NCBI GenBank assembly: GCA_039621445.1
Contig: CP154954.1
Span: forward strand, 25,990,954-26,054,953
DNA length: 64,000 bases
Source of the DNA: Euglena gracilis
Lineage: Eukaryota
Reading direction: 5' to 3'
Shown here: one piece after another, positions 1-64,000 of the stretch
Numbering within the stretch: the stretch's first letter is position 1
How the letters are laid out: each line of letters starts with the position of its first letter
Position numbers and translations under genes: made by a program
Notes under the pieces: generated by a model
Told to the model about the DNA's origin: nothing
Database searches by the model: none
Seen by the model: the letters and a program-made list of their open reading frames with translations, nothing else

Positions 1-86
1 GAGCAGTTCATTCATTCAGTGCATTTTAGACAGACCATTCCCAGGCGGAAAACCGCGCACGTCTTGTCATGCACGGATGGTCATCG

Positions 87-710
87 TCAGGCCCACTTCG
101 CCAACAGCAGAAGGCAGAGTAGGCACCCTGAACCCAGGGCGGTGACGTTGCGGCTGTAGCTGGGCTGGGTGGGGTCCGTGCCCCACCGCAGCCAGCAGAA
201 GTTGTCCAGCCACAGCACGCACTGGTGGCCGTCCAACGCCCGCAGCACCGCGTCCCGGGCCCTTCGCGCCCGCTCCCGCACCAGCTCCTCCGTGGGGCCC
301 ACCAGACCGGCGGGCCGCAGCAGTCGACGGGTAGCGCGTGGCAGGTCCTGCAGCGTCTGCTGCGCCGGGGCGGGGGCCAGGGCGGCCGCCGGCGTGACCA
401 GCTCGCCGAAGGGCACGGCCAGCCGTCGCAGCGTCCGCCACAGCGCCAGCAGCCCGTCGGTGAAGCGGGCCATCCACATCGGCCGCTCGGACGGGGGCCG
501 GGTGTACTCCCGCCGCACCTCCCGCAGGCTGCGACGGGACCGGCGGTTGGCCCTGACGGCCAGGCCTGTCTCCACCAGGTTGAGGGCTCCCAGGTGGCCT
601 CTTCGGAGGGCGTCGTCCAGGATCGCCCAACCATCCGCCGGGGGGGCGCCGGCAAGGTACCCCCGCAGCTGGTCCAGCTGCAACACCAGCGTCTCAGACG
701 AGGCGGCCAT
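87..710 (-). CDS. Hypothetical protein, possibly the N-terminal part of a transposase-like gene that continues past the window edge
   Basis: GC-rich, coding-like ORF starting at an ATG preceded by a run of A (MAASSETLVLQ...VLWLDNFCWLRWGTDPTQPSYSRNVTALG). The 'hWhDNF...NxTA' pattern loosely recalls DUF6589/KDZ-type transposase-like proteins (unverified inference). Confidence 0.35.
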   Translation of the reverse strand: MAASSETLVLQLDQLRGYLAGAPPADGWAILDDALRRGHLGALNLVETGLAVRANRRSRRSLREVRREYTRPPSERPMWMARFTDGLLALWRTLRRLAVPFGELVTPAAALAPAPAQQTLQDLPRATRRLLRPAGLVGPTEELVRERARRARDAVLRALDGHQCVLWLDNFCWLRWGTDPTQPSYSRNVTALGSGCLLCLLLLAKWA

Positions 711-748
711 TTTTTTTTTTGCACAGTCTGAGACAACGGAGAAGAGAG

Positions 749-3407
749 TGTGCGGATTACCGCGCAGCAGAGGGTGCGTGAGTGAGTCAGGGACACAATG
801 TAGACACATCTGCTGTACATGCTGAACATTGTTTTCAGTGAATGGACAAAGATCACTCACGTATGTACAGTTTCAACCGTGTTGTCACCCGCGTGTGGGC
901 AGTGAAGCAGTGTCGTATCGTCGTGCCGACAAGGGCTCAGTCCTTTACACGGGAATCCGCACAACACTGCGCTGTGTTTGATTCAAATCTGTCATCGTAG
1001 CACACTGTGTTGTACCACACACCGCAGCCATTGTAGACCGCTTCTACGCGGGTTTCCGCACAACTGGTGGGAACATCGCAATGACCTGTTCTTCCTTCGC
1101 TATTACCTCCCTCACCGTTGAAATGTTTGCGCTTGATTCTGTGCTGTTGTGCGGGTTCCCGTGTAAAGCCATGGAAGGCTGCTGTTCAGGGTTTCTCAAA
1201 TTTGAAGCCGGCGGGGGCAACAGTACCCGGATCGGTCCGTACGGCGCAATTCAGAGCGCGATTCCAGGTAAGACGGCCCTCCAAAACCGAAGGACCTGGG
1301 ACCTTGTCGCGATTCAGGGTGTTTAGTGGTACAAGCGGATGTTGAAATTCTCGCGATTTGTACCCCCTCGCGAACGGGAGGTGCCACACTGCGACGTAAC
1401 CCCTGGGAAAACACCGTGGTCTGGGGGCCGAAGTCGTTGTTTGTGCGGTTTCCCGCACAAACCGCAGCTCCACGTCGTAGAAGGTGGCCTGTTTTGGGTG
1501 ATGTCAAGGGAGCAGCAGTTCACCCTACGGATGTGTCTCGCGAACGACACAGGAACCGTAAACCAGTCGTGTACCACCAACCACCCTCAGTCGCGAAAGA
1601 GTCCCAGGTAGTCGTGTCCGGGGGAGGTCTACAGCACGCAATCGTGCGGCCCAGTTGGGCGTGTGCACTGAGTCCCCTCAGTGGCCTAGACCAACCCCCC
1701 CGGGGGTATACCGAACTGCTGTCAGCTTCCGCTTCGTTCAGCCTCCCTCCTCCGCACCAACCACAGAAGAGAAGAAAAGAGACCCTACACACACAAAAGA
1801 GACACACGTCGTGTATACATACACGCAGCCCGAGCGGATACCCGTACACGGACTCGTCCGTAAGGAAAAAGTAGGCAAGTGACCGCACCGGCCGGGGAAC
1901 CAGTGGCGTTGCCCACTGGGGTGGGCGGTCCCAGGGAGCTCGGCCACAAGAGGCCGTTACAGCCACTTGCCCAACATCTCTCTCCAGAGATCGCACATGG
2001 ACTGTATAACATTCGCGAAACCACTGTTGGTGGTCAAGCCGGCGGTTACACCAAATGAAGGCCTCGCGATCCAGATCCAGAAGCGTAGGAGGGAGAAGGG
2101 GCGGACATCTGTGCAGTGCACTGGGCCTCACGCCTTACGCGCTGGTCCGTTCTTGTACGCGGAAACCCGCACACATCGTCGCCGTTGGCGTGTGACCACA
2201 CCACACAGACTCTGTCACCCTCGCCAGACCTCCACGCACACAACTGACCGGTGGCCTACGCATTCCGATCGCGAGGAAAACCGGTCCCCTACGCAGTGGT
2301 GTACCACCAAACGTCCAAAACGTGAAACACAAACACCCAGGTTCCATTTTCCTACCCAGTCGGTCGGGGGAGTCCGGGACGGGCGTCGTCGCCCCAGCTG
2401 CGTTGGTCCGCAAACGCCGCAACCGCACCCCCGTTGGGGAGGTCTGGGCAACCTGCCCCGGCGGTGCGGAGAGGTCAAAGGACCACCCGGGCTCCTCATT
2501 ATTCTTTTTATACACTTGGAATGTGTTACACGGATTCCCGCACAAGACATCCCGTTGGCTTTTCCATACTTCATGGGCTGCTCTACATCTGTTTGGAAAC
2601 CCTCACACCCCTCTACGGACGACCACACTGCGTCGAGTTTCGCAACCAGTCAGCACCGCAGTCGCGGAAACACCGGTGTTCCCACCGTTTACGTGCCGTT
2701 TCGTTCTTGTTCAGGCCGGGGAGTTACACAGGCAGGCTCGCCGGGGAGAGGACCGCCCCCTCTTACAGGGGGATGGGGCAGCCAACTGTTGGCCCACCAC
2801 CACACCCGGCGGACACACCACCGTCACCGGCCGCGGCTGGGCCACCGTCCCGGTGACGGTTAGGGCACACGGGATGTGTCGGGGTGTGGTGCGACAGACA
2901 GGACGCTGCCCCCGGTCCCCCTGGCCTCCCCACCATTTTTCGTTTGCACTTCAAGTAAACGCATCTGTCCTCTCGCGTAGTCTGGCCCACACACCCACCT
3001 CAACGTTCTGCGGTGTTGTGCGGATTCCCGCCCAACACCAAATGCCTTCGTTCTGTCCTTCACAGGTTACACGGGTTACCGCCTGGACGTCATAAATACA
3101 ACTACGCTCTCTTTACGCGGTAATCCGCCTAAACCACACATCACAGTTTTCTTTCACATCACACCAAACACACAACACCCCCCTGTATCACACATCGTTG
3201 TGTTTGTTGTGTGCGGTAATCCGCACACACTCGTGTTGTTCACCTCACCTCACACACTGTGTGACAACAGACGTACCACCAATATACACCCACATTGTAC
3301 ACGTGTTACAATACCGTGCTTTTCTGGTACCTGTAACAGGGGTCTCATCACCACTGTTTTTGCGTACCTCTGCATCGTGTACTGTACGATGCGCGGAATA
3401 CCGCACA
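749..3407. repeat. Twelve dispersed copies of an imperfect 18-bp palindrome TRYRCGG-N4-CCGYNYR
   Basis: Copies read at 749, 946, 1045, 1148, 1442, 2156, 2527, 3017, 3068, 3114, 3210 and 3390. Examples: tgtgcgg-tttc-ccgcaca at 1442 and tgtgcgg-taat-ccgcaca at 3210. Confidence 0.8.
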
Positions 3408-4034
3408 AAACCACTTTCATAAAATCTTGGCCCAAAGCTGCCACGTAACCCTTGTAACTCAAAATTTTGTTCCTTTTTCGCTGTTTTTAAAACAGCCAAA
3501 AAACACCAAAAAACGCAAAAATGGCGTGGGCAATTCGCGCCGCCTAAGTCAAATCTCAACTTGAGACCCCCCATTCGTGAAATTCATGCATTTTGGCATA
3601 TTTTGTCCTCATATTCCGTTATTGTTCTTCCTGCAAGTGCCGGGGAAGACTGGTGCATCGAGCGAGAACACATGAGATTTTGAGATGCATGTTTGTGGAA
3701 CACTTGGCATTGCCCCCCCACTCATCACTCGCCGGATACCGCCAACCCGATCTTATAAAAAATGCACAACACAGTTACCACCAACCAATTACCGAACTTT
3801 GAGCATCACTCTGTGGGATTCAACACACACATCGCGCTGCATTCAATGAGGATGGTATGTTTAAATAAAGATTCTGACAGAGTTTCAGATACATACACAC
3901 ACATTACAAACCATTTTCAATTATCACACAAATTTGTGTGTGCCTGGGTTGATTCGTACACGCACGCGCGCACCCAGCTGCCCCCGCCAATGCCCCCACC
4001 TCCTTCCCACTCCCCCCACCCAATCCCTCCGCAG

Positions 4035-12712
<8,678 letters not shown>

Positions 12713-15700
12713 CCCCCCCCCCCACCATAACGTTTGTGCAGACTCCCAGGTCCACTTCACAGCTGTGATTTCCTTCGTCTATAATGAGGAAATTTCATTG
12801 TTGGATGTTTTAACGGCGCATTTTTCGGAGCTTGGAATATGTGGATTGGGCGTTGGGCGTGTGGTGTTATATGTTTTTGTATGTGTGCTGTGGACGTGAG
12901 TGTGCAAGAATCCCCACAAATTCATGCCGCAAACAATCCCAAAGAGTCAGCACGAAATTGTAACTCTTAGAGATTATTGGAGAAATTAGATTCTCGTCCC
13001 ATTGACTGGTCATTGGTGAGTGTGTTCCCCTGGACCAATATGGCGCGCGCGCGTGCGTGTGCGTGCGTACGTGCGTGCGTGCGTGCGTCCTGTGTGTGGG
13101 GGGGTGTGCGTGTGTGTGGGGGGTGCGCGTGTGCGTGCATGCGTGTGTGCGGGTATGTTCGCATGTGTTTGCATTTGCAAAATTTGGGGGGGGGGGCACC
13201 AAGCCGAGGGGTTTGGTTTTGCACCAAACCCCTCGGCTCAGTTAAATGAAATTGTGCGGTTGCTGCCCAACGTCGCCAGGTGCAATGGGAAATCATGAAC
13301 CTGATTGCCTTCTCATTGTCGCCGAGAGCTGCCGTTTGTTCTGGACTCAAATTTTTCCGCAACTCCCCCCACATTGTGGGTCGGATGAGCAAAATGAGTG
13401 ATCCGCAAATTATCTGCAGCGTGGATCTTTGGCCAATCTTGTCTTTCACACGCAGAGGCTTGAGAGAACAAAAGCAACCCTTGTAGCTCTTTTTCTGGAG
13501 AATGATGAACAAAACCCCCCGGATGTTTTTGCCCCTATAATTAATTAGTGGACCGATCTTTTTTGGCCCAAATCCTTTCATTGTTAATTGGGCAGAACAA
13601 ATCCATTGAGGAACCGAATAACCACATATCCTAAAGGTACTTTGCGTAAGGCACCTTGTGGCAATTTTTTTGTTTTTCATTTTTCACGCTGTTCCCCATT
13701 AAAAAAAAAGGGGGGTGGGTGGCAAAGACCCCTCGGGCTCCGCATTGTTCCCTTATGAGGCCATACCTTGCTCGCCGGCGGTGTTGCTTGGATCGTTTTA
13801 GTGTGCTGGGTTAGGGGTTCCCGCTTGGTGCCTTTTTCGGACTCCCTCGAGGTGAACCGACGGGGGAGGAGGGGACACCGAGGGCGAAGCACACAGACCT
13901 TGCGCGGCCATGCCTTGCTAGCTGGCGGTGTTGCTCGGATTGTTTTTGGTGCGCTTGATTAGGAGACCTCGCTTGGTGCATTTTTTTCGCCGGAGTTGTC
14001 TGATTCTTACTTTGCCCTTCGACCCCAAGAAGAGAGGAACGCCAAGTGCCTTGTCCATTAGAAGAGCAGAAGTCAATCAATCATTTCGAATTATACGGAA
14101 AAATACGCCCTGCAGACCGCCAGAGCAGAAACTGCTGAAGCATCCGAAAATATTCAATGACAGATGCTATTTTCAAGACGAGAAGCGCCGGAGAGCTTCA
14201 AGAGGGAGCAGCAGCACCAGCAGCAGCAGCTTGACAACAACAAGGGTCGACTGTAGCGCACCGCGGCCGCCCCTTCACCAAATGAAAATTGCCCCACAAG
14301 AAACTTCCACAACCCAAACCCCCCAAAAGTGATGGCCACGGACCCTGGCAGACAGTGGTCAGGAGGCCCCGTAAGAGGCAGAACGGCCAGCAGCCCACTA
14401 CGCCCATTGGGACCAGGGCCATGGGGGCCAACAATCCAAAGCACACATTCTGTGTGCTATGGCCGCCAAAACCGCACAGGCCATGAAGGAAACAAAGGCC
14501 ATGACGGGACAACCGGCCATGAAGGCATCTACATCACCAAAAGTCGCCGGAACAAAGGCCAAGGTGGCCACCAGCACCAAGACTCCACAGGACATGGCAG
14601 GGGCAGAAAAGTTCAGAGACACCATCCCCATCCTTTCTCAATCACACACACCCCCAAGGGGTGAAGGGTGAGGCCGCAAGAATCCCTCAAGATTTCAAAT
14701 GGGTATGACGACCCAGAACCCAATCAGGCCATTGGGGCCTTCAAGTGTGAGTGGCCTCGCTGCCCAGCAGTTTTTGGCAAGGGAGACTGTGGCATTACAA
14801 CAGTTGGCATTGCAGATTGGTGAATTAATGATTTCCAGCAGAGAGGTTCCTAATTCATTTTTCGGGTAGGGCAAACCTCATGACCTGTTTGCGTGGCTCT
14901 GTCGACTGGAATTGACAAGCCTTCTGGTGTATTTGCTTATACTGTGTTGCAACGGGAAGAAGAATTAGGAAAGTCCCCCCGGGATTGGGTGTCCCAAGTG
15001 CTTGGCGTATTTAAGGGGAAATTTGTGCAAGAACTTCTGGGTATGCAAGTTCTGTATTCTGACGCTTGAGGAATGCCAGTGTTGCGGAAGGTGTCATCTG
15101 CATGCCATCAATTGCCATTGTGGCATGCTGGCTGGATCCTTCACAGACAAGTCAGTCCTGCCTGAACAAACAAGTTCTCCGTTCAAGAGGCTCAGAAAGT
15201 GCATGATCAGGGCAGTCGTGCTGAAGATGTCAATGACAGATTTCGACCTGGGAATATTTGGGACAGAAGTGCTGGAGACAATTCTGGAGACAGAAACAGC
15301 AAAATCAGACATGCAACCGAGATGTGCGGCAAGGGGGTGCAGACAGAAGGAAAAGCCAGAAGAAGGGGAAGAAGGGAGAGAAGGAAGAAAATGAAGGAGA
15401 AGTAATGGCGAGCTAGACAGATCGCATTCAAGGTAGTTCGTTGATGTTTGTGGCATGCCGCGTGCTGTGTCTGTGGCAGTTGTTGGGGTAGTAAACCCAG
15501 GAATTTTTCTACGTTGTGGCATGGTCGCTGGAGGCATGTGGCAATGCCGCGGTGGGTGTTTTTTTACTGGGTGGAAATCTCATTCAAAGGCTCGGTAGTG
15601 GGGTGTGGCGAGACGCGGTTTATCAAATTATCTTGCACTTAACTGCCCAAGTTTTCCCATTTCGCCACCTGCTTGGGACCCCACCCACCCCTGGGCCATT

Positions 15701-15874
15701 TTGCGTGGAAGGGTAGGTTTGTTCCCGTGATGGTCCAAGGGGCATATTTGGGATGTCTTCGCCTGAAAAAGAAGTCGGCACCAGCAGAAGAGGTTCCAAG
15801 GGGGTGTAGATTCCCTTCCTCTGCAGCCTGCCTGCTGGTTTGCTGTAGGAGCGTCCATTTAAGGGAGCTTTGAG

Positions 15875-16311
15875 TGTACGTCCTGCCCTCGCGTTTGCAC
15901 TTATCCCTTTCTCCCGAAAGTCTTGAGCGGCGAGTAACAATAAAATTTGCTTCCATTTTCCCCTTTTGCTGCAAATCACAAAGGCAGGGGGGAAAGGTGG
16001 GACCGCAGTCCCTTCTTTGAAAGTATCTTCTGCTCGTTCGAACTTTGTCAAAGAAATAATAAAGTTCTCTATTCAAAGGGACTTCGCCCACAATTTCTAA
16101 AAGAAAATTGCAAAGCACCAAACCCTATAAGCTTGAATTTGGAACCAGGTACTTTCGCTAAGCTTTCGCTATGGCCTCGAGATTCTCCCTTAGTCTTAAG
16201 GTTAACCATACTGTGTACAGGTACTGTACACGGCCCAGCCGTAGCCAGTTTGTAGGACGTAGCCTATTGTATCTGGTACACAGTGCCAAGGCAGAATGTC
16301 TGCCTGGTACA
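15875..16311 (-). mobile_element. 3' LTR of a truncated LTR retrotransposon related to element A
   Basis: On the minus strand it reads TGTAC...GACGTACA, the same termini as element A's 3' LTR. It is preceded by GCCCTGGGAGGGGGATG, identical to the PPT context of element A at 39458-39474. Confidence 0.6.
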
Positions 16312-16449
16312 CATCCCCCTCCCAGGGCTCTTCCCAATTTCCCTTTTGGAGCCAGGCACATTCCCAGGTTCAGAGATACAGTACCAGGATACCATGCTCT
16401 GCTTCCCAATTACGGTTAACGAGTTTGGGGGTGAAAGCGCAAAAGAATT

Positions 16450-19400
16450 CTGGCGCGAGTGCTGTGCTTTGTGCATATTCTTACTGACACCGTAGTGTCT
16501 TTGTAGACTTGACTCTTGGAGATCAACGTGTTATCGACCACCCTTAAGGGGATTCTGCCGCAGAGTCTTCAAAAGGAGTTAAAGGCGATGATTAAATGCG
16601 TATTCACGCTCGAGAACTCGCTCATTATGTGGGACGCCGCTCATTTCAGCCGTGGCTGAGTGTACACGGCAGGGAACCCTCAGCGTTTGCGGGTTTCCTT
16701 GAAGAACCTACCCATGTCTTGGTCTTGTATCAAGGTCACCTCCATTGAACAGAGGTCTGGGGTATATATCACGAGTGCTGTGCTTTGTGCGTATTCTTAC
16801 TGACACCGTAGTGTCCTTGTAGTCTTGAATCTTCGAGATCAACTGTGTTATCGACCACACTTAAGGTGATTCTGCCGCACATTCTTCAAAAGGAGTTGAA
16901 GGCGATGATTAAATGCGTATTGCTCATTATGTGGGACGCCGCTCATTTCAGCCGTGCCTGAGTGTACACGGCAGGGAACCCTCAGCGTTTGCGGGTTTCC
17001 TTGAAGTACCTACCCATGTCTGGGTCTTTTACCAAGGTCATCTCCATTGGACGCAGGTCTGGGGTATTCTTATCAGGATCGTCCACGACGATCCCTGGGA
17101 TAACCCAGCTTTTGACTTCTTGGATTTCCTTTGGTAGTTCAGTTTTGAGTGTTTCAGCTTGCTTACGAAGGAAAATATGCTTATGAAGGAAAACATTTTC
17201 CACAAAACTCTCGGAAAAGTTGCAGGCCATATGTAGTAGTTCCACCTTGGATGGTTTGCTGGCACCTTTGGTGGCATCCCAGGCAGAACGTTGAAATCAA
17301 CGTTGTGCGAGCGGGACGCATAGGCACAGCAGGTGACGTGTGGTTTCAGAATGGAGCCAACCCTTTCCAAAAAAATGTTCATAATCACATCGTTCTGGTG
17401 GGTAGTCAGGGAGTAACCAAGGTTGTGTTGTTGAGAGACCGTGTTCTCTTTTATGAATAAAGGATAAATGACTGGTTTCCAGTAGTGGTCATTGAAGAGT
17501 AGGGGCAATCGCCCTTTTGTACATTCCACAGCAAGTCTGATTCCGCCGGAATCAGTTTGGAAGTCAAAGGCGATTCCGCCGCGCTCAAAGACTCAGCTTT
17601 CCTGAAGCTTTTGTGTAGTTACACCTCTCGTTTTGTATTGAAGTAATTCAGGAAACCTTCTGGAAAGTCCTCGCTTCAGGGTGCGTCCTTGAGGTTTCTG
17701 CCACCTGCGGGCAACCATATGTCTGCCCTTAGGCAATTGACACAGAAAACCTCTTCCGACCACCGAAAGTTGTTCAACTGTCTCCAGGCAAGGAGACAGT
17801 CACCGCAGATGAATGCGGCTGTGCTTGGAACAAAAACGTTGTGGTGAAATATTTTACGTGTGGTGTTCGCTTAACGGACGTGCACAGCCAGCACGCTGTT
17901 ACGGATGTTGTGACAACCTGTACAGAGTCAGAAAATTTGGCCATCCGTCCTATTGCCAAAAGGAATGTTTCCCCAAAGAATTGGGCAAACACCCTTGCCA
18001 AAATGGCATTGTAGAAACGCCAAATATGGCGAACATAGTAGTTCCATCTCTGGTCGTTGAAGAACAGCAGCTCAATCCACTTGTTCAACAAAATTACGGC
18101 TTCGCGGGATGATTGTATCATAGCAACGCGTTCTTCGACGCTTGGCAGGACGCACATGATATCGTCCTGCCACAAGAGGGCATCCTCGTCAACCGTCACG
18201 TTATCCTCTTGCGAGGTTTTGAGAGGTTGTATCTTGTCGTGATCTACCACGGAGGGTAGTAGTGACACGGCTTTTCCGGTCATTTCAGCGTAAGTTGGTG
18301 CTGGTGTGGTACCGGCTGGGGTCCTCGCCCGCTTTCCTGGCTTGCTACCACTCCCAGTAGGAGGAGGAGGTTTTGGTTCATTGTGTCGTTCGGTAGGTTT
18401 GCACGGTTCTGCAGGTTGTGGTATAGCCTTAGGTTTACTTTTAGTTGTTGCGGAAGGGGGCGTCCCGCAGAAATCTTTTTTGGAGCAGGTTTGGCTATTG
18501 GTGTAGTGGGGAATGGTACGTCAGCAGCCGTCGGTACCACCAGTTCAGGTGTGTAGCCACTACGGGTATTGTGTCATGTGGTGGGGCTGTCTGACCGTAG
18601 TCGATTTGGTTGTTGTCACCAATTTGTGGGTTTCGACAGTAGTTTGTACAGCAGTAGGCGAGCTGGCCGCAGTCGAAGCCGGAGCTTCTTGTGTGGGTTG
18701 TCCACCAAGTCTCGTGTCACGGGGATTTCGCGTTGATGAAGAAGACCTCGACTTCACCATTGCGATCATCGAGGCTACGCCACTTCGGACGCTTCCCAGG
18801 ACGCGTTCTGCGGCGCGTCCCAACTTAGGATGGTGTAAGTATGAATTCGTCCGGGTCCGCAGGGAGGCCGTATATGGCTTCATGTTGTCGTCAGGCAGTC
18901 AGTTGGTGTAATACGATTACACCCCGTCGGTTGCTTCCGTGTCTCGTCCATTTTCTGCACGTGTGGAGGGTGGTGGGGCAGTATCCGTCAAAGGCACTGC
19001 AGCCATTGTAGGGTCTGCAGGCACTTCGGTCATCGTGAGTTCTGTAGGCGCGTCGGGTTCCGCATCTGGTAACGGTCTTTGTGGTCGTGCTGTAGCAGGC
19101 CACTTCGTCCCTTAAGGCATGTTGAGCGCTGTCCCTCTCCGCGTTCAGACTTAGCAGACACGGAGTAGACTGTGCGTGTGGTCTGTTCGTTGTCCGTCAT
19201 CTCTTCCATTTCGGAAGGCGAAACAGAATAAGAGTCCGACGAATGTACGGGGGTATGTTCAACAGGCATTGTACGTGTAGGTGGCGGCGGTGCAAACGTT
19301 CTTCCGACGTTTGCTTGCAGACATCGCTGCTCTTTTGTTGTTGTTGTTGTTGCGGATGACGCATCCGTTGTAGGTTCTCGTTCAGCTGCAGATTACGCTG

Positions 19401-21000
19401 CTTCAGACTCCGCACGCTTACGTTGAAGAAGTTTGGTACGGTATTGTAGACGGAGATTTTGCCACCCGACAAATTTTTTTCCTCCTGAACCGCGAGGAAA
19501 CCAGTCCAATATCGGGATGGCTCACCCATCCTTATTTGTACGTTTTCCCTTGAAAAATGGGGCAAAGTCTTCCCTTCTGAGGGTTTCGCCGAACAGGCTC
19601 TTCAGGTCTTCGTCGCATTCAGGTCGAAGAGGGAGGTATTCTGGTTGCAGTGGTTCCCTTGGATTGAACAAATTATAAATTTCCAATCTCTCCATATTCA
19701 TGCCCTCCATTGGAAGGTCTGCATATTCAGAAGCATTTGTCGGTGGTTTCGTCCGGTGTATCCGATTTCTCCAACTTCGAGGGGATTGTGGCAGATGCGT
19801 CTCAGTAGTTGTCGTTGTTGTTGGACCTCCGTCCATTCGCGTTGGTGGGGTTGCGCCCTTTGTGTGTTTGGGCGGTTGGCTGTCCGACCGTGCACTCCAA
19901 TCCCTCAGAAGTCCACGGGGAACTTGTGCTGGCAGTGGATGTAACAAATCACGAATTTTTGTTGGTAAGTCAGGTCGATTCCGACCACTTGAGAATGAGA
20001 ACTGTGGTGTTCGTTGAAGAAACTTTGGTAGTTGTATCATTTCGTGTGTCACCAACAACAATACATCATTTGGAAGTTTGAATACTTCCCATTGTATGCC
20101 TTGTGGTCCGCTTTCTCCGATGTTGTGGAACATTGTCTACAGCGTGTAAAGGGGTAATAAATGCCTCTTTTCGAGAAACGGCAGCAACAACATCATCCAC
20201 AATTCATGGATTTAGGCATGCCATCCTTCCCTTAATGTCGTCACTGAGACCAAAAGACGCCACGACGATAGCGTTAAAAAAAATTCTCCTATTATCCAAC
20301 CCCCTTTAGCGTTTGCTCAAAAGAATGGCGCTCACACTCGCAACAAAGAGTTCGTTGGAGGGGAAACTATCCGGGGACGAAAATGGATTGACTCCCTTTT
20401 CTGTGTTGTCATCATTCCGGATCAAGCACACTGATTTTAGTGTCTGAAAAGCAGCGAAATTCCCGAAAACTTGCATCAAAGATTGATGATATTCTGACGT
20501 GAATCCAGCACTTTACAACCAAAGCCAAAAGGTTTGTTTTTCATGCACGGGATCACCCCCCCTCTATTCCAAGCCATCGTCGTCTTCAACAACTGCGTTT
20601 GGCAAGGTGGTCCCTCCCTCTGCAAGCCCAAGGCTACCTACCTCTGCCAGCAATGTCATATACCGGCTTGCCGGCGGGGCCCCTCAAGCCACGGTAAGCC
20701 ATATATTCGGCACTTGCGACAGCGACCATTGCTCTGACCACCCCAAAGCGTAGGATCAAGGATCATGGGACCCAACAAAAGGAGGACAGCAGGGACAGCA
20801 ATTTTGTTTCTTCTCGCCGTCGTTACTTGCCTATTTCCTTGCTGGTTTTCCTCAGTCGCCTTTTTCCTGCTTGTCCTGCTTTTCTCGCTTGTCTTGGCTT
20901 TCATTGTCCTGCGGAGAATCCAGATTACGGCGCAGCATTCCTCTGCTTTAGGAAGATCATGATTCCCAAGAGGCTTTTTCATTCATCTTCCCCATGACAT
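16450..21000 (-). pseudogene. Decayed accessory ORF homologous to ORF3 of element A
   Basis: Collinear blocks shared with 36132-39050: GPQGIQWE~GPLGVQWE; HCQHKFPVDF*G~FCGKEFTVDFWG; FVGWQNLR~FTGWRTLR; LNKWIELLF..RVFAQFFGE~LNRWIQPLF..RVLAQYFGE. Many frameshifts; boundaries approximate. Confidence 0.65.
16456..17067. repeat. Tandem duplication, period ~316 bp
   Basis: CGAGTGCTGTGCTTTGTGC...GGTCTGGGGTAT occurs at 16456 and 16772 as diverged copies. Confidence 0.85.
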
Positions 21001-23693
21001 GTGACATTTCGCTTTTTAAACAAAATATCTAGAAACTGCTACCAAGCATGCCACAAAATGTGGGAGATGATTCACTGAGTGGTCTCGGAAGAGTTTGAGG
21101 TGAAAAGCGGTATTCACATCATGTCTAAGCAGGGTGAAATAAGGGGAACCTCCTGGTAGGAACTGCGGTGTATTTGCGTGCTTTCGGCTGATCTTGCCCA
21201 ACCTGGGACACGTAGTGTCACCCTCGCAACCAAGAAATCTACACACACAAAGCATATTTGTCTGGTATACACACATATTTGGGCTTTCTGCGTGTTTTTT
21301 GGGGTACTCACCAACCACTTTTCCACACGCCTCTTTGACATGGGATATCCCCCGTTATAAAAACCCCAGATCCCATCCCCGTTCTGGCACGGAATTTACT
21401 TTCCCCCAATCACATGCGGACTCGCATGGTCCGAGCCTCTTTCTTGCTTTTTGAAACACAGAAAGCCGGGCCCCTATTGGTTAAAGGGCAGGTTGGTTCG
21501 TTCAAACCCGTATCCGTTTGAGGTGAAAAATTTCAACCTCCGTTACCACCCGGAAATGGTCTACAGAACATTCTAGGTGCTTCACACCATCTCAGATTTA
21601 CCTTCCAAAGAATTATTCCACCGGGAACCGAAATATTCGATCCGCAAACGTCACACAAGGGACAGCCGGACCCCGACAATGCGGCCCCAGGAAATGGCAC
21701 AGTCTCGAGGGGTCACCCCTTCCCTTTCCCTCCGGCAGGGTGGAGAAAATGTTTATTTTGTTATGACCCCTTTTCTCCTGGTCGACTCGTTCCAGCAGGA
21801 TTTGCGAGCACAATGCTGCACATGTGGAGTGACTTGCCATTTGTGCCTTCGGACTCGTTGGGGAGCAAAAAATTGACAGAATTACTCAAGCCCAAAGGGT
21901 TGTGGCCCAGAAGTTTCCCACGATGAGTGGGCCTTTCGGGCATCTATAGAGTGGGGACGACATCCCCTGCCGTTTGGAGGGTAAAAAAGGCAGGCGGAAT
22001 GGTTTTTTAAAAAATAAGGACCAGCCCGACACCTCGTGCCACGAACTTTGCCATTCTGAGGCCATTGCTTGCTCGCCAGCGGTGCTGCTTGGATTGCATG
22101 GGGATATGAAGCGCGACGGGGCAAGCGTATGAAAACTGTACGGTGGAGATTCAAGGAAAAGATTTCAAAGCGTTCCTTAGGAAGGTTTGCGACAAGAAGG
22201 ACACACATTCGATTAAATTGTTATCATTGGAGAGGAGGATATTTCGTAACATGCCAAGGGCAAGTTGCTTATCCCTCTATGAATTAGTTATTGGACGAAT
22301 CGTGCTATTGGCCAGTCTTCTTCCTCCCATTCCTCTGGAAGCGAAAGAAGCGACAAAATGTTGCAAAATAGTCTCCGTGTTGGGTCAAAAGGTGCTGAAA
22401 AATTAACCGGCACTCACTTGCAACGTTTTGAGGCTTTAAGCTCTCAAAGCGCCTAAAAAAACAACTCTCTAATCTGGGCAAAAGGTTTGGTGTTTGCGTC
22501 CACTGACTTTGCAAGCAAGCTTGAATCTTCGTTGGTTGGGACCTTGTTCGGTTAAAACCTGCGTCTGCTGCAAGGTTCATACCAGATTAAGGTGACACCT
22601 GGTGTGCACATCACACAATGTAAAATACAGGTTGAAGACTAACTCTTTTGATACCGCTACCTTTCAATTTTTACCCAAGCCAAACCGAGAACATGGCACT
22701 ACCCCCGGTGAGTGTGCACTGACAATGACAATTTCTTGTGGAACGGAAGGGTTGGGTTGATTATGATAACGCTTGGTAACCCAAAAACCCCACCTCCCTA
22801 ATAGAAGCAAGGGTGCGCTTATAGCGGACTGAAGCCTCTTGCGGCGTGGGGTGCGCTTTTATTTGGACCCTTCCCCGATATTTGTTTATTTCCTTAGAAA
22901 TACCATCAAAATGAGGGGTGCTCGTGTGGTGGACCTCCGCCTTGGACAGCGAGGGGTGCGATTTTATTTAGTCTCTGCGCTTGTGGCTGCAACGCGCTTC
23001 GAACCGGGAGGGGTGCGGGTTTATGGCGTTCTTTACATCGTTACGCCCGAGAACCATCTGTTGCACCAAGGAGCTAAATTTCAAAACCGACCTCGTGGCT
23101 TATTCAGAAAAAGAATTCAGCAAGGTTTTGTTTGAGAAACCAAGGTTTTCTCCATTTATCAGTGTGTATTGAGTTTCTCAAGGCGCCCAATTTTGAGGTG
23201 AATCGTTCCCCTGTTTGCGTGTTTCTTTTCTTTTCAATCTTTTGGTTTTTGATATCCGTCTGCAGGGGGTACAGTTCGAGAAACAGGCGAGTGCGTTCAG
23301 CAAAAGGTTCGGGTGGTTACACGAAGACTTTGAATGGAGGGAGAAAAAGTTGTGCAACAAAATAAAACGGTAAACCACAAAAGTATGAGAAAATACAGCA
23401 AAAGATTACATATTTTCTCATTGCTACATTAATCAGGGAAGGCAGCACATTTAAAAGAACAAGCACAACCCCCCCCCCCTGGTGTACACGCAAAGCGACC
23501 TTGCATTTGCATTTGCAAGCTGACAAACGACCCGGTAGTGCCCACGAGAAAGATGAAAATTTTAGAAGATGACAAGGTGGCCATCATTCTTCAGGGTTAT
23601 TGATGACATTACAAGTAAACTTCGGGGTGCTGAGCGGCGACGCACGTACTTCAAGAACTTCCAGGTAAAGAATCGAGATGATACGGGAGGTTA

Positions 23694-23998
23694 TGTATCA
23701 GGCGTATGCTCTCTGCCCTTCCAATGAGGAAGTAGGCATGAGAGCGGATCCTATTAGGATCTTCTCACTCTCTCCTTCTGTCTCCACAGGTGGTATTCTT
23801 TTATACTCCGCATTTTGCCCTTCTTCCTCGGACTTATTACAGTCCATTATCCTTTCCCCCTCTTCTCTGTGTGCTTTGCTTCTCGGGGAAGTTGGGAAAA
23901 GGGTTTTTCTGTTACTAATATTTTCAGTTTCCTAAGTAGGTGCAACAAGGCGAAAGCGAAGGCGTTTCGGCAATTGGGAATTTGGAATAAGACGTACA
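23694..23998 (+). repeat. 5' LTR of element A
   Basis: TGTATC...GACGTACA; aligns end to end with 39475-39777. Confidence 0.85.
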
Positions 23999-24000
23999 CT

Positions 24001-24010
24001 TGGTAGCAGA
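24001..24010 (+). promoter_or_regulatory. Primer-binding site (tRNA-iMet type)
   Basis: TGGTAGCAGA, 2 nt after the LTR. Confidence 0.75.
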
Positions 24011-24563
24011 TTAGCCGACGATCATACACGTACAGCAGGTACAGAAAGAAAGGCTATCAAGTATTACACTTGGTAGCGCATTGGATCGATCCTACGCTGA
24101 ATGGCAGCGAAGGGCCCCTGCACCGTTATTACACAGTTGCAGCGTCAGCTCCCGGCTTCTAGTCAACGTCTAACCAGACGAGCAGGCCCCGGAAGTCTCT
24201 GTACGGTATTGCCCGTTACAGCCCTCTGGTGCCAGCACAACTGTTTATTTTTGTCGGTTTTTGCTGTTTTTGCCATCGAAAAGACGCAAAGCACAGGCCT
24301 CAACACTCCATTCAACTATGATTTACTACAAGCATAATTGCAATCAATTCACCAAGAAACAGGGGATTGGAAGATATTATGTGAAAGTGCTTCTCGTTCC
24401 CACGCCGACGAGACACAATTGGTTCAATTGTCAAGATTGCAAACAATTGTGCTCATTGACAGTGGTCCGCGATGAGCCCTCCACATCACTGGCATCAGCG
24501 GCCAATGCGGCCTCTTCCGCACTCACCTTGCCACAACGGGGGTGTTCGCCTCTGTCTGCGACA

Positions 24564-27500
24564 ATGGTGCAGCTGCTCACACCGGAGAGACACGTGGTGA
24601 TTCCTCCACGGGGCTTCTCTGGTGATGGTGGGCTGGAAACCCTGTGTTTTTTTCAACCACCACCCGCTGTTCCACCGGCAAACCCTTACAGAGCTTATCC
24701 ACCAACACCCGAGCATGGGTGTTATCCCGCACTACCTTGGCATCCGGAGATCGCCTAGTGGTACCGGAATTCTCTGGTGCATCCCAAACCATGGATGGCC
24801 AGGGCAAGGGCACTGGGCGCTGAGGATGTGCAGGATATCGTTGCTCGGCTTCCAGGGGATCACCCCCTTGTGAGGCAGTTCAACCAAGTGCAACAACGTG
24901 TTGCAGATTGTGCAACCGCACTGAACAAAAGTGCTCCAGTTTAATAAGGACAACCAGAAACACGTCTTTACCAGCTGGAATACTGCTGGAATTACTTTCA
25001 GGAAGTTGGCATATGCTGTCAGCAGATTTTCGAAAGTGCAGGTATTGACCTTGCAAACTTTCGGGAAACTTCTGACGAAATGTGTCAACAACTCCCGCAA
25101 AACTTCCAGCAAATTAGTGAATGCATGCATGAAGCGGAAACGCGGAATGACTCACGTTTCTGCACTTGCACGACACACTACAGCAATTATCGTGACAAAT
25201 GCAATCCTGTTCATCCATGTTGTTGCATTTGCAACAACAGCGGCATACACGAGATTCCTCGTCTGTAACAACCAGCATTGGTGGATTTGTGCCTATTGAC
25301 CATTTCACTAATCCGGGAACGCAGACCTGCAGGCATGGACTGCATTTCCGTTACTTTGGTGGACACCGAGGCATACCAGGTCCGGAGTTCCGCAATAGCT
25401 GTTTGAATACAGCTAATGTCCGGAACTCGTGGGTAAGTGCAGAATAGCTTTGTTGCAAGCCAACAATGACCAAATTATTCCTGCCAATGTCGAATTGTAA
25501 CTGTAATTGCAGGGAATCCTGTCATTGTGCTACGACCGCTACTTTTGAACTCAGAAAATAAATATTCCAACCCGATTCGCGTCACAATAGCAGGTTTTCT
25601 GCTCCACACAGGAACGTCGCCCCACCGACTGCCGCACATACGTGTGGGGAGCAAAATTCTCGTTGGCGTATGACTGGAATTGCCGAAAATTTCCCTTTGT
25701 TCGCACAACTGCATAATGCGGTGTTGCGATTCATGGAAAGTCAGAGTGTTTTATGACAAAATGCTTTGAAAACCTTTCAAGGTTTCTGCAACACCCTATT
25801 ACGACTTCAGGAATCGGTGAATCGGAATGCTGGATCCACGCAAGGTGAGATTACCAGGTTTGATGACCAAACTTACGAGCTGTCGGATAAACCACGACTG
25901 GAAAAGTTTCCCGTGGGTACCACAACCGCGTTTCCTGATAACCCTGCACCGATTGCACCAGACCAGCCAAGGTAACACCACCTCTGCAGATTCTCTCAAA
26001 CGCTGTAAAATCATTAACGGGACAACTCCAAATATTGGATGAGTCTCAGGGAAACTTGTACAAGATGTCACCGGAATTTCCGAAAGGATTCAGCATTTGG
26101 AAGATTTCTCCCGTTACCGCAGGCGTATTCACGCTTTGGAGCAAGAGACTGACCGTATTTGCGGCCACCTCCAGCCTGTTGAGCATTTGAAACAAAGTGT
26201 GCATGACTTGTCTGTGAGTGTGGACAATTTGTCCAACCAACAGCGGGTTTCACACCGCATTCCGGCAGTATACTTTGCCAAATATGTGCCAAATGTATCA
26301 GAGTGGCGTTACCAAAACCCGACTCCAGGTGAACATGCACAACCACCACCAGCGTCAGTGTGTCGCAATCCGCGATTACGCGAATTGTGCAACCGTTGTC
26401 CTTGCCCACACCACAATCCCAGTTTTCGGGTAACTTTACCATGACGGGAACAAAATTCTCGGAAAACACGGCGATTCCGACGAGTCTCCAGCAAGAAATA
26501 CAACATTTCATGCTTGTGCGTGGAATGAGCCAAACCCATCCGCTGGGACTGGGTCACATGTCGCCTGCGCGACATACCCCCACACCGGAGAGTCCCCGTA
26601 CTACTGGTGACCAACAGGGTTTGCGACCGGATCTCAGGTACCATGAATCACCTTCACCAGAAATTTCGCCACTCCGACAAGAATCCGGGAGAGATACGTT
26701 CGGTGTTCGAGCGTATCCGGGACCAAACCACTGAATACAACCGAGGGTCAACGGGTTCCTCAGAAAGACATCAAGGGCACCATCGCAATCGCGAACAAGG
26801 TGAAACCCCAATGGGACGGAGATCCACCCATATGGAGACAGTTTTTCCGGGACTGGGAGTATTACTGGGCATTGAAAGGACCAACCCAGGACACAAACCC
26901 GGAGGTGATCAAGATGAAATTCATCGATTGCCTCCTAAGCGATGAGAAGGAGCGCGCACGACAACTTGTCATTCGCAACCGCAGTTCCTTTGACGACCTG
27001 GAGGAGCAATACGCTTCCAACAGTTCAAGTTTGGTCGCTAAGATTCCCCTAGAGACCAAGTGGCGGCAATGCGCCGCACCCGATCGCAAATGGAAGTCAA
27101 TTGACCTCTGGTATGCCAAATTGTTAGGACTTACCGCTGAAGTGGACGAACTGAGTGAAAAGCAAATGCGCGAACAGTTTAACGCTGTTCTAATGCATTT
27201 CACGCCCAGCCTCACAAAGGATATCCACCGTGAGGAGTTGGCGGGTCTTGCAATGAGCCTTGACCAACGCTGGAACTAAGTATCCAAAAAGTTGAAGGTA
27301 TCACAGCTTCTTTTTCAGATTCAAATCGCGTTTAACGCACATCCGACCGCTGGATTACCGGCTGGTTTGGTGAAAGAATTGCAGAAATCACCCGTTTCAC
27401 CCACTTCACCAACCACTGGAGCGAAAACGCGATATCCGCGTTCTTCTGACCAAGCCACGGAAAAAGTTTGCTTTTTGTGCAATAAATCGGGACTTACGTC

Positions 27501-27864
27501 TCGGGAATGCCCTAATCCGGATGCGCGAAAGCGTGTTCAGTGTCTGCGGGGCTCGGCCTTGTCACGGGGTTCGGGTTCCTCCGCATTTTCAAGCCAAATG
27601 GGCAATTCACGGTCATTGGGTCCCAGTTCTGGCGGTGTAGCCCCCTGTTCTCGTTCCGCGATGAGCGCAGCCACGGTACCCCTCGATGTTGGTACCCCGC
27701 GGTGCCCCAGCCAAGAAGCGGGATTCCTATTGCGAGACATCGCGATCGCGTTCGCGAAGCAGATCACCCTCTTCGCGATCCTCATCAGGAAAATCCCATA
27801 CACCCGTGATGGTCGACGGGATACCCGCTCACCACGACGGTTTGAAGGGAAATGGGGAAACTGA
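24564..27864 (+). pseudogene. gag: gag of element A (frameshifted)
   Basis: WDGDPPIWRQFFRDWEYYW capsid-like segment at 26800-27279; decayed zinc knuckle CFLCNKSGLTSREC near 27470; start approximate. Confidence 0.6.
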
Positions 27865-30202
27865 TCCCCCCGTTGCACAGAATCGCAACACAAATCCCTG
27901 CGTTCGCTTTGATGATCGAGTGATCACCACTCATCCTAGTGTCCAAGATCTCGTTCTCCCCGCCCTGGCCAACATCATCGCGGTATGAATCGCGGTGACA
28001 AGTGTCACTCCTCCAACCGCCATAAAGTTGGTTTCAAGACATCTTGTTTGGAGGATGACACCCCGGCTTGGGGCAGGGAGGAGGATGTAACCAGGGATAC
28101 GGATTTCGACGAAGCCCTGATGGCGGTGTGCACGTTGAAATCCGTCTATACCTCCAAAAAGCCCATAGCTGGCAACTCGGCCGTTTCGGACCGGGAGTAG
28201 GGGAACCCGAGGTCCAAGGCACGGAACTCTGGGCTGATGAACAGACGGAGGTAGGACTGGAACCCTCAACAAAAAGCACATACTTTTTGAACGCGGATAA
28301 TACCGTCCGCACATCGCGATAATGCACGTCCAGGATATCCTTGCCCGATTTCGCAGATGGCGGTTGGTTTCCCGCCAGTACACAATCGATGTACACCAGA
28401 GCAAACGGTAAATCGCGCAAAACCCACTGGATCATGCGTTGAAACATGGCTGGGCCATTCTGAACACCCATGGGGAGTTAAGTCCATTGGTACACACCCT
28501 TGGATGTCACGAATGCAGTTTTCGGTTGTGAATCAGGATGCAAATGCATCTGATGAAAACCGTCTTCCAGAACAAAGATCGACTACAATCCGTTATCCTA
28601 TTTTCTGGTTATCAACTCTTCGATCAGAGGAAACGGGAAGGGTTCATCCTTAAATTATGAGTTCAGGTACCGGTAATCCAGAACCTGCCTCCACTTCTTC
28701 TGACCAGACTGTTGAGGGGTTTGGGCACCACAAAAGCCTGTGATGTCACTCGCTCTTGGAAGGGTCGCGATTTTCGTGGTGTACTGGATAACCCAGTTTA
28801 CGCCTGCGAACATCGACCCCGCGATTCGCGGTCCCTTCGGTGTTTTCAAAATTGAGCTCAAGGATGGTGCTAAGCCCATGCACCGGAAACTGTTCAGTTT
28901 TTCAGGTGAACGCAAACAAGCTCTCAACCAGATGCTTGAGAAGCTCATATGTGGCCTTGGGGTGTTGACCAGCACTCTCAATGACTGCAGAAATTTGTGT
29001 TGAGGGTTTGGTTGTATCCCCATTGGTACCAAGGGATCTTGGCACACGCAAATCGGACATTCGGAATGTGTCAAAGAAACAAACACAAAAAAATATTTTT
29101 TCTTAATGGGTGGTAATAATATGTCACAAAAATCAGCAGGTAAATCCCACCAACGAAAACACACATAGGACAAATTTGGAAGCCAATCCGTATTCGGATT
29201 GACGGGTATGAGGAGAGCTCCTCGCGCTTCATCGCGGAAATTTTTCCCCAATACAACCAGGATGAGTTTTGGGGGAGGGTGCATCCAAAGCACCCTAACG
29301 CCCCAAAATTTAATAAATGCGTTGGTGTGTCGGGGCAATATAGCGAGAAGCGCACATGCGCTTTTGATGAAAACGCATCAATTTCCAACGACAAATCGAA
29401 AAAATCTAATCCGAGTTTTTGGAGAACCATTCCTCAAAAAAAAACGGTATTAACCAAAATGTAATTTGTTCCATACGTACATTACGTATGTGTCGACCTG
29501 GTTCGCGGGCTGAAGAGCGATAACACAATTCAGGGATCCGCAAACATAGGTCAAGGTTGTGTCATCCACACTGCAAAGGGGAAATCCCAAGGGTTGATGG
29601 GTTGTCTGAGTGCCTTCCCGGTCCACATTGTGCCAGATGGAGGTGGGGGAGGTGTGTGACATGGATTTCGCGCTCCCAAACAGCAATGCAATACCTCGTT
29701 GCTGTAGCACTTGATGTAACGTCGCGCATTGCGAGGCGCAATCAAGTGTGTGGGTGGGCGAAAACATGACTAGTGTTGGTGTTTGGAATAAAGATTAGAA
29801 TTAATAAATTCTTCGACACACTAGAAGGATTAATTAATTTTAATATTAAGAAAAATTAATTATTCGACACATTAGAAGGAAGTGTCGGAGTAGTGGTCCG
29901 GGTCGCGCATGTTGGTCTGGTGGGGGTGTGTGTAAAAGTTGGGACGCGCTTCTGTAGCTGCTGGGGGGTGTAAAGATGTATCTGAAAGCGACACATCTGG
30001 TGGAAAACTGTTTACGTTGGTTGTCACCACCCGCCGTTGGACGGCCACGGGGCAGCTCATACTACTTGCCGTGGCTCGTCCTCAGGCAGGGAACTGCGCA
30101 CATGGTCCGGCCAACCAGTGTCTCGTCCATTTGCGCAATTGCGCGCGCCGAACGATCCCCGCGGTATGCCCTCTGCCCGTAGGGATCCTTCAGGACTCAC
30201 AC

Positions 30203-30275
30203 GGCGGGACCTGGGTCTCGAACCCACGACCTCCCGCGTGTGAGCCCAGCACCTTACCGAATAAGCTACTCGAGC
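30203..30275 (-). ncRNA. tRNA-derived (Val-CAC-like) Pol III promoter segment in the TRIM 3' LTR
   Basis: GCTCGAGTAGCTTATTCGGTAAGGTGCTGGGCTCACACGCGGGAGGTCGTGGGTTCGAGACCCAGGTCCCGCC. A-box TAGCTTATTCGG, CTCACAC loop and B-box GGTTCGAGACC at tRNA spacing. Acceptor and anticodon stems are broken. Confidence 0.7.
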
Positions 30276-30893
30276 GATACTCGGCTTGGTACTACGCGCC
30301 GGCTACCAACCTCCGTAGGATCTCCCGTCTGCCGCACACACTCCCCTCCCAAGAGCCTTACTACACTAGCCCACTGCGTCACTATGGCCGTTTGCCCCTG
30401 CAGCTCGGGTTATGCCTCACACGGCCCTAGTTGGCTGAGTGCTTCTCACGAGTACTGCGTCACCAGGCTGCCGACCCCTGCAGCTCGGGTTTGCTATTGC
30501 CGGCAGTTTACGTGTTGTCGACTTCAACGGGCTCTGCCGCCTTGGAGCGTCCCCCTTTGCATCGGCTTGAGACTTTGGAACGGTGTAGGAGTTTCAGTCG
30601 CCCTAGACTCGGCGCGTCCGCCTCCGCCTTCCGGGCGCCGTGGGGTCAGGCTCTGATTTACCGGTTCGTGTTGCATTAGACGGGTTCCCCTGCTACGATG
30701 TTTACGTTGGTTGTCACCACCCGCCGTTGGACGGCCACGGGGCAGCTCATATTACTTGCCGTGGCTCGTCCTCAGGCGGGGAACTGCGCACATGGTCCGG
30801 CCAACCAGTGTCTCGTCCATTTGCGCAATTGCGCGCGCCGAACGATCCCCGCGGTATGCCCTCTGCCTGTACGGGATCGTTCAGGACTCACAC

Positions 30894-30966
30894 GGCAGGA
30901 CCTGGGTCTCGAACCCACGACCTCCCGCGTGTGAGCCCAGCACCTTACCGAATAAGCTACTCGAGC
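30894..30966 (-). ncRNA. tRNA-derived Pol III promoter segment in the TRIM 5' LTR
   Basis: Second copy of 30203-30275, differing by one substitution. Confidence 0.7.
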
Positions 30967-31628
30967 GATACTCGGCTTGGTACTACGCGCCGGCTACCAA
31001 CCTCCGTAGGATCTCCCGTCTGCCGCGCACAAAAACCTGGTATTGGTGCTGCTGGGCGACTACGCGACACCGTACCTACTTCAGGCCTTCGGGATTTCGA
31101 CTTGAAACCCAGTGGAACGAGGGGGACACCGCTGCTCGCTTACCCTGCCTCATGGGGTACGGTAGTTGGTGTAACAATGGGCATGGGGGTAACTTTCTCG
31201 GTCCACCGGGTGTAGAAAACGTTTGTAGGTATAGTTGGTAACGGGGAAAATCTTTTTGGAAAACGGTATAGAAACGGTATGGTCGTCGCGGTTGACGCCA
31301 CAGGTGATGAGAGTTTGTGGGGCAACGAACAGAATGGTGATGTGCGCAACCCATGGGAGTGCCAATCCACTACCAGCCGGTGCTGACATAAAAAGGGGTA
31401 TCCCAGAATTACTTCAGAACCATGGATTCCGGATTTATATCCCCATGTATCTGGAAAAATTTGCGGGTGGGGGGGCTGTGTGTGGTGCTTTGGGAGGAGG
31501 GATAGGACAATGTCCAAAAGGCATCCCAACTCACCACTACACATGGTGGTGATTCCCACTGACACTGGTTGTCGCACTGCACTGCTTTTTAGGTTTGGCT
31601 TCATATCGACCCTCCTCTTGACGGCTGG

Positions 31629-32400
31629 CACCTGTTCCGCGAAATTATTAATTTTTGCGGACGCATCCTGAGCAACGGGCAGCGTAAAGCCGCACCAAGC
31701 TATATGGAGGCAATTAAGAAATGTATTCGTGAGGTCATTAAGACTTTATCGCTTTTAAACGCATCCTTGGGATCAGCCCAATATTACGCGAGTTACATGC
31801 AACGCTTCACAAAAAATGGGATACCCCTAACCCGAAAGCTCAAATATCTGACACCCGATAACTCAAAAGTCATTTGGGATGACCAAATGTGCAAGGCCTT
31901 GAACAAAATTAACGTCTTGCTACTCGAGAACGTGGTTCTTGATACCGCGGATCCATACAAACCTTATGTCCTGGAAGTCGACAGCAGCGATTACCCTTTG
32001 GCGGGGTTCTCAGCCACCATAACGCGGCAAATGAGCTCCGACATGTGGCTTTCCTCAGGAGTAAGCTACCGGGCGACAACGGGAAAGGGCAGGTTAAATG
32101 GAACATCCCCGAAAACGAGACATATGTCATTGCGCTTATACTCCAGAAATTGTGCAGCTGGATAGCCAGCAGCTTGGTCCAGACACTCGTGTTGACGGAC
32201 CATGAGAGCCTTTAACACTGGAATAACGAGGACCTGAACAAGGCCATGTCATCAGTAGGCAGAAAATGTCCATGGCATGAGTTATTGAGCCAGTTTAACC
32301 TGGTGGTTTTTTATCCCCCGGGTCACATGCAAAAAGTTGCGGATCCCCCTGGTATTACCCTTGGAACCCGGATGATGGTGATGTCATTTTTCATGGCAGT
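31629..32400 (+). pseudogene. pol: RT C-terminus and RNase H of element A
   Basis: HLFREIINFCGRILSNGQRKAAP...DPYKPYVLEVDSSDY...LTDHES...WHELLSQFNLVVFYPPG..QKVAD. Confidence 0.75.
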
Positions 32401-32615
32401 CATGAGACTGACCAGTTCGCACGTACATACGAAGCAGAGGAAAACATGCTCGATTCACTACCCGTTTCCCGTGTATATCTCAGCATCGCCATTTCACCAT
32501 TGTGTGGAATTCGCCGGCGTGGCCGCACTGCCTGACCACGTCGCAATACGCGTACGAGACTCCTACCCCCCTGTTTTTCTCGAGAACGGGATTATTCGCG
32601 TGGTACCATTGTGAA

Positions 32616-33075
32616 TAAACCCCCCAACAAATAAGACCCAGGTCTTATTTTTTGGGTCTGTTGCTGGAAGCCTCCAGGGGGGGTCTTATTTTTGGGGGGG
32701 GGTCCTTTTTTTCAATTTTTTCTTGACCGACCCGGGTCCGAAAAAAACACCATTTCTCAGGTTCCCAAGAGGACTAAAATTTTTCCTTCGGCGCTTCGCG
32801 CATGTGAAAATTGGTGTAAATTGACATTTACCATGTTTTTTGCAGTTCCAAAATACAAAAAGATTTGAAATTTCATCATTTTTGTGTATGAAACTGGGTT
32901 TTTTGGTCATTTTTCAGGGGAAATTTTCACCGTCCCCGGCGCTTCGCGCCGTAAAGGGGGGTCTTATTTATGGGGGTGGTCGTATTTTTGGAATTTTGCT
33001 CGATCGGCCCAGGGGGGGTCTTATTTTTGGGGGGGTCTTATTTGGGGGGGGGGTCTTTTTTTGGTGGGGGGTTTA
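32616..33075. mobile_element. MITE with TA ends (Tc1/mariner-pogo-like) inserted in pol of element A
   Basis: TAAACCCCCCAACAAATAAGACCC is an inverted repeat of GGGTCTTTTTTTGGTGGGGGGTTTA; internal GGGGGTCTTATTT repeats. Confidence 0.75.
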
Positions 33076-33099
33076 GTCTGCGTAATGTTGAATCCAGAG

Positions 33100-34030
33100 A
33101 GAATTACTCTCTGTCACCATTGCATCTTTTTTTGCGGAATGATTCTGGTTATAAATACTGTATACCCCAAGACCTGGTTGATGATGTCCTTTTGAGCTAT
33201 CATAACCACGGTCACCCACGGCTCCCAAACTTATTTTACTGGTGAGTCACAGATACTGCACAATCCTGAGTGAAAAACACATAATGTCGCGCTGGTTGCG
33301 AATTTCGGAACGGTGCCAAAAGTGTCAGGCAGTCAAACCGCGCAGAGGTACCCACCAGGTACGATGGACTTTTTCCCTGTACCACCAGAGTTTTATGTCT
33401 CTCTGCATGTATTTTCTGTAACTTTTTTCATCTGTACCAGATTAAAAAATTTACGATTACGTTCTTGTTGTACACTGTCGACTGAGTGGGTACATAGTAG
33501 CCATTCGAATCACTCCGCTCTGCAATCCAATCACGTATCACAGAAATTAACTCCAACAAACGGAAAGCGTTTTACAAATCTTCAACACAACTGTGTACAG
33601 TCCAGGTGACCGCGTGTGATACCGGAATAGACGCACCCGCATGTAATCTTCCAAGCTAGATCATCTTTGGCTCGCCCCATGCGATATTTTAGAGAGGATA
33701 GGTAGTAGCGGGCGATATAAAGTTGCCTTGCCCAACCGGATTGAGGACGTCCATATGGACGACTTCAAACCGTACCTAAGCCCCCTAGATGGAAAAGCTA
33801 TTACCTGCCTATAGTTCAAACCCCCTTCCAGATTACATGAAACGGACGACTTTGTGGTCGATAAGATAATAGACCACAAGGTCGACAGGGTGTACACTAC
33901 TGAAAAACTTCACTGGAAAGGGTATGGTCCAGAGGAGGACACTTGGGAGCCGGCATCCAGTTTATTTAGATATATCCAACAGGATTGGAAGCTGTGGAAT
34001 AGGAGCAATATCATAGACATAAACATAAAC
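33100..34030 (+). pseudogene. pol: Integrase remnant and chromodomain of element A
   Basis: HNHGHP...CQKCQAVKP (HHCC zinc finger); GPY/F-like PCDILERIG..YKV..VHMDDFKPY; chromodomain VVDKIIDHK..WKGYGPEEDTWEPAS. Confidence 0.75.
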
Positions 34031-34223
34031 ACCTTTAAAACGATTTCGTTTTGTAGAATGCGTGTGCTTTTTGTGAACGTTTCACGTTTATACCCACCCT
34101 GCATTTCATCCTCCCTCTTTCTTGCACACTTTTTGATTCAGATAGAACGTTTTGTCAGTGCGACAGCACTCACCTGACTGTTCCAAAGTTTTACTTTGTT
34201 GCAGTCGTCTTTCGGTTGGCATA

Positions 34224-37200
34224 ATGCTACCTGGGTGCGGACCACGACAGGGTCCACCATGGCCGCAGCCATCTGGCGCGTCATACAACCAGTACCCGCA
34301 GTATGCTGAAGCCCCCATTCCAGGTGCCCAACATACTCACAGGGTTGCAGCCCCGCTATTGCCGCGGTTAGTAGCAGCAGTTCCGTACACGCGGTACAAG
34401 ATCCATCTGCCGTCCAGCAGCCAGCACCCCAACCACCAGGGCAGCACAGATCGCGCCTGCCTACGTATGTGGGAGAGATGATCTTTCGCACTATGGAGAC
34501 GTTGGAGCGGGTGATGCGTATGTGCGCACACCCCTCAACGGAGCCTTTCATGCAAGCCCTTTGGGATGCATACTGTGCTCAGTTGTTGGTGGTAGCCAAC
34601 ACACTTGTGGCTCAGTGGTGCCCCTGTGGTCAAGCCCTGATGACGGGGAGACAGGATTTCTCGTCGGCATCCGATTCCATATTCGAGCCTGGCGAAACCA
34701 TGATGGACCTGGGCATGTATGTATCGTCCATGCTGCAAACGCAGGCGCCGGTGGGACCCCACACCGTGCACATGCGTGAGCACACTCCCCAACCGATAGG
34801 TGAAGCTGTGCCCGTCCTGCCTGAGAAGAGGAGAATATCTGCTCGCCAGCCCACGCCGCCGCGAATGCTGCCGCGCGAGGCGCCAGCGGAGCAATAGGTC
34901 TCACAGTATGCGACGCCTGCGGATTACACGCACGGCGCGCACGTGCTCGCAGCCGGACAGTCCAAAGTGCCTCCCGAGGAATACGTCCAACGCATGTTTG
35001 CGCACTGGATGCCAAACCACCGCCGGTCGTCACTGCCCATGGCGATGAGCCACGGCGGCAGGTAGAGCCCATTGTGGTGGAGGATGATCCTCCCCAGCGT
35101 GTGGCAACCCGACCTCCCAGTGCAGCTCCTGCCCAGACCGAGGATGTACCACGTCGACAGTAAGGTCCCTGCTACGGCTGTCCGCGGCGCTGTCCCTAGC
35201 GGGGCGCTTGGGCTGTGAGGTGAGGTTCCCCGTCGCCCGATCGCGGTTCAGGGTGGCAGGTAATACTGCCGCTGTTGGCGGGAGCTCACGGGTAATCCAG
35301 GGGTCGCCATCCGCAGCTACCGTTTTTACGGGTGATATGAGGTGTATCCAGGGCCCTGAAAGGCTGCCAGAGAAGCATAATACCTCGTCCTGTACTCCTC
35401 GTGAATACAGGCTCTTGCAGGACGTGCCGAGCAAATTCATACTGCTCGGTTCCCGGAAGCGCCATGAGACCAGGATACCCCGACTGGTCCACAGTGGGCA
35501 GGGCACAGGTGGCGATGAGCCGTCCTGTTGGAATAATGGCACCGCCAGTCCCTCCGGCATGGAAGTAGCCGCGACCTCCTGCGCCGAGGCCAAAGCCCAC
35601 GCCTGGCTCCCAGACAGCGCCCTGCCACGCCACCACCACGACATGCAGCTGAACGGCAAGGTCCCTCCCCAGAGATGGAACGGGAAGGACCGAACCGACT
35701 CCTGCTGCACCAAGCACCCGACCCTCTGGTATTCGCCAGACAGGAAAGGATACGGGCAGGGCTGAGGGCAAAGGCAAAGAACAAGGCAAATGCGTGGCCG
35801 GCAAAGGTAGGGCTGAGGGTAAAGGTTGTGGTAAGTGTAAGGGGAAAGGGAGGGAGGAGCAGGAGGAAGAAACAGCGTAGGTCCTGTCGGACCTCGAGCA
35901 AATGCTCAAGTTCAAGGAGGAGCTGGAGGATGAGGGCCGGCGGATGCAACACAAATATCATATCGCAAGGAACCGCCCAGGCACCACTCCAGGTGCAGTC
36001 ATCGAGGTGGTATTAAACCACACTGAGGACAGAGTCCGACAATTTCATTACGGAATTTATCTGTACGCCTTCGAAGGTGAAGGTGTCAGAGCCTTGCTGC
36101 ATGTCCAGCCAGGTTTCTGGGAGCTCTGGTTTTGTCTGGGATGCCCCAGAACTGGGGTATCTTCACCGATTCGGATGTTCGCAGTTACCTGCACCATTTC
36201 GGATTCCGAAACCAGCGTGTGTTGGCTCGGAGGCTGAAGGTCTATTTCGACTGTATCTATTCAGTCGGACCCCTCGGAGTACAGTGGGAATACTACCCAG
36301 TGCACCCCGACATCGAACGCCTGCTTGAGGGGTTGTGGTGCAAGAACCTCCAGGTGTGGCTGGTGAGCCATAATGGATCGACCTTCCGCGTTCAGCGTGT
36401 ATCCCTGGCTTGCCCACAGAGGTATGACCTCTTGTGTAAGTTTTGTGGGAAGGAATTTACTGTTGATTTTTGGGGTCCGGCAGCCGCGGGAGTTCTCCAC
36501 TGCCTCAGGAAGGCCCGGACCTCGAGATGGGACGTCGCCTGCTCTGCATGTGTGTTGCGACGCCCCGTGTTACCAGGGCAAAAGTTCCGCGTTAACAAGC
36601 GTATTCTTATGCTGCAGCAGTTCTGGCGGTGGGCTTGGACCACACATGTCATGGAGGTGTATATGCATCTCCGTGACCCACAGGACGATAGGCCTGGAGT
36701 GGAAAGCTTACCTTCATACTACAGCGACCCTATTGGGGGTTGTCGTCGTCGGCTTGCCGATCTGCGCCCAAACTGGCACCGGGCTGATATTACCCTGGAA
36801 GAACATTTGCGGCTACAGTTTGGCAGCAGGGAGTTTTTATCCCGTTGATGATGTACCCGAAAGCAATCCTTGACCAGCGCATGCCTATTCTGGCAAGCGT
36901 CCAGGAGTTCGGGGAAGGGTTCTTCGAGGCCCGGGAAGCAACGCGCCTCCGAGATCTCCTTGGCCCGAACGTTCCGGCCATCGCATGGGTGCGACCATCA
37001 TGGCAGCCGCCCTTTCCTAAAAGACCAGCACCTATACGCTGGCCTTTTACAGGCTGGCGGACACTCAGGGAACTCGACGGCACCGCGACGTTCCTCGATC
37101 GCCCGAGGAACTGCGCGCCTACATCGCCCCGGAGGATGAACCTGTGGCGCGGAGGAGACGTGAACCTTCAGTTGCTTCCACCACCGCGATTCCGCGACGG

Positions 37201-39050
37201 GAGGAACGCGGCGGGAGGAACGCCCATTTTGGAGGCAGCGCCGCCGTCTCCGACAGAAACGGCTGTATCCTTGGTCTCTGCCCTGCGAGCGACAGTGGGA
37301 CCGTCATTCTCCGCGGCCACGTCGGCGGCTGCATCCGTGTGTCCACCGGAACGTGGAGACACGGAAAGCACTCAGGAGGAAGGCGATAACGTGGAGGATA
37401 TCCTCCACGCTGCTCTACCTGCTCCGGCATAATCTCGGCCAGACGAAGCACCCGCAGGGGATATATCTGTGGCTGAAATGCCTGTCCCAACGGCTGATCC
37501 CCAAGCCGATGTGGCTGGTATGGTCGTCGAGGATACCCTCGAGGAACCTGCCAGTCCCCCAGCACGCACCTCATTCCGGGGCCAGGTGCTGGGAACCGTG
37601 GTCTCCGGCACTTCTGCCGTGGAAGCTGCACTGATGCCACGAGTTGGAGGCGTAGCATCAAGCTCCGCCATTGAGGCCGTGGACGCACCAGATGTCGGCG
37701 TCCCCACACCCCTACGTCCGGCAGCACTGCAACCACCATCAGGGATGAACCCCAGACGACAGAGACATTTGCGGCCCGGCTACGACGGAGGATCAACCTC
37801 CCGTAGCACCTGCGCCGGCAGTTGACGTTCAACCTCTTGGCTCAGACGTCGAGATGGAAATGGTGGAGATACCCCCACGTCCACCGACACCGCACTGGAT
37901 CCCCGCAACACCGAGGACGATGGCTGAGTTTATGGGAGTGCCAGCGCCTGTGGAAGTACGGATTCCGGTGACGGCCACAGTCCCACGCTCCGTCAGGCAA
38001 GAAGAAGCTGCACAGCGACGGCCCGCTGAGCAGCCCCAGGAACATTTTCCGACTCCTCGCAGCGTCATGCGCAATCCAGCGGTCATTATGCCCGCTTCGC
38101 CCAGACGGCAACCGTCTGCTCTGGCTTCATCTGCTCCTGATACCGGGAGTTAGCCGCGGGCGTCGACTCCTGAATCTGGGAGTGCGAAGCCGAAGGGAGG
38201 CAAACCGGGTGCTGCACCCTGTAAGCCCCCTGCCAAGGGCGGTGAGAGGAACCACCACCGAAAGGTGGCGCTGGATGGCAGACCAGCGGACAGCCGAAAG
38301 GCCCTGCGACAAGGCACGACTCTTCGGCGCTTGCATTCGTCGTCCGGCTACGGCCAGAGCAAACCGAAAGGTAACGCTCGTGGCCGGAAGGCCCAATATT
38401 CCGCCGCAATGGCGACGGACGAGGAGCAGGATGAACCTGCTTCTCCTCCTGTGACTGCGGATGCCCATCTCCGGACTCAGGATATACTGACGAGCCTAGG
38501 CACCGTGGAAGAAAGGACAAAGAAGCTGGCTGCTTTTATGCACTAGAAAGTGTCACTGAATCGATGGATTCAACCCCTCTTCGTCGAAGGAGAGCCCTTC
38601 CACTATATCCCGGAAGATACCTGGACAGTTTGGAAAAGGCGCTCACCCCGAGTACTGGCACAGTACTTTGGCGAGGACTGCGTGTTGGACTTCCAGCGCG
38701 GTAGGTCCTTTACCTGGGCGTGCACTGTGTGCCACCATGTGTGTCACAACCAACCGCTTGTGCATGTGTGCAAGCAGCAGGTGCAATCAGCGTCGTTCCA
38801 TCACAGGGCATATGTGCTGAACTGTGTGGCGCTCGTACGTGGCGAGTGCCTGAACGGCTGGAATCACAGCTTGAACTACTCCTACAGCAGGAATGCTGAC
38901 GACAGGGATATCCCTGCCCTGTTCATCAACTGTATGGGTGCCAAGTTTGTGCAGACTGCAGATGATGCGGACACAACCATCCTTCCCCAACCCTTGGAGA
39001 CGTTGGAGAAGTGGAAGAAGGAGTACAAACTGGTGGAAGGCCGTTTGTAG
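34224..39050 (+). pseudogene. Large accessory ORF3 of element A (unknown function; Cys/His clusters and Pro/Ala-rich linkers)
   Basis: Chain of coding-like + strand ORFs (34152, 34469, 35902, 36132, 36845, 37469, 37854, 38550) between the chromodomain and the 3' LTR; homologous to 16450-21000. Confidence 0.65.
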
Positions 39051-39474
39051 GTCAGGTTTGACTGGCCATGCGCCATGCCCAGGTTTGACTGGTCAGAGTC
39101 CCTCTCCTTCCACACCCTCCCCATGGGTTTTCCTGGAATGCCCATGGACCCAACCCCAAGTGCCTTTGGCACACCCAAACTGGGTGGACGGGTTCGCTTG
39201 CCAAGGAAACCTGCCAGCCCCATTTTCCCCAGTGGGCTATAAATCACTATACCCATAAGCCCGCAGAACATGTGAAACCATTTTGCACGTTTTCGGATTT
39301 TTGGGTTCTCCTCTTTCCACCCCCCCCCCATATGAGTGGACCCCTGTGCGATGAAAGGTGACCCTGAGAATGCGTCAGGGTACACCTCCCACAGAACAAG
39401 TTTGTGTCCGGCATCCTTCTGACCAGAATGCCTGGCCCAGAAGGGAAACCAGGCATAGCCCTGGGAGGGGGATG

Positions 39475-39777
39475 TGTACGAGAAAAATGCTCCCTGCCCT
39501 TCCGATGAGGAAGTAGGCATGAGAGAAGATCCTATTAGGATCTTCTCAGTCCCTCTTTCTCTCTCCACAGGTAGTATTATTTTATATTATATTTTTTCAT
39601 TCTTCCTCGGACTTATTACAGTCCGTTATCCTTTCCTCCTCTTCTCTGTGTGCTTTGGTTCTCGGGGAATTTTGGAAAGGGGTCTTTTTGTTACTCTGAT
39701 TTTCAGTTTCCTAAGTAGCTGCGACAAGTAGAAAGCGAAGCCTTTTGGGGAATTGGGAAATGGGAATCAGACGTACA
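39475..39777 (+). repeat. 3' LTR of element A, preceded by a polypurine tract
   Basis: GGGAGGGGGA at 39463-39472, then TGTACG...GACGTACA. Confidence 0.85.
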
Positions 39778-41949
39778 CTGAGGCTCGTACTTCAGATCTA
39801 GTTGGTGGTCGTACGTGGTTCTTGACTGCCCGTTCTGCGGCCACGGGTGTGTCATTTACTTTATCTGACAGCCCAGCAAATTTGCATCATCGCTGGGTTG
39901 TGGGTTCAACGATCGTTTACTAAAAACCCCTCAGTTGTGTTGTCAGGCAATTGGTGGTGTCATGAGGTGATGTGGTGGTGTTCTGCGGCAGTAACTGGAA
40001 CTTTTTCCTCTTTTCTCTGGTTTTGTCTTCTTCTGGTCGCGTTGAAAAGGGTTCTCAAAGGTGTTCAACGTAGGATAACTGTCTCTCCGCTGTAGCTGTG
40101 AATGCTGTGCAAATTGTGCACAAATTTTCTGAGAAGTATGGCTGACAGAGCGGACAGCAAAAGACTCCAGAATCTCTGAACGCAGGTTTACATTAGGGAT
40201 GGCCGGAAAAGATAATCCTGCCAGCTAAATTTGACTTTGTATTTTTTCACAGCGGTAAGACAAACAGTGACTCACTTTGCAGCAGTGTTATGTTGCAATG
40301 TCTTAGATTGCTGTGTTGGGAATTGTGGAAGATAATTAGAAAATAAGATTGAAGTGAAATTTTGGCAGACTGCCTCTTGACGTTGATGAGAAGTTAATTT
40401 GAGAGTAGTCTCAGGTGGTAGGGAAAGCCAAAGTGTGTTCGCAGCAAGTACTCCCCCTTTACCCTGGTGCACGTTAACCCCTCAAGGGAAACGGTACGGC
40501 GCATCCGTAAAGATCGACGGTGCAAGGCAACAGTCACCCGCGGACGCGGCCGCCGCAACCCGCCCCACAGGGTGCAGCACTGCCGGAATGCGTTCACTTG
40601 CCGCCACGGGGTAACGATAGCCTCGCCCAACTCTTGCCAGCTACTAGAGGCCCGCGGTATTGACCATGTGTGGTCGTGGGTTTTGCAAATGGATCCAGTG
40701 GTCCAAAAATCTAAAGGTGGTTGTATTGGGACAAGTTGTGTCACAAGTTGTTGTGTTGCAATTCAAAACGTTTGTCGTAAACATTCGCTGACTGAGTGCT
40801 TTTGAGCAGAAGTTTCATTTACGCGTGGGGTGGGTGACGAGGTGTTTGTGCTTCGTCTTCGGTATCCCTTTTTTCATTGCCGGTATTCATCAATTGAGCA
40901 CGAGACACCTTGGGCTCGGCACTTTTCCCTTGTTTGGCACGATTACGCAGTGAGATTGAGGGGGCAGGGCATTTCTGTAACGCTTTGGGCACCAGGTCAT
41001 CGATAATGGGCTGTAAAAGCTGCCGCCCGCCCAGAAATGCCCCAAAAAAGAAGACGCCCCGTGCAGAAAGGGAACCCCCAGTCAAGCAACCCAAACCCCC
41101 CAACCACAAAAGCCACAAAAGGACACAGACAGCCCCGCAAGCGCGGGAGCCCCCCACCAGGTGACCATGTGAAGGGGGGGGGGGACGTGGCAACGGCGCC
41201 AAGGTGTTTGGAGAAAGCCTCATCTTCGCCAACTCCAGTAACACCCTCGCGCGCACCAACCACTGTGAGCTTCCCCCGGCTCCGCCTCCTGGCGGGTCCC
41301 CGCCGACCACCGTGTCGCTTTTCTTTTGATGCGCCTTGTCTTTTTTTTTGATATCAGCAGTTTGTTTTTTTTTACCCTTCGACGAAATAAGAAATTTTGG
41401 ATCAAAACCTTTTTTAGGACGAAAAAAAATTAAAAAATGCTTTAAATCTGTTGATGAACACTGTAGAAACAGATGAATTAGAGCATTTAAATGCCACCTC
41501 AGCCTGCGTCAGAAGTTTGTTGCAGGACCTGCAAGAAACCAGGAGACATTTACTGGCATGAAACAGCCAATCCTCCAGACTGGACCCCATACCTGTCTTA
41601 ACAACCACCAGGTTGCTAACACAGGAGTAAAAACAACGGTTGAAACAAAGAACACAACAATCCCAGCACAGGGGAAGGTGTAGAATCAACGACAGATCAC
41701 AGCAGAACAGACCCAGAAGCAGATCCAACAATCGTGATGGAAAAGGAAAGGGAAAGCGGAAGGGGGGGAAGGCAACGGGAACCAGGAATGATGGCGCCCT
41801 GTTGCAGATGAACCCACCCCTGCACCTGGGCCCTCCAGAAAAATTTCTGAACAGTGGGTCGCCGTTATAAAAAAGAAACGCAATCACATTCCTGCTTGAA
41901 CAAAACAACACATGCGCCCCACAATGCACAAGGATGGGTCCACGTGAAA

Positions 41950-42622
41950 AATTTACGGTTGGCAAAAAGGTCCTCCTTTGGCTGGCACCTGAAATGTTTC
42001 AGCACCTGCTGAAAAATCTGGTGGTCCAGAGCGTAATCCTTTGGATCTGGGTGTCTGGACAGCCAATCTGCCCGTTTGTTTGTCTGTCCTGCAATGTGGT
42101 TGACATTTGTGAAGATCTTGCTGCAGTGCAATGCCTGTAGCTGCGCATTTATTGGCTGGTTCAGGCTGTGCAACTTTTACCCTTTTTAAAACCCCGCCTT
42201 GTGCTTGAGCCATCTGTCTGTATGGTCAGTTCGCAGTCGTTTGGCAGGTGTGGAGCCAAAAATTGAACCCCTTTGGCGCTTGCCAGAGCTTGCAGGGTGG
42301 TGATGTGCAGTTTTTATTTTGATTGTCCACATTTGTGTACTGGTCTGAAGTTCTGTGCCTTCTTGGGTCAAAACACGCCGACCATCTGTTGTTGCTGGCA
42401 TCTGTTGTGACGGGGAATCGCAGCCGTGTGTTGCGTCTGAATTATCTGGGTACTGGATGCTGTATCGCCTGGATGACCTGCTCCAGCAGGTCCTTCACTG
42501 CTGGTTTTTTTACCTGACCAGATTCCAACGTTTGTGCTTGCCCCAAAAACCCAGTTTGTGAAAATTGGCTGTGACCCCCTTGGCAGCTAATTTCATCAGC
42601 TGAGCTGGCAGGCACTGCAAAG
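41950..42622 (-). pseudogene. DIRS-type retrotransposon pol fragment: RNase H and start of the adenine MTase domain
   Basis: TTDASNNRWSA; HIAGQTNKRADWLSR followed directly by DPKDYALDHQIFQQVLKHFRCQPKEDLFAN, the DIRS RH-MT junction pattern. Confidence 0.7.
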
Positions 42623-42830
42623 TGGACGTCTGATAATATTCTTTTGTTTTTCTTGAAATCCTTGCACTCCCAATTTTCTTGAAATCCCAATTGACCAAAA
42701 GAAGTAAACACAAATCAATGTGAACACATAGAACCGAAGCCAGCAGTCTGCGGGGGAAAAGTTCGAATTAGGAATACAAAAGTCAGTTCGGCAGTTGGTA
42801 AGGTAAGTAGGTCAGCAAATAGTTCGCACA
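42623..42830 (-). repeat. 3' LTR of element B
   Basis: Direct repeat of 57743-57950; GGGGGG immediately upstream on the minus strand. Confidence 0.85.
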
Positions 42831-43221
42831 CGCCCCCCATGCCCGAGGACGCGGTGCCACAGGCACAGGACGAAACGGCATCACACCACAAAACAACATG
42901 GCTTACTGTTTTCAAGCGCTGATGAATGGTGTTCAACACGAATTGTCCACAAAAAGGTTCAAAACGACAAATGTCAACACAAAGGAAGGTAAAAGACGTT
43001 ACTTCCGACAATCACCGTGGTCCCTTCGCTTCGTGGTTGGCTTGCCATTCAAAGGTAACACAAACCTGGGCGAAACTCCTCGCATCAATGGCAGGTTTGT
43101 GACTGAAAGCCTTCAAAGGTTAGACAACAATTCACCCATGGCGAGGCCGGTTGGTGTCTCCTGACCCATAAAAAAACATCCAAAAGGCCCCCTGGTGGAC
43201 TTTCCTCCCGCGTGACTGAAA

Positions 43222-46200
43222 GGGGGGGTAGATCTGGCCTGGGGGGGGGGGGGGGTAGTGGGCCGACCCTAGGGTCGGCCCAATACGACCCTGGGGTCGC
43301 TAAAGTCGCTAAAGTCGCTAAGGTCGCTAGGGTCGCAGTGGGCCGACCCTAGGGTCGCCCATCCTAGGGTCGTGGGCCGACCCTAGTGTCGACCCTAGCG
43401 TCGGCCCACCCCACGACCTCGCCCCCCCCCCATTCAAAAAAAATTCAAATTTTTTTGATGTTTTAGGCCTTCAAACACAAAGAAAACAAACTAAGAAAAA
43501 TTAATATTGATTACTGATGCTAAAATACACCCCAAAATCACTACGTGACACAAGGGATTAGGTGATTTTGGGGCATTTGAACAGTTGCGCAAAACGAGGG
43601 ATTTGCCCCCCAAAATGACTTGAAAACACAACGGACTTGCCCACCAAAACGACTTGGAGACACAAGGTATTTTATTATTTTCGGGCCCCCGATCAGATGA
43701 ACAACACAAAGAATTTGCCCCCCAAAACAACTTGGAAACACAAGGGATTTGCCCCCCAAAACGACTTGGAGACACAAGGGATTTTTTTATTTTGCGGCCC
43801 TCGATCGGTTGTACAACACAAGGGATTTGCCCCCCAAAACGATTTGTAACCACAACGGACTTGCCCCCAAAAACGACTTGGAGACACAAGGGATTTTGTT
43901 ATTTTGGGCCCCTCGATCAAACGAACAAAACAACGGATTTACCCCCCAAAACGATTTGGAACCACAAGGGATTTGCCCCCCAAAACGACTTCGAGTCACA
44001 AGGTATTTTGTTATTTTGGGGCCCTCGATCGGTTGAACAACACAAGGGATTTCCCCCCCCCAAAGCGATTTGAAAACACAACGGACTTGCCCCCAAAACG
44101 ACTTGGGGACACAAGGGATTTTTTTTTGGGGCCCTCGATCAATTGAACAACACAACGGATTTACCCCCCAAAATTATTTTGAACCACAAGGGACTTGCCC
44201 CCCAAAACGACTTGGAAACGCAAGGGATTTCTTTATTTTGGGGCCCTCGATCAGTTGGACAACACAACGGGATTTACCCCCTAAAACAACCTGGCCACAC
44301 AAGGGATTTGCCCCCCAAAACGACTTGGAGACACAAGGTATTTTTTACTTTGGGGCCATCGATCGGTTGAACAACACAAGGGATTTGCCCCCCAAAACGA
44401 CTTGGAAACACAAGGGATATTATTAATTTCAAGCCCTCGATCAGTTGGACAACACACGGGATTTGCCCCCCAAAACGACTTGTAAACCCAAGTGATTTGC
44501 CCCCCAAAACGACTTGGTGACACAAGGGATTTTGTTACTTTCGGGCCCTCGATCAATTGAACAACACAACGGATTTACCCCCCAAAACGACTTGGAACCA
44601 CAAGGGATTTGCCCCCCAAAACGACTTCGAGTCACAAGGGAGTGTATTCTTTTGAAGCCCTCGATCGGTTGAACAACACAAGGGATTTGCCCCCCAAAAC
44701 AACTTGGAAACACAAGGGACTTGCTGCCCAAAACGACTTGGAGACACAAATGATTTTATTATTTTGGGGGCCTCGATCGGTTGAACAACACAAGGGATTT
44801 CCCCCCCCAAAACGACTTGAAAACACAACGGACTTGCCCCCCAAAACGACTTGGGGACACAAGGGATTTAGTTTTTTTGGGGGGCCCTCGATCAGTTGAA
44901 CAACACAACGGGATTTACCCCCAAAGCGATTTGGAACCACAAGGGGTTTGCCCCCCAAAACGACTTGGAGTCACAAGGGATTTTATTATTTTGGAGCCCT
45001 CGATCGGTTGAACAACACAACGGATTTGCCCCCCAAAACAACTTGGAAACACAAGGGACTTGCCGCCCAAAACGACTTGGAGACACAAGCTATTTTATTA
45101 TTTTGAGGCCCTCGATCGGTTGAACAACACAAGGGATTTGGCCCCCAAAACGACTTGGAAACACAAGGGATTTTGATATTTACGGGCCCTCGATCAGTTG
45201 GACAACACAAGGGATTTGCCCCACAAAAACACCTTGGAAACACAAGGGATTTGCCCCCCCAAACGATTTGGAGACACAAAGGATTTTGTTATTTTGGGGC
45301 CCTCGATCAGATGAACAACACAACGGATTTACCCCCCAAAACGATTTAGAACCACAAGTGATTTGCCTCCCAAAACGACTTGGAGTCACAAGGGATTTTA
45401 TTATTTTGGGGCCCTCGATCGGTTGAACAACACAAGGGATTTCCCCACCAAAACGATTTGAACACACAACGGATTTGCCCCCTAAAACGCCTTGGGGACA
45501 CAAGGGATTTTGTTTTTTATTGGGCCCTCGATCAATTGAACAACACAACGGATTTATCCCCAAAACGATTTGGAACCACAAGGGCTTTGCCCCCCAAAAG
45601 CACTTGGAGTCACAAGGGATTTTATTATTTTGGAGCCCGCGATCGGTTGAACAACACAAGGTATTTGCCCCCAAAAAAAACGTGGAAACGCAAGGGATTT
45701 GCCCCCCAAAACGACTTGAAGACACAAGTGATTTTATTATTTTGGTGCCCTCGATCGATTGAACAAAACAAGGGATTTGCCTCTCAAAACGACTTTGACA
45801 CACAAGGGATTTTATTATTTTGGTGCCCTCGATAAGTTGGACAACACAAGGGATTTGCCCCCCAAAACGACTTGGAGACACAGGATTTGCCCCCCAAAAC
45901 GACTTGGAGGCACAAGGGATTTTGTTTTTTTGGGCCTCGATCAATTCAAAAACACAACGGATTTACCCCCCAAAACGATTTGGAACCACAAGGGATTTGC
46001 CCCCCAAAACGACGTGCAGTCACAAGGGATTTTATTATTTTGGGGCCCTCGATCGATTCAACAACACAAGGGATTTCACCCCCAAAACGATTTGAAAACA
46101 CAAAGAACTTGCCCCCCAAAACGACTTGGGGACACAAAGGATTTTATTATTTTGGTGCCCTCGGTCGGTTGAACAAAACAACGGATTTGCCCCCCAAAAC

Positions 46201-49200
46201 GACTTGGAAAAACAAGGGACTTTTGTATTTTCGGGCCCTCCATCAGTTGGACAACACAAGGGATTTGCCCCACAAAAACACCTTGGAAACACAAGGGATT
46301 TGCCCCCCAAACGATTTGGAGACACAAAGGATTTTGTTATTTTGGGGCCCCCGATCAGATGAACAACACAACGGATTTACCGCCCAAAACGATTTGGAAC
46401 CACAAGGGATTTGCCCCCCAAAACGACGTGGAGTCACAAGGGATTTTATTATTTTGGGGCCCTCGATCGGTTGAACAACACAAGGGATTTCCCCCCCAAA
46501 ACGATTTGAAAACACAAAGAACTTGCCCCCCAAAACGACTTGGGGACACAAGAGATTTTATTATTTTGGTGACCTCGATCGGTTGAACAAAACAAGAGAT
46601 TTGACCACAAAACGACTTGGAAACACAAGGGATTTTATTATTTTCGGGCCCTCGATCAGGTGGACAACACAAGGGATTGGCCCTACAAAAAAACCTTGCA
46701 AACACAAGGGATTTGCCCCCCAAAACTATTTGGACACTCAAGGGATTTTGTTATTTTGGGGCCCTCGATCAGTTGAACAACACAAGGGATTTACCCCCCA
46801 AAACGATTTGGAACCACAAGGGATTTGCCCCCCAAAAACGACCTCGGTTCATAAGGGATTTTATTATTTTGGGTCCCTCGATGGGTTGAACCACACAAGG
46901 GATTTGCCCCCCAAAACGACTTGGAAACACAAGGGATTTTGATATTTACGGGCCCTCGATCAGTTGGACAACACAAGGGATTTGCCCCACAAAAAAACCT
47001 TGGAAACACAGGGGATTTGCCCCCCAAAACGATTTGGAGACACAAGGGATTTTGTTATTTTGGGGCCCTCGATCAGTTGAACAACACAACGGATTTACCC
47101 CGCAAAACGATTTGGAACCACAAGGGATTTGCCCCCCAAAAACGAATTGGATTCATAAGGGATTTTATTATTTTGGGTCCCTCGATCGGTTGAACAACAC
47201 AAGGGATTTCCCCCCCAAAACGATTTGAAAGCACAACGGACTTGCCCCCCAAAACGACTTGGGGACACAAGGGATTCTGTGTTTTTTTGTGCCCTCGATC
47301 AATTGAACAACACAACGGATTTACCCCCCAAAACGATTTGGAACCACAAGGGATTTGCCCCCCAAAACGACTTGGAGTCACAAGGGATTTTATTATTTTG
47401 GGGCCCTCGGTCGGTTGAAGAACACAAGGGATTTGCCACCCAAAACAACTTAGAAACACAAGGGATTTGCCCCCCAAAACGCCTTGGGGACACAACGGAT
47501 TTTATTATTTTGGTGCCCTCGATCGGTTGAAAAACACAGAGGGATTTGCCCGCAAAAACAACTTGGAAACACAAGGGATTTGCCCCCCAAAACGACTTGG
47601 AGACACAAGGGATTTGCCCCCCAAAACGATTTGGAGACACAAGGGATTTTGTAATTTTGGGCCCTCGATCAATTTAGCAAAACAACGGATTTACCCCCTA
47701 AAACAACTTGGAACCACAAGGCATTTGCCCCCTAAACGACTTGGAGTCACAAGGGATTTATTATTTTGTCGACCTCCATCGGTTGAACAACACAAGGGAT
47801 TTGCCCCCCAAAACGACTTTGCAACACAAGGGATTTGCCCCCCAAAAAGACGTGGAGTTACAAGGGATTTTATTATTTTGGGGCCCTCGATCGGTTGAAC
47901 AACACAAGGGATTTCCCCCCCCCAAAACCATTTGAAAACACACAGATCTTGCCCCCCAAAACGACTTGGGGAGACAAGGGATTTTTTATTATTTTGGTGC
48001 CCTCGATCGGTTGAACAAAACAAGGGATTTGCCCCCCAAAAAGACTTGGAAACACAAGGGATTTTATTATTTTCAGGCCCTCGATCAGTTGGACAACACA
48101 ACCGATTTGCCCCACAAAAACACCTTGGAAACACAAGGGATTTGCCCCCCCAAACGATTTGGAGACACAAAGGATTTTGTTATTTTGGGGCCCTCGATCA
48201 GATGAACAACACAACGGATTTACCCCCCAAAACGATTTGGAACCACAAGGGACTTGCCCCCCAAAACGACTTGGATTCACAAGGGATTTTATTATTTTGG
48301 GTCACTCGATCGGTTGAACAACACAAGGGATTTCCCTCCCAAAACGATTTGAAAACACAACGGACTTGCCCCCCAAAACGACTTGGAGACACAAGGGATT
48401 TTGTTTTTTTTGGGCCCTCGATCAATTGAACAACACAACGGATTTACCCCCCAAAACGATTTGGAACCACAAGGGATTTGCCCCCCCAAACGACGGGGAG
48501 TCACAAGGGATTTTATTATTTTCGGGCCCTCGATCGGTTGAACAACACAAGGGATTTCCCCCCCCCCAAACGATTTGAAAACACAAAGAACTTGCCCCGC
48601 AAAACGACTTGGGGACACAAGGGATTTTACTATTTTGGTGCCCTCGATTGGTTGAACAAAACAAGGGATTTGCCCCCCAAAACGACTTGGAAACACAAGG
48701 GATTTTATTATTTTCGGGCCCTCGATCAGGTGGACAACACAAGGTATTTGCCCCCCAAAACGATTTGGACACACAAGGGATTTTGTTATTTTGGGGCCCT
48801 CGATCAGTTGAACAACACAACGGAATTACCCCCCAAAACGATTTGGAACCACAAGGGATTTGCCCCCCAAAAACGACTTGGATTCATAAGGGATTTTATT
48901 ATTTTGGGTCCCTCGACCGGTTGAACAACACAAGGTATTTGCCCCCCAAAACGACTTGGAAACACAAGGGATTTGCCCCCCAAAACGATTTGGACACACA
49001 AGGGATTTTGTTATTTTGGGGCCCTCGATCAGTTGAACAACACAACGGATTTACCCCGCAAAACGATTTGGAACCACAAGGGATTTGCCCTCCAAAAACG
49101 CCTTGGATTCATAGGGATTTTATTATTTTCGGGCCCTCTATCGGTTGAACAACACAAGGGATTTCTCCCCCCCAAAACGATTTTAAAACACAACGGACTT

Positions 49201-51418
49201 GCCCCCCAAAACGACCTGGGGACACAAGGGATTTTGTTTTTTTTGGGGGCCCTCGATCAATTGAACAACTCAACGGGATTTACCCCCAAAACGATTTGGA
49301 ACCACAAGGGATTTGCCCCCCAAAACGACTTGGAGTCACAAGGGATTTTTTTATTTAGGGGCCCTCGATCGGTTGAACAAAACAAGGGATTTGCCACCCA
49401 AAACAACTTGAAAACACAAGGGATTTGCCCCCCAAAACGCCTTGAGGACACAACGGATTTTATCATTTTGGTGCCCTCGATCGGTTGAAAAACACAAGGG
49501 ATTTGCCCCCAAAAACAACTTCGAAACACAAGGGATTTGCCGCCCAAAACGACTTGGAGACACAAGGGATTTGCCCCCCAAAACGATTTGGAGACACAAG
49601 GGATTTTGTAATTTTGGGCCCTCGATCAATTTAACAAAACAACGGATTTACCCCCAAAACGACTTGGAACCACAAGGCATTTGCCCCCTAAAAGGCCTTG
49701 GAGTCACAAGGGATTTTATTAAGTTGTCGACCTCCATCGGTTGAACAACACAATTGATTTGCCCCCCAAAACGACTTTGCAACACAAGGGATTTGCCCCC
49801 CAAAACGACTTGGAGTCACAATGGATTTTATTTTTTTGGTGCCCCCGATCGGTTGAACAACACAAGGGATTTGCCCCCCAAAACGACTTGGGGACAAAGG
49901 GGATTTTGTTTTTTTTGGGGGGGCCTCGATCAATTGAACGACACAACGAATTTACCCCCAAAACGATTTGGAACCACAAGGGATTTGCACCCCAAAACGA
50001 CTTCGAGTCACAAGGGACTTTATTATTTTGGGGCCCTTGATCGAATTGAACAACACAAGGGATTTACCCCCCAAACAAAACATGGAAACACGAGGGATTT
50101 GCCCCACAAAACGACTTGGAGACACAAGGGATTTTATTATTTTGGGGCCCTCTATCGGTTGAACAAAACAAGGGATTTGCCCCCCAAAAGGACTTGAAAA
50201 CACAAGGGATTTTGTTATTATCGGGCCCCGGATCAGTTGGAAAACACAAGGGATTTGCCCCCCAAAACGACTTGGAACCACAACCGATTGGCCCCCCAAA
50301 ACGACTTGGAGTCACAAGAGATTTTATTCTTTTGGGGCCTTCGACCGGTTGAACAACACAAGGGATTTGCCCCCCAAAACGACTTTGCAACACAAGGGAT
50401 TTGCCCCCCAAAACGACTTGGAAACACAAGGGCTTTTATTATTTTAGGGCCCTCGATCGGTTGAACAACACAAGGGATTTGCCCCCCAAAACGACTTGGA
50501 GACACAAGGGATTTTAATATTTTGGCGTCCTCGATCGGTTGAACAACACAAGGGATTTGTGCCCCAAAACGACCTGGCAACACAAGGGACTTGCCCCCCA
50601 AAAGACTTGGAGACATAAGGGATTTTACTATTTTGGGGTCCTCGATCGGTTGAAGAACACAAGGGACTTGCCCCCAAAACAATTTGGCAACACAAGGGAT
50701 TTGCCCCCCAAAACGACTTGCAGACATAAGGGATTTTATTATTTCGGGGCCCTCGATCGGTTGAAAAAAACAAGGGACTTGCCTCCCAAAACAACTTGAA
50801 AACACAAGTGATTTGCGCCCCAAGACGACTTGGAGACACAAGTGATTTTATTATTTTGGGTCCTCCGATCGGTTGGACAACACAAGGGTTTTGACCCCCA
50901 AAACGACGTGCAAACACAACGGACTGGCCCCCCCAAAACGACTTGGAGACACAAGGGATTGTAATATTTTGGGGTCCTCGATCGGTTGAACAACACAAGG
51001 GATTTGTGCCCCAAAACGACATGGAAACAACCGGGATTTCATTATTTTGGGGCCCTCGATCAGTTGGACATCACAAGGGATTTGCCCCACAGAACAATTT
51101 GAAAACACAAGGGACTTGCCCCCCAAAACGACCTCAAGTCCAACCTCAAGTCCAAGTTCAATTCCTGTTCAAATGGGCAAAAAAAATTCTCCACAATTTT
51201 TTTGTGGGGGAGGCGAGGTCGTGGGGTGGGCCGACCCTAGGGTCGGCCCTACGGTCGGCCCACGACCCTAGGACGGTCGACCCTAGGGTCGGCCCACTCC
51301 ACATCCTGGGGGAGGGGGTCGACCTTAACGACTTTAGCGACCCTAGCGACCCTAAGGTCGTATTGGGCCGACCCTAGGGTCGGCCCACTACCCCCCCCCC
51401 AGGCCAGTTCTGGGAGCC
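43222..51418. mobile_element. Non-autonomous Mutator-like (MULE/foldback) TIR element carrying a satellite array
   Basis: ~220-bp TIRs (43222-43447 versus ~51195-51418), GG...CC ends, and a 9-bp direct repeat TGACTGAAA at 43213-43221 and 51419-51427. Confidence 0.8.
43549..51135. repeat. ~7.6-kb satellite built from 34-bp and 44-bp monomers
   Basis: A = CACAAGGGATTTGCCCCCCAAAACGACTTGGAGA; B = CACAAGGGATTTTATTATTTTGGGGCCCTCGATCGGTTGAACAA. Mostly AAB or AB order. Confidence 0.95.
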
Positions 51419-51541
51419 TGACTGAAAGCACGATCAAAATATTTGGGGGGGGGGGCTGTCTCTTGTGATGCCAACTCCCATTCACATTTCGAAACGTCGC
51501 AAAACATTCTGAGCGCCTGGCGTAGGACCGATTGCAAATTT

Positions 51542-54500
51542 TTATCCACAATAATTCTTGAAAACCTCATTCATTCTGCCTCCTGGTTGCACAAACGAAG
51601 CCACAGGCTCCCATGTACTGCCGCTTGCCGGAAAATTCTCCAACCAAACCAAAAATTTCCATCCCCCTTGGTACTTCTGCTTCAACATCTGGTAAACATT
51701 GTAAAAACCCAGTTGTGCTTGTTCTTCTTCTGACATCTGGAGGGGAGGTTCCCCTCCCTGGTCTGACATGGGGGAGTCACCCTCCACTGGGGCTTCCACA
51801 ACCACATCACCGGTCAAAAGGTCTGCGTCTTCTTCCAAAAGACTTTCTTCGTGCAAAGCAACCTCCCACTTTTTTGCACAAACCCAAAGAGACATAAATG
51901 ACCCCTCCCAAAGATGGACTGCTTGCAATTTGCACTGAATTGAACCTCGATTTGAGAACCCGAAAAAGTCCTTGCCAGGGGGGGAAAGCTTGTGCCATGA
52001 TTTGTTTGGCCATCTTTTGTTGTGCACCAAAACATAGTCATCTTCTTGAATTTTGGCTGGTACCCTCTCTTTGTTTGCACTCTCAAAATGTTTTTTTTTC
52101 TCAATTCTTTCAACCTCTGGGAAGCTCTTTCTTTAATTTCAACTTGGTTCAAAGCCAGGAATGGGTTTCTGGGTTTGTCGCTTGTTCTGGTGGTAATTCA
52201 AACCTCCAACCTGGTCTTCCTAAAAACCCCATTTCATGGGGTGATAACATTGTTGTGCGGGAAATCTGTCAACCTATCAAAACCGTGCAATACGGAATAA
52301 GTTGAACCCAATTTTTGTCCTTGACAGAAAGGCTCAAAGCTCTCATATTCTGCAAAAACATTTTGGTGACATTTTCAACCAAACCGTTTGACCTGGGGTT
52401 CCAGGGTAACGAAAACAAAAATTTCACGTCTAGAGCTTTAAAGGCTGTCTGGTAAAAACCACTGGGCTGCCTGAATCTCACGTCGTTGTCAGACCTCACA
52501 ACGGACGGTTTTCCAAAAACAGAAATCCACCGGTGCAAAATAAGTCTCAAAACACCTTCTCCGGTTAGCGTTTTTTGTGTGGGGATGAATTGGCAAAAAT
52601 GGGACAAATTGTCGACCATAGTCAGCACATAGTCAAATCCATTGTAGGGGTCCATTTGCACAAAATCCAAACACAAAAATTCATTGCTCACTGTTGGAAT
52701 CGGTAAAGAACCCACCTTTCCACGGTGACTGGGGCGATTTTGTTTTGAAATGGGGCAAATTTCATATGTCATCACAATGGCTTTGCAAATTTCCAACATG
52801 TCTTTCTTGGAAACCTTGGACTGAAAATGGCTCAAAAAAAACAACAGTGTCCTTTCAGCACCAACATGGTTGCTTGCCCTGTGACATTCATCCAAACAAA
52901 CCTTCAACAAATGAGACAGAACAACCAATTTTCCTTCACAGTACATGGCCTTGGCAGATCTGAACCAAAACTCATTGTCAATGAAACAAGGTTTCGAAAC
53001 CTCCACTTTCTCCAAAAATTATTTCAGTTCTGAACTTAAATATTGCTTTTCAGACACTTGCAATCTGGGGGACAAACTGAAAATCTTTTGCCAAAGCAGG
53101 TCAAACTGCACATCCATTTTCTGAAAAGCGTTCCTTGTTTCTTCCTGAAAACGAATTTCAAATTTGTTTGTTTTGTTCTCAAAATCAGCACGAGACAAAA
53201 AATCACACAGCTCATTTTTGCAACCTGCCACATGCACGATATTCAGTTTGAACTGGTGCAAAAACACATACATCCTTCTCAGCATTTTGTTTAGGGGGGG
53301 GTTCACCCTTCAGAAAAGAGGTGGCTGCCTCATTTTTTGTCATCCACACAATTGGCAGATTTTGCAAATCCTTTTTTGTGAAGCAATGGTCAGCACACCA
53401 CTCAAAAATTCCTTTTCCCAGGTGGTGTATTTTTTTCTCGCCTCATTCCATTTCCAGTTGTAGTGCCCCAAAGGAACCAACCTCATTTCACTGGGGTAGT
53501 TGCTTTTCAAGGTTCCATCCACTTTCACACCACTTGTTCGAAAATTGTCAGGTATTTGTGTTTGTTGGAGGGTTTGCCACTGAAACAAAGCAGAACCACC
53601 TCCCAAATCCGAACTGTCAGTCACCAAAACAATCTCTCCTGAACTCCTGGGGGTACCCAAAACATCGAGGGATGATAATTTGCTTTTCAAAGCATTCAAA
53701 CAACTCTCCTTCTTTTCAGTCCACCTCCATTTCACATTCTTTTTCAGAAGATATTTCAGTGGGGCTGAATCAAAGATAAACCCTTTCATGTGTCTGCGGT
53801 AAAAATTCATGGCTCCCAAAATTCGCCTAAGATCCCTTTGATTCTGAACTCGAAAACTCAAAATTAGTTCAATGTTCCTCTTGTTTGCCTGCCACATTCC
53901 CCATCCCAAAGAGAAGCCCAGGTAGTCAATAGTCTGATTCAGAAAAGAACGTTTGCTCAATTTGATTCTCACTTGGTTCTTTCTGCAAACTTCAAACCAC
54001 TTTTCCAAAACATACAAATGGTCCTCCTCAGAATTCGCACCAAGGCAGGGGTGGTCAACAACCTGTTGTCAGTAGGAAAGCCAGTGTCCCACCTTTTCAA
54101 AATCTCTCTCACTCTCAAATCCGTTTTGCATTGGGATGTTAGGATTTCCATCAACTCCTGAAAAATCCCTGGGGCATTCATCACCCAACCAGTTACATCT
54201 TTTGGTCCTTATTATTGGATCTAAAACACCTCCCTTAAAGAATGCAAAATGCAGACAAATTTGCTGCTCTTTTTCTGATTGGGATTTGCCAATACCCACT
54301 CCTCATGTTCAGCGTACTTTTGAACCGACACTTGGCCAAACTTTCAATCAGAATTTCCATGTTTGGAAAAAAACCTGCAAGTGCTTTGCCTCTGGAATTC
54401 AATTTTCCATAATGAATGACCAACCTTCTGGTACTTGACCCTTTTTTGTCCACCAAAAATGTGGGGCTGCACACCTGATGGATTTCACCAACTGGGAATT

Positions 54501-56286
54501 GCTCAAACAACCCTGACTTAAGCAATTCTTCACACTGAATGTCAATGTCTTTTTCATCCTCCTGGTGCATGGGCCAACACTTTTGCCTTAGGGGTTTCCC
54601 TTCCCATTCAGTCTCAAACTCGATTTCCATCAAAACAGGCAGGGATGAAGCCTCAGAAATTGTGGGCAATGGTCCAAAAACATCAGAAAATCTCACCAAA
54701 AGCTCATACAACCTGGGGTGGTCTCTGAATTTCTCAACTTCTTTCTTAAATTCTCCACTCAGGTTCTCAGTAAAAAATTTGCTGCTTTCTTCATTAGCCT
54801 TTTTCTGGGCCTCCAAAGTCCACATCTTTTCATGTAAATCTTGGGAAATGCTTTTGACTTCAGCCATCTTGATTGTTGCCTTTGGAGTCTTCATAGGTTT
54901 TGCAAACTGAATAAAAAAAAAAAATTGGAAAAAAAAAATGAAAAAAAAAAAAAAACAATCACTTTCTACATCTTTTCTCACCTCCTGAAAAAGACTCAGC
55001 TCACTTTCAATGTCCTTTGTCAATTCAGCCAAAAAAAATGAAGTTTTCATGCTCACTCATTGGTTCAAACACCACCACATTGTCCAACCATTCTTTCACC
55101 TTTCTTCTGACTCCTTGGGGCGAACACTCTCCAAAGGAAAACTTGGACTTTAAAAAACTTTCTGGGCTGAAGGTGGATTGACAGATTGTTGTGCATGCTG
55201 CTGGGGGGGGGGAACATCAGGAAGATCTGGGAAATCAACTTGAATTTCATTATCCACGGTGGGGTACTTTCTGTTCTCACCTCTCAGTTCATCCAAACTC
55301 CAGTTTCTTAAAACTTTCCTGAGCCAACTGACAATTCTGGGGTCCAAAAGCTCAAAATCCACTTTTAATTGCACTGTGTCCACCACACTCACAAAAGTGT
55401 TCCACAGGGTGGAAGGAAAAGCCTTTTTACACCTGTCACCCACAAACAAGGGAACCCCACTCGGAATTTTCTCCCTGGCAACCGTTACCCTTTCCAGCAG
55501 GGGGGACCAGTACTGGTCCACCCAGTCTGGGTGCACCAGGACCACTTTTGTTTCTTAAAGGCACAACTTGGTCACCACTTTGCTTAGTTGGCTGAAGAGG
55601 TGGTTTGCCCACAGAAACTTGCAAGCACCAATGTCACACAACAATTTTTCCCAGGAATACTTGTAGGCTGAATTCCCTTTCGTCATGTACAAAGACTGTG
55701 TGTGGTTCAGGTGGTTTGCAAAAGGATCAATGCAAATTTGGCCCTGAGAATTCTTCAATTCTTCCAAAGCTTCTGACTTCACTGGCTTTACCAAAGTGTA
55801 ACTTTCTGTCTTGAAAAGTCTGAAAATTCTTTTGATAGTGTGGTCTCCATCATGGCTCTGAAGTAAAAACTCCTCACCCTCGATGATGATTCTGGGGGGT
55901 CTGGTCAGCAACCCTCCAAAAAACTCACTCTCTGTGAAGTCAGTCCCCAAACCTGCCTCAAAGGCACAAGTATCCACCACAACAGCTTTCAATTTCAAAA
56001 TCTTGGACCCAAACTGCAAACACATCTCACAAGTTCCTTCTGAGAAAATGTACTCGCCGTTGCCGATTTGCAGGGGTGCGGCAGCACTTCGTTGAATTTT
56101 CCCCTCAGGGTCACACTTCTTACAAACTGCAGTGATGATGGCCCCTGTGTCCAAAATGGCTTGAACATCCTTTCCATAAACCTTCACTGGCAAAAGGTAA
56201 GTTTTACACACCATCTCGAGCAATTGCAAAGCATCAGCTTTTCTCTTTTTGGGGTTCTCACCCTGGGGGGTAACCTGGGTTTGCAC
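51542..56286 (-). pseudogene. pol: pol of element B: protease, Dam-like MTase, RT, RNase H, integrase, chromodomain (frameshifted)
   Basis: AILDTGA (AP); IDPFAN..YSW..LWANHLFSQL..VLVHPDW..YW (MTase); SPTFLVDKK..RLVIHYGKLN..MRSGYWQI (RT); LVTDSSDLGGG (RH); CHRASNHVG..CLDFV..RSDNDVRF..SNGLVE (INT); FLVWLENFPASGSTWEP (chromodomain). Confidence 0.9.
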
Positions 56287-56359
56287 TCCCTGGGGTTGAA
56301 CAGAAGGGGTCCCCTTACCTGCCCCCTTCTGGGCTGCTGCCTTCTTTTTCTCAAACTTT

Positions 56360-57306
56360 TCTCTTGACCAACATTTGTCTTCATAATGCCCTTTTTTGTG
56401 ACAAAATCGACAGAAAATTGTGGCTGCAAATCATGGGGCTGGGGTGTCATCAGCTTTTATTTCACCCTTGCCTTTGCCTTTTCATTTGCCTCTTCCTTTT
56501 CCACCAGATTTTCCACCTTTTCCAGATTTTGTGACACTTTCACCAACTTTTTCTGATTGGTCAGGTGGTCTTTCAATCAGGGGTCTGAGTTTTTTTTTTT
56601 TCAGCAAATTCCTCTACAACCAATCTTCAGAACTTTTTTCCAAAAATGTTTTCCTTAAATCTGTGAATGTCTCAGAACGATGTTGATGAAATCTGTCTGC
56701 CCTTATGTCCGCATACATTCTGGGGTGTAATTTCGTCAGCAAAACAAGAAACTTTTCCTGTTCACTCATGGCCTGGGGGCTCAATCTGGCCATCAAATTG
56801 TCCAACTCAATGAAACGTTTTTTGATGTCTTGGGGTTCAGGGTTCTGTGAAAGTGCTGGAAATTTCTCAATGGCAGATCTTAAAGTCATGTCATTTTCCA
56901 GTGTTGGGAACAGTTTTGCAATTTCCAACAGCACCATTTCAAAATCATCATTCTAATCAATCACTTTTTCAACCTGTTTTTTCACCTTGGGGGTGCAACA
57001 TTCCAACAGCCAATCCTTTTTCTGGACAATTCCAAATGCAACAGCACCAGTTAACCTCAACCATCTGCCAAAATCTTTCAAAAACTCTGGCCAGTTTGCA
57101 CCAGCAAACTCTGGCAATTTCACAGGGGGTAATCTTGAACTTTGGGTTGAACTTTGGCTGGGGTTGCTGGAGTTTGGTTCCACAATTTGTTTCAAAAATG
57201 TTTCAACCTGGGTGATGGGGTTCAGGGTAAACACAGACTGACTGCTGGTGGCTGATTTGATTTCCAATTCTTGCACCCTTCTTTCCAAATCTTCAATGGA
57301 AGACAT
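56360..57306 (-). pseudogene. gag: gag of element B
   Basis: PPVKLPEFAG.NWPEFLKDFGRWL capsid-like segment; CCHC knuckle CRFCHKKGHYEDKC at ~56370-56415; internal stops. Confidence 0.8.
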
Positions 57307-57742
57307 TTCTGCAGCTCACTTTCAAAAAACTCAACTACTGGCTCTTTGAAACTGGACACTGGGAAAAACACTGGCAAACCCAAAAAGGTGAATAAAACTG
57401 AAGAAACCAGAACAGAAAACCAACCACTTGGCTCAGGACCAGGTCAGCAAGATGATGAAGATCTTGTCTCCACCAGGATCTTGTTCTGGACACCAAGAAG
57501 AACTGCAGCACCAGCAGCTTCAACAACCAAGTAACCAGCACAACAACTGTTGAAAAATTCTCCACTGTGAACCACAGCCTCAATGTCAACTTCGTGTTGA
57601 AGATGTTGGGCTGTACCAGCAACTGGGTTAACTTTGCCTTCAGGAAGTACACCTTCTGGAACTTCAACAACCAGTAGAACAATGACCAGTCTCTTTGAAG
57701 ACGTCTTGGACGATTGGAACAACAAACCTCTGCGACCAACTT

Positions 57743-57950
57743 TGGACGTCTCAGAATATTCTTTTGTTTTTCTTGAAATCCTCGGACTCCAAATTTTCTG
57801 GATATCACAATTGACCAAAAGACGTAAACACAAATCAATGTGAAGACATAGAACCAAAGCCAGCCGTCAGCGGGGGAAAAGTTCGAATTAGGAATACAAA
57901 AGTCAGTTGGGCAGTTGTTAAGGTAAGTAGGTCAGCAAATAGTTCGCACA
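57743..57950 (-). repeat. 5' LTR of element B
   Basis: TGTGCGAAC...GACGTCCA, followed after 4 nt by the PBS. Confidence 0.85.
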
Positions 57951-58111
57951 GAGCAATGTTGCTGTGACAGGCACCCAGCAGATCGCCTGCCAAGCTGGCC
58001 AGTGCCCTGGGTTGCAACCTCTGTCTCTTCAATTGGTGTTTGATCTGAGTCAATGTCACTTGGTTCTAGTGTTGCAGCGGCTTGATTTTCTGGTGTCCCA
58101 GATATGTCAGT
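57951..58111 (-). pseudogene. DIRS pol fragment (RT C-terminus) between elements B and C
   Basis: LTYLGHQ...QPRALASLAGDLL; continues the RT at 62657 and leads into 42622 (..NIAL/QCLPAQLMK). Confidence 0.65.
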
Positions 58112-58498
58112 TGTGCGCAGCCTGAAGCCTGAATTAGGACTGAGCGCGCGCGCTGCACACTGTAATATGTGCTTTTTATGTTCAGTCAAACCTCATGAGT
58201 TGATTGCTGGGCCCATGGGTCGTGGCCCCTTGGCATATATCTGGACCATGGGACTAACTGAGGACTTGGAGATTTGAGTTTTGTGCTGTGGTTGAAGTTT
58301 GGAAATTTGAAGTGGAAGTTGCTTGCCAATGGGTGGCAAAGCAAGGCCCAAGGCGAAGGCAAAACCCAAGGCAAAGCCAAAGCCAGCCAAACAGGGGGCC
58401 CGGGGTTGGGCGGCGGAAAAGGTGTGGATTGCGAAAAGAACCCCCACCCCCGGCGAAGCCCCTGTTTCACAATCAACTCACCTGTAACGACCAGGCGG

Positions 58499-60878
58499 AT
58501 GACACAGTGGAGCATGCTGGACTGTTGCATGCACCAGTGGTGCATCCTGGCGCTGGACATGGTCAACATGTTCAAGATCCACATTCCGGTCATGGGCCAT
58601 GCCGCAGATGCACATGTGGTGCTTGCTGCAGATGTGTGGGACGCACATGGAGTGCACGCCGCAGATGCCTCACCTGCACATTGGGCGCATCCTGGGGATG
58701 GCCTGACTGGAGCTGGAGATGGAGACGACGGAGATGTGCATGCAGCGGAGGCCAGGTCGGGGCAGGTGGTGGATTGTGTGTGGCGGACAGCCTTTTTTAG
58801 AGCAATATCCAGAGATTTCTGAATTAGGCATTGCCAGAAAAAAAGGGTTCAGACCAAAATCTTAATCTGGGAATTTTGTGTTTCATTCTGTATTACAGTG
58901 GCAGCCTATGGCAAACAGTGTATCAGTTTGCTTGGACTTGTTCATGGGCATTGGCAAATCTTCAGGATTTGTTCCCCTGCTGTGCAAAAGATTTTGGAAA
59001 CTCCAGTGATGCAGGGGGAAAACGCCAGTGGAAAAGACCAAGTTGGCAGTAGGAGACTGTCCAGCAATGCACATTACAAGTTTGGCCTGGGCCAGAAGTT
59101 TGTCACCCCAAGTGTCATTAGACAAGAGCTGTCATAACATGCTGAGCCGAGGACCCCAAACACACACAACCTGATATGAGAGTTGTCCAGTACAAACGAT
59201 AATGTTGGGCCACGAAGGGGATTGACACTCATACTGTGATCTGGTGGTCTGACATTACATTGTCATTGGTGGGCCAATGGCTGCAGAGGCTGGCAGTACT
59301 TTGCACTGTACGGTGCTGCAAATGTCGTTGAAGATTGCATGTCATTGTCATTGAACTGGAGATGGTGATGAGCCGTGAGGCACGTACAACAGAATCGAGC
59401 ACAGGTGGAGCATCGAGATGAGCCGTGAAGCACGTACTGGAGAACGAGATAGTGGTCATTTGGTGCCTTGTACATCCCAGTTGTTTACCATGGGTTGTGG
59501 GTCAACCGATAAAACCATTTGCCGTGAAGATTTGGCATTGATGTGACGCTGCCTGCTGGTGGTGTTCTGCGGCAGTAAACGTCGCGGTTTGATCGTTTTC
59601 TCCGTCTTCGTCTTCTGCGTGTCTGTCTATTCTCCATGTTCTGCGAGGGGCTCAGTGTCTCGTCTGTCCGCTGTGCTGCGAATGCCTGGGCAATTGCGCA
59701 GCAATTGTTCAGGAAGGGAGGGGGGGTGGCGGACAGCCTTTTTAAGAGCAATCTCCAGAGATTTCTGAATTAGGCATTGCCAAAAAAAGGTTCACACCAA
59801 AATCTTAATCTGGGAATTCTGTGTTCCATTCTGTATTACACTGGCAGCCTATGGAAAACAGTGTATCAGTTTGCTTGGACTTGTTCATGGGGATTGGCAA
59901 ATCTTCAAGATTTGTTCCCCTGCTGTGCAAAAGATTTTGGAAACTCCACTGATGTAGTGGGAAAATGCCAGTGGAAAAGCCCAAGTTGGCAGTGAGAGAC
60001 TGTCCAGAATTGCACATTACAAGTTTGGCCTGGACCAGAAGTTTGTCACCACAAGTTTCATTGGACAAGGGCTGTCATAACATGCTGAGCCGAGGACCCC
60101 AAACACACAGGATGCCCTGGCCAGGCATGCTGAAGTTGGACAGGATGGAGACACGACCCGGCCCCGTACAACCACTCAGGGTTTGGCCACTCAGAAAGCC
60201 GGCTGTGCTTCGGCCGCCGAGAGAGGGTCCCCCAGAAGAGTTTCGGACGCTGTGGGGACGCGCAACATTTCGCTTGACGACATTGGGGATGACGACATGG
60301 GGCTCGCCGACATCGTGGATGACGGAATTGGGAATGCTGACATCGAGAATGGCGGCATTGGGCATGCAGCTGCAGACCACAACAGTGCTCCGGCCGTTAG
60401 GGCAAGGGAGATCAAAACCGACAGCCGTGCTGCGGCCGCTGTGGTCCCTGAGTTCGCCAATGTGGGTGCCGTACCGACGGAGATCTAAACCCCCAGCTGT
60501 GCTTCGGCCGCAGGGGTCACTGAGTTCTCCGCCCTAGCGGTGACTGGAATCCTGCCTGGAGAAGGACGGAAGTGTGATGGATTTTGCTGGGCTGATCTGG
60601 GATGCCACTGTGGGATAAGTGACAGCCAGCCCAATGTCGGTGGGCAGGACATCTCCGAAGTACCACCTGGAAGCAGTGCATCGTCGCCCAGGGGGGAGGC
60701 TCCGCCGGCAGCAGTGGACGAGTCCATAGCGGAGGCTCGACGACTGGCTGTGCGGTACGAGCGGGAAGCCCGAGATCGACACTGGGATGCGCTGTCGGAG
60801 ATAAGGCCGCTGACGGAGACGTTGAAGCGAAAGAGGCGGAAGGACCGCCTGCTCCACCACCAGGGATGGTGGGAGTGA
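58499..60878 (+). pseudogene. Orphan Asp/Ala/Gly-rich ORF inside element C, split by element D
   Basis: Removing 58775-60113 joins ..SGQVVD|ALARHAE.. in frame with ORFs 60183 and 60540, with one internal stop. Confidence 0.45.
58775..60109 (+). mobile_element. TRIM-like LTR element D
   Basis: ~390-bp direct repeats (58775-59168 and ~59721-60109), PBS-like TGATATGAGAG at 59172, PPT AGGAAGGGAGGGG at 59711, and flanking GGAT duplication (58771-58774 and 60110-60113). Confidence 0.75.
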
Positions 60879-60972
60879 GAGGGGGGAGTGGCCGAACCGA
60901 ATAGGCGGCCCGGGTAACGGGCGAAGAATCCCCCCCGTCAGCCTTCCTGTTTAGAGTTGGCCTGCATTTTGG

Positions 60973-62233
60973 GGTTCCCATCCTGGTGGGTTACGATCCC
61001 AGGGTGGCGGTGATGCGAGTTTTTGGGATTTTCGAGTGACAAATGACCCATCTGGTGTGTTTCAACCCCAGGTAGGGGGGTACATATATATCGTTTTCTG
61101 ACTGAGATGACCCATCTGGTGTGTTTCGACCGAGGTGGGGGGGGTATGTTACCGATTTCAGAATGGAATGAGATGACCCATCTGGTGTGTTTTGACCCCA
61201 TGCGGGGGGTACGTTACCGTTTTCAGAATGAGATGAGATGACCCACCTGGTGTGTTTCGACCCAGGTGGGGGGGTACATGTTTCGTGTGTTGAATGTGAC
61301 AAATAACCCGTCTGGTGTCTTTCGACCCAGGTGGGGGGGTACGTTACCGTTTTCAGAATGAGATGAGATGACCCATCTGGTGTGTTTCGACCCCAGGTCC
61401 AGGTGGGTGGAGGGTACATTACCGTTTTTGACCCCTGGTGAGTTACGACCCCAGCGGACGCCTGGCTCAGTGAAATTGTTGGTTTGATGGTCGAAGGTGT
61501 TCAGTCCTCCCCCTCGGCTGTAATGCCCTGGTGGGAATGTTTGAGGCCTGCCCTGGGAGTGGTGGGTTTGTTTTGAATGTTCACATTTCGACATTGGACA
61601 TTTCCTTATTTTGACATTGGACCACGATCGTTACCTTGTCACCTTTGTTTTTTAGCCTGGACCCAGTGAGTCTCGACCCTGGGGGTGGAAGGCTTGAGTT
61701 TCGGAGAGAGTGCGAGAGTTTTGTGGGTTCACGACCCCAGGCCCCTCACCCGCTGAGTTTCGACCGGGGGGGGGGGGCAGCCCTCTTTGTAATGTTGTTC
61801 AGTTTGGAGCCCCCATCAGTGGACCAAAGAGAGGAGAAATTTTCATTCGAATTCCATCCATGGAGAGCTTTGGGCCCGAGCCCCTTACCCGCTGAGTTTC
61901 GACCGCGGGGCGGGGTTTTTCATTTTTGGTGGTGTAAGGCCCTGGGGCCCACGCCCGCGCTAGTTCGACGGCGGTGCGGGGATGGAAGAAAGGGACCCCC
62001 CCCCTGGAGTGAGTTTCGACCCCCCCCCGGGGGGGGGACGAACAGGACACCCCCCCGGGGCGAGTTTCGACCCCGGGGGTGGGAAGAACGGGACCCCCCC
62101 GGGGGGGGGGGGCGAGATTCGACCCCCCGGTGGGGGAAGAGCGGGACCCCCCCCAAGTGCGAGTTTCGAGCCCACGGGGGGAACGAATGGGACCCCCCCC
62201 CGGGGTGAGTTTCGCCCCCCCGGGTCGGGAACC
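60973..62233. mobile_element. TIR-like element with subterminal tandem repeats
   Basis: GGTTCCCATCCTGG versus CCGGGTCGGGAACC. ~60-bp tandem units GATGACCCATCTGGTGTGTTTCGACCC (61040-61400) and GAGTTTCGACCCC units (61660-62220). No TSD seen. Confidence 0.5.
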
Positions 62234-62656
62234 GAGGTGTTCTGGCTGCACAGAGAGTCATTTATAAATTACCCAGCAATTTTCGTGGTGAGGTGAGTGT
62301 GCGCAGCCTGAAGCCTGAATTAGGACTGAGCGCGCGGGCTTCACATTGTAATCTGTGTTGTTTCTGTTCAGTAAAATGTCATGAGTTGATTTCTGTGCCC
62401 ATGGGTCGTGGCCCCCTGGCACATATCTGGACCACGGGACAGACTGAGGACTTAGAGACTTGAGTTTTGTGCTGTGGTTGAAGTTTGAAAATTTCACGTG
62501 GAAGTTGCCTGCAAATGGGTGGCAAAGCAAGGCCCAAGGCGAATGCAAAACCCAAGGCAAAGCCGAAGCCAGCCAAACAGGGGGCCCGGGGTCGGGCGGC
62601 GGAAAAGGTGTGGATTGCGAAAAGAGCCCCCACCCCGGCGCCGCCCCTGTTTGACA

Positions 62657-63130
62657 GTGTCTTTCCTGGGTCGTGCATTGACTTTTCCACAATCATCCTG
62701 ATCCCACGCATTGTCAGTAGGTCGATGAGGGAAGCTGCCCTCAACTTGGTGGCTTCTGCTGTTTCCCCCAGCAGAAGGATGTCGTCCACATACCACACAT
62801 GTGGTATGTTTTTCTGCTTCAGCCAGGAGCTCTCAGTGGTTTTGTCAATTTCTGTCACCACCAGGTACTCAAAGACCAACGAAATGGCGGGGCCTGGATC
62901 TGAAAAGCTCCTTCCCTGAGCCTGAACCGCATTAACCTCTGAATGTGGGGATGAACGTGCAAGTGGTGGAAAAAAGATTTGATGTCCACGGTGACCACCC
63001 AGTGCAATTCTTTTTGCTGCAGAGTCTGCAGCAGGGTCTGCCAGGTGTCTTTTTTGTGTCGTGGAATTTTGTAGCGCTGGTTCAGGTTCCTGAGGTGTGT
63101 GATCAACCGGTTTCTTTTTAATCTCTGGTT
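62657..63130 (-). pseudogene. DIRS-type reverse transcriptase core
   Basis: RLITHLRNLN..VTVDIKSFFHHLHVHP..RLMRFR..FQIQAPPF.WSLS.WW..VWYVDDILLLG..EKS; frameshifted. Confidence 0.8.
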
Positions 63131-64000
63131 AACGTTGGTGTCCACTGGCCGGTTTTTCCCCACTCCTCGTTCGTGAGCGGCCTTATGGCACCTGTTTTCA
63201 AGTACTCTGTAACGGTTTCTTGTGTGGCTGGTGTGGACCATTCGGGCTCCGCACTGCGAGATGGTAAGGACCTGCTTTCTTTGCCGGTTGTTCTGTTTTG
63301 GTGTGTTTGTGCGTGCGCGGGGGGTGCTTCTTACTGCTTTTTGTTGCAGGAGTTGGCTGCTTCCTAATTTTGCCCTTCGACCTCAAGAAGAAAGAAGTTC
63401 ACTGTTACAAGTTCAACTGGAATTAATTACAAGGAGTATTGCATTCACAAAGACTATCACTAGCATCAACTGGTCGGTGAAAACCGGGTAGGTCGGTGAA
63501 AAAACCAATTCTGAAACAAAAAAACCTGAGAAAAATGTATTTTGCAACTTAACTCCTTTCATAACACTAAAACCCTAACCTCGCTGCAACGAGCCCCGCC
63601 CCTGCGTCTGACCTTGAAGTCTCAGAACCCTTTGCAACCAGTCAATGGGGGGGGGGGACCAAACTTTTTTCGGACACCTCGACTTCAAAGAGGAAGAATT
63701 TAACTCTTCGAGTTCAACTGGAACCAGAAGCATTGCAATCACGCAGACAAAAGTCAATTGCTGGACTTCTATGAAGAAGATCTTCCAAGAAATTCAAATT
63801 GCCAAGAAGAACTTCAAAGGACTTCCAAGAGAGCAGCTGAAGCTGAAGCTGGGGAAGTTGGAGACACAGCAGATGCTGCAGAACCTGGAGCGGCGGCAGC
63901 AGCACCTCAGTGCGTGGCCGTCGGAACCCCCCACCCCCCCCCCACCACATCAAAGCTTTCAAAATCACCCATTCAGAAAGGTAACAGCCATGGACCATGG

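Follow-up and report, generated by a model that had tools for sequence, protein, structure and literature searches.

A mini LTR retrotransposon of 1023 bp with its sense on the minus strand (30009-31031) was found in the window, that is, in the whole stretch of 64,000 nucleotides analysed. Its anatomy can with good confidence be assigned to the Helenus-type TRIMs (TRIMp3), as a non-autonomous LTR retrotransposon, and each of its LTRs contained a 73-nt module which very probably has a tRNA origin. From its letters, the module is predicted to be a working Pol III promoter, and doubt and confidence in this prediction are about evenly balanced.

Element anatomy, insertion borders and family

The LTRs, of 332 bp (30009-30340; the 3' LTR in element sense) and 333 bp (30699-31031; the 5' LTR), were direct repeats with 97.9% identity over 333 columns and had TG..CA termini. 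Their MAFFT alignment reproduced exactly the 6 substitutions and 1 indel counted in an earlier note on this DNA, and the complete 1023-bp mini LTR element proposed there was borne out by the LTR repeats, the TSD, the PBS, the PPT and an empty site. The TSD AAAAC was read, as claimed, at the left (30004-30008) and right flank (31032-31036), and both copies were borne out by contigs. The minus-strand PPT and PBS-like signals each adjoined an LTR border exactly: the PPT GGGAGGGGAG (30341-30350, reverse complement) was directly upstream of the 3' LTR, and the putative PBS (30682-30698, read from 30698 to 30682) directly downstream of the 5' LTR. The internal region of 358 bp (30341-30698) was non-coding by the ORF listing; it contained two sub-repeats of ~43 nt (30373-30415 and 30454-30494). 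Recognisable coding content was absent, as had been noted before, in a check which consisted of a stop-to-stop ORF listing and a search for relatives of one frame: only stop-to-stop frames were listed, and the 140-aa frame through the LTR had 0 matches among 11 candidate proteins. No other copies of the element were found in the window (word size 9, E up to 0.01).

The insertion had hit a high-copy host repeat unrelated to the element, whose left half (29865-30008) was matched by many contigs and whose right half (31037-31340) was likewise found in contigs; the window held no second copy of this repeat. One contig of run X1 joined 30003 to 31032 and so skipped 1028 bases (1023 + 5); at the joint, 5 letters could be assigned to the left or to the right. 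Contigs which reached 30008 and then continued like 31037 onward were found in runs X1 (n = 24), X14 (n = 12), X19 (n = 1) and X15 (n = 4). Uninterrupted copies of the flanking repeat therefore exist, and the insertion borders are exact to the base.

The element family is high-copy and diverged. Contig records on 29700-31340 (1641 bp, host repeat flanks included) at 80% identity or more numbered 3236 in X1 and 1282 in X14; contig depths can neither rank parts of the LTR nor give copy number. Contig cover was low at 30085-30139, subject to the same limit on ranking. Both LTR/internal borders were bridged by diverged contigs of X1 and X14, and the whole tRNA-like segment was bridged in its LTR context by at least 3 pieces among the matches listed (X14 record 8, 30153-30376; X1 record 7, 30769-31002; X14 record 15, 30834-31022), with 0-1 gaps and 24-34 mismatches. 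Since these pieces came from both X1 and X14, the module has been kept in place in diverged copies under two organism labels. The RNA-library runs X19 and X15 also held pieces of the element, which indicates presence only, with no start visible; an X19 contig of 661 nt consisted of one LTR and one interior, the unit expected from a repeat cycle, with DNA carry-over possible. Metagenome contigs gave 0 matches to the exact 20-nt PBS stretch and 0 to the exact 22-nt B-box stretch.

The PBS of this copy begins TCG. Contigs with the change G>C at 30697 were found in X1 (n = 31; depth 89119.5 of 89168.4), X14 (n = 25), X19 (n = 1) and X15 (n = 1), and with C at this position of the plus strand in nearly all family contigs, the PBS of the family begins TGG, which is the complement of the ...CCA end of a tRNA. 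This private G>C difference at the second position of the PBS, together with LTRs 1.8% apart, makes the present copy old and probably dead.

The tRNA-like module of the LTRs

The module occupied LTR positions 66-138 on the minus strand of both LTRs, after 65 nt of LTR: 30894-30966 in the 5' LTR, with the A box at 30948-30959 and the B box at 30905-30915, and 30203-30275 in the 3' LTR, with the A box at 30257-30268 and the B box at 30214-30224. Within the LTR the two boxes are at positions 73-84 (A) and 117-127 (B). This agreed with the tRNA-Val(CAC)-like segment of 73 nt described earlier about 65 nt into each LTR, the anticodon-loop position of the module reading CAC. The A and B boxes, which the earlier note had called intact, were indeed so in both LTRs: box A read TAGCT..CGG and box B GGTTCGAGACC, in accordance with the Helenus patterns TRGCY..YGG and GGTTC. 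The A plus B box pattern matched the two LTRs only, and 0 of 100 shuffles. All the invariant tRNA positions (14/14) were matched in canonical spacing, compared with 11/14 in the next best 73-mer of the window (127,856 73-mers); the 14-position pattern likewise matched the two LTRs only and 0/100 shuffles, and no further tRNA-like module with 2 or fewer mismatches to it was found in the window.

The cloverleaf stems had been described as broken, which held in part: 6 of the 21 stem pairs were broken and the minimum-energy fold of the module was two hairpins, not a cloverleaf, but the breakage was only partial, with 15/21 pairs remaining; 0.34% of 73-mers had as many pairs or more. The check with an Infernal-type tRNA model was also mixed. 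The Rfam tRNA model aligned end to end (positions 1-71), but its scores of 16.9 bits (5' LTR) and 15.8 bits (3' LTR) were below the gathering score of 29; the printed Rfam E of 4.1 is a value multiplied by 4227 families. With default settings ARAGORN reported 0 tRNA genes. With 80% thresholds it found the site, called as Pro agg of 83 nt, and as this was one of 73 relaxed matches in the window it lent no support to tRNA identity. A functional tRNA gene was rejected on the default ARAGORN result, the Rfam score, the broken pairs and the fold.

Chance as the source of the tRNA likeness, or a local duplication mimicking LTRs as the source of the whole structure, would agree with the sub-threshold Rfam score and the negative ARAGORN result. 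Set against this were the match at all 14 invariant positions with a maximum of 11 elsewhere in the window, the shuffles (0/100), the exact empty site with its 5-bp TSD, a family of thousands of contigs, and a PPT and a PBS at the exact LTR borders; such an origin is very improbable and close to refuted.

Relation to Helenus and other known elements

The earlier suggestion that the element may be of an undescribed class did not hold. TRIMs with tRNA-derived LTR sequence were given the name Helenus and placed beside Cassandra and Ajax in the group TRIMp3 in the available text of Kojima 2024 (PMC10886601). Since Helenus was named in 2024, the Euglena element is not a new class and opens none; its novelty, if any, may be the host lineage. 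Table 1 of that paper lists fungi, animals and Selaginella only as Helenus hosts and includes no protists, and its main text is without the words Euglena, protist, Discoba and Euglenozoa (PMC10886601). No euglenid report of a tRNA-bearing TRIM was found in the literature searched, and this is probably the first Helenus-type element from a euglenid. The alignment of eukprot:EG_transcript_27322 to the gypsy element of the window makes a euglenid origin of the DNA plausible.

With two LTRs, a short non-coding interior and 1023 bp in all, the element was within the total length of 311-1263 bp given for Helenus in the available text, where families reach up to 1263 bp although the screen had a cutoff of <1000 bp (PMC10886601). 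As in Helenus, the interior had a PBS at its end next to the 5' LTR and a PPT at its end next to the 3' LTR, and the AAAAC duplication, the empty site and the thousands of diverged contigs accorded with a mobile multi-copy family making a TSD of 4-6 bp; fungal and plant Helenus, where the available text describes them, also have 5-bp TSDs. The PBS was not complementary to the module, as Kojima found in the portion covered here, and fish Helenus modules were likewise aligned to tRNA-Val-CAC, according to the legend of Figure 2 (PMC10886601). The element differed from the Helenus of the available text in its host, probably a euglenid as against fungi, animals and Selaginella, in its LTRs of 332/333 bp, slightly longer than the longest reported LTR (323 bp; PMC10886601), and in a family which appears very abundant. 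An origin independent of known Helenus, which were compared by description only, is likely.

The comparison with Cassandra made in the earlier note was apt, both being TRIMs whose LTRs carry the internal Pol III promoter of a small-RNA gene and which are mobilised in trans. The module is of tRNA type here (A and B boxes), unlike the 5S type of Cassandra (box A, IE, box C), and an Rfam scan of 29500-31500 with E up to 10 gave no 5S rRNA match. Cassandra transcripts end within the 5S-derived portion of the 3' LTR, with an R region of 18 bp, as far as the available text goes (PMC10886601), whereas there was no T-run in the present element; the 5S-derived sequence and LTR terminator that mark Cassandra were thus both lacking. 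SINE2 elements are similar in that their head derives from a tRNA whose A and B boxes are intact and whose cloverleaf has decayed, and in that the terminator would come from the flank. The SINE2 plan of tRNA head, body and tail without LTRs was not found, in that a LINE-type or A-rich tail was missing and the module lay inside LTRs with a PBS, a PPT and a 5-bp TSD, which argues for mobilisation by LTR-element machinery and not by target-primed reverse transcription. Ordinary TRIMs and SMARTs (TRIMp2) are of similar size and have the same architecture, are likewise non-coding and also need a partner, but are without a small-RNA-derived LTR module.

If the host is a euglenid, tRNA-promoter TRIMs (Helenus/TRIMp3) reach a fourth, very distant eukaryotic supergroup, which would support repeated capture of Pol III promoters by LTR parasites. 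In practice the element can serve the annotation of the repeat-rich Euglena genome, where tRNA-like LTR modules can mislead the annotation of tRNAs and SINEs; such misannotation occurred in rust fungi, according to the available text of Kojima 2024 (PMC10886601).

Predicted transcription, priming and mobilisation

That there is no AAA on the plus strand of the element, and that the first TTTT of the sense strand is in the flanking TSD (30007 to 30004), had been noted before and was found on recount; the sense strand was accordingly without TTT throughout its 1023 nt. As an argument for Pol III this was weak: when the 690-nt non-redundant unit was shuffled with its dinucleotides preserved, 593 of 2000 shuffles lacked TTT and 1847 of 2000 lacked TTTT. 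The absence of T-runs is thus expected from composition and uninformative for Pol III, and T-run avoidance was rejected as evidence of it. A long transcript made by Pol III would nevertheless require a sense strand free of TTT.

In the proposed explanation, the A and B boxes of the 5' LTR would recruit TFIIIC and TFIIIB, and Pol III would initiate at LTR position 66 or slightly upstream of it. With no run of 3 or more T on the sense strand, the transcript could extend through the internal region and the entire 3' LTR, and would end at the first T-run of the flank, here the TTTT of the TSD. Such an RNA would begin with LTR positions 66-333 and finish with a complete LTR, and this partial and full LTR would provide the terminal redundancy for first-strand transfer. 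Cassandra is a validated Pol III TRIM, whereas for Helenus itself transcription by Pol III is stated to be unvalidated, in the available text of Kojima 2024 (PMC10886601). Taken whole, as a Helenus-type TRIM with a tRNA-derived module and predicted Pol III transcription, the proposal could about equally well be right or wrong.

The module could also be a passenger: the head of a tRNA-derived SINE, or a tRNA pseudogene, would have inserted into an ancestral LTR, and its remnant would have been passed on to both LTRs in each later cycle. The element would then be transcribed as ordinary TRIMs are, by Pol II from the LTR or by read-through from neighbours. This is a serious possibility, if not a probable one. 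Insertion of a SINE2 into an LTR has been proposed as the origin of Helenus (Kojima 2024, PMC10886601, in the available text). SINE heads already have intact boxes and broken stems at capture, so that selection on the boxes within the LTR would be needless, and the composition of the element leaves T-run absence without bearing on the matter. A transcript of ~960 nt or more would be long for Pol III. The LTR RNA was also very strongly structured (z = -5.26; 0/100 shuffles folded as well), and in the predicted LTR fold the letters of the anticodon arm paired outside any cloverleaf, with the 10 nt that directly follow the module. Against a passenger, no tail and no private TSD were seen around the module when the sequence was read, so that the SINE landed in an LTR with its own TSD and tail, which the earlier note had named as the finding that would tell against it, was not encountered. 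The module was moreover preceded by only 65 nt of LTR, and the retention of 14/14 invariant positions with 6/21 pairs broken had a probability of ~0.15 under ~14% neutral decay, by a calculation of our own which assumes a parent with perfect stems.

A module functional in some capacity other than promoter of the element, as a TFIIIC insulator or boundary or as an upstream element for divergent Pol III transcription, is improbable. In trypanosomatids, the A and B boxes of tRNA genes drive neighbouring small-RNA genes divergently. Intact boxes and a host that is probably euglenozoan would fit such a role, and it has been noted that TRIMp3 elements could conceivably have regulatory functions like those of SINEs (Kojima 2024, PMC10886601, in the available text). 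A divergent layout, on the other hand, would yield antisense or flank transcripts of no evident use to the element.

Returning to the module as Pol III promoter, an independently evolved, Pol III-driven and terminator-less LTR family in Euglenozoa, and with it the first TRIMp3 from a host that is neither plant, fungus nor animal, is a tentative and rather doubtful conclusion. If true, every LTR, including solo LTRs, would fire transcripts stopping at the first T-run downstream, and massive amplification would have made the family a sizeable part of the 2.4-Gb genome. It could also add to the tRNA predictions for Euglena gracilis, whose genome was given as 32.7% unclassified repeat with 4882 predicted tRNAs in the available text (PMC11252322).

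Under the same proposal, the first strand would be primed at the PBS by a host tRNA ending in ...CCA, and the second by the PPT. The PBS presumably resembles the initiator-Met type. Self-priming by the module was rejected, as the PBS complement and the module shared only GGGTTC and 554/1000 shuffles scored as well. Reverse transcriptase and integrase would be supplied by some autonomous LTR element which makes a 5-bp TSD. The gypsy element of the window was rejected as this partner, with no LTR similarity by BLAST. It shared with the mini element the LTR start TGTGCG and a similar PBS-like word, too little for partnership, and over 54630-53973 of the gypsy element eukprot:EG_transcript_27322 aligned over all of its 210 residues, in three pieces with 84, 81 and 62% identity.

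Structure of the TRIM

The mini LTR retrotransposon (TRIM) was 1023 bp long (30009-31031), was bounded by direct repeats, and had the minus strand as its sense strand. Direct-repeat comparison placed its LTRs at 30699-31031 (upstream in sense, minus) and 30009-30340 (downstream in sense, minus), and their alignment exactly reproduced the difference reported in the earlier note (6 substitutions plus one 1-nt indel). Both repeats started with TG and ended with CA, on either strand, and AAAAC copies of the TSD stood directly before and after the element (30004-30008 and 31032-31036). A PBS-like word (30698 to 30682, minus) adjoined the upstream LTR, and the purine run GGGAGGGGAG (30350 to 30341, minus) adjoined the downstream LTR. 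The LTR ends, the TSD and the minus-strand PBS-like and PPT signals that had been described were all present at the borders, and the observation of the element is confirmed.

The interior was 358 bp and contained two sub-repeats of about 43 nt. Reading frames were stop-to-stop only, as usual in G+C-rich DNA, and a 140-aa frame across the LTR gave 0 matches among 11 candidates in the protein collection. Of the 6 substitutions that separate the LTRs, four were CpG to TpG/CpA transitions, a bias that fits the heavy cytosine methylation of Euglena repeats stated in a passage of a 2026 preprint.

The tRNA-like module and its relation to Helenus

Each LTR carried a 73-nt tRNA-like module at LTR positions 66-138 (30966 to 30894 in the upstream and 30275 to 30203 in the downstream LTR, both minus). 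The Rfam tRNA model aligned end-to-end with both (16.9 and 15.8 bits, respectively), below its gathering score of 29, with an E-value of 4.1 that is already multiplied by 4227 families. The module followed the standard layout of a 73-nt tRNA: the D loop had 8 nt, the variable loop 5 nt, and the anticodon position read CAC. A combined A-box and B-box pattern matched the two TRIM LTRs only and 0 of 100 shuffles, and so did 14 invariant positions at fixed spacing (0 of 100 shuffles); both patterns were written post hoc, from general tRNA invariants. The B box alone was unremarkable (0.7 matches on average in shuffles). Among the 127,856 73-mers of both strands, the TRIM LTR sites scored 14 of 14, and no further site in the window had 2 or fewer mismatches (none at 12 or 13, 24 sites at 11). 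The module kept 15 of 21 cloverleaf pairs; 0.34% of 73-mers had that many. It is very probably tRNA-derived.

As a tRNA gene the module was rejected: ARAGORN found nothing there at default settings, the Rfam score was sub-threshold, and the minimum-energy fold consisted of two hairpins. At 80% thresholds ARAGORN did find the module, as one of 73 matches in the window and with a different anticodon call.

Folded as RNA, the upstream LTR (30699-31031, minus) was unusually structured, with an MFE of -164.2 kcal/mol (z = -5.26; 0 of 100 shuffles folded as well). The anticodon-arm letters paired with the 10 nt that immediately follow the module, in a long hairpin with the T arm at its tip.

TRIMs with tRNA-derived sequence in their LTRs were described as Helenus by Kojima in 2024, in passages of PMC10886601 that give fungi, six animal phyla and Selaginella as hosts, a size of 311-1263 bp and TSDs of 4 or 5 bp, and that place Helenus in TRIMp3 together with Cassandra and Ajax. 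The Euglena TRIM agreed with Helenus in every structural criterion, whereas it differed from Cassandra, which has a terminator inside the LTR, in having none there. The earlier note had proposed a possibly undescribed class, a tRNA analogue of Cassandra; its structural anatomy stands, but the design was already in print, and the TRIM is an additional element of the type that Kojima described. The main text of PMC10886601 had none of the words Euglena, protist, Discoba and Euglenozoa, and a literature search on Helenus, TRIMp3 and Euglena LTR retrotransposons returned no euglenid report among the matches listed. The host lineage is probably new for Helenus-type elements. According to PMC11252322, LTR elements make up 21.8% of the E. 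gracilis genome and unclassified repeats 32.7%, and 4882 tRNAs were predicted in it.

Insertion site, family and possible transcription

Logan contigs of four public sequencing runs were matched to window 29700-31340 at 80% identity or more (contig records: X1 3236, X14 1282, and 21 and 53 in the RNA libraries X19 and X15). One X1 contig joined 30003 to 31032 and skipped 1028 bases, that is, the TRIM plus one TSD copy, with 5 letters fitting either side. Further contigs matched up to 30008 and continued with sequence like that from 31037 onward (X1 24, X14 12, X19 1, X15 4). The TRIM is thus nested in an abundant host repeat (29865-30008 and 31037-31340), other copies of which are uninterrupted at exactly that site, which pins down the borders as well as the TSD of 5 bp. 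Most host-repeat contigs differed from the window at many positions, and a second copy was not found within the 64 kb. An A+T-rich stretch of about 100 bp (29764-29866), with a palindrome and two direct copies of a 39-nt sequence (29791-29829 and 29842-29880, 79%), was skipped in two X1 contigs (joint 29763 to 29867), and so resembles a small, rare insert within this host repeat.

Both LTR/interior borders were bridged by listed X1 and X14 contigs about 10-15% diverged from the window, so the short interior is characteristic of the family and no isolated deletion. Contig joints also revealed shorter interior variants, and sub-families with the PBS-proximal third of the LTR replaced. Position 30697 (+ strand) was C in nearly all family contigs (X1 31 contigs, depth 89119.5 of 89168.4; X14 25), so that the family PBS starts with TGG, the complement of the tRNA ...CCA end. 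The window's copy had a private change there, and its LTRs were 1.8% apart; it is aged and probably inactive.

The earlier note had also argued for Pol III from the lack of sense-strand T-runs. No AAA occurred on the + strand inside the TRIM, and the first sense-strand TTTT was that of the TSD, but the inference is weak because the sense strand was only 16% T. When the 690-nt non-redundant unit was shuffled with its dinucleotides preserved, TTT was absent in 593 of 2000 cases and TTTT in 1847 of 2000. A Pol III transcript that began at the module and ended in the flank would have the redundant ends that strand transfer requires, which would make the mechanism feasible. A Pol III step is plausible, at about even odds; for Helenus, the text of PMC10886601 explicitly calls Pol III use not yet validated. 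RNA-library contigs (X19, X15) indicated the presence of TRIM pieces only, and a 661-nt X19 contig amounted to one LTR plus one interior, as from a repeat cycle in the assembly graph. Another X19 contig, ending at 30903, matched from the LTR start through the B box and then continued with 151 nt of unrelated sequence; it could be another element with the same tRNA-like head, or a rearranged copy.

Other repeats in the window

Two nested direct-repeat pairs occupied 58112-62656, one of 387 nt (58780-59166 and 59726-60109; 93% identity, 946-nt spacing) and one of 360 nt (58112-58471 and 62298-62656; 91% identity, 4186-nt spacing). Both pairs may represent further small LTR elements; the invariant-pattern search found no tRNA-like module in either.

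A degraded Ty3/gypsy element lay at 42623-57950 (minus). Its LTRs were 208 bp long and 93% alike (42623-42830 and 57743-57950), with no matching TSD seen around them, and its minus-strand frames at about 51.4-56.4 kb matched Pfam protease, RT/RNase H and integrase. A protein labelled eukprot:EG_transcript_27322 matched the element over all of the protein's 210 residues, in three pieces (84, 81 and 62% identity), a match consistent with Euglena or a near relative as host. The LTR start TGTGCG was common to this element and the TRIM, and the PBS-like TGGTCGCAGAGG lay 4 nt inside its 5' LTR. A satellite array of about 7.5 kb (43547-51119) lay between the gypsy LTRs, with a 112-bp unit composed of 78-nt and 34-nt sub-units.

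Follow-up and report, generated by a model that had tools for sequence, protein, structure and literature searches.

The 64,000-nucleotide stretch of Euglena gracilis DNA analysed here (the window) contains, on its minus strand, a decayed retrotransposon, element B, in which a segment resembling Dam N6-adenine methyltransferases lies between the aspartic protease and the reverse transcriptase (RT). This segment is very probably a dead copy of a Dam-like domain that forms a regular and conserved part of the polyprotein in one Ty3/Gypsy chromovirus-like lineage. Judged from the sequences of element B and its relatives, the order in this lineage appears to be gag (with a CCHC motif), protease, Dam-like domain, RT, RNase H, integrase and chromodomain. 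The window copy is an inert fossil, belonging to a lineage whose members keep the catalytic motif.

The Dam-like domain comprises about 180 residues and occupies the same frame as the aspartic protease (Table 1). In the frame of the protease open reading frame (ORF 56430-55555, minus strand), the peptide ESYTLVKP is followed by ICIDPFANHLNH, YMTKGNSAYKYSW and FLWANHLFSQLSKVVTKLCL, then by a stop and by ETKVVLVHPDWVDQYWSPLL, so that the motif-bearing peptide which an earlier note on this DNA had placed directly after the protease is indeed found there. The sequence P0001 (227 residues, with the stop read as X) contains IDPFAN, FLWANHLFSQLSKVVTK and VLVHPDWVDQYW. The earlier note had given the domain a span of 55330-55810; the profile and the structural model place it from about 55809 to about 55261, roughly 70 nt past the end given there. 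ORF 55554-55150 begins at the base immediately after the stop of ORF 56430-55555; because the two ORFs are contiguous and share one frame, no frameshift correction is required inside the domain, and the frameshift previously proposed there is instead a single in-frame TAA (55557-55555). The text following this stop reads ETKVVLVHP, rather than MVLVHP as had been quoted. By tblastn, the 64-kb window holds a single copy of the domain.

Table 1. Features of element B in the window (coordinates are window positions).
Feature	Position	Strand	Basis
Internal region of decayed Ty3/Gypsy chromovirus-like element B, gag ATG to pol stop	51541..57306	-	collinear with L001
gag CCHC zinc knuckle, CRFCHKKGHYEDKC	56371..56412	-	translation of ORF 56430-55555
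Aspartic protease, DTG present	55936..56190	-	Pfam match over ORF residues 81-165
Dam-like (PF05869-type) N6-adenine methyltransferase domain, inactivated here	55261..55809	-	phmmer relatives, PF05869 matches of relatives, AlphaFold, fold matches
D-P-F-A motif (family consensus D-L-F-A)	55717..55728	-	conservation, motif census, strand in the model
Catalytic-motif position, N-H-L-F in place of family N-P-P-F	55594..55605	-	sequence and motif census
In-frame TAA inside the Dam-like domain, private to the window copy	55555..55557	-	translation, relatives, reads
Reverse transcriptase, split by a frameshift near 54214-54056	53910..54447	-	L001 match and Pfam
RNase H	53250..53723	-	Pfam RT_RNaseH_2 (E 1.6e-11); 52% identity to L001 RNase H
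Integrase, H2C2 zinc-binding part and DDE core	52395..52883	-	Pfam rve (E 1.9e-6, under the gathering score)
C-terminal chromodomain	51557..51712	-	56% identity to the L001 chromodomain

Two motifs and the stop codon describe the state of the domain in this copy. In the AlphaFold model, D-P-F-A lies at the end of a beta strand (residues 32-35); D35 and F37 are each at least 90% conserved in an alignment of 54 sequences, and DLFA is present in 75 of the 120 sequences that cover the D-x-F-A position. The acidic residue of this motif is a putative SAM contact. Among 138 family sequences covering the catalytic motif, NPPF occurs in 103 and an NPP-aromatic motif (NPP[FWY]) in 111, with conservation of 90% or more for each of N76, P77 and P78 in the 54-row alignment; altered forms appear in a minority of relatives (NPRF in 7, NPLF in 3, others once each), and NHLF is seen in the window alone. 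The (D/N)-P-P-(Y/F/W) signature is thus present in the family and missing from the window copy, as the earlier note had supposed in describing a decay of NPPF to NHLF and in proposing a look at this motif across the family. At the position of the TAA, the residue is E in 105 and D in 27 (132 in all) of the 146 sequences that extend over it. Base 55557 is a different letter, giving a sense codon, in essentially all of the read depth of other copies from the same organism, and it is the sense-codon letter in 10/10 RNA reads of run X24.

The remainder of element B is equally decayed. Nine in-frame stops lie between the gag ATG at 57306 and position 54237, from gag into RT, and pol occupies three reading frames with at least two frameshifts. 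The window sequence flanking the element was searched for a direct-repeat or LTR pair and none was found; on its 3′ side the element adjoins a 112-bp satellite array. Because of the NHLF motif, the stop within the domain, the nine stops overall, the frameshifts and the lack of an LTR pair, the window copy is incapable of methylation. The family to which it belongs is present in the same organism as thousands of diverged contigs: two DNA runs yielded 3890 and 2264 contigs, respectively, that are at least 85% alike over 3.1 kb. Two raw RNA runs yielded 26 and 106 reads, none of them at least 99% alike to the window copy, and these represent low-level transcripts of other family copies only. The family is also strongly depleted in CpG, with an observed/expected ratio of 0.25 in element B (TpG/CpA 1.40), compared with 0.89 in the L001 ORF, 0.76 in L002 (both relatives are described below) and 0.97 in element A, the other Gypsy element of the window. 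Such depletion fits repeats that have long been cytosine-methylated. In the 64-kb window, no Rfam family was matched, a dinoflagellate spliced-leader motif was looked for and is absent, and no host gene was found among ten other long ORFs.

The assignment of the domain to the Dam-like methyltransferases is built on its relatives. A phmmer search of 1.84 billion representative proteins returned 247 matches at E<=1e-3, of which 106 reach <=1e-10 and 15 reach <=1e-30, the best at 1.6e-55, and 247 relatives place the similarity far beyond chance, which we dismiss as an explanation. A comparison with the Pfam Dam family (PF05869), suggested in the earlier note, gave nothing for the window copy on its own, the peptide matching no Pfam family (E<=10) and no PDB sequence, but succeeded for its relatives. 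PF05869 is matched by 49 of 54 aligned relatives at E<=0.01 and by 15 of the 54 at E<=1e-5 (the other 39 miss this threshold), as well as by L001 and the protein P0153; it is matched by all ten long relatives (E 5e-7 to 9e-4), one of which reaches the gathering score of 28.1 bits, while most relatives score below it. Since the window copy itself has no Pfam match, its assignment to PF05869 is transitive. PF05869, a phage DNA methyltransferase family, is the sole Pfam family matched by the aligned relatives; a weak match to PCIF1_WW (E 0.0028) was recorded for one relative (P0025). A profile of the 54 relatives matched nothing among PDB sequences, which include no PF05869 member. In a profile-profile comparison by hhalign, the family aligned over 131 columns with the domains L003-L008, which follow RT as in DIRS elements (probability 98.3%, E 1.8e-14). 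Together with the matches to adenine-methyltransferase folds described below, these results support the Dam-like identity that had been proposed from the motifs.

The context of the domain in the window is that of a Ty3/Gypsy element. By tblastn, element B is collinear with residues 51-1983 of the 1988-aa polyprotein of L001 (window 57303 to 51494, in three frames). The gag CCHC motif aligns also in the relatives P0006, P0009, P0015 and P0098. The protease is matched by Pfam gag-asp_proteas (E 1.4e-4) and RVP (E 1.6e-3), both under their gathering scores. L001 RT matches 54447-54214 at 49% identity before the frame changes, and the C-terminal part of Pfam RVT_1 is found in ORF 54068-53340. The zinc-finger part of the L001 integrase matches 52883-52737 and its rve part 52688-52395. 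The window chromodomain ORF alone had no Pfam match; the chromodomains of L001, L002 and P0153 match Pfam Chromo at E 2e-5 to 5e-5, with L001 at 24.9 bits against a cut-off of 25.1. Tblastn and Pfam thus give element B the pol order protease-RT-RNase H-integrase, with an H2C2 and DDE integrase and a C-terminal chromodomain, and the DDE integrase and chromodomain ascribed to the element in the earlier note are supported by the rve match in the window and by the likeness of its chromodomain to that of L001. Pfam scans of element B ORFs revealed no tyrosine-recombinase family.

The relatives, including loci from a search seeded with a 10-row alignment, show how regularly the domain occurs in this setting. 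Of 158 domain-holding sequences, 28 come with recognisable context: a protease lies upstream in 26 and an RT in two (L005, L006). The metagenomic locus L001 is a single open frame running gag-protease-Dam-RVT_1-RNase H-H2C2-rve-Chromo with NPPF intact, and its contig bears the same 70 nt at both ends (99% identity), which fits an assembly running from LTR to LTR. L002 and P0153 have the same order from the Dam-like domain through RT, RNase H and integrase to the chromodomain. L001 is 48% identical to the window and 45% to L002 in the Dam-like domain, with corresponding values of 49% and 43% in the protease, 49% and 56% in RT, and 53% and 52% in rve, as against 34% and 26% in the linker that follows the Dam-like domain. 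On these figures the domain appears to be conserved as tightly as the protease, RT and integrase, which suggests that it does something the element needs. As a side observation, the sequence P0152 gave an ESM Atlas lead (0.76) to retroviral-like aspartic peptidases, to which we attach no evidential weight.

These architectures also decide on the alternative that a DIRS fragment was inserted, or mis-assembled, into a single Gypsy copy of a family that normally lacks the domain. There is just one copy of the domain in the window, with fragments of other retroelements nearby, as such an event would have it, and the earlier note had named intact family members without the segment as the observation that would speak for it. 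Instead, the open frame of L001 includes the domain, 26 independent relatives join protease and Dam, and L001, L002 and P0153 show the full downstream order, so that a one-off insertion can be excluded and the presence of the domain in a Ty3/Gypsy-type pol, as first proposed, is upheld. The domain is moreover in frame with the protease and without flanking repeats, contigs from the two DNA runs cover it as deeply as gag and protease, and Dam domains in DIRS order are just 26-27% identical to the window type. With relatives and reads both against it, we give this alternative almost no credence.

The fold is predicted with good confidence. An AlphaFold model built on the 54-row alignment reached a pLDDT of 88.8 and a pTM of 0.80, residues 11-190 being confident, and the predicted fold is that of class I SAM methyltransferases, with adenine-N6 enzymes as the nearest. 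Among predicted viral structures (BFVD), 22 matches were obtained at E<=1e-3; seven of the best 13 are named phage DNA N6-adenine methyltransferase or methyltransferase, and six are without a name. The phage DNA N6-adenine methyltransferases rank best (E 6e-7 to 1e-5), as exemplified by Serratia phage Tsm2 (TM 0.51 by query and 0.84 by target, rmsd 3.2), and PCIF1-like proteins of giant viruses rank lower. In the PDB, nearly all of the best 50 fold matches are SAM methyltransferases. The earlier note would have abandoned a methyltransferase in the event of no methyltransferase-fold match; SAM methyltransferases are matched in both collections. Scores in the PDB are moderate, the best reaching Z 8.3 with a TM of about 0.4, and the enzymes that lead the list methylate adenine in RNA rather than in DNA: PCIF1 (Foldseek E 6.3e-4; VIA Z 8.3 over 128 residues, rmsd 3.2, 18% identity) and KsgA (Z 7.5; KsgA, Dim1 and Erm at 7.0-7.5) outrank T4 Dam, at 6.7, and E. 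coli Dam, at 6.6, by differences of 1-2 that lie in the tie range of the fold-comparison tool. Since no PF05869 member is among the PDB sequences, the PDB ranking cannot reveal the true nearest fold.

Retrotransposons of this general kind have recently been described under the name DAM-LTR, and include chromodomain-bearing 'DAM-chromovirus-like' elements (Fernandez-Moreno et al., bioRxiv 10.64898/2026.05.21.726589, May 2026). The main text of this preprint distinguishes five lineages (Chlorophyta, Chloro-Ochrophyta, Ichthyosporea, Pyropia and Euglena) and reports DAM-LTRs as absent from Metazoa and Streptophyta. It also reports that, compared with bacterial Dam, eukaryotic DAMs are missing the N-terminal parts for catalysis and target recognition, and that they bring about no rise in 6mA when expressed in dam-deficient E. 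coli. In the model put forward there, 6mA on the cDNA or hybrid recruits the host AMT1 and keeps new insertions permissive (Fernandez-Moreno et al., 2026). This was the sole source on adenine methyltransferases in non-DIRS LTR elements that our full-text literature search found; an Ectocarpus TE paper, in the text available for it, mentions a methyltransferase of another type, linked to ParB and carried by a DNA transposon.

For intact members of the element B lineage, the domain would transfer a methyl group from SAM to the N6 of adenine. Its most likely substrate would be adenine in the nucleic acid of the element itself, as cDNA, RNA:DNA hybrid or new insertion, and 6mA on a new insertion might then mimic a host mark of permissive chromatin, as in the preprint model (Fernandez-Moreno et al., 2026). 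We consider such a DNA-6mA mechanism a serious candidate, with chances somewhat short of even. The strong CpG depletion of the family is awkward for a role in permissive chromatin, since it indicates that the family did not escape the decay that follows cytosine methylation.

The domain could alternatively be an RNA adenosine methyltransferase, forming m6Am in the manner of PCIF1/CAPAM or m6A in that of KsgA, Erm and METTL5, and marking the genomic or messenger RNA of the element rather than DNA, for instance to aid its stability, translation or packaging or to help it evade host sensing. The order of the solved structures, with PCIF1, KsgA, Dim1 and Erm above both Dam enzymes, points this way, as do the PCIF1-like giant-virus proteins in BFVD, the PCIF1_WW match of P0025 and the NPPF-type motif itself, which is the form found in PCIF1. 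The missing gain of DNA 6mA in E. coli would also be in keeping with an RNA substrate (Fernandez-Moreno et al., 2026). Set against this, the sequence matches of the family are limited to PF05869, itself a family of phage DNA methyltransferases, BFVD places the phage DNA enzymes above the PCIF1-like proteins (with a target TM of up to 0.84), and the order of the solved structures turns on tied Z scores in a collection without PF05869 members. On balance we regard an RNA substrate as unlikely.

More improbable still is a role without catalysis, in which the domain would bind nucleic acid or SAM, or sit between protease and RT as a spacer or an assembly module, its chemistry being vestigial throughout the lineage. 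The Dam activity of eukaryotic transposable elements is still only putative, and both the negative E. coli expression result and the missing N-terminal catalytic and target-recognition parts are compatible with lost chemistry, as far as the main text of the preprint describes them (Fernandez-Moreno et al., 2026). A minority of family members do have altered motifs, many of which may derive from dead copies like that in the window. The retention of NPP-aromatic in 111 of the 138 sequences, with its three leading residues each conserved at the 90% level or above, is hard to explain without catalysis.

LTR elements with a Dam domain are therefore, on the evidence of the preprint's main text, an already described kind, of which element B is a further member: like DAM-LTRs, it has a Dam domain alongside RT and DDE integrase and lacks a tyrosine recombinase. 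The supplements of the preprint may already list its family. The DAM-LTR screen used hmmsearch at E<=1e-5 (Fernandez-Moreno et al., 2026), a threshold that most members of the protease-Dam clade fail to reach on PF05869 even at a lenient database size, and the clade may for this reason be under-sampled there; profile screens with strict thresholds under-count it. Whether the protease-Dam-RT chromovirus clade is in fact a further large and old DAM-LTR lineage, largely missed by that screen, high in copy number and CpG-silenced by its host, is more doubtful, and we put it forward as a tentative possibility. Should it hold, and should the host have neither AMT1 nor 6mA, the link between DAM-LTRs and 6mA-bearing hosts that the preprint draws would be broken, and another role would be indicated, such as methylation of element RNA or of the RNA:DNA hybrid. 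The role of the methyltransferase domain in DIRS elements is a long-standing question, which the 2026 preprint has extended to LTR elements. The window contributes to it a well-defined protease-Dam-RT arrangement, L001 as an intact natural reference, evidence that constraint on the domain equals that on the core enzymes, and a host whose copies of the family are very numerous yet have undergone CpG decay.

Four known systems can be set beside element B. PCIF1/CAPAM provides the best match among solved structures and shares the class I fold, at 18% identity over 128 residues; at the sequence level there is nothing beyond the one weak Pfam match in P0025. PCIF1 has additional helical and WW parts. 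The phage Dam enzymes of PF05869 have the N/D-P-P-aromatic motif in common with the element domain and are its best matches among predicted structures, and differ in that the element domain is embedded in a retroviral-type polyprotein.

Closer are the DIRS1-type elements, whose Dam-like domain is homologous to that of the window, with the same motifs (D-L-F-A, W-A-N-P-P-F-S and P-x-W) in the hhalign comparison with L003-L008. The domain follows RT/RNase H in DIRS order (L005, L006) and lies between protease and RT in the element B lineage; DIRS elements have a tyrosine recombinase in place of the DDE integrase of element B, which also bears a chromodomain. Between the window and the L005 and L006 ORFs, similarity is limited to the Dam segment, and DIRS-order domains score 48-53 bits on PF05869, compared with 19-30 for the protease-Dam clade. 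A phylogenetic comparison with DIRS methyltransferases, as the earlier note had advised, took the form of a quick tree of 94 rows without an outgroup, in which a split with 100% SH-aLRT separates the two orders, all 21 protease-Dam rows falling on one side and the DIRS-order rows on a long branch.

The nearest counterparts are the DAM-LTRs. Like element B, they combine a PF05869-like Dam domain with RT and DDE integrase in a Ty3/Gypsy pol, some lineages having a chromodomain as well. According to the main text, their Dam, like that of the element B lineage, is a relative of the DIRS domain, conserves the Asn-Pro-Pro triplet and has putative activity (Fernandez-Moreno et al., 2026). What sets the element B clade apart is its low range of PF05869 scores, its strong CpG depletion and the protease-Dam-RT order, which is seen in this lineage and is not described in the main text of the preprint.

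Among the measured parts of the window, CpG depletion is strongest in the element that carries the Dam-like methyltransferase domain, a decayed Ty3/Gypsy chromovirus-like copy. Over positions 51494-57315, this element has a CpG observed/expected ratio of 0.25, with a TpG/CpA value of 1.40 and a GC content of 0.43, whereas the ratio is 0.97 in a second Gypsy-like element, element A (measured over 26600-33000), and 0.59-0.75 in the remaining measured parts of the window. Cytosine-methylation decay therefore seems to have been far stronger in the Dam-bearing family.

Other repeats and retroelements of the window are listed in the table. A tblastn search with the window's Dam-like peptide (P0001) as query found no Dam-like segment in element A. 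The reverse-transcriptase fragment adjoins an ORF with a YVDDILL motif and is unrelated to the reverse transcriptase of L001, an intact metagenomic relative of the Dam-bearing element. The satellite unit is composed of 34-bp and 78-bp sub-repeats, and the array ends approximately 400 nt short of the 3′ end of the Dam-bearing element; long 'ORFs' across it (PPKTTW.HKGF...) are repeat artefacts. Immediately upstream of the gag of the Dam-bearing element lie three dispersed repeat pairs of 91-93% identity, the first of which could be a piece of the LTR of this family.

Repeats and further retroelements in the window
Feature	Position	Strand	Details
Microsatellite, long (TG)n/(CA)n	~6000-6450		translations CVCV.../THTH...
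Element A, second Gypsy-like element	26647-32165	+	gag with CCHC knuckle; RT_RNaseH_2 match
Satellite array	44000-51119		>7 kb; 112-bp unit
Dispersed repeat pair 1	57743-57950 / 42623-42830		
Dispersed repeat pair 2	58112-58471 / 62298-62656		
Dispersed repeat pair 3	58780-59166 / 59726-60109		
Reverse-transcriptase fragment	62379-63382	-	Pfam RVT_1, E 2.5e-5

Outside the window, three protein relatives of the Dam-like domain (P0020, P0042 and P0055) fall into a subclade of six sequences with 100% SH-aLRT support in a tree without an outgroup. Downstream of this domain, P0055 has a weak Pfam match to aspartic protease, and P0020 and P0042 show a protease-like D[TS]GA stretch in the alignment. 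These three proteins would have a Dam-protease order, the opposite of the protease-Dam order of the window element.

A further arrangement is found at L006 (1391-8590), a locus on a marine metagenome contig of 65% GC. No tyrosine recombinase was found among the ORFs scanned there. Because the RT-Dam ORF adjoins a P4-type phospholipid-flippase gene, this element is placed in a eukaryotic genome; the ORF has a strong Pfam Dam match (53 bits), with Dam following RT as in DIRS elements.
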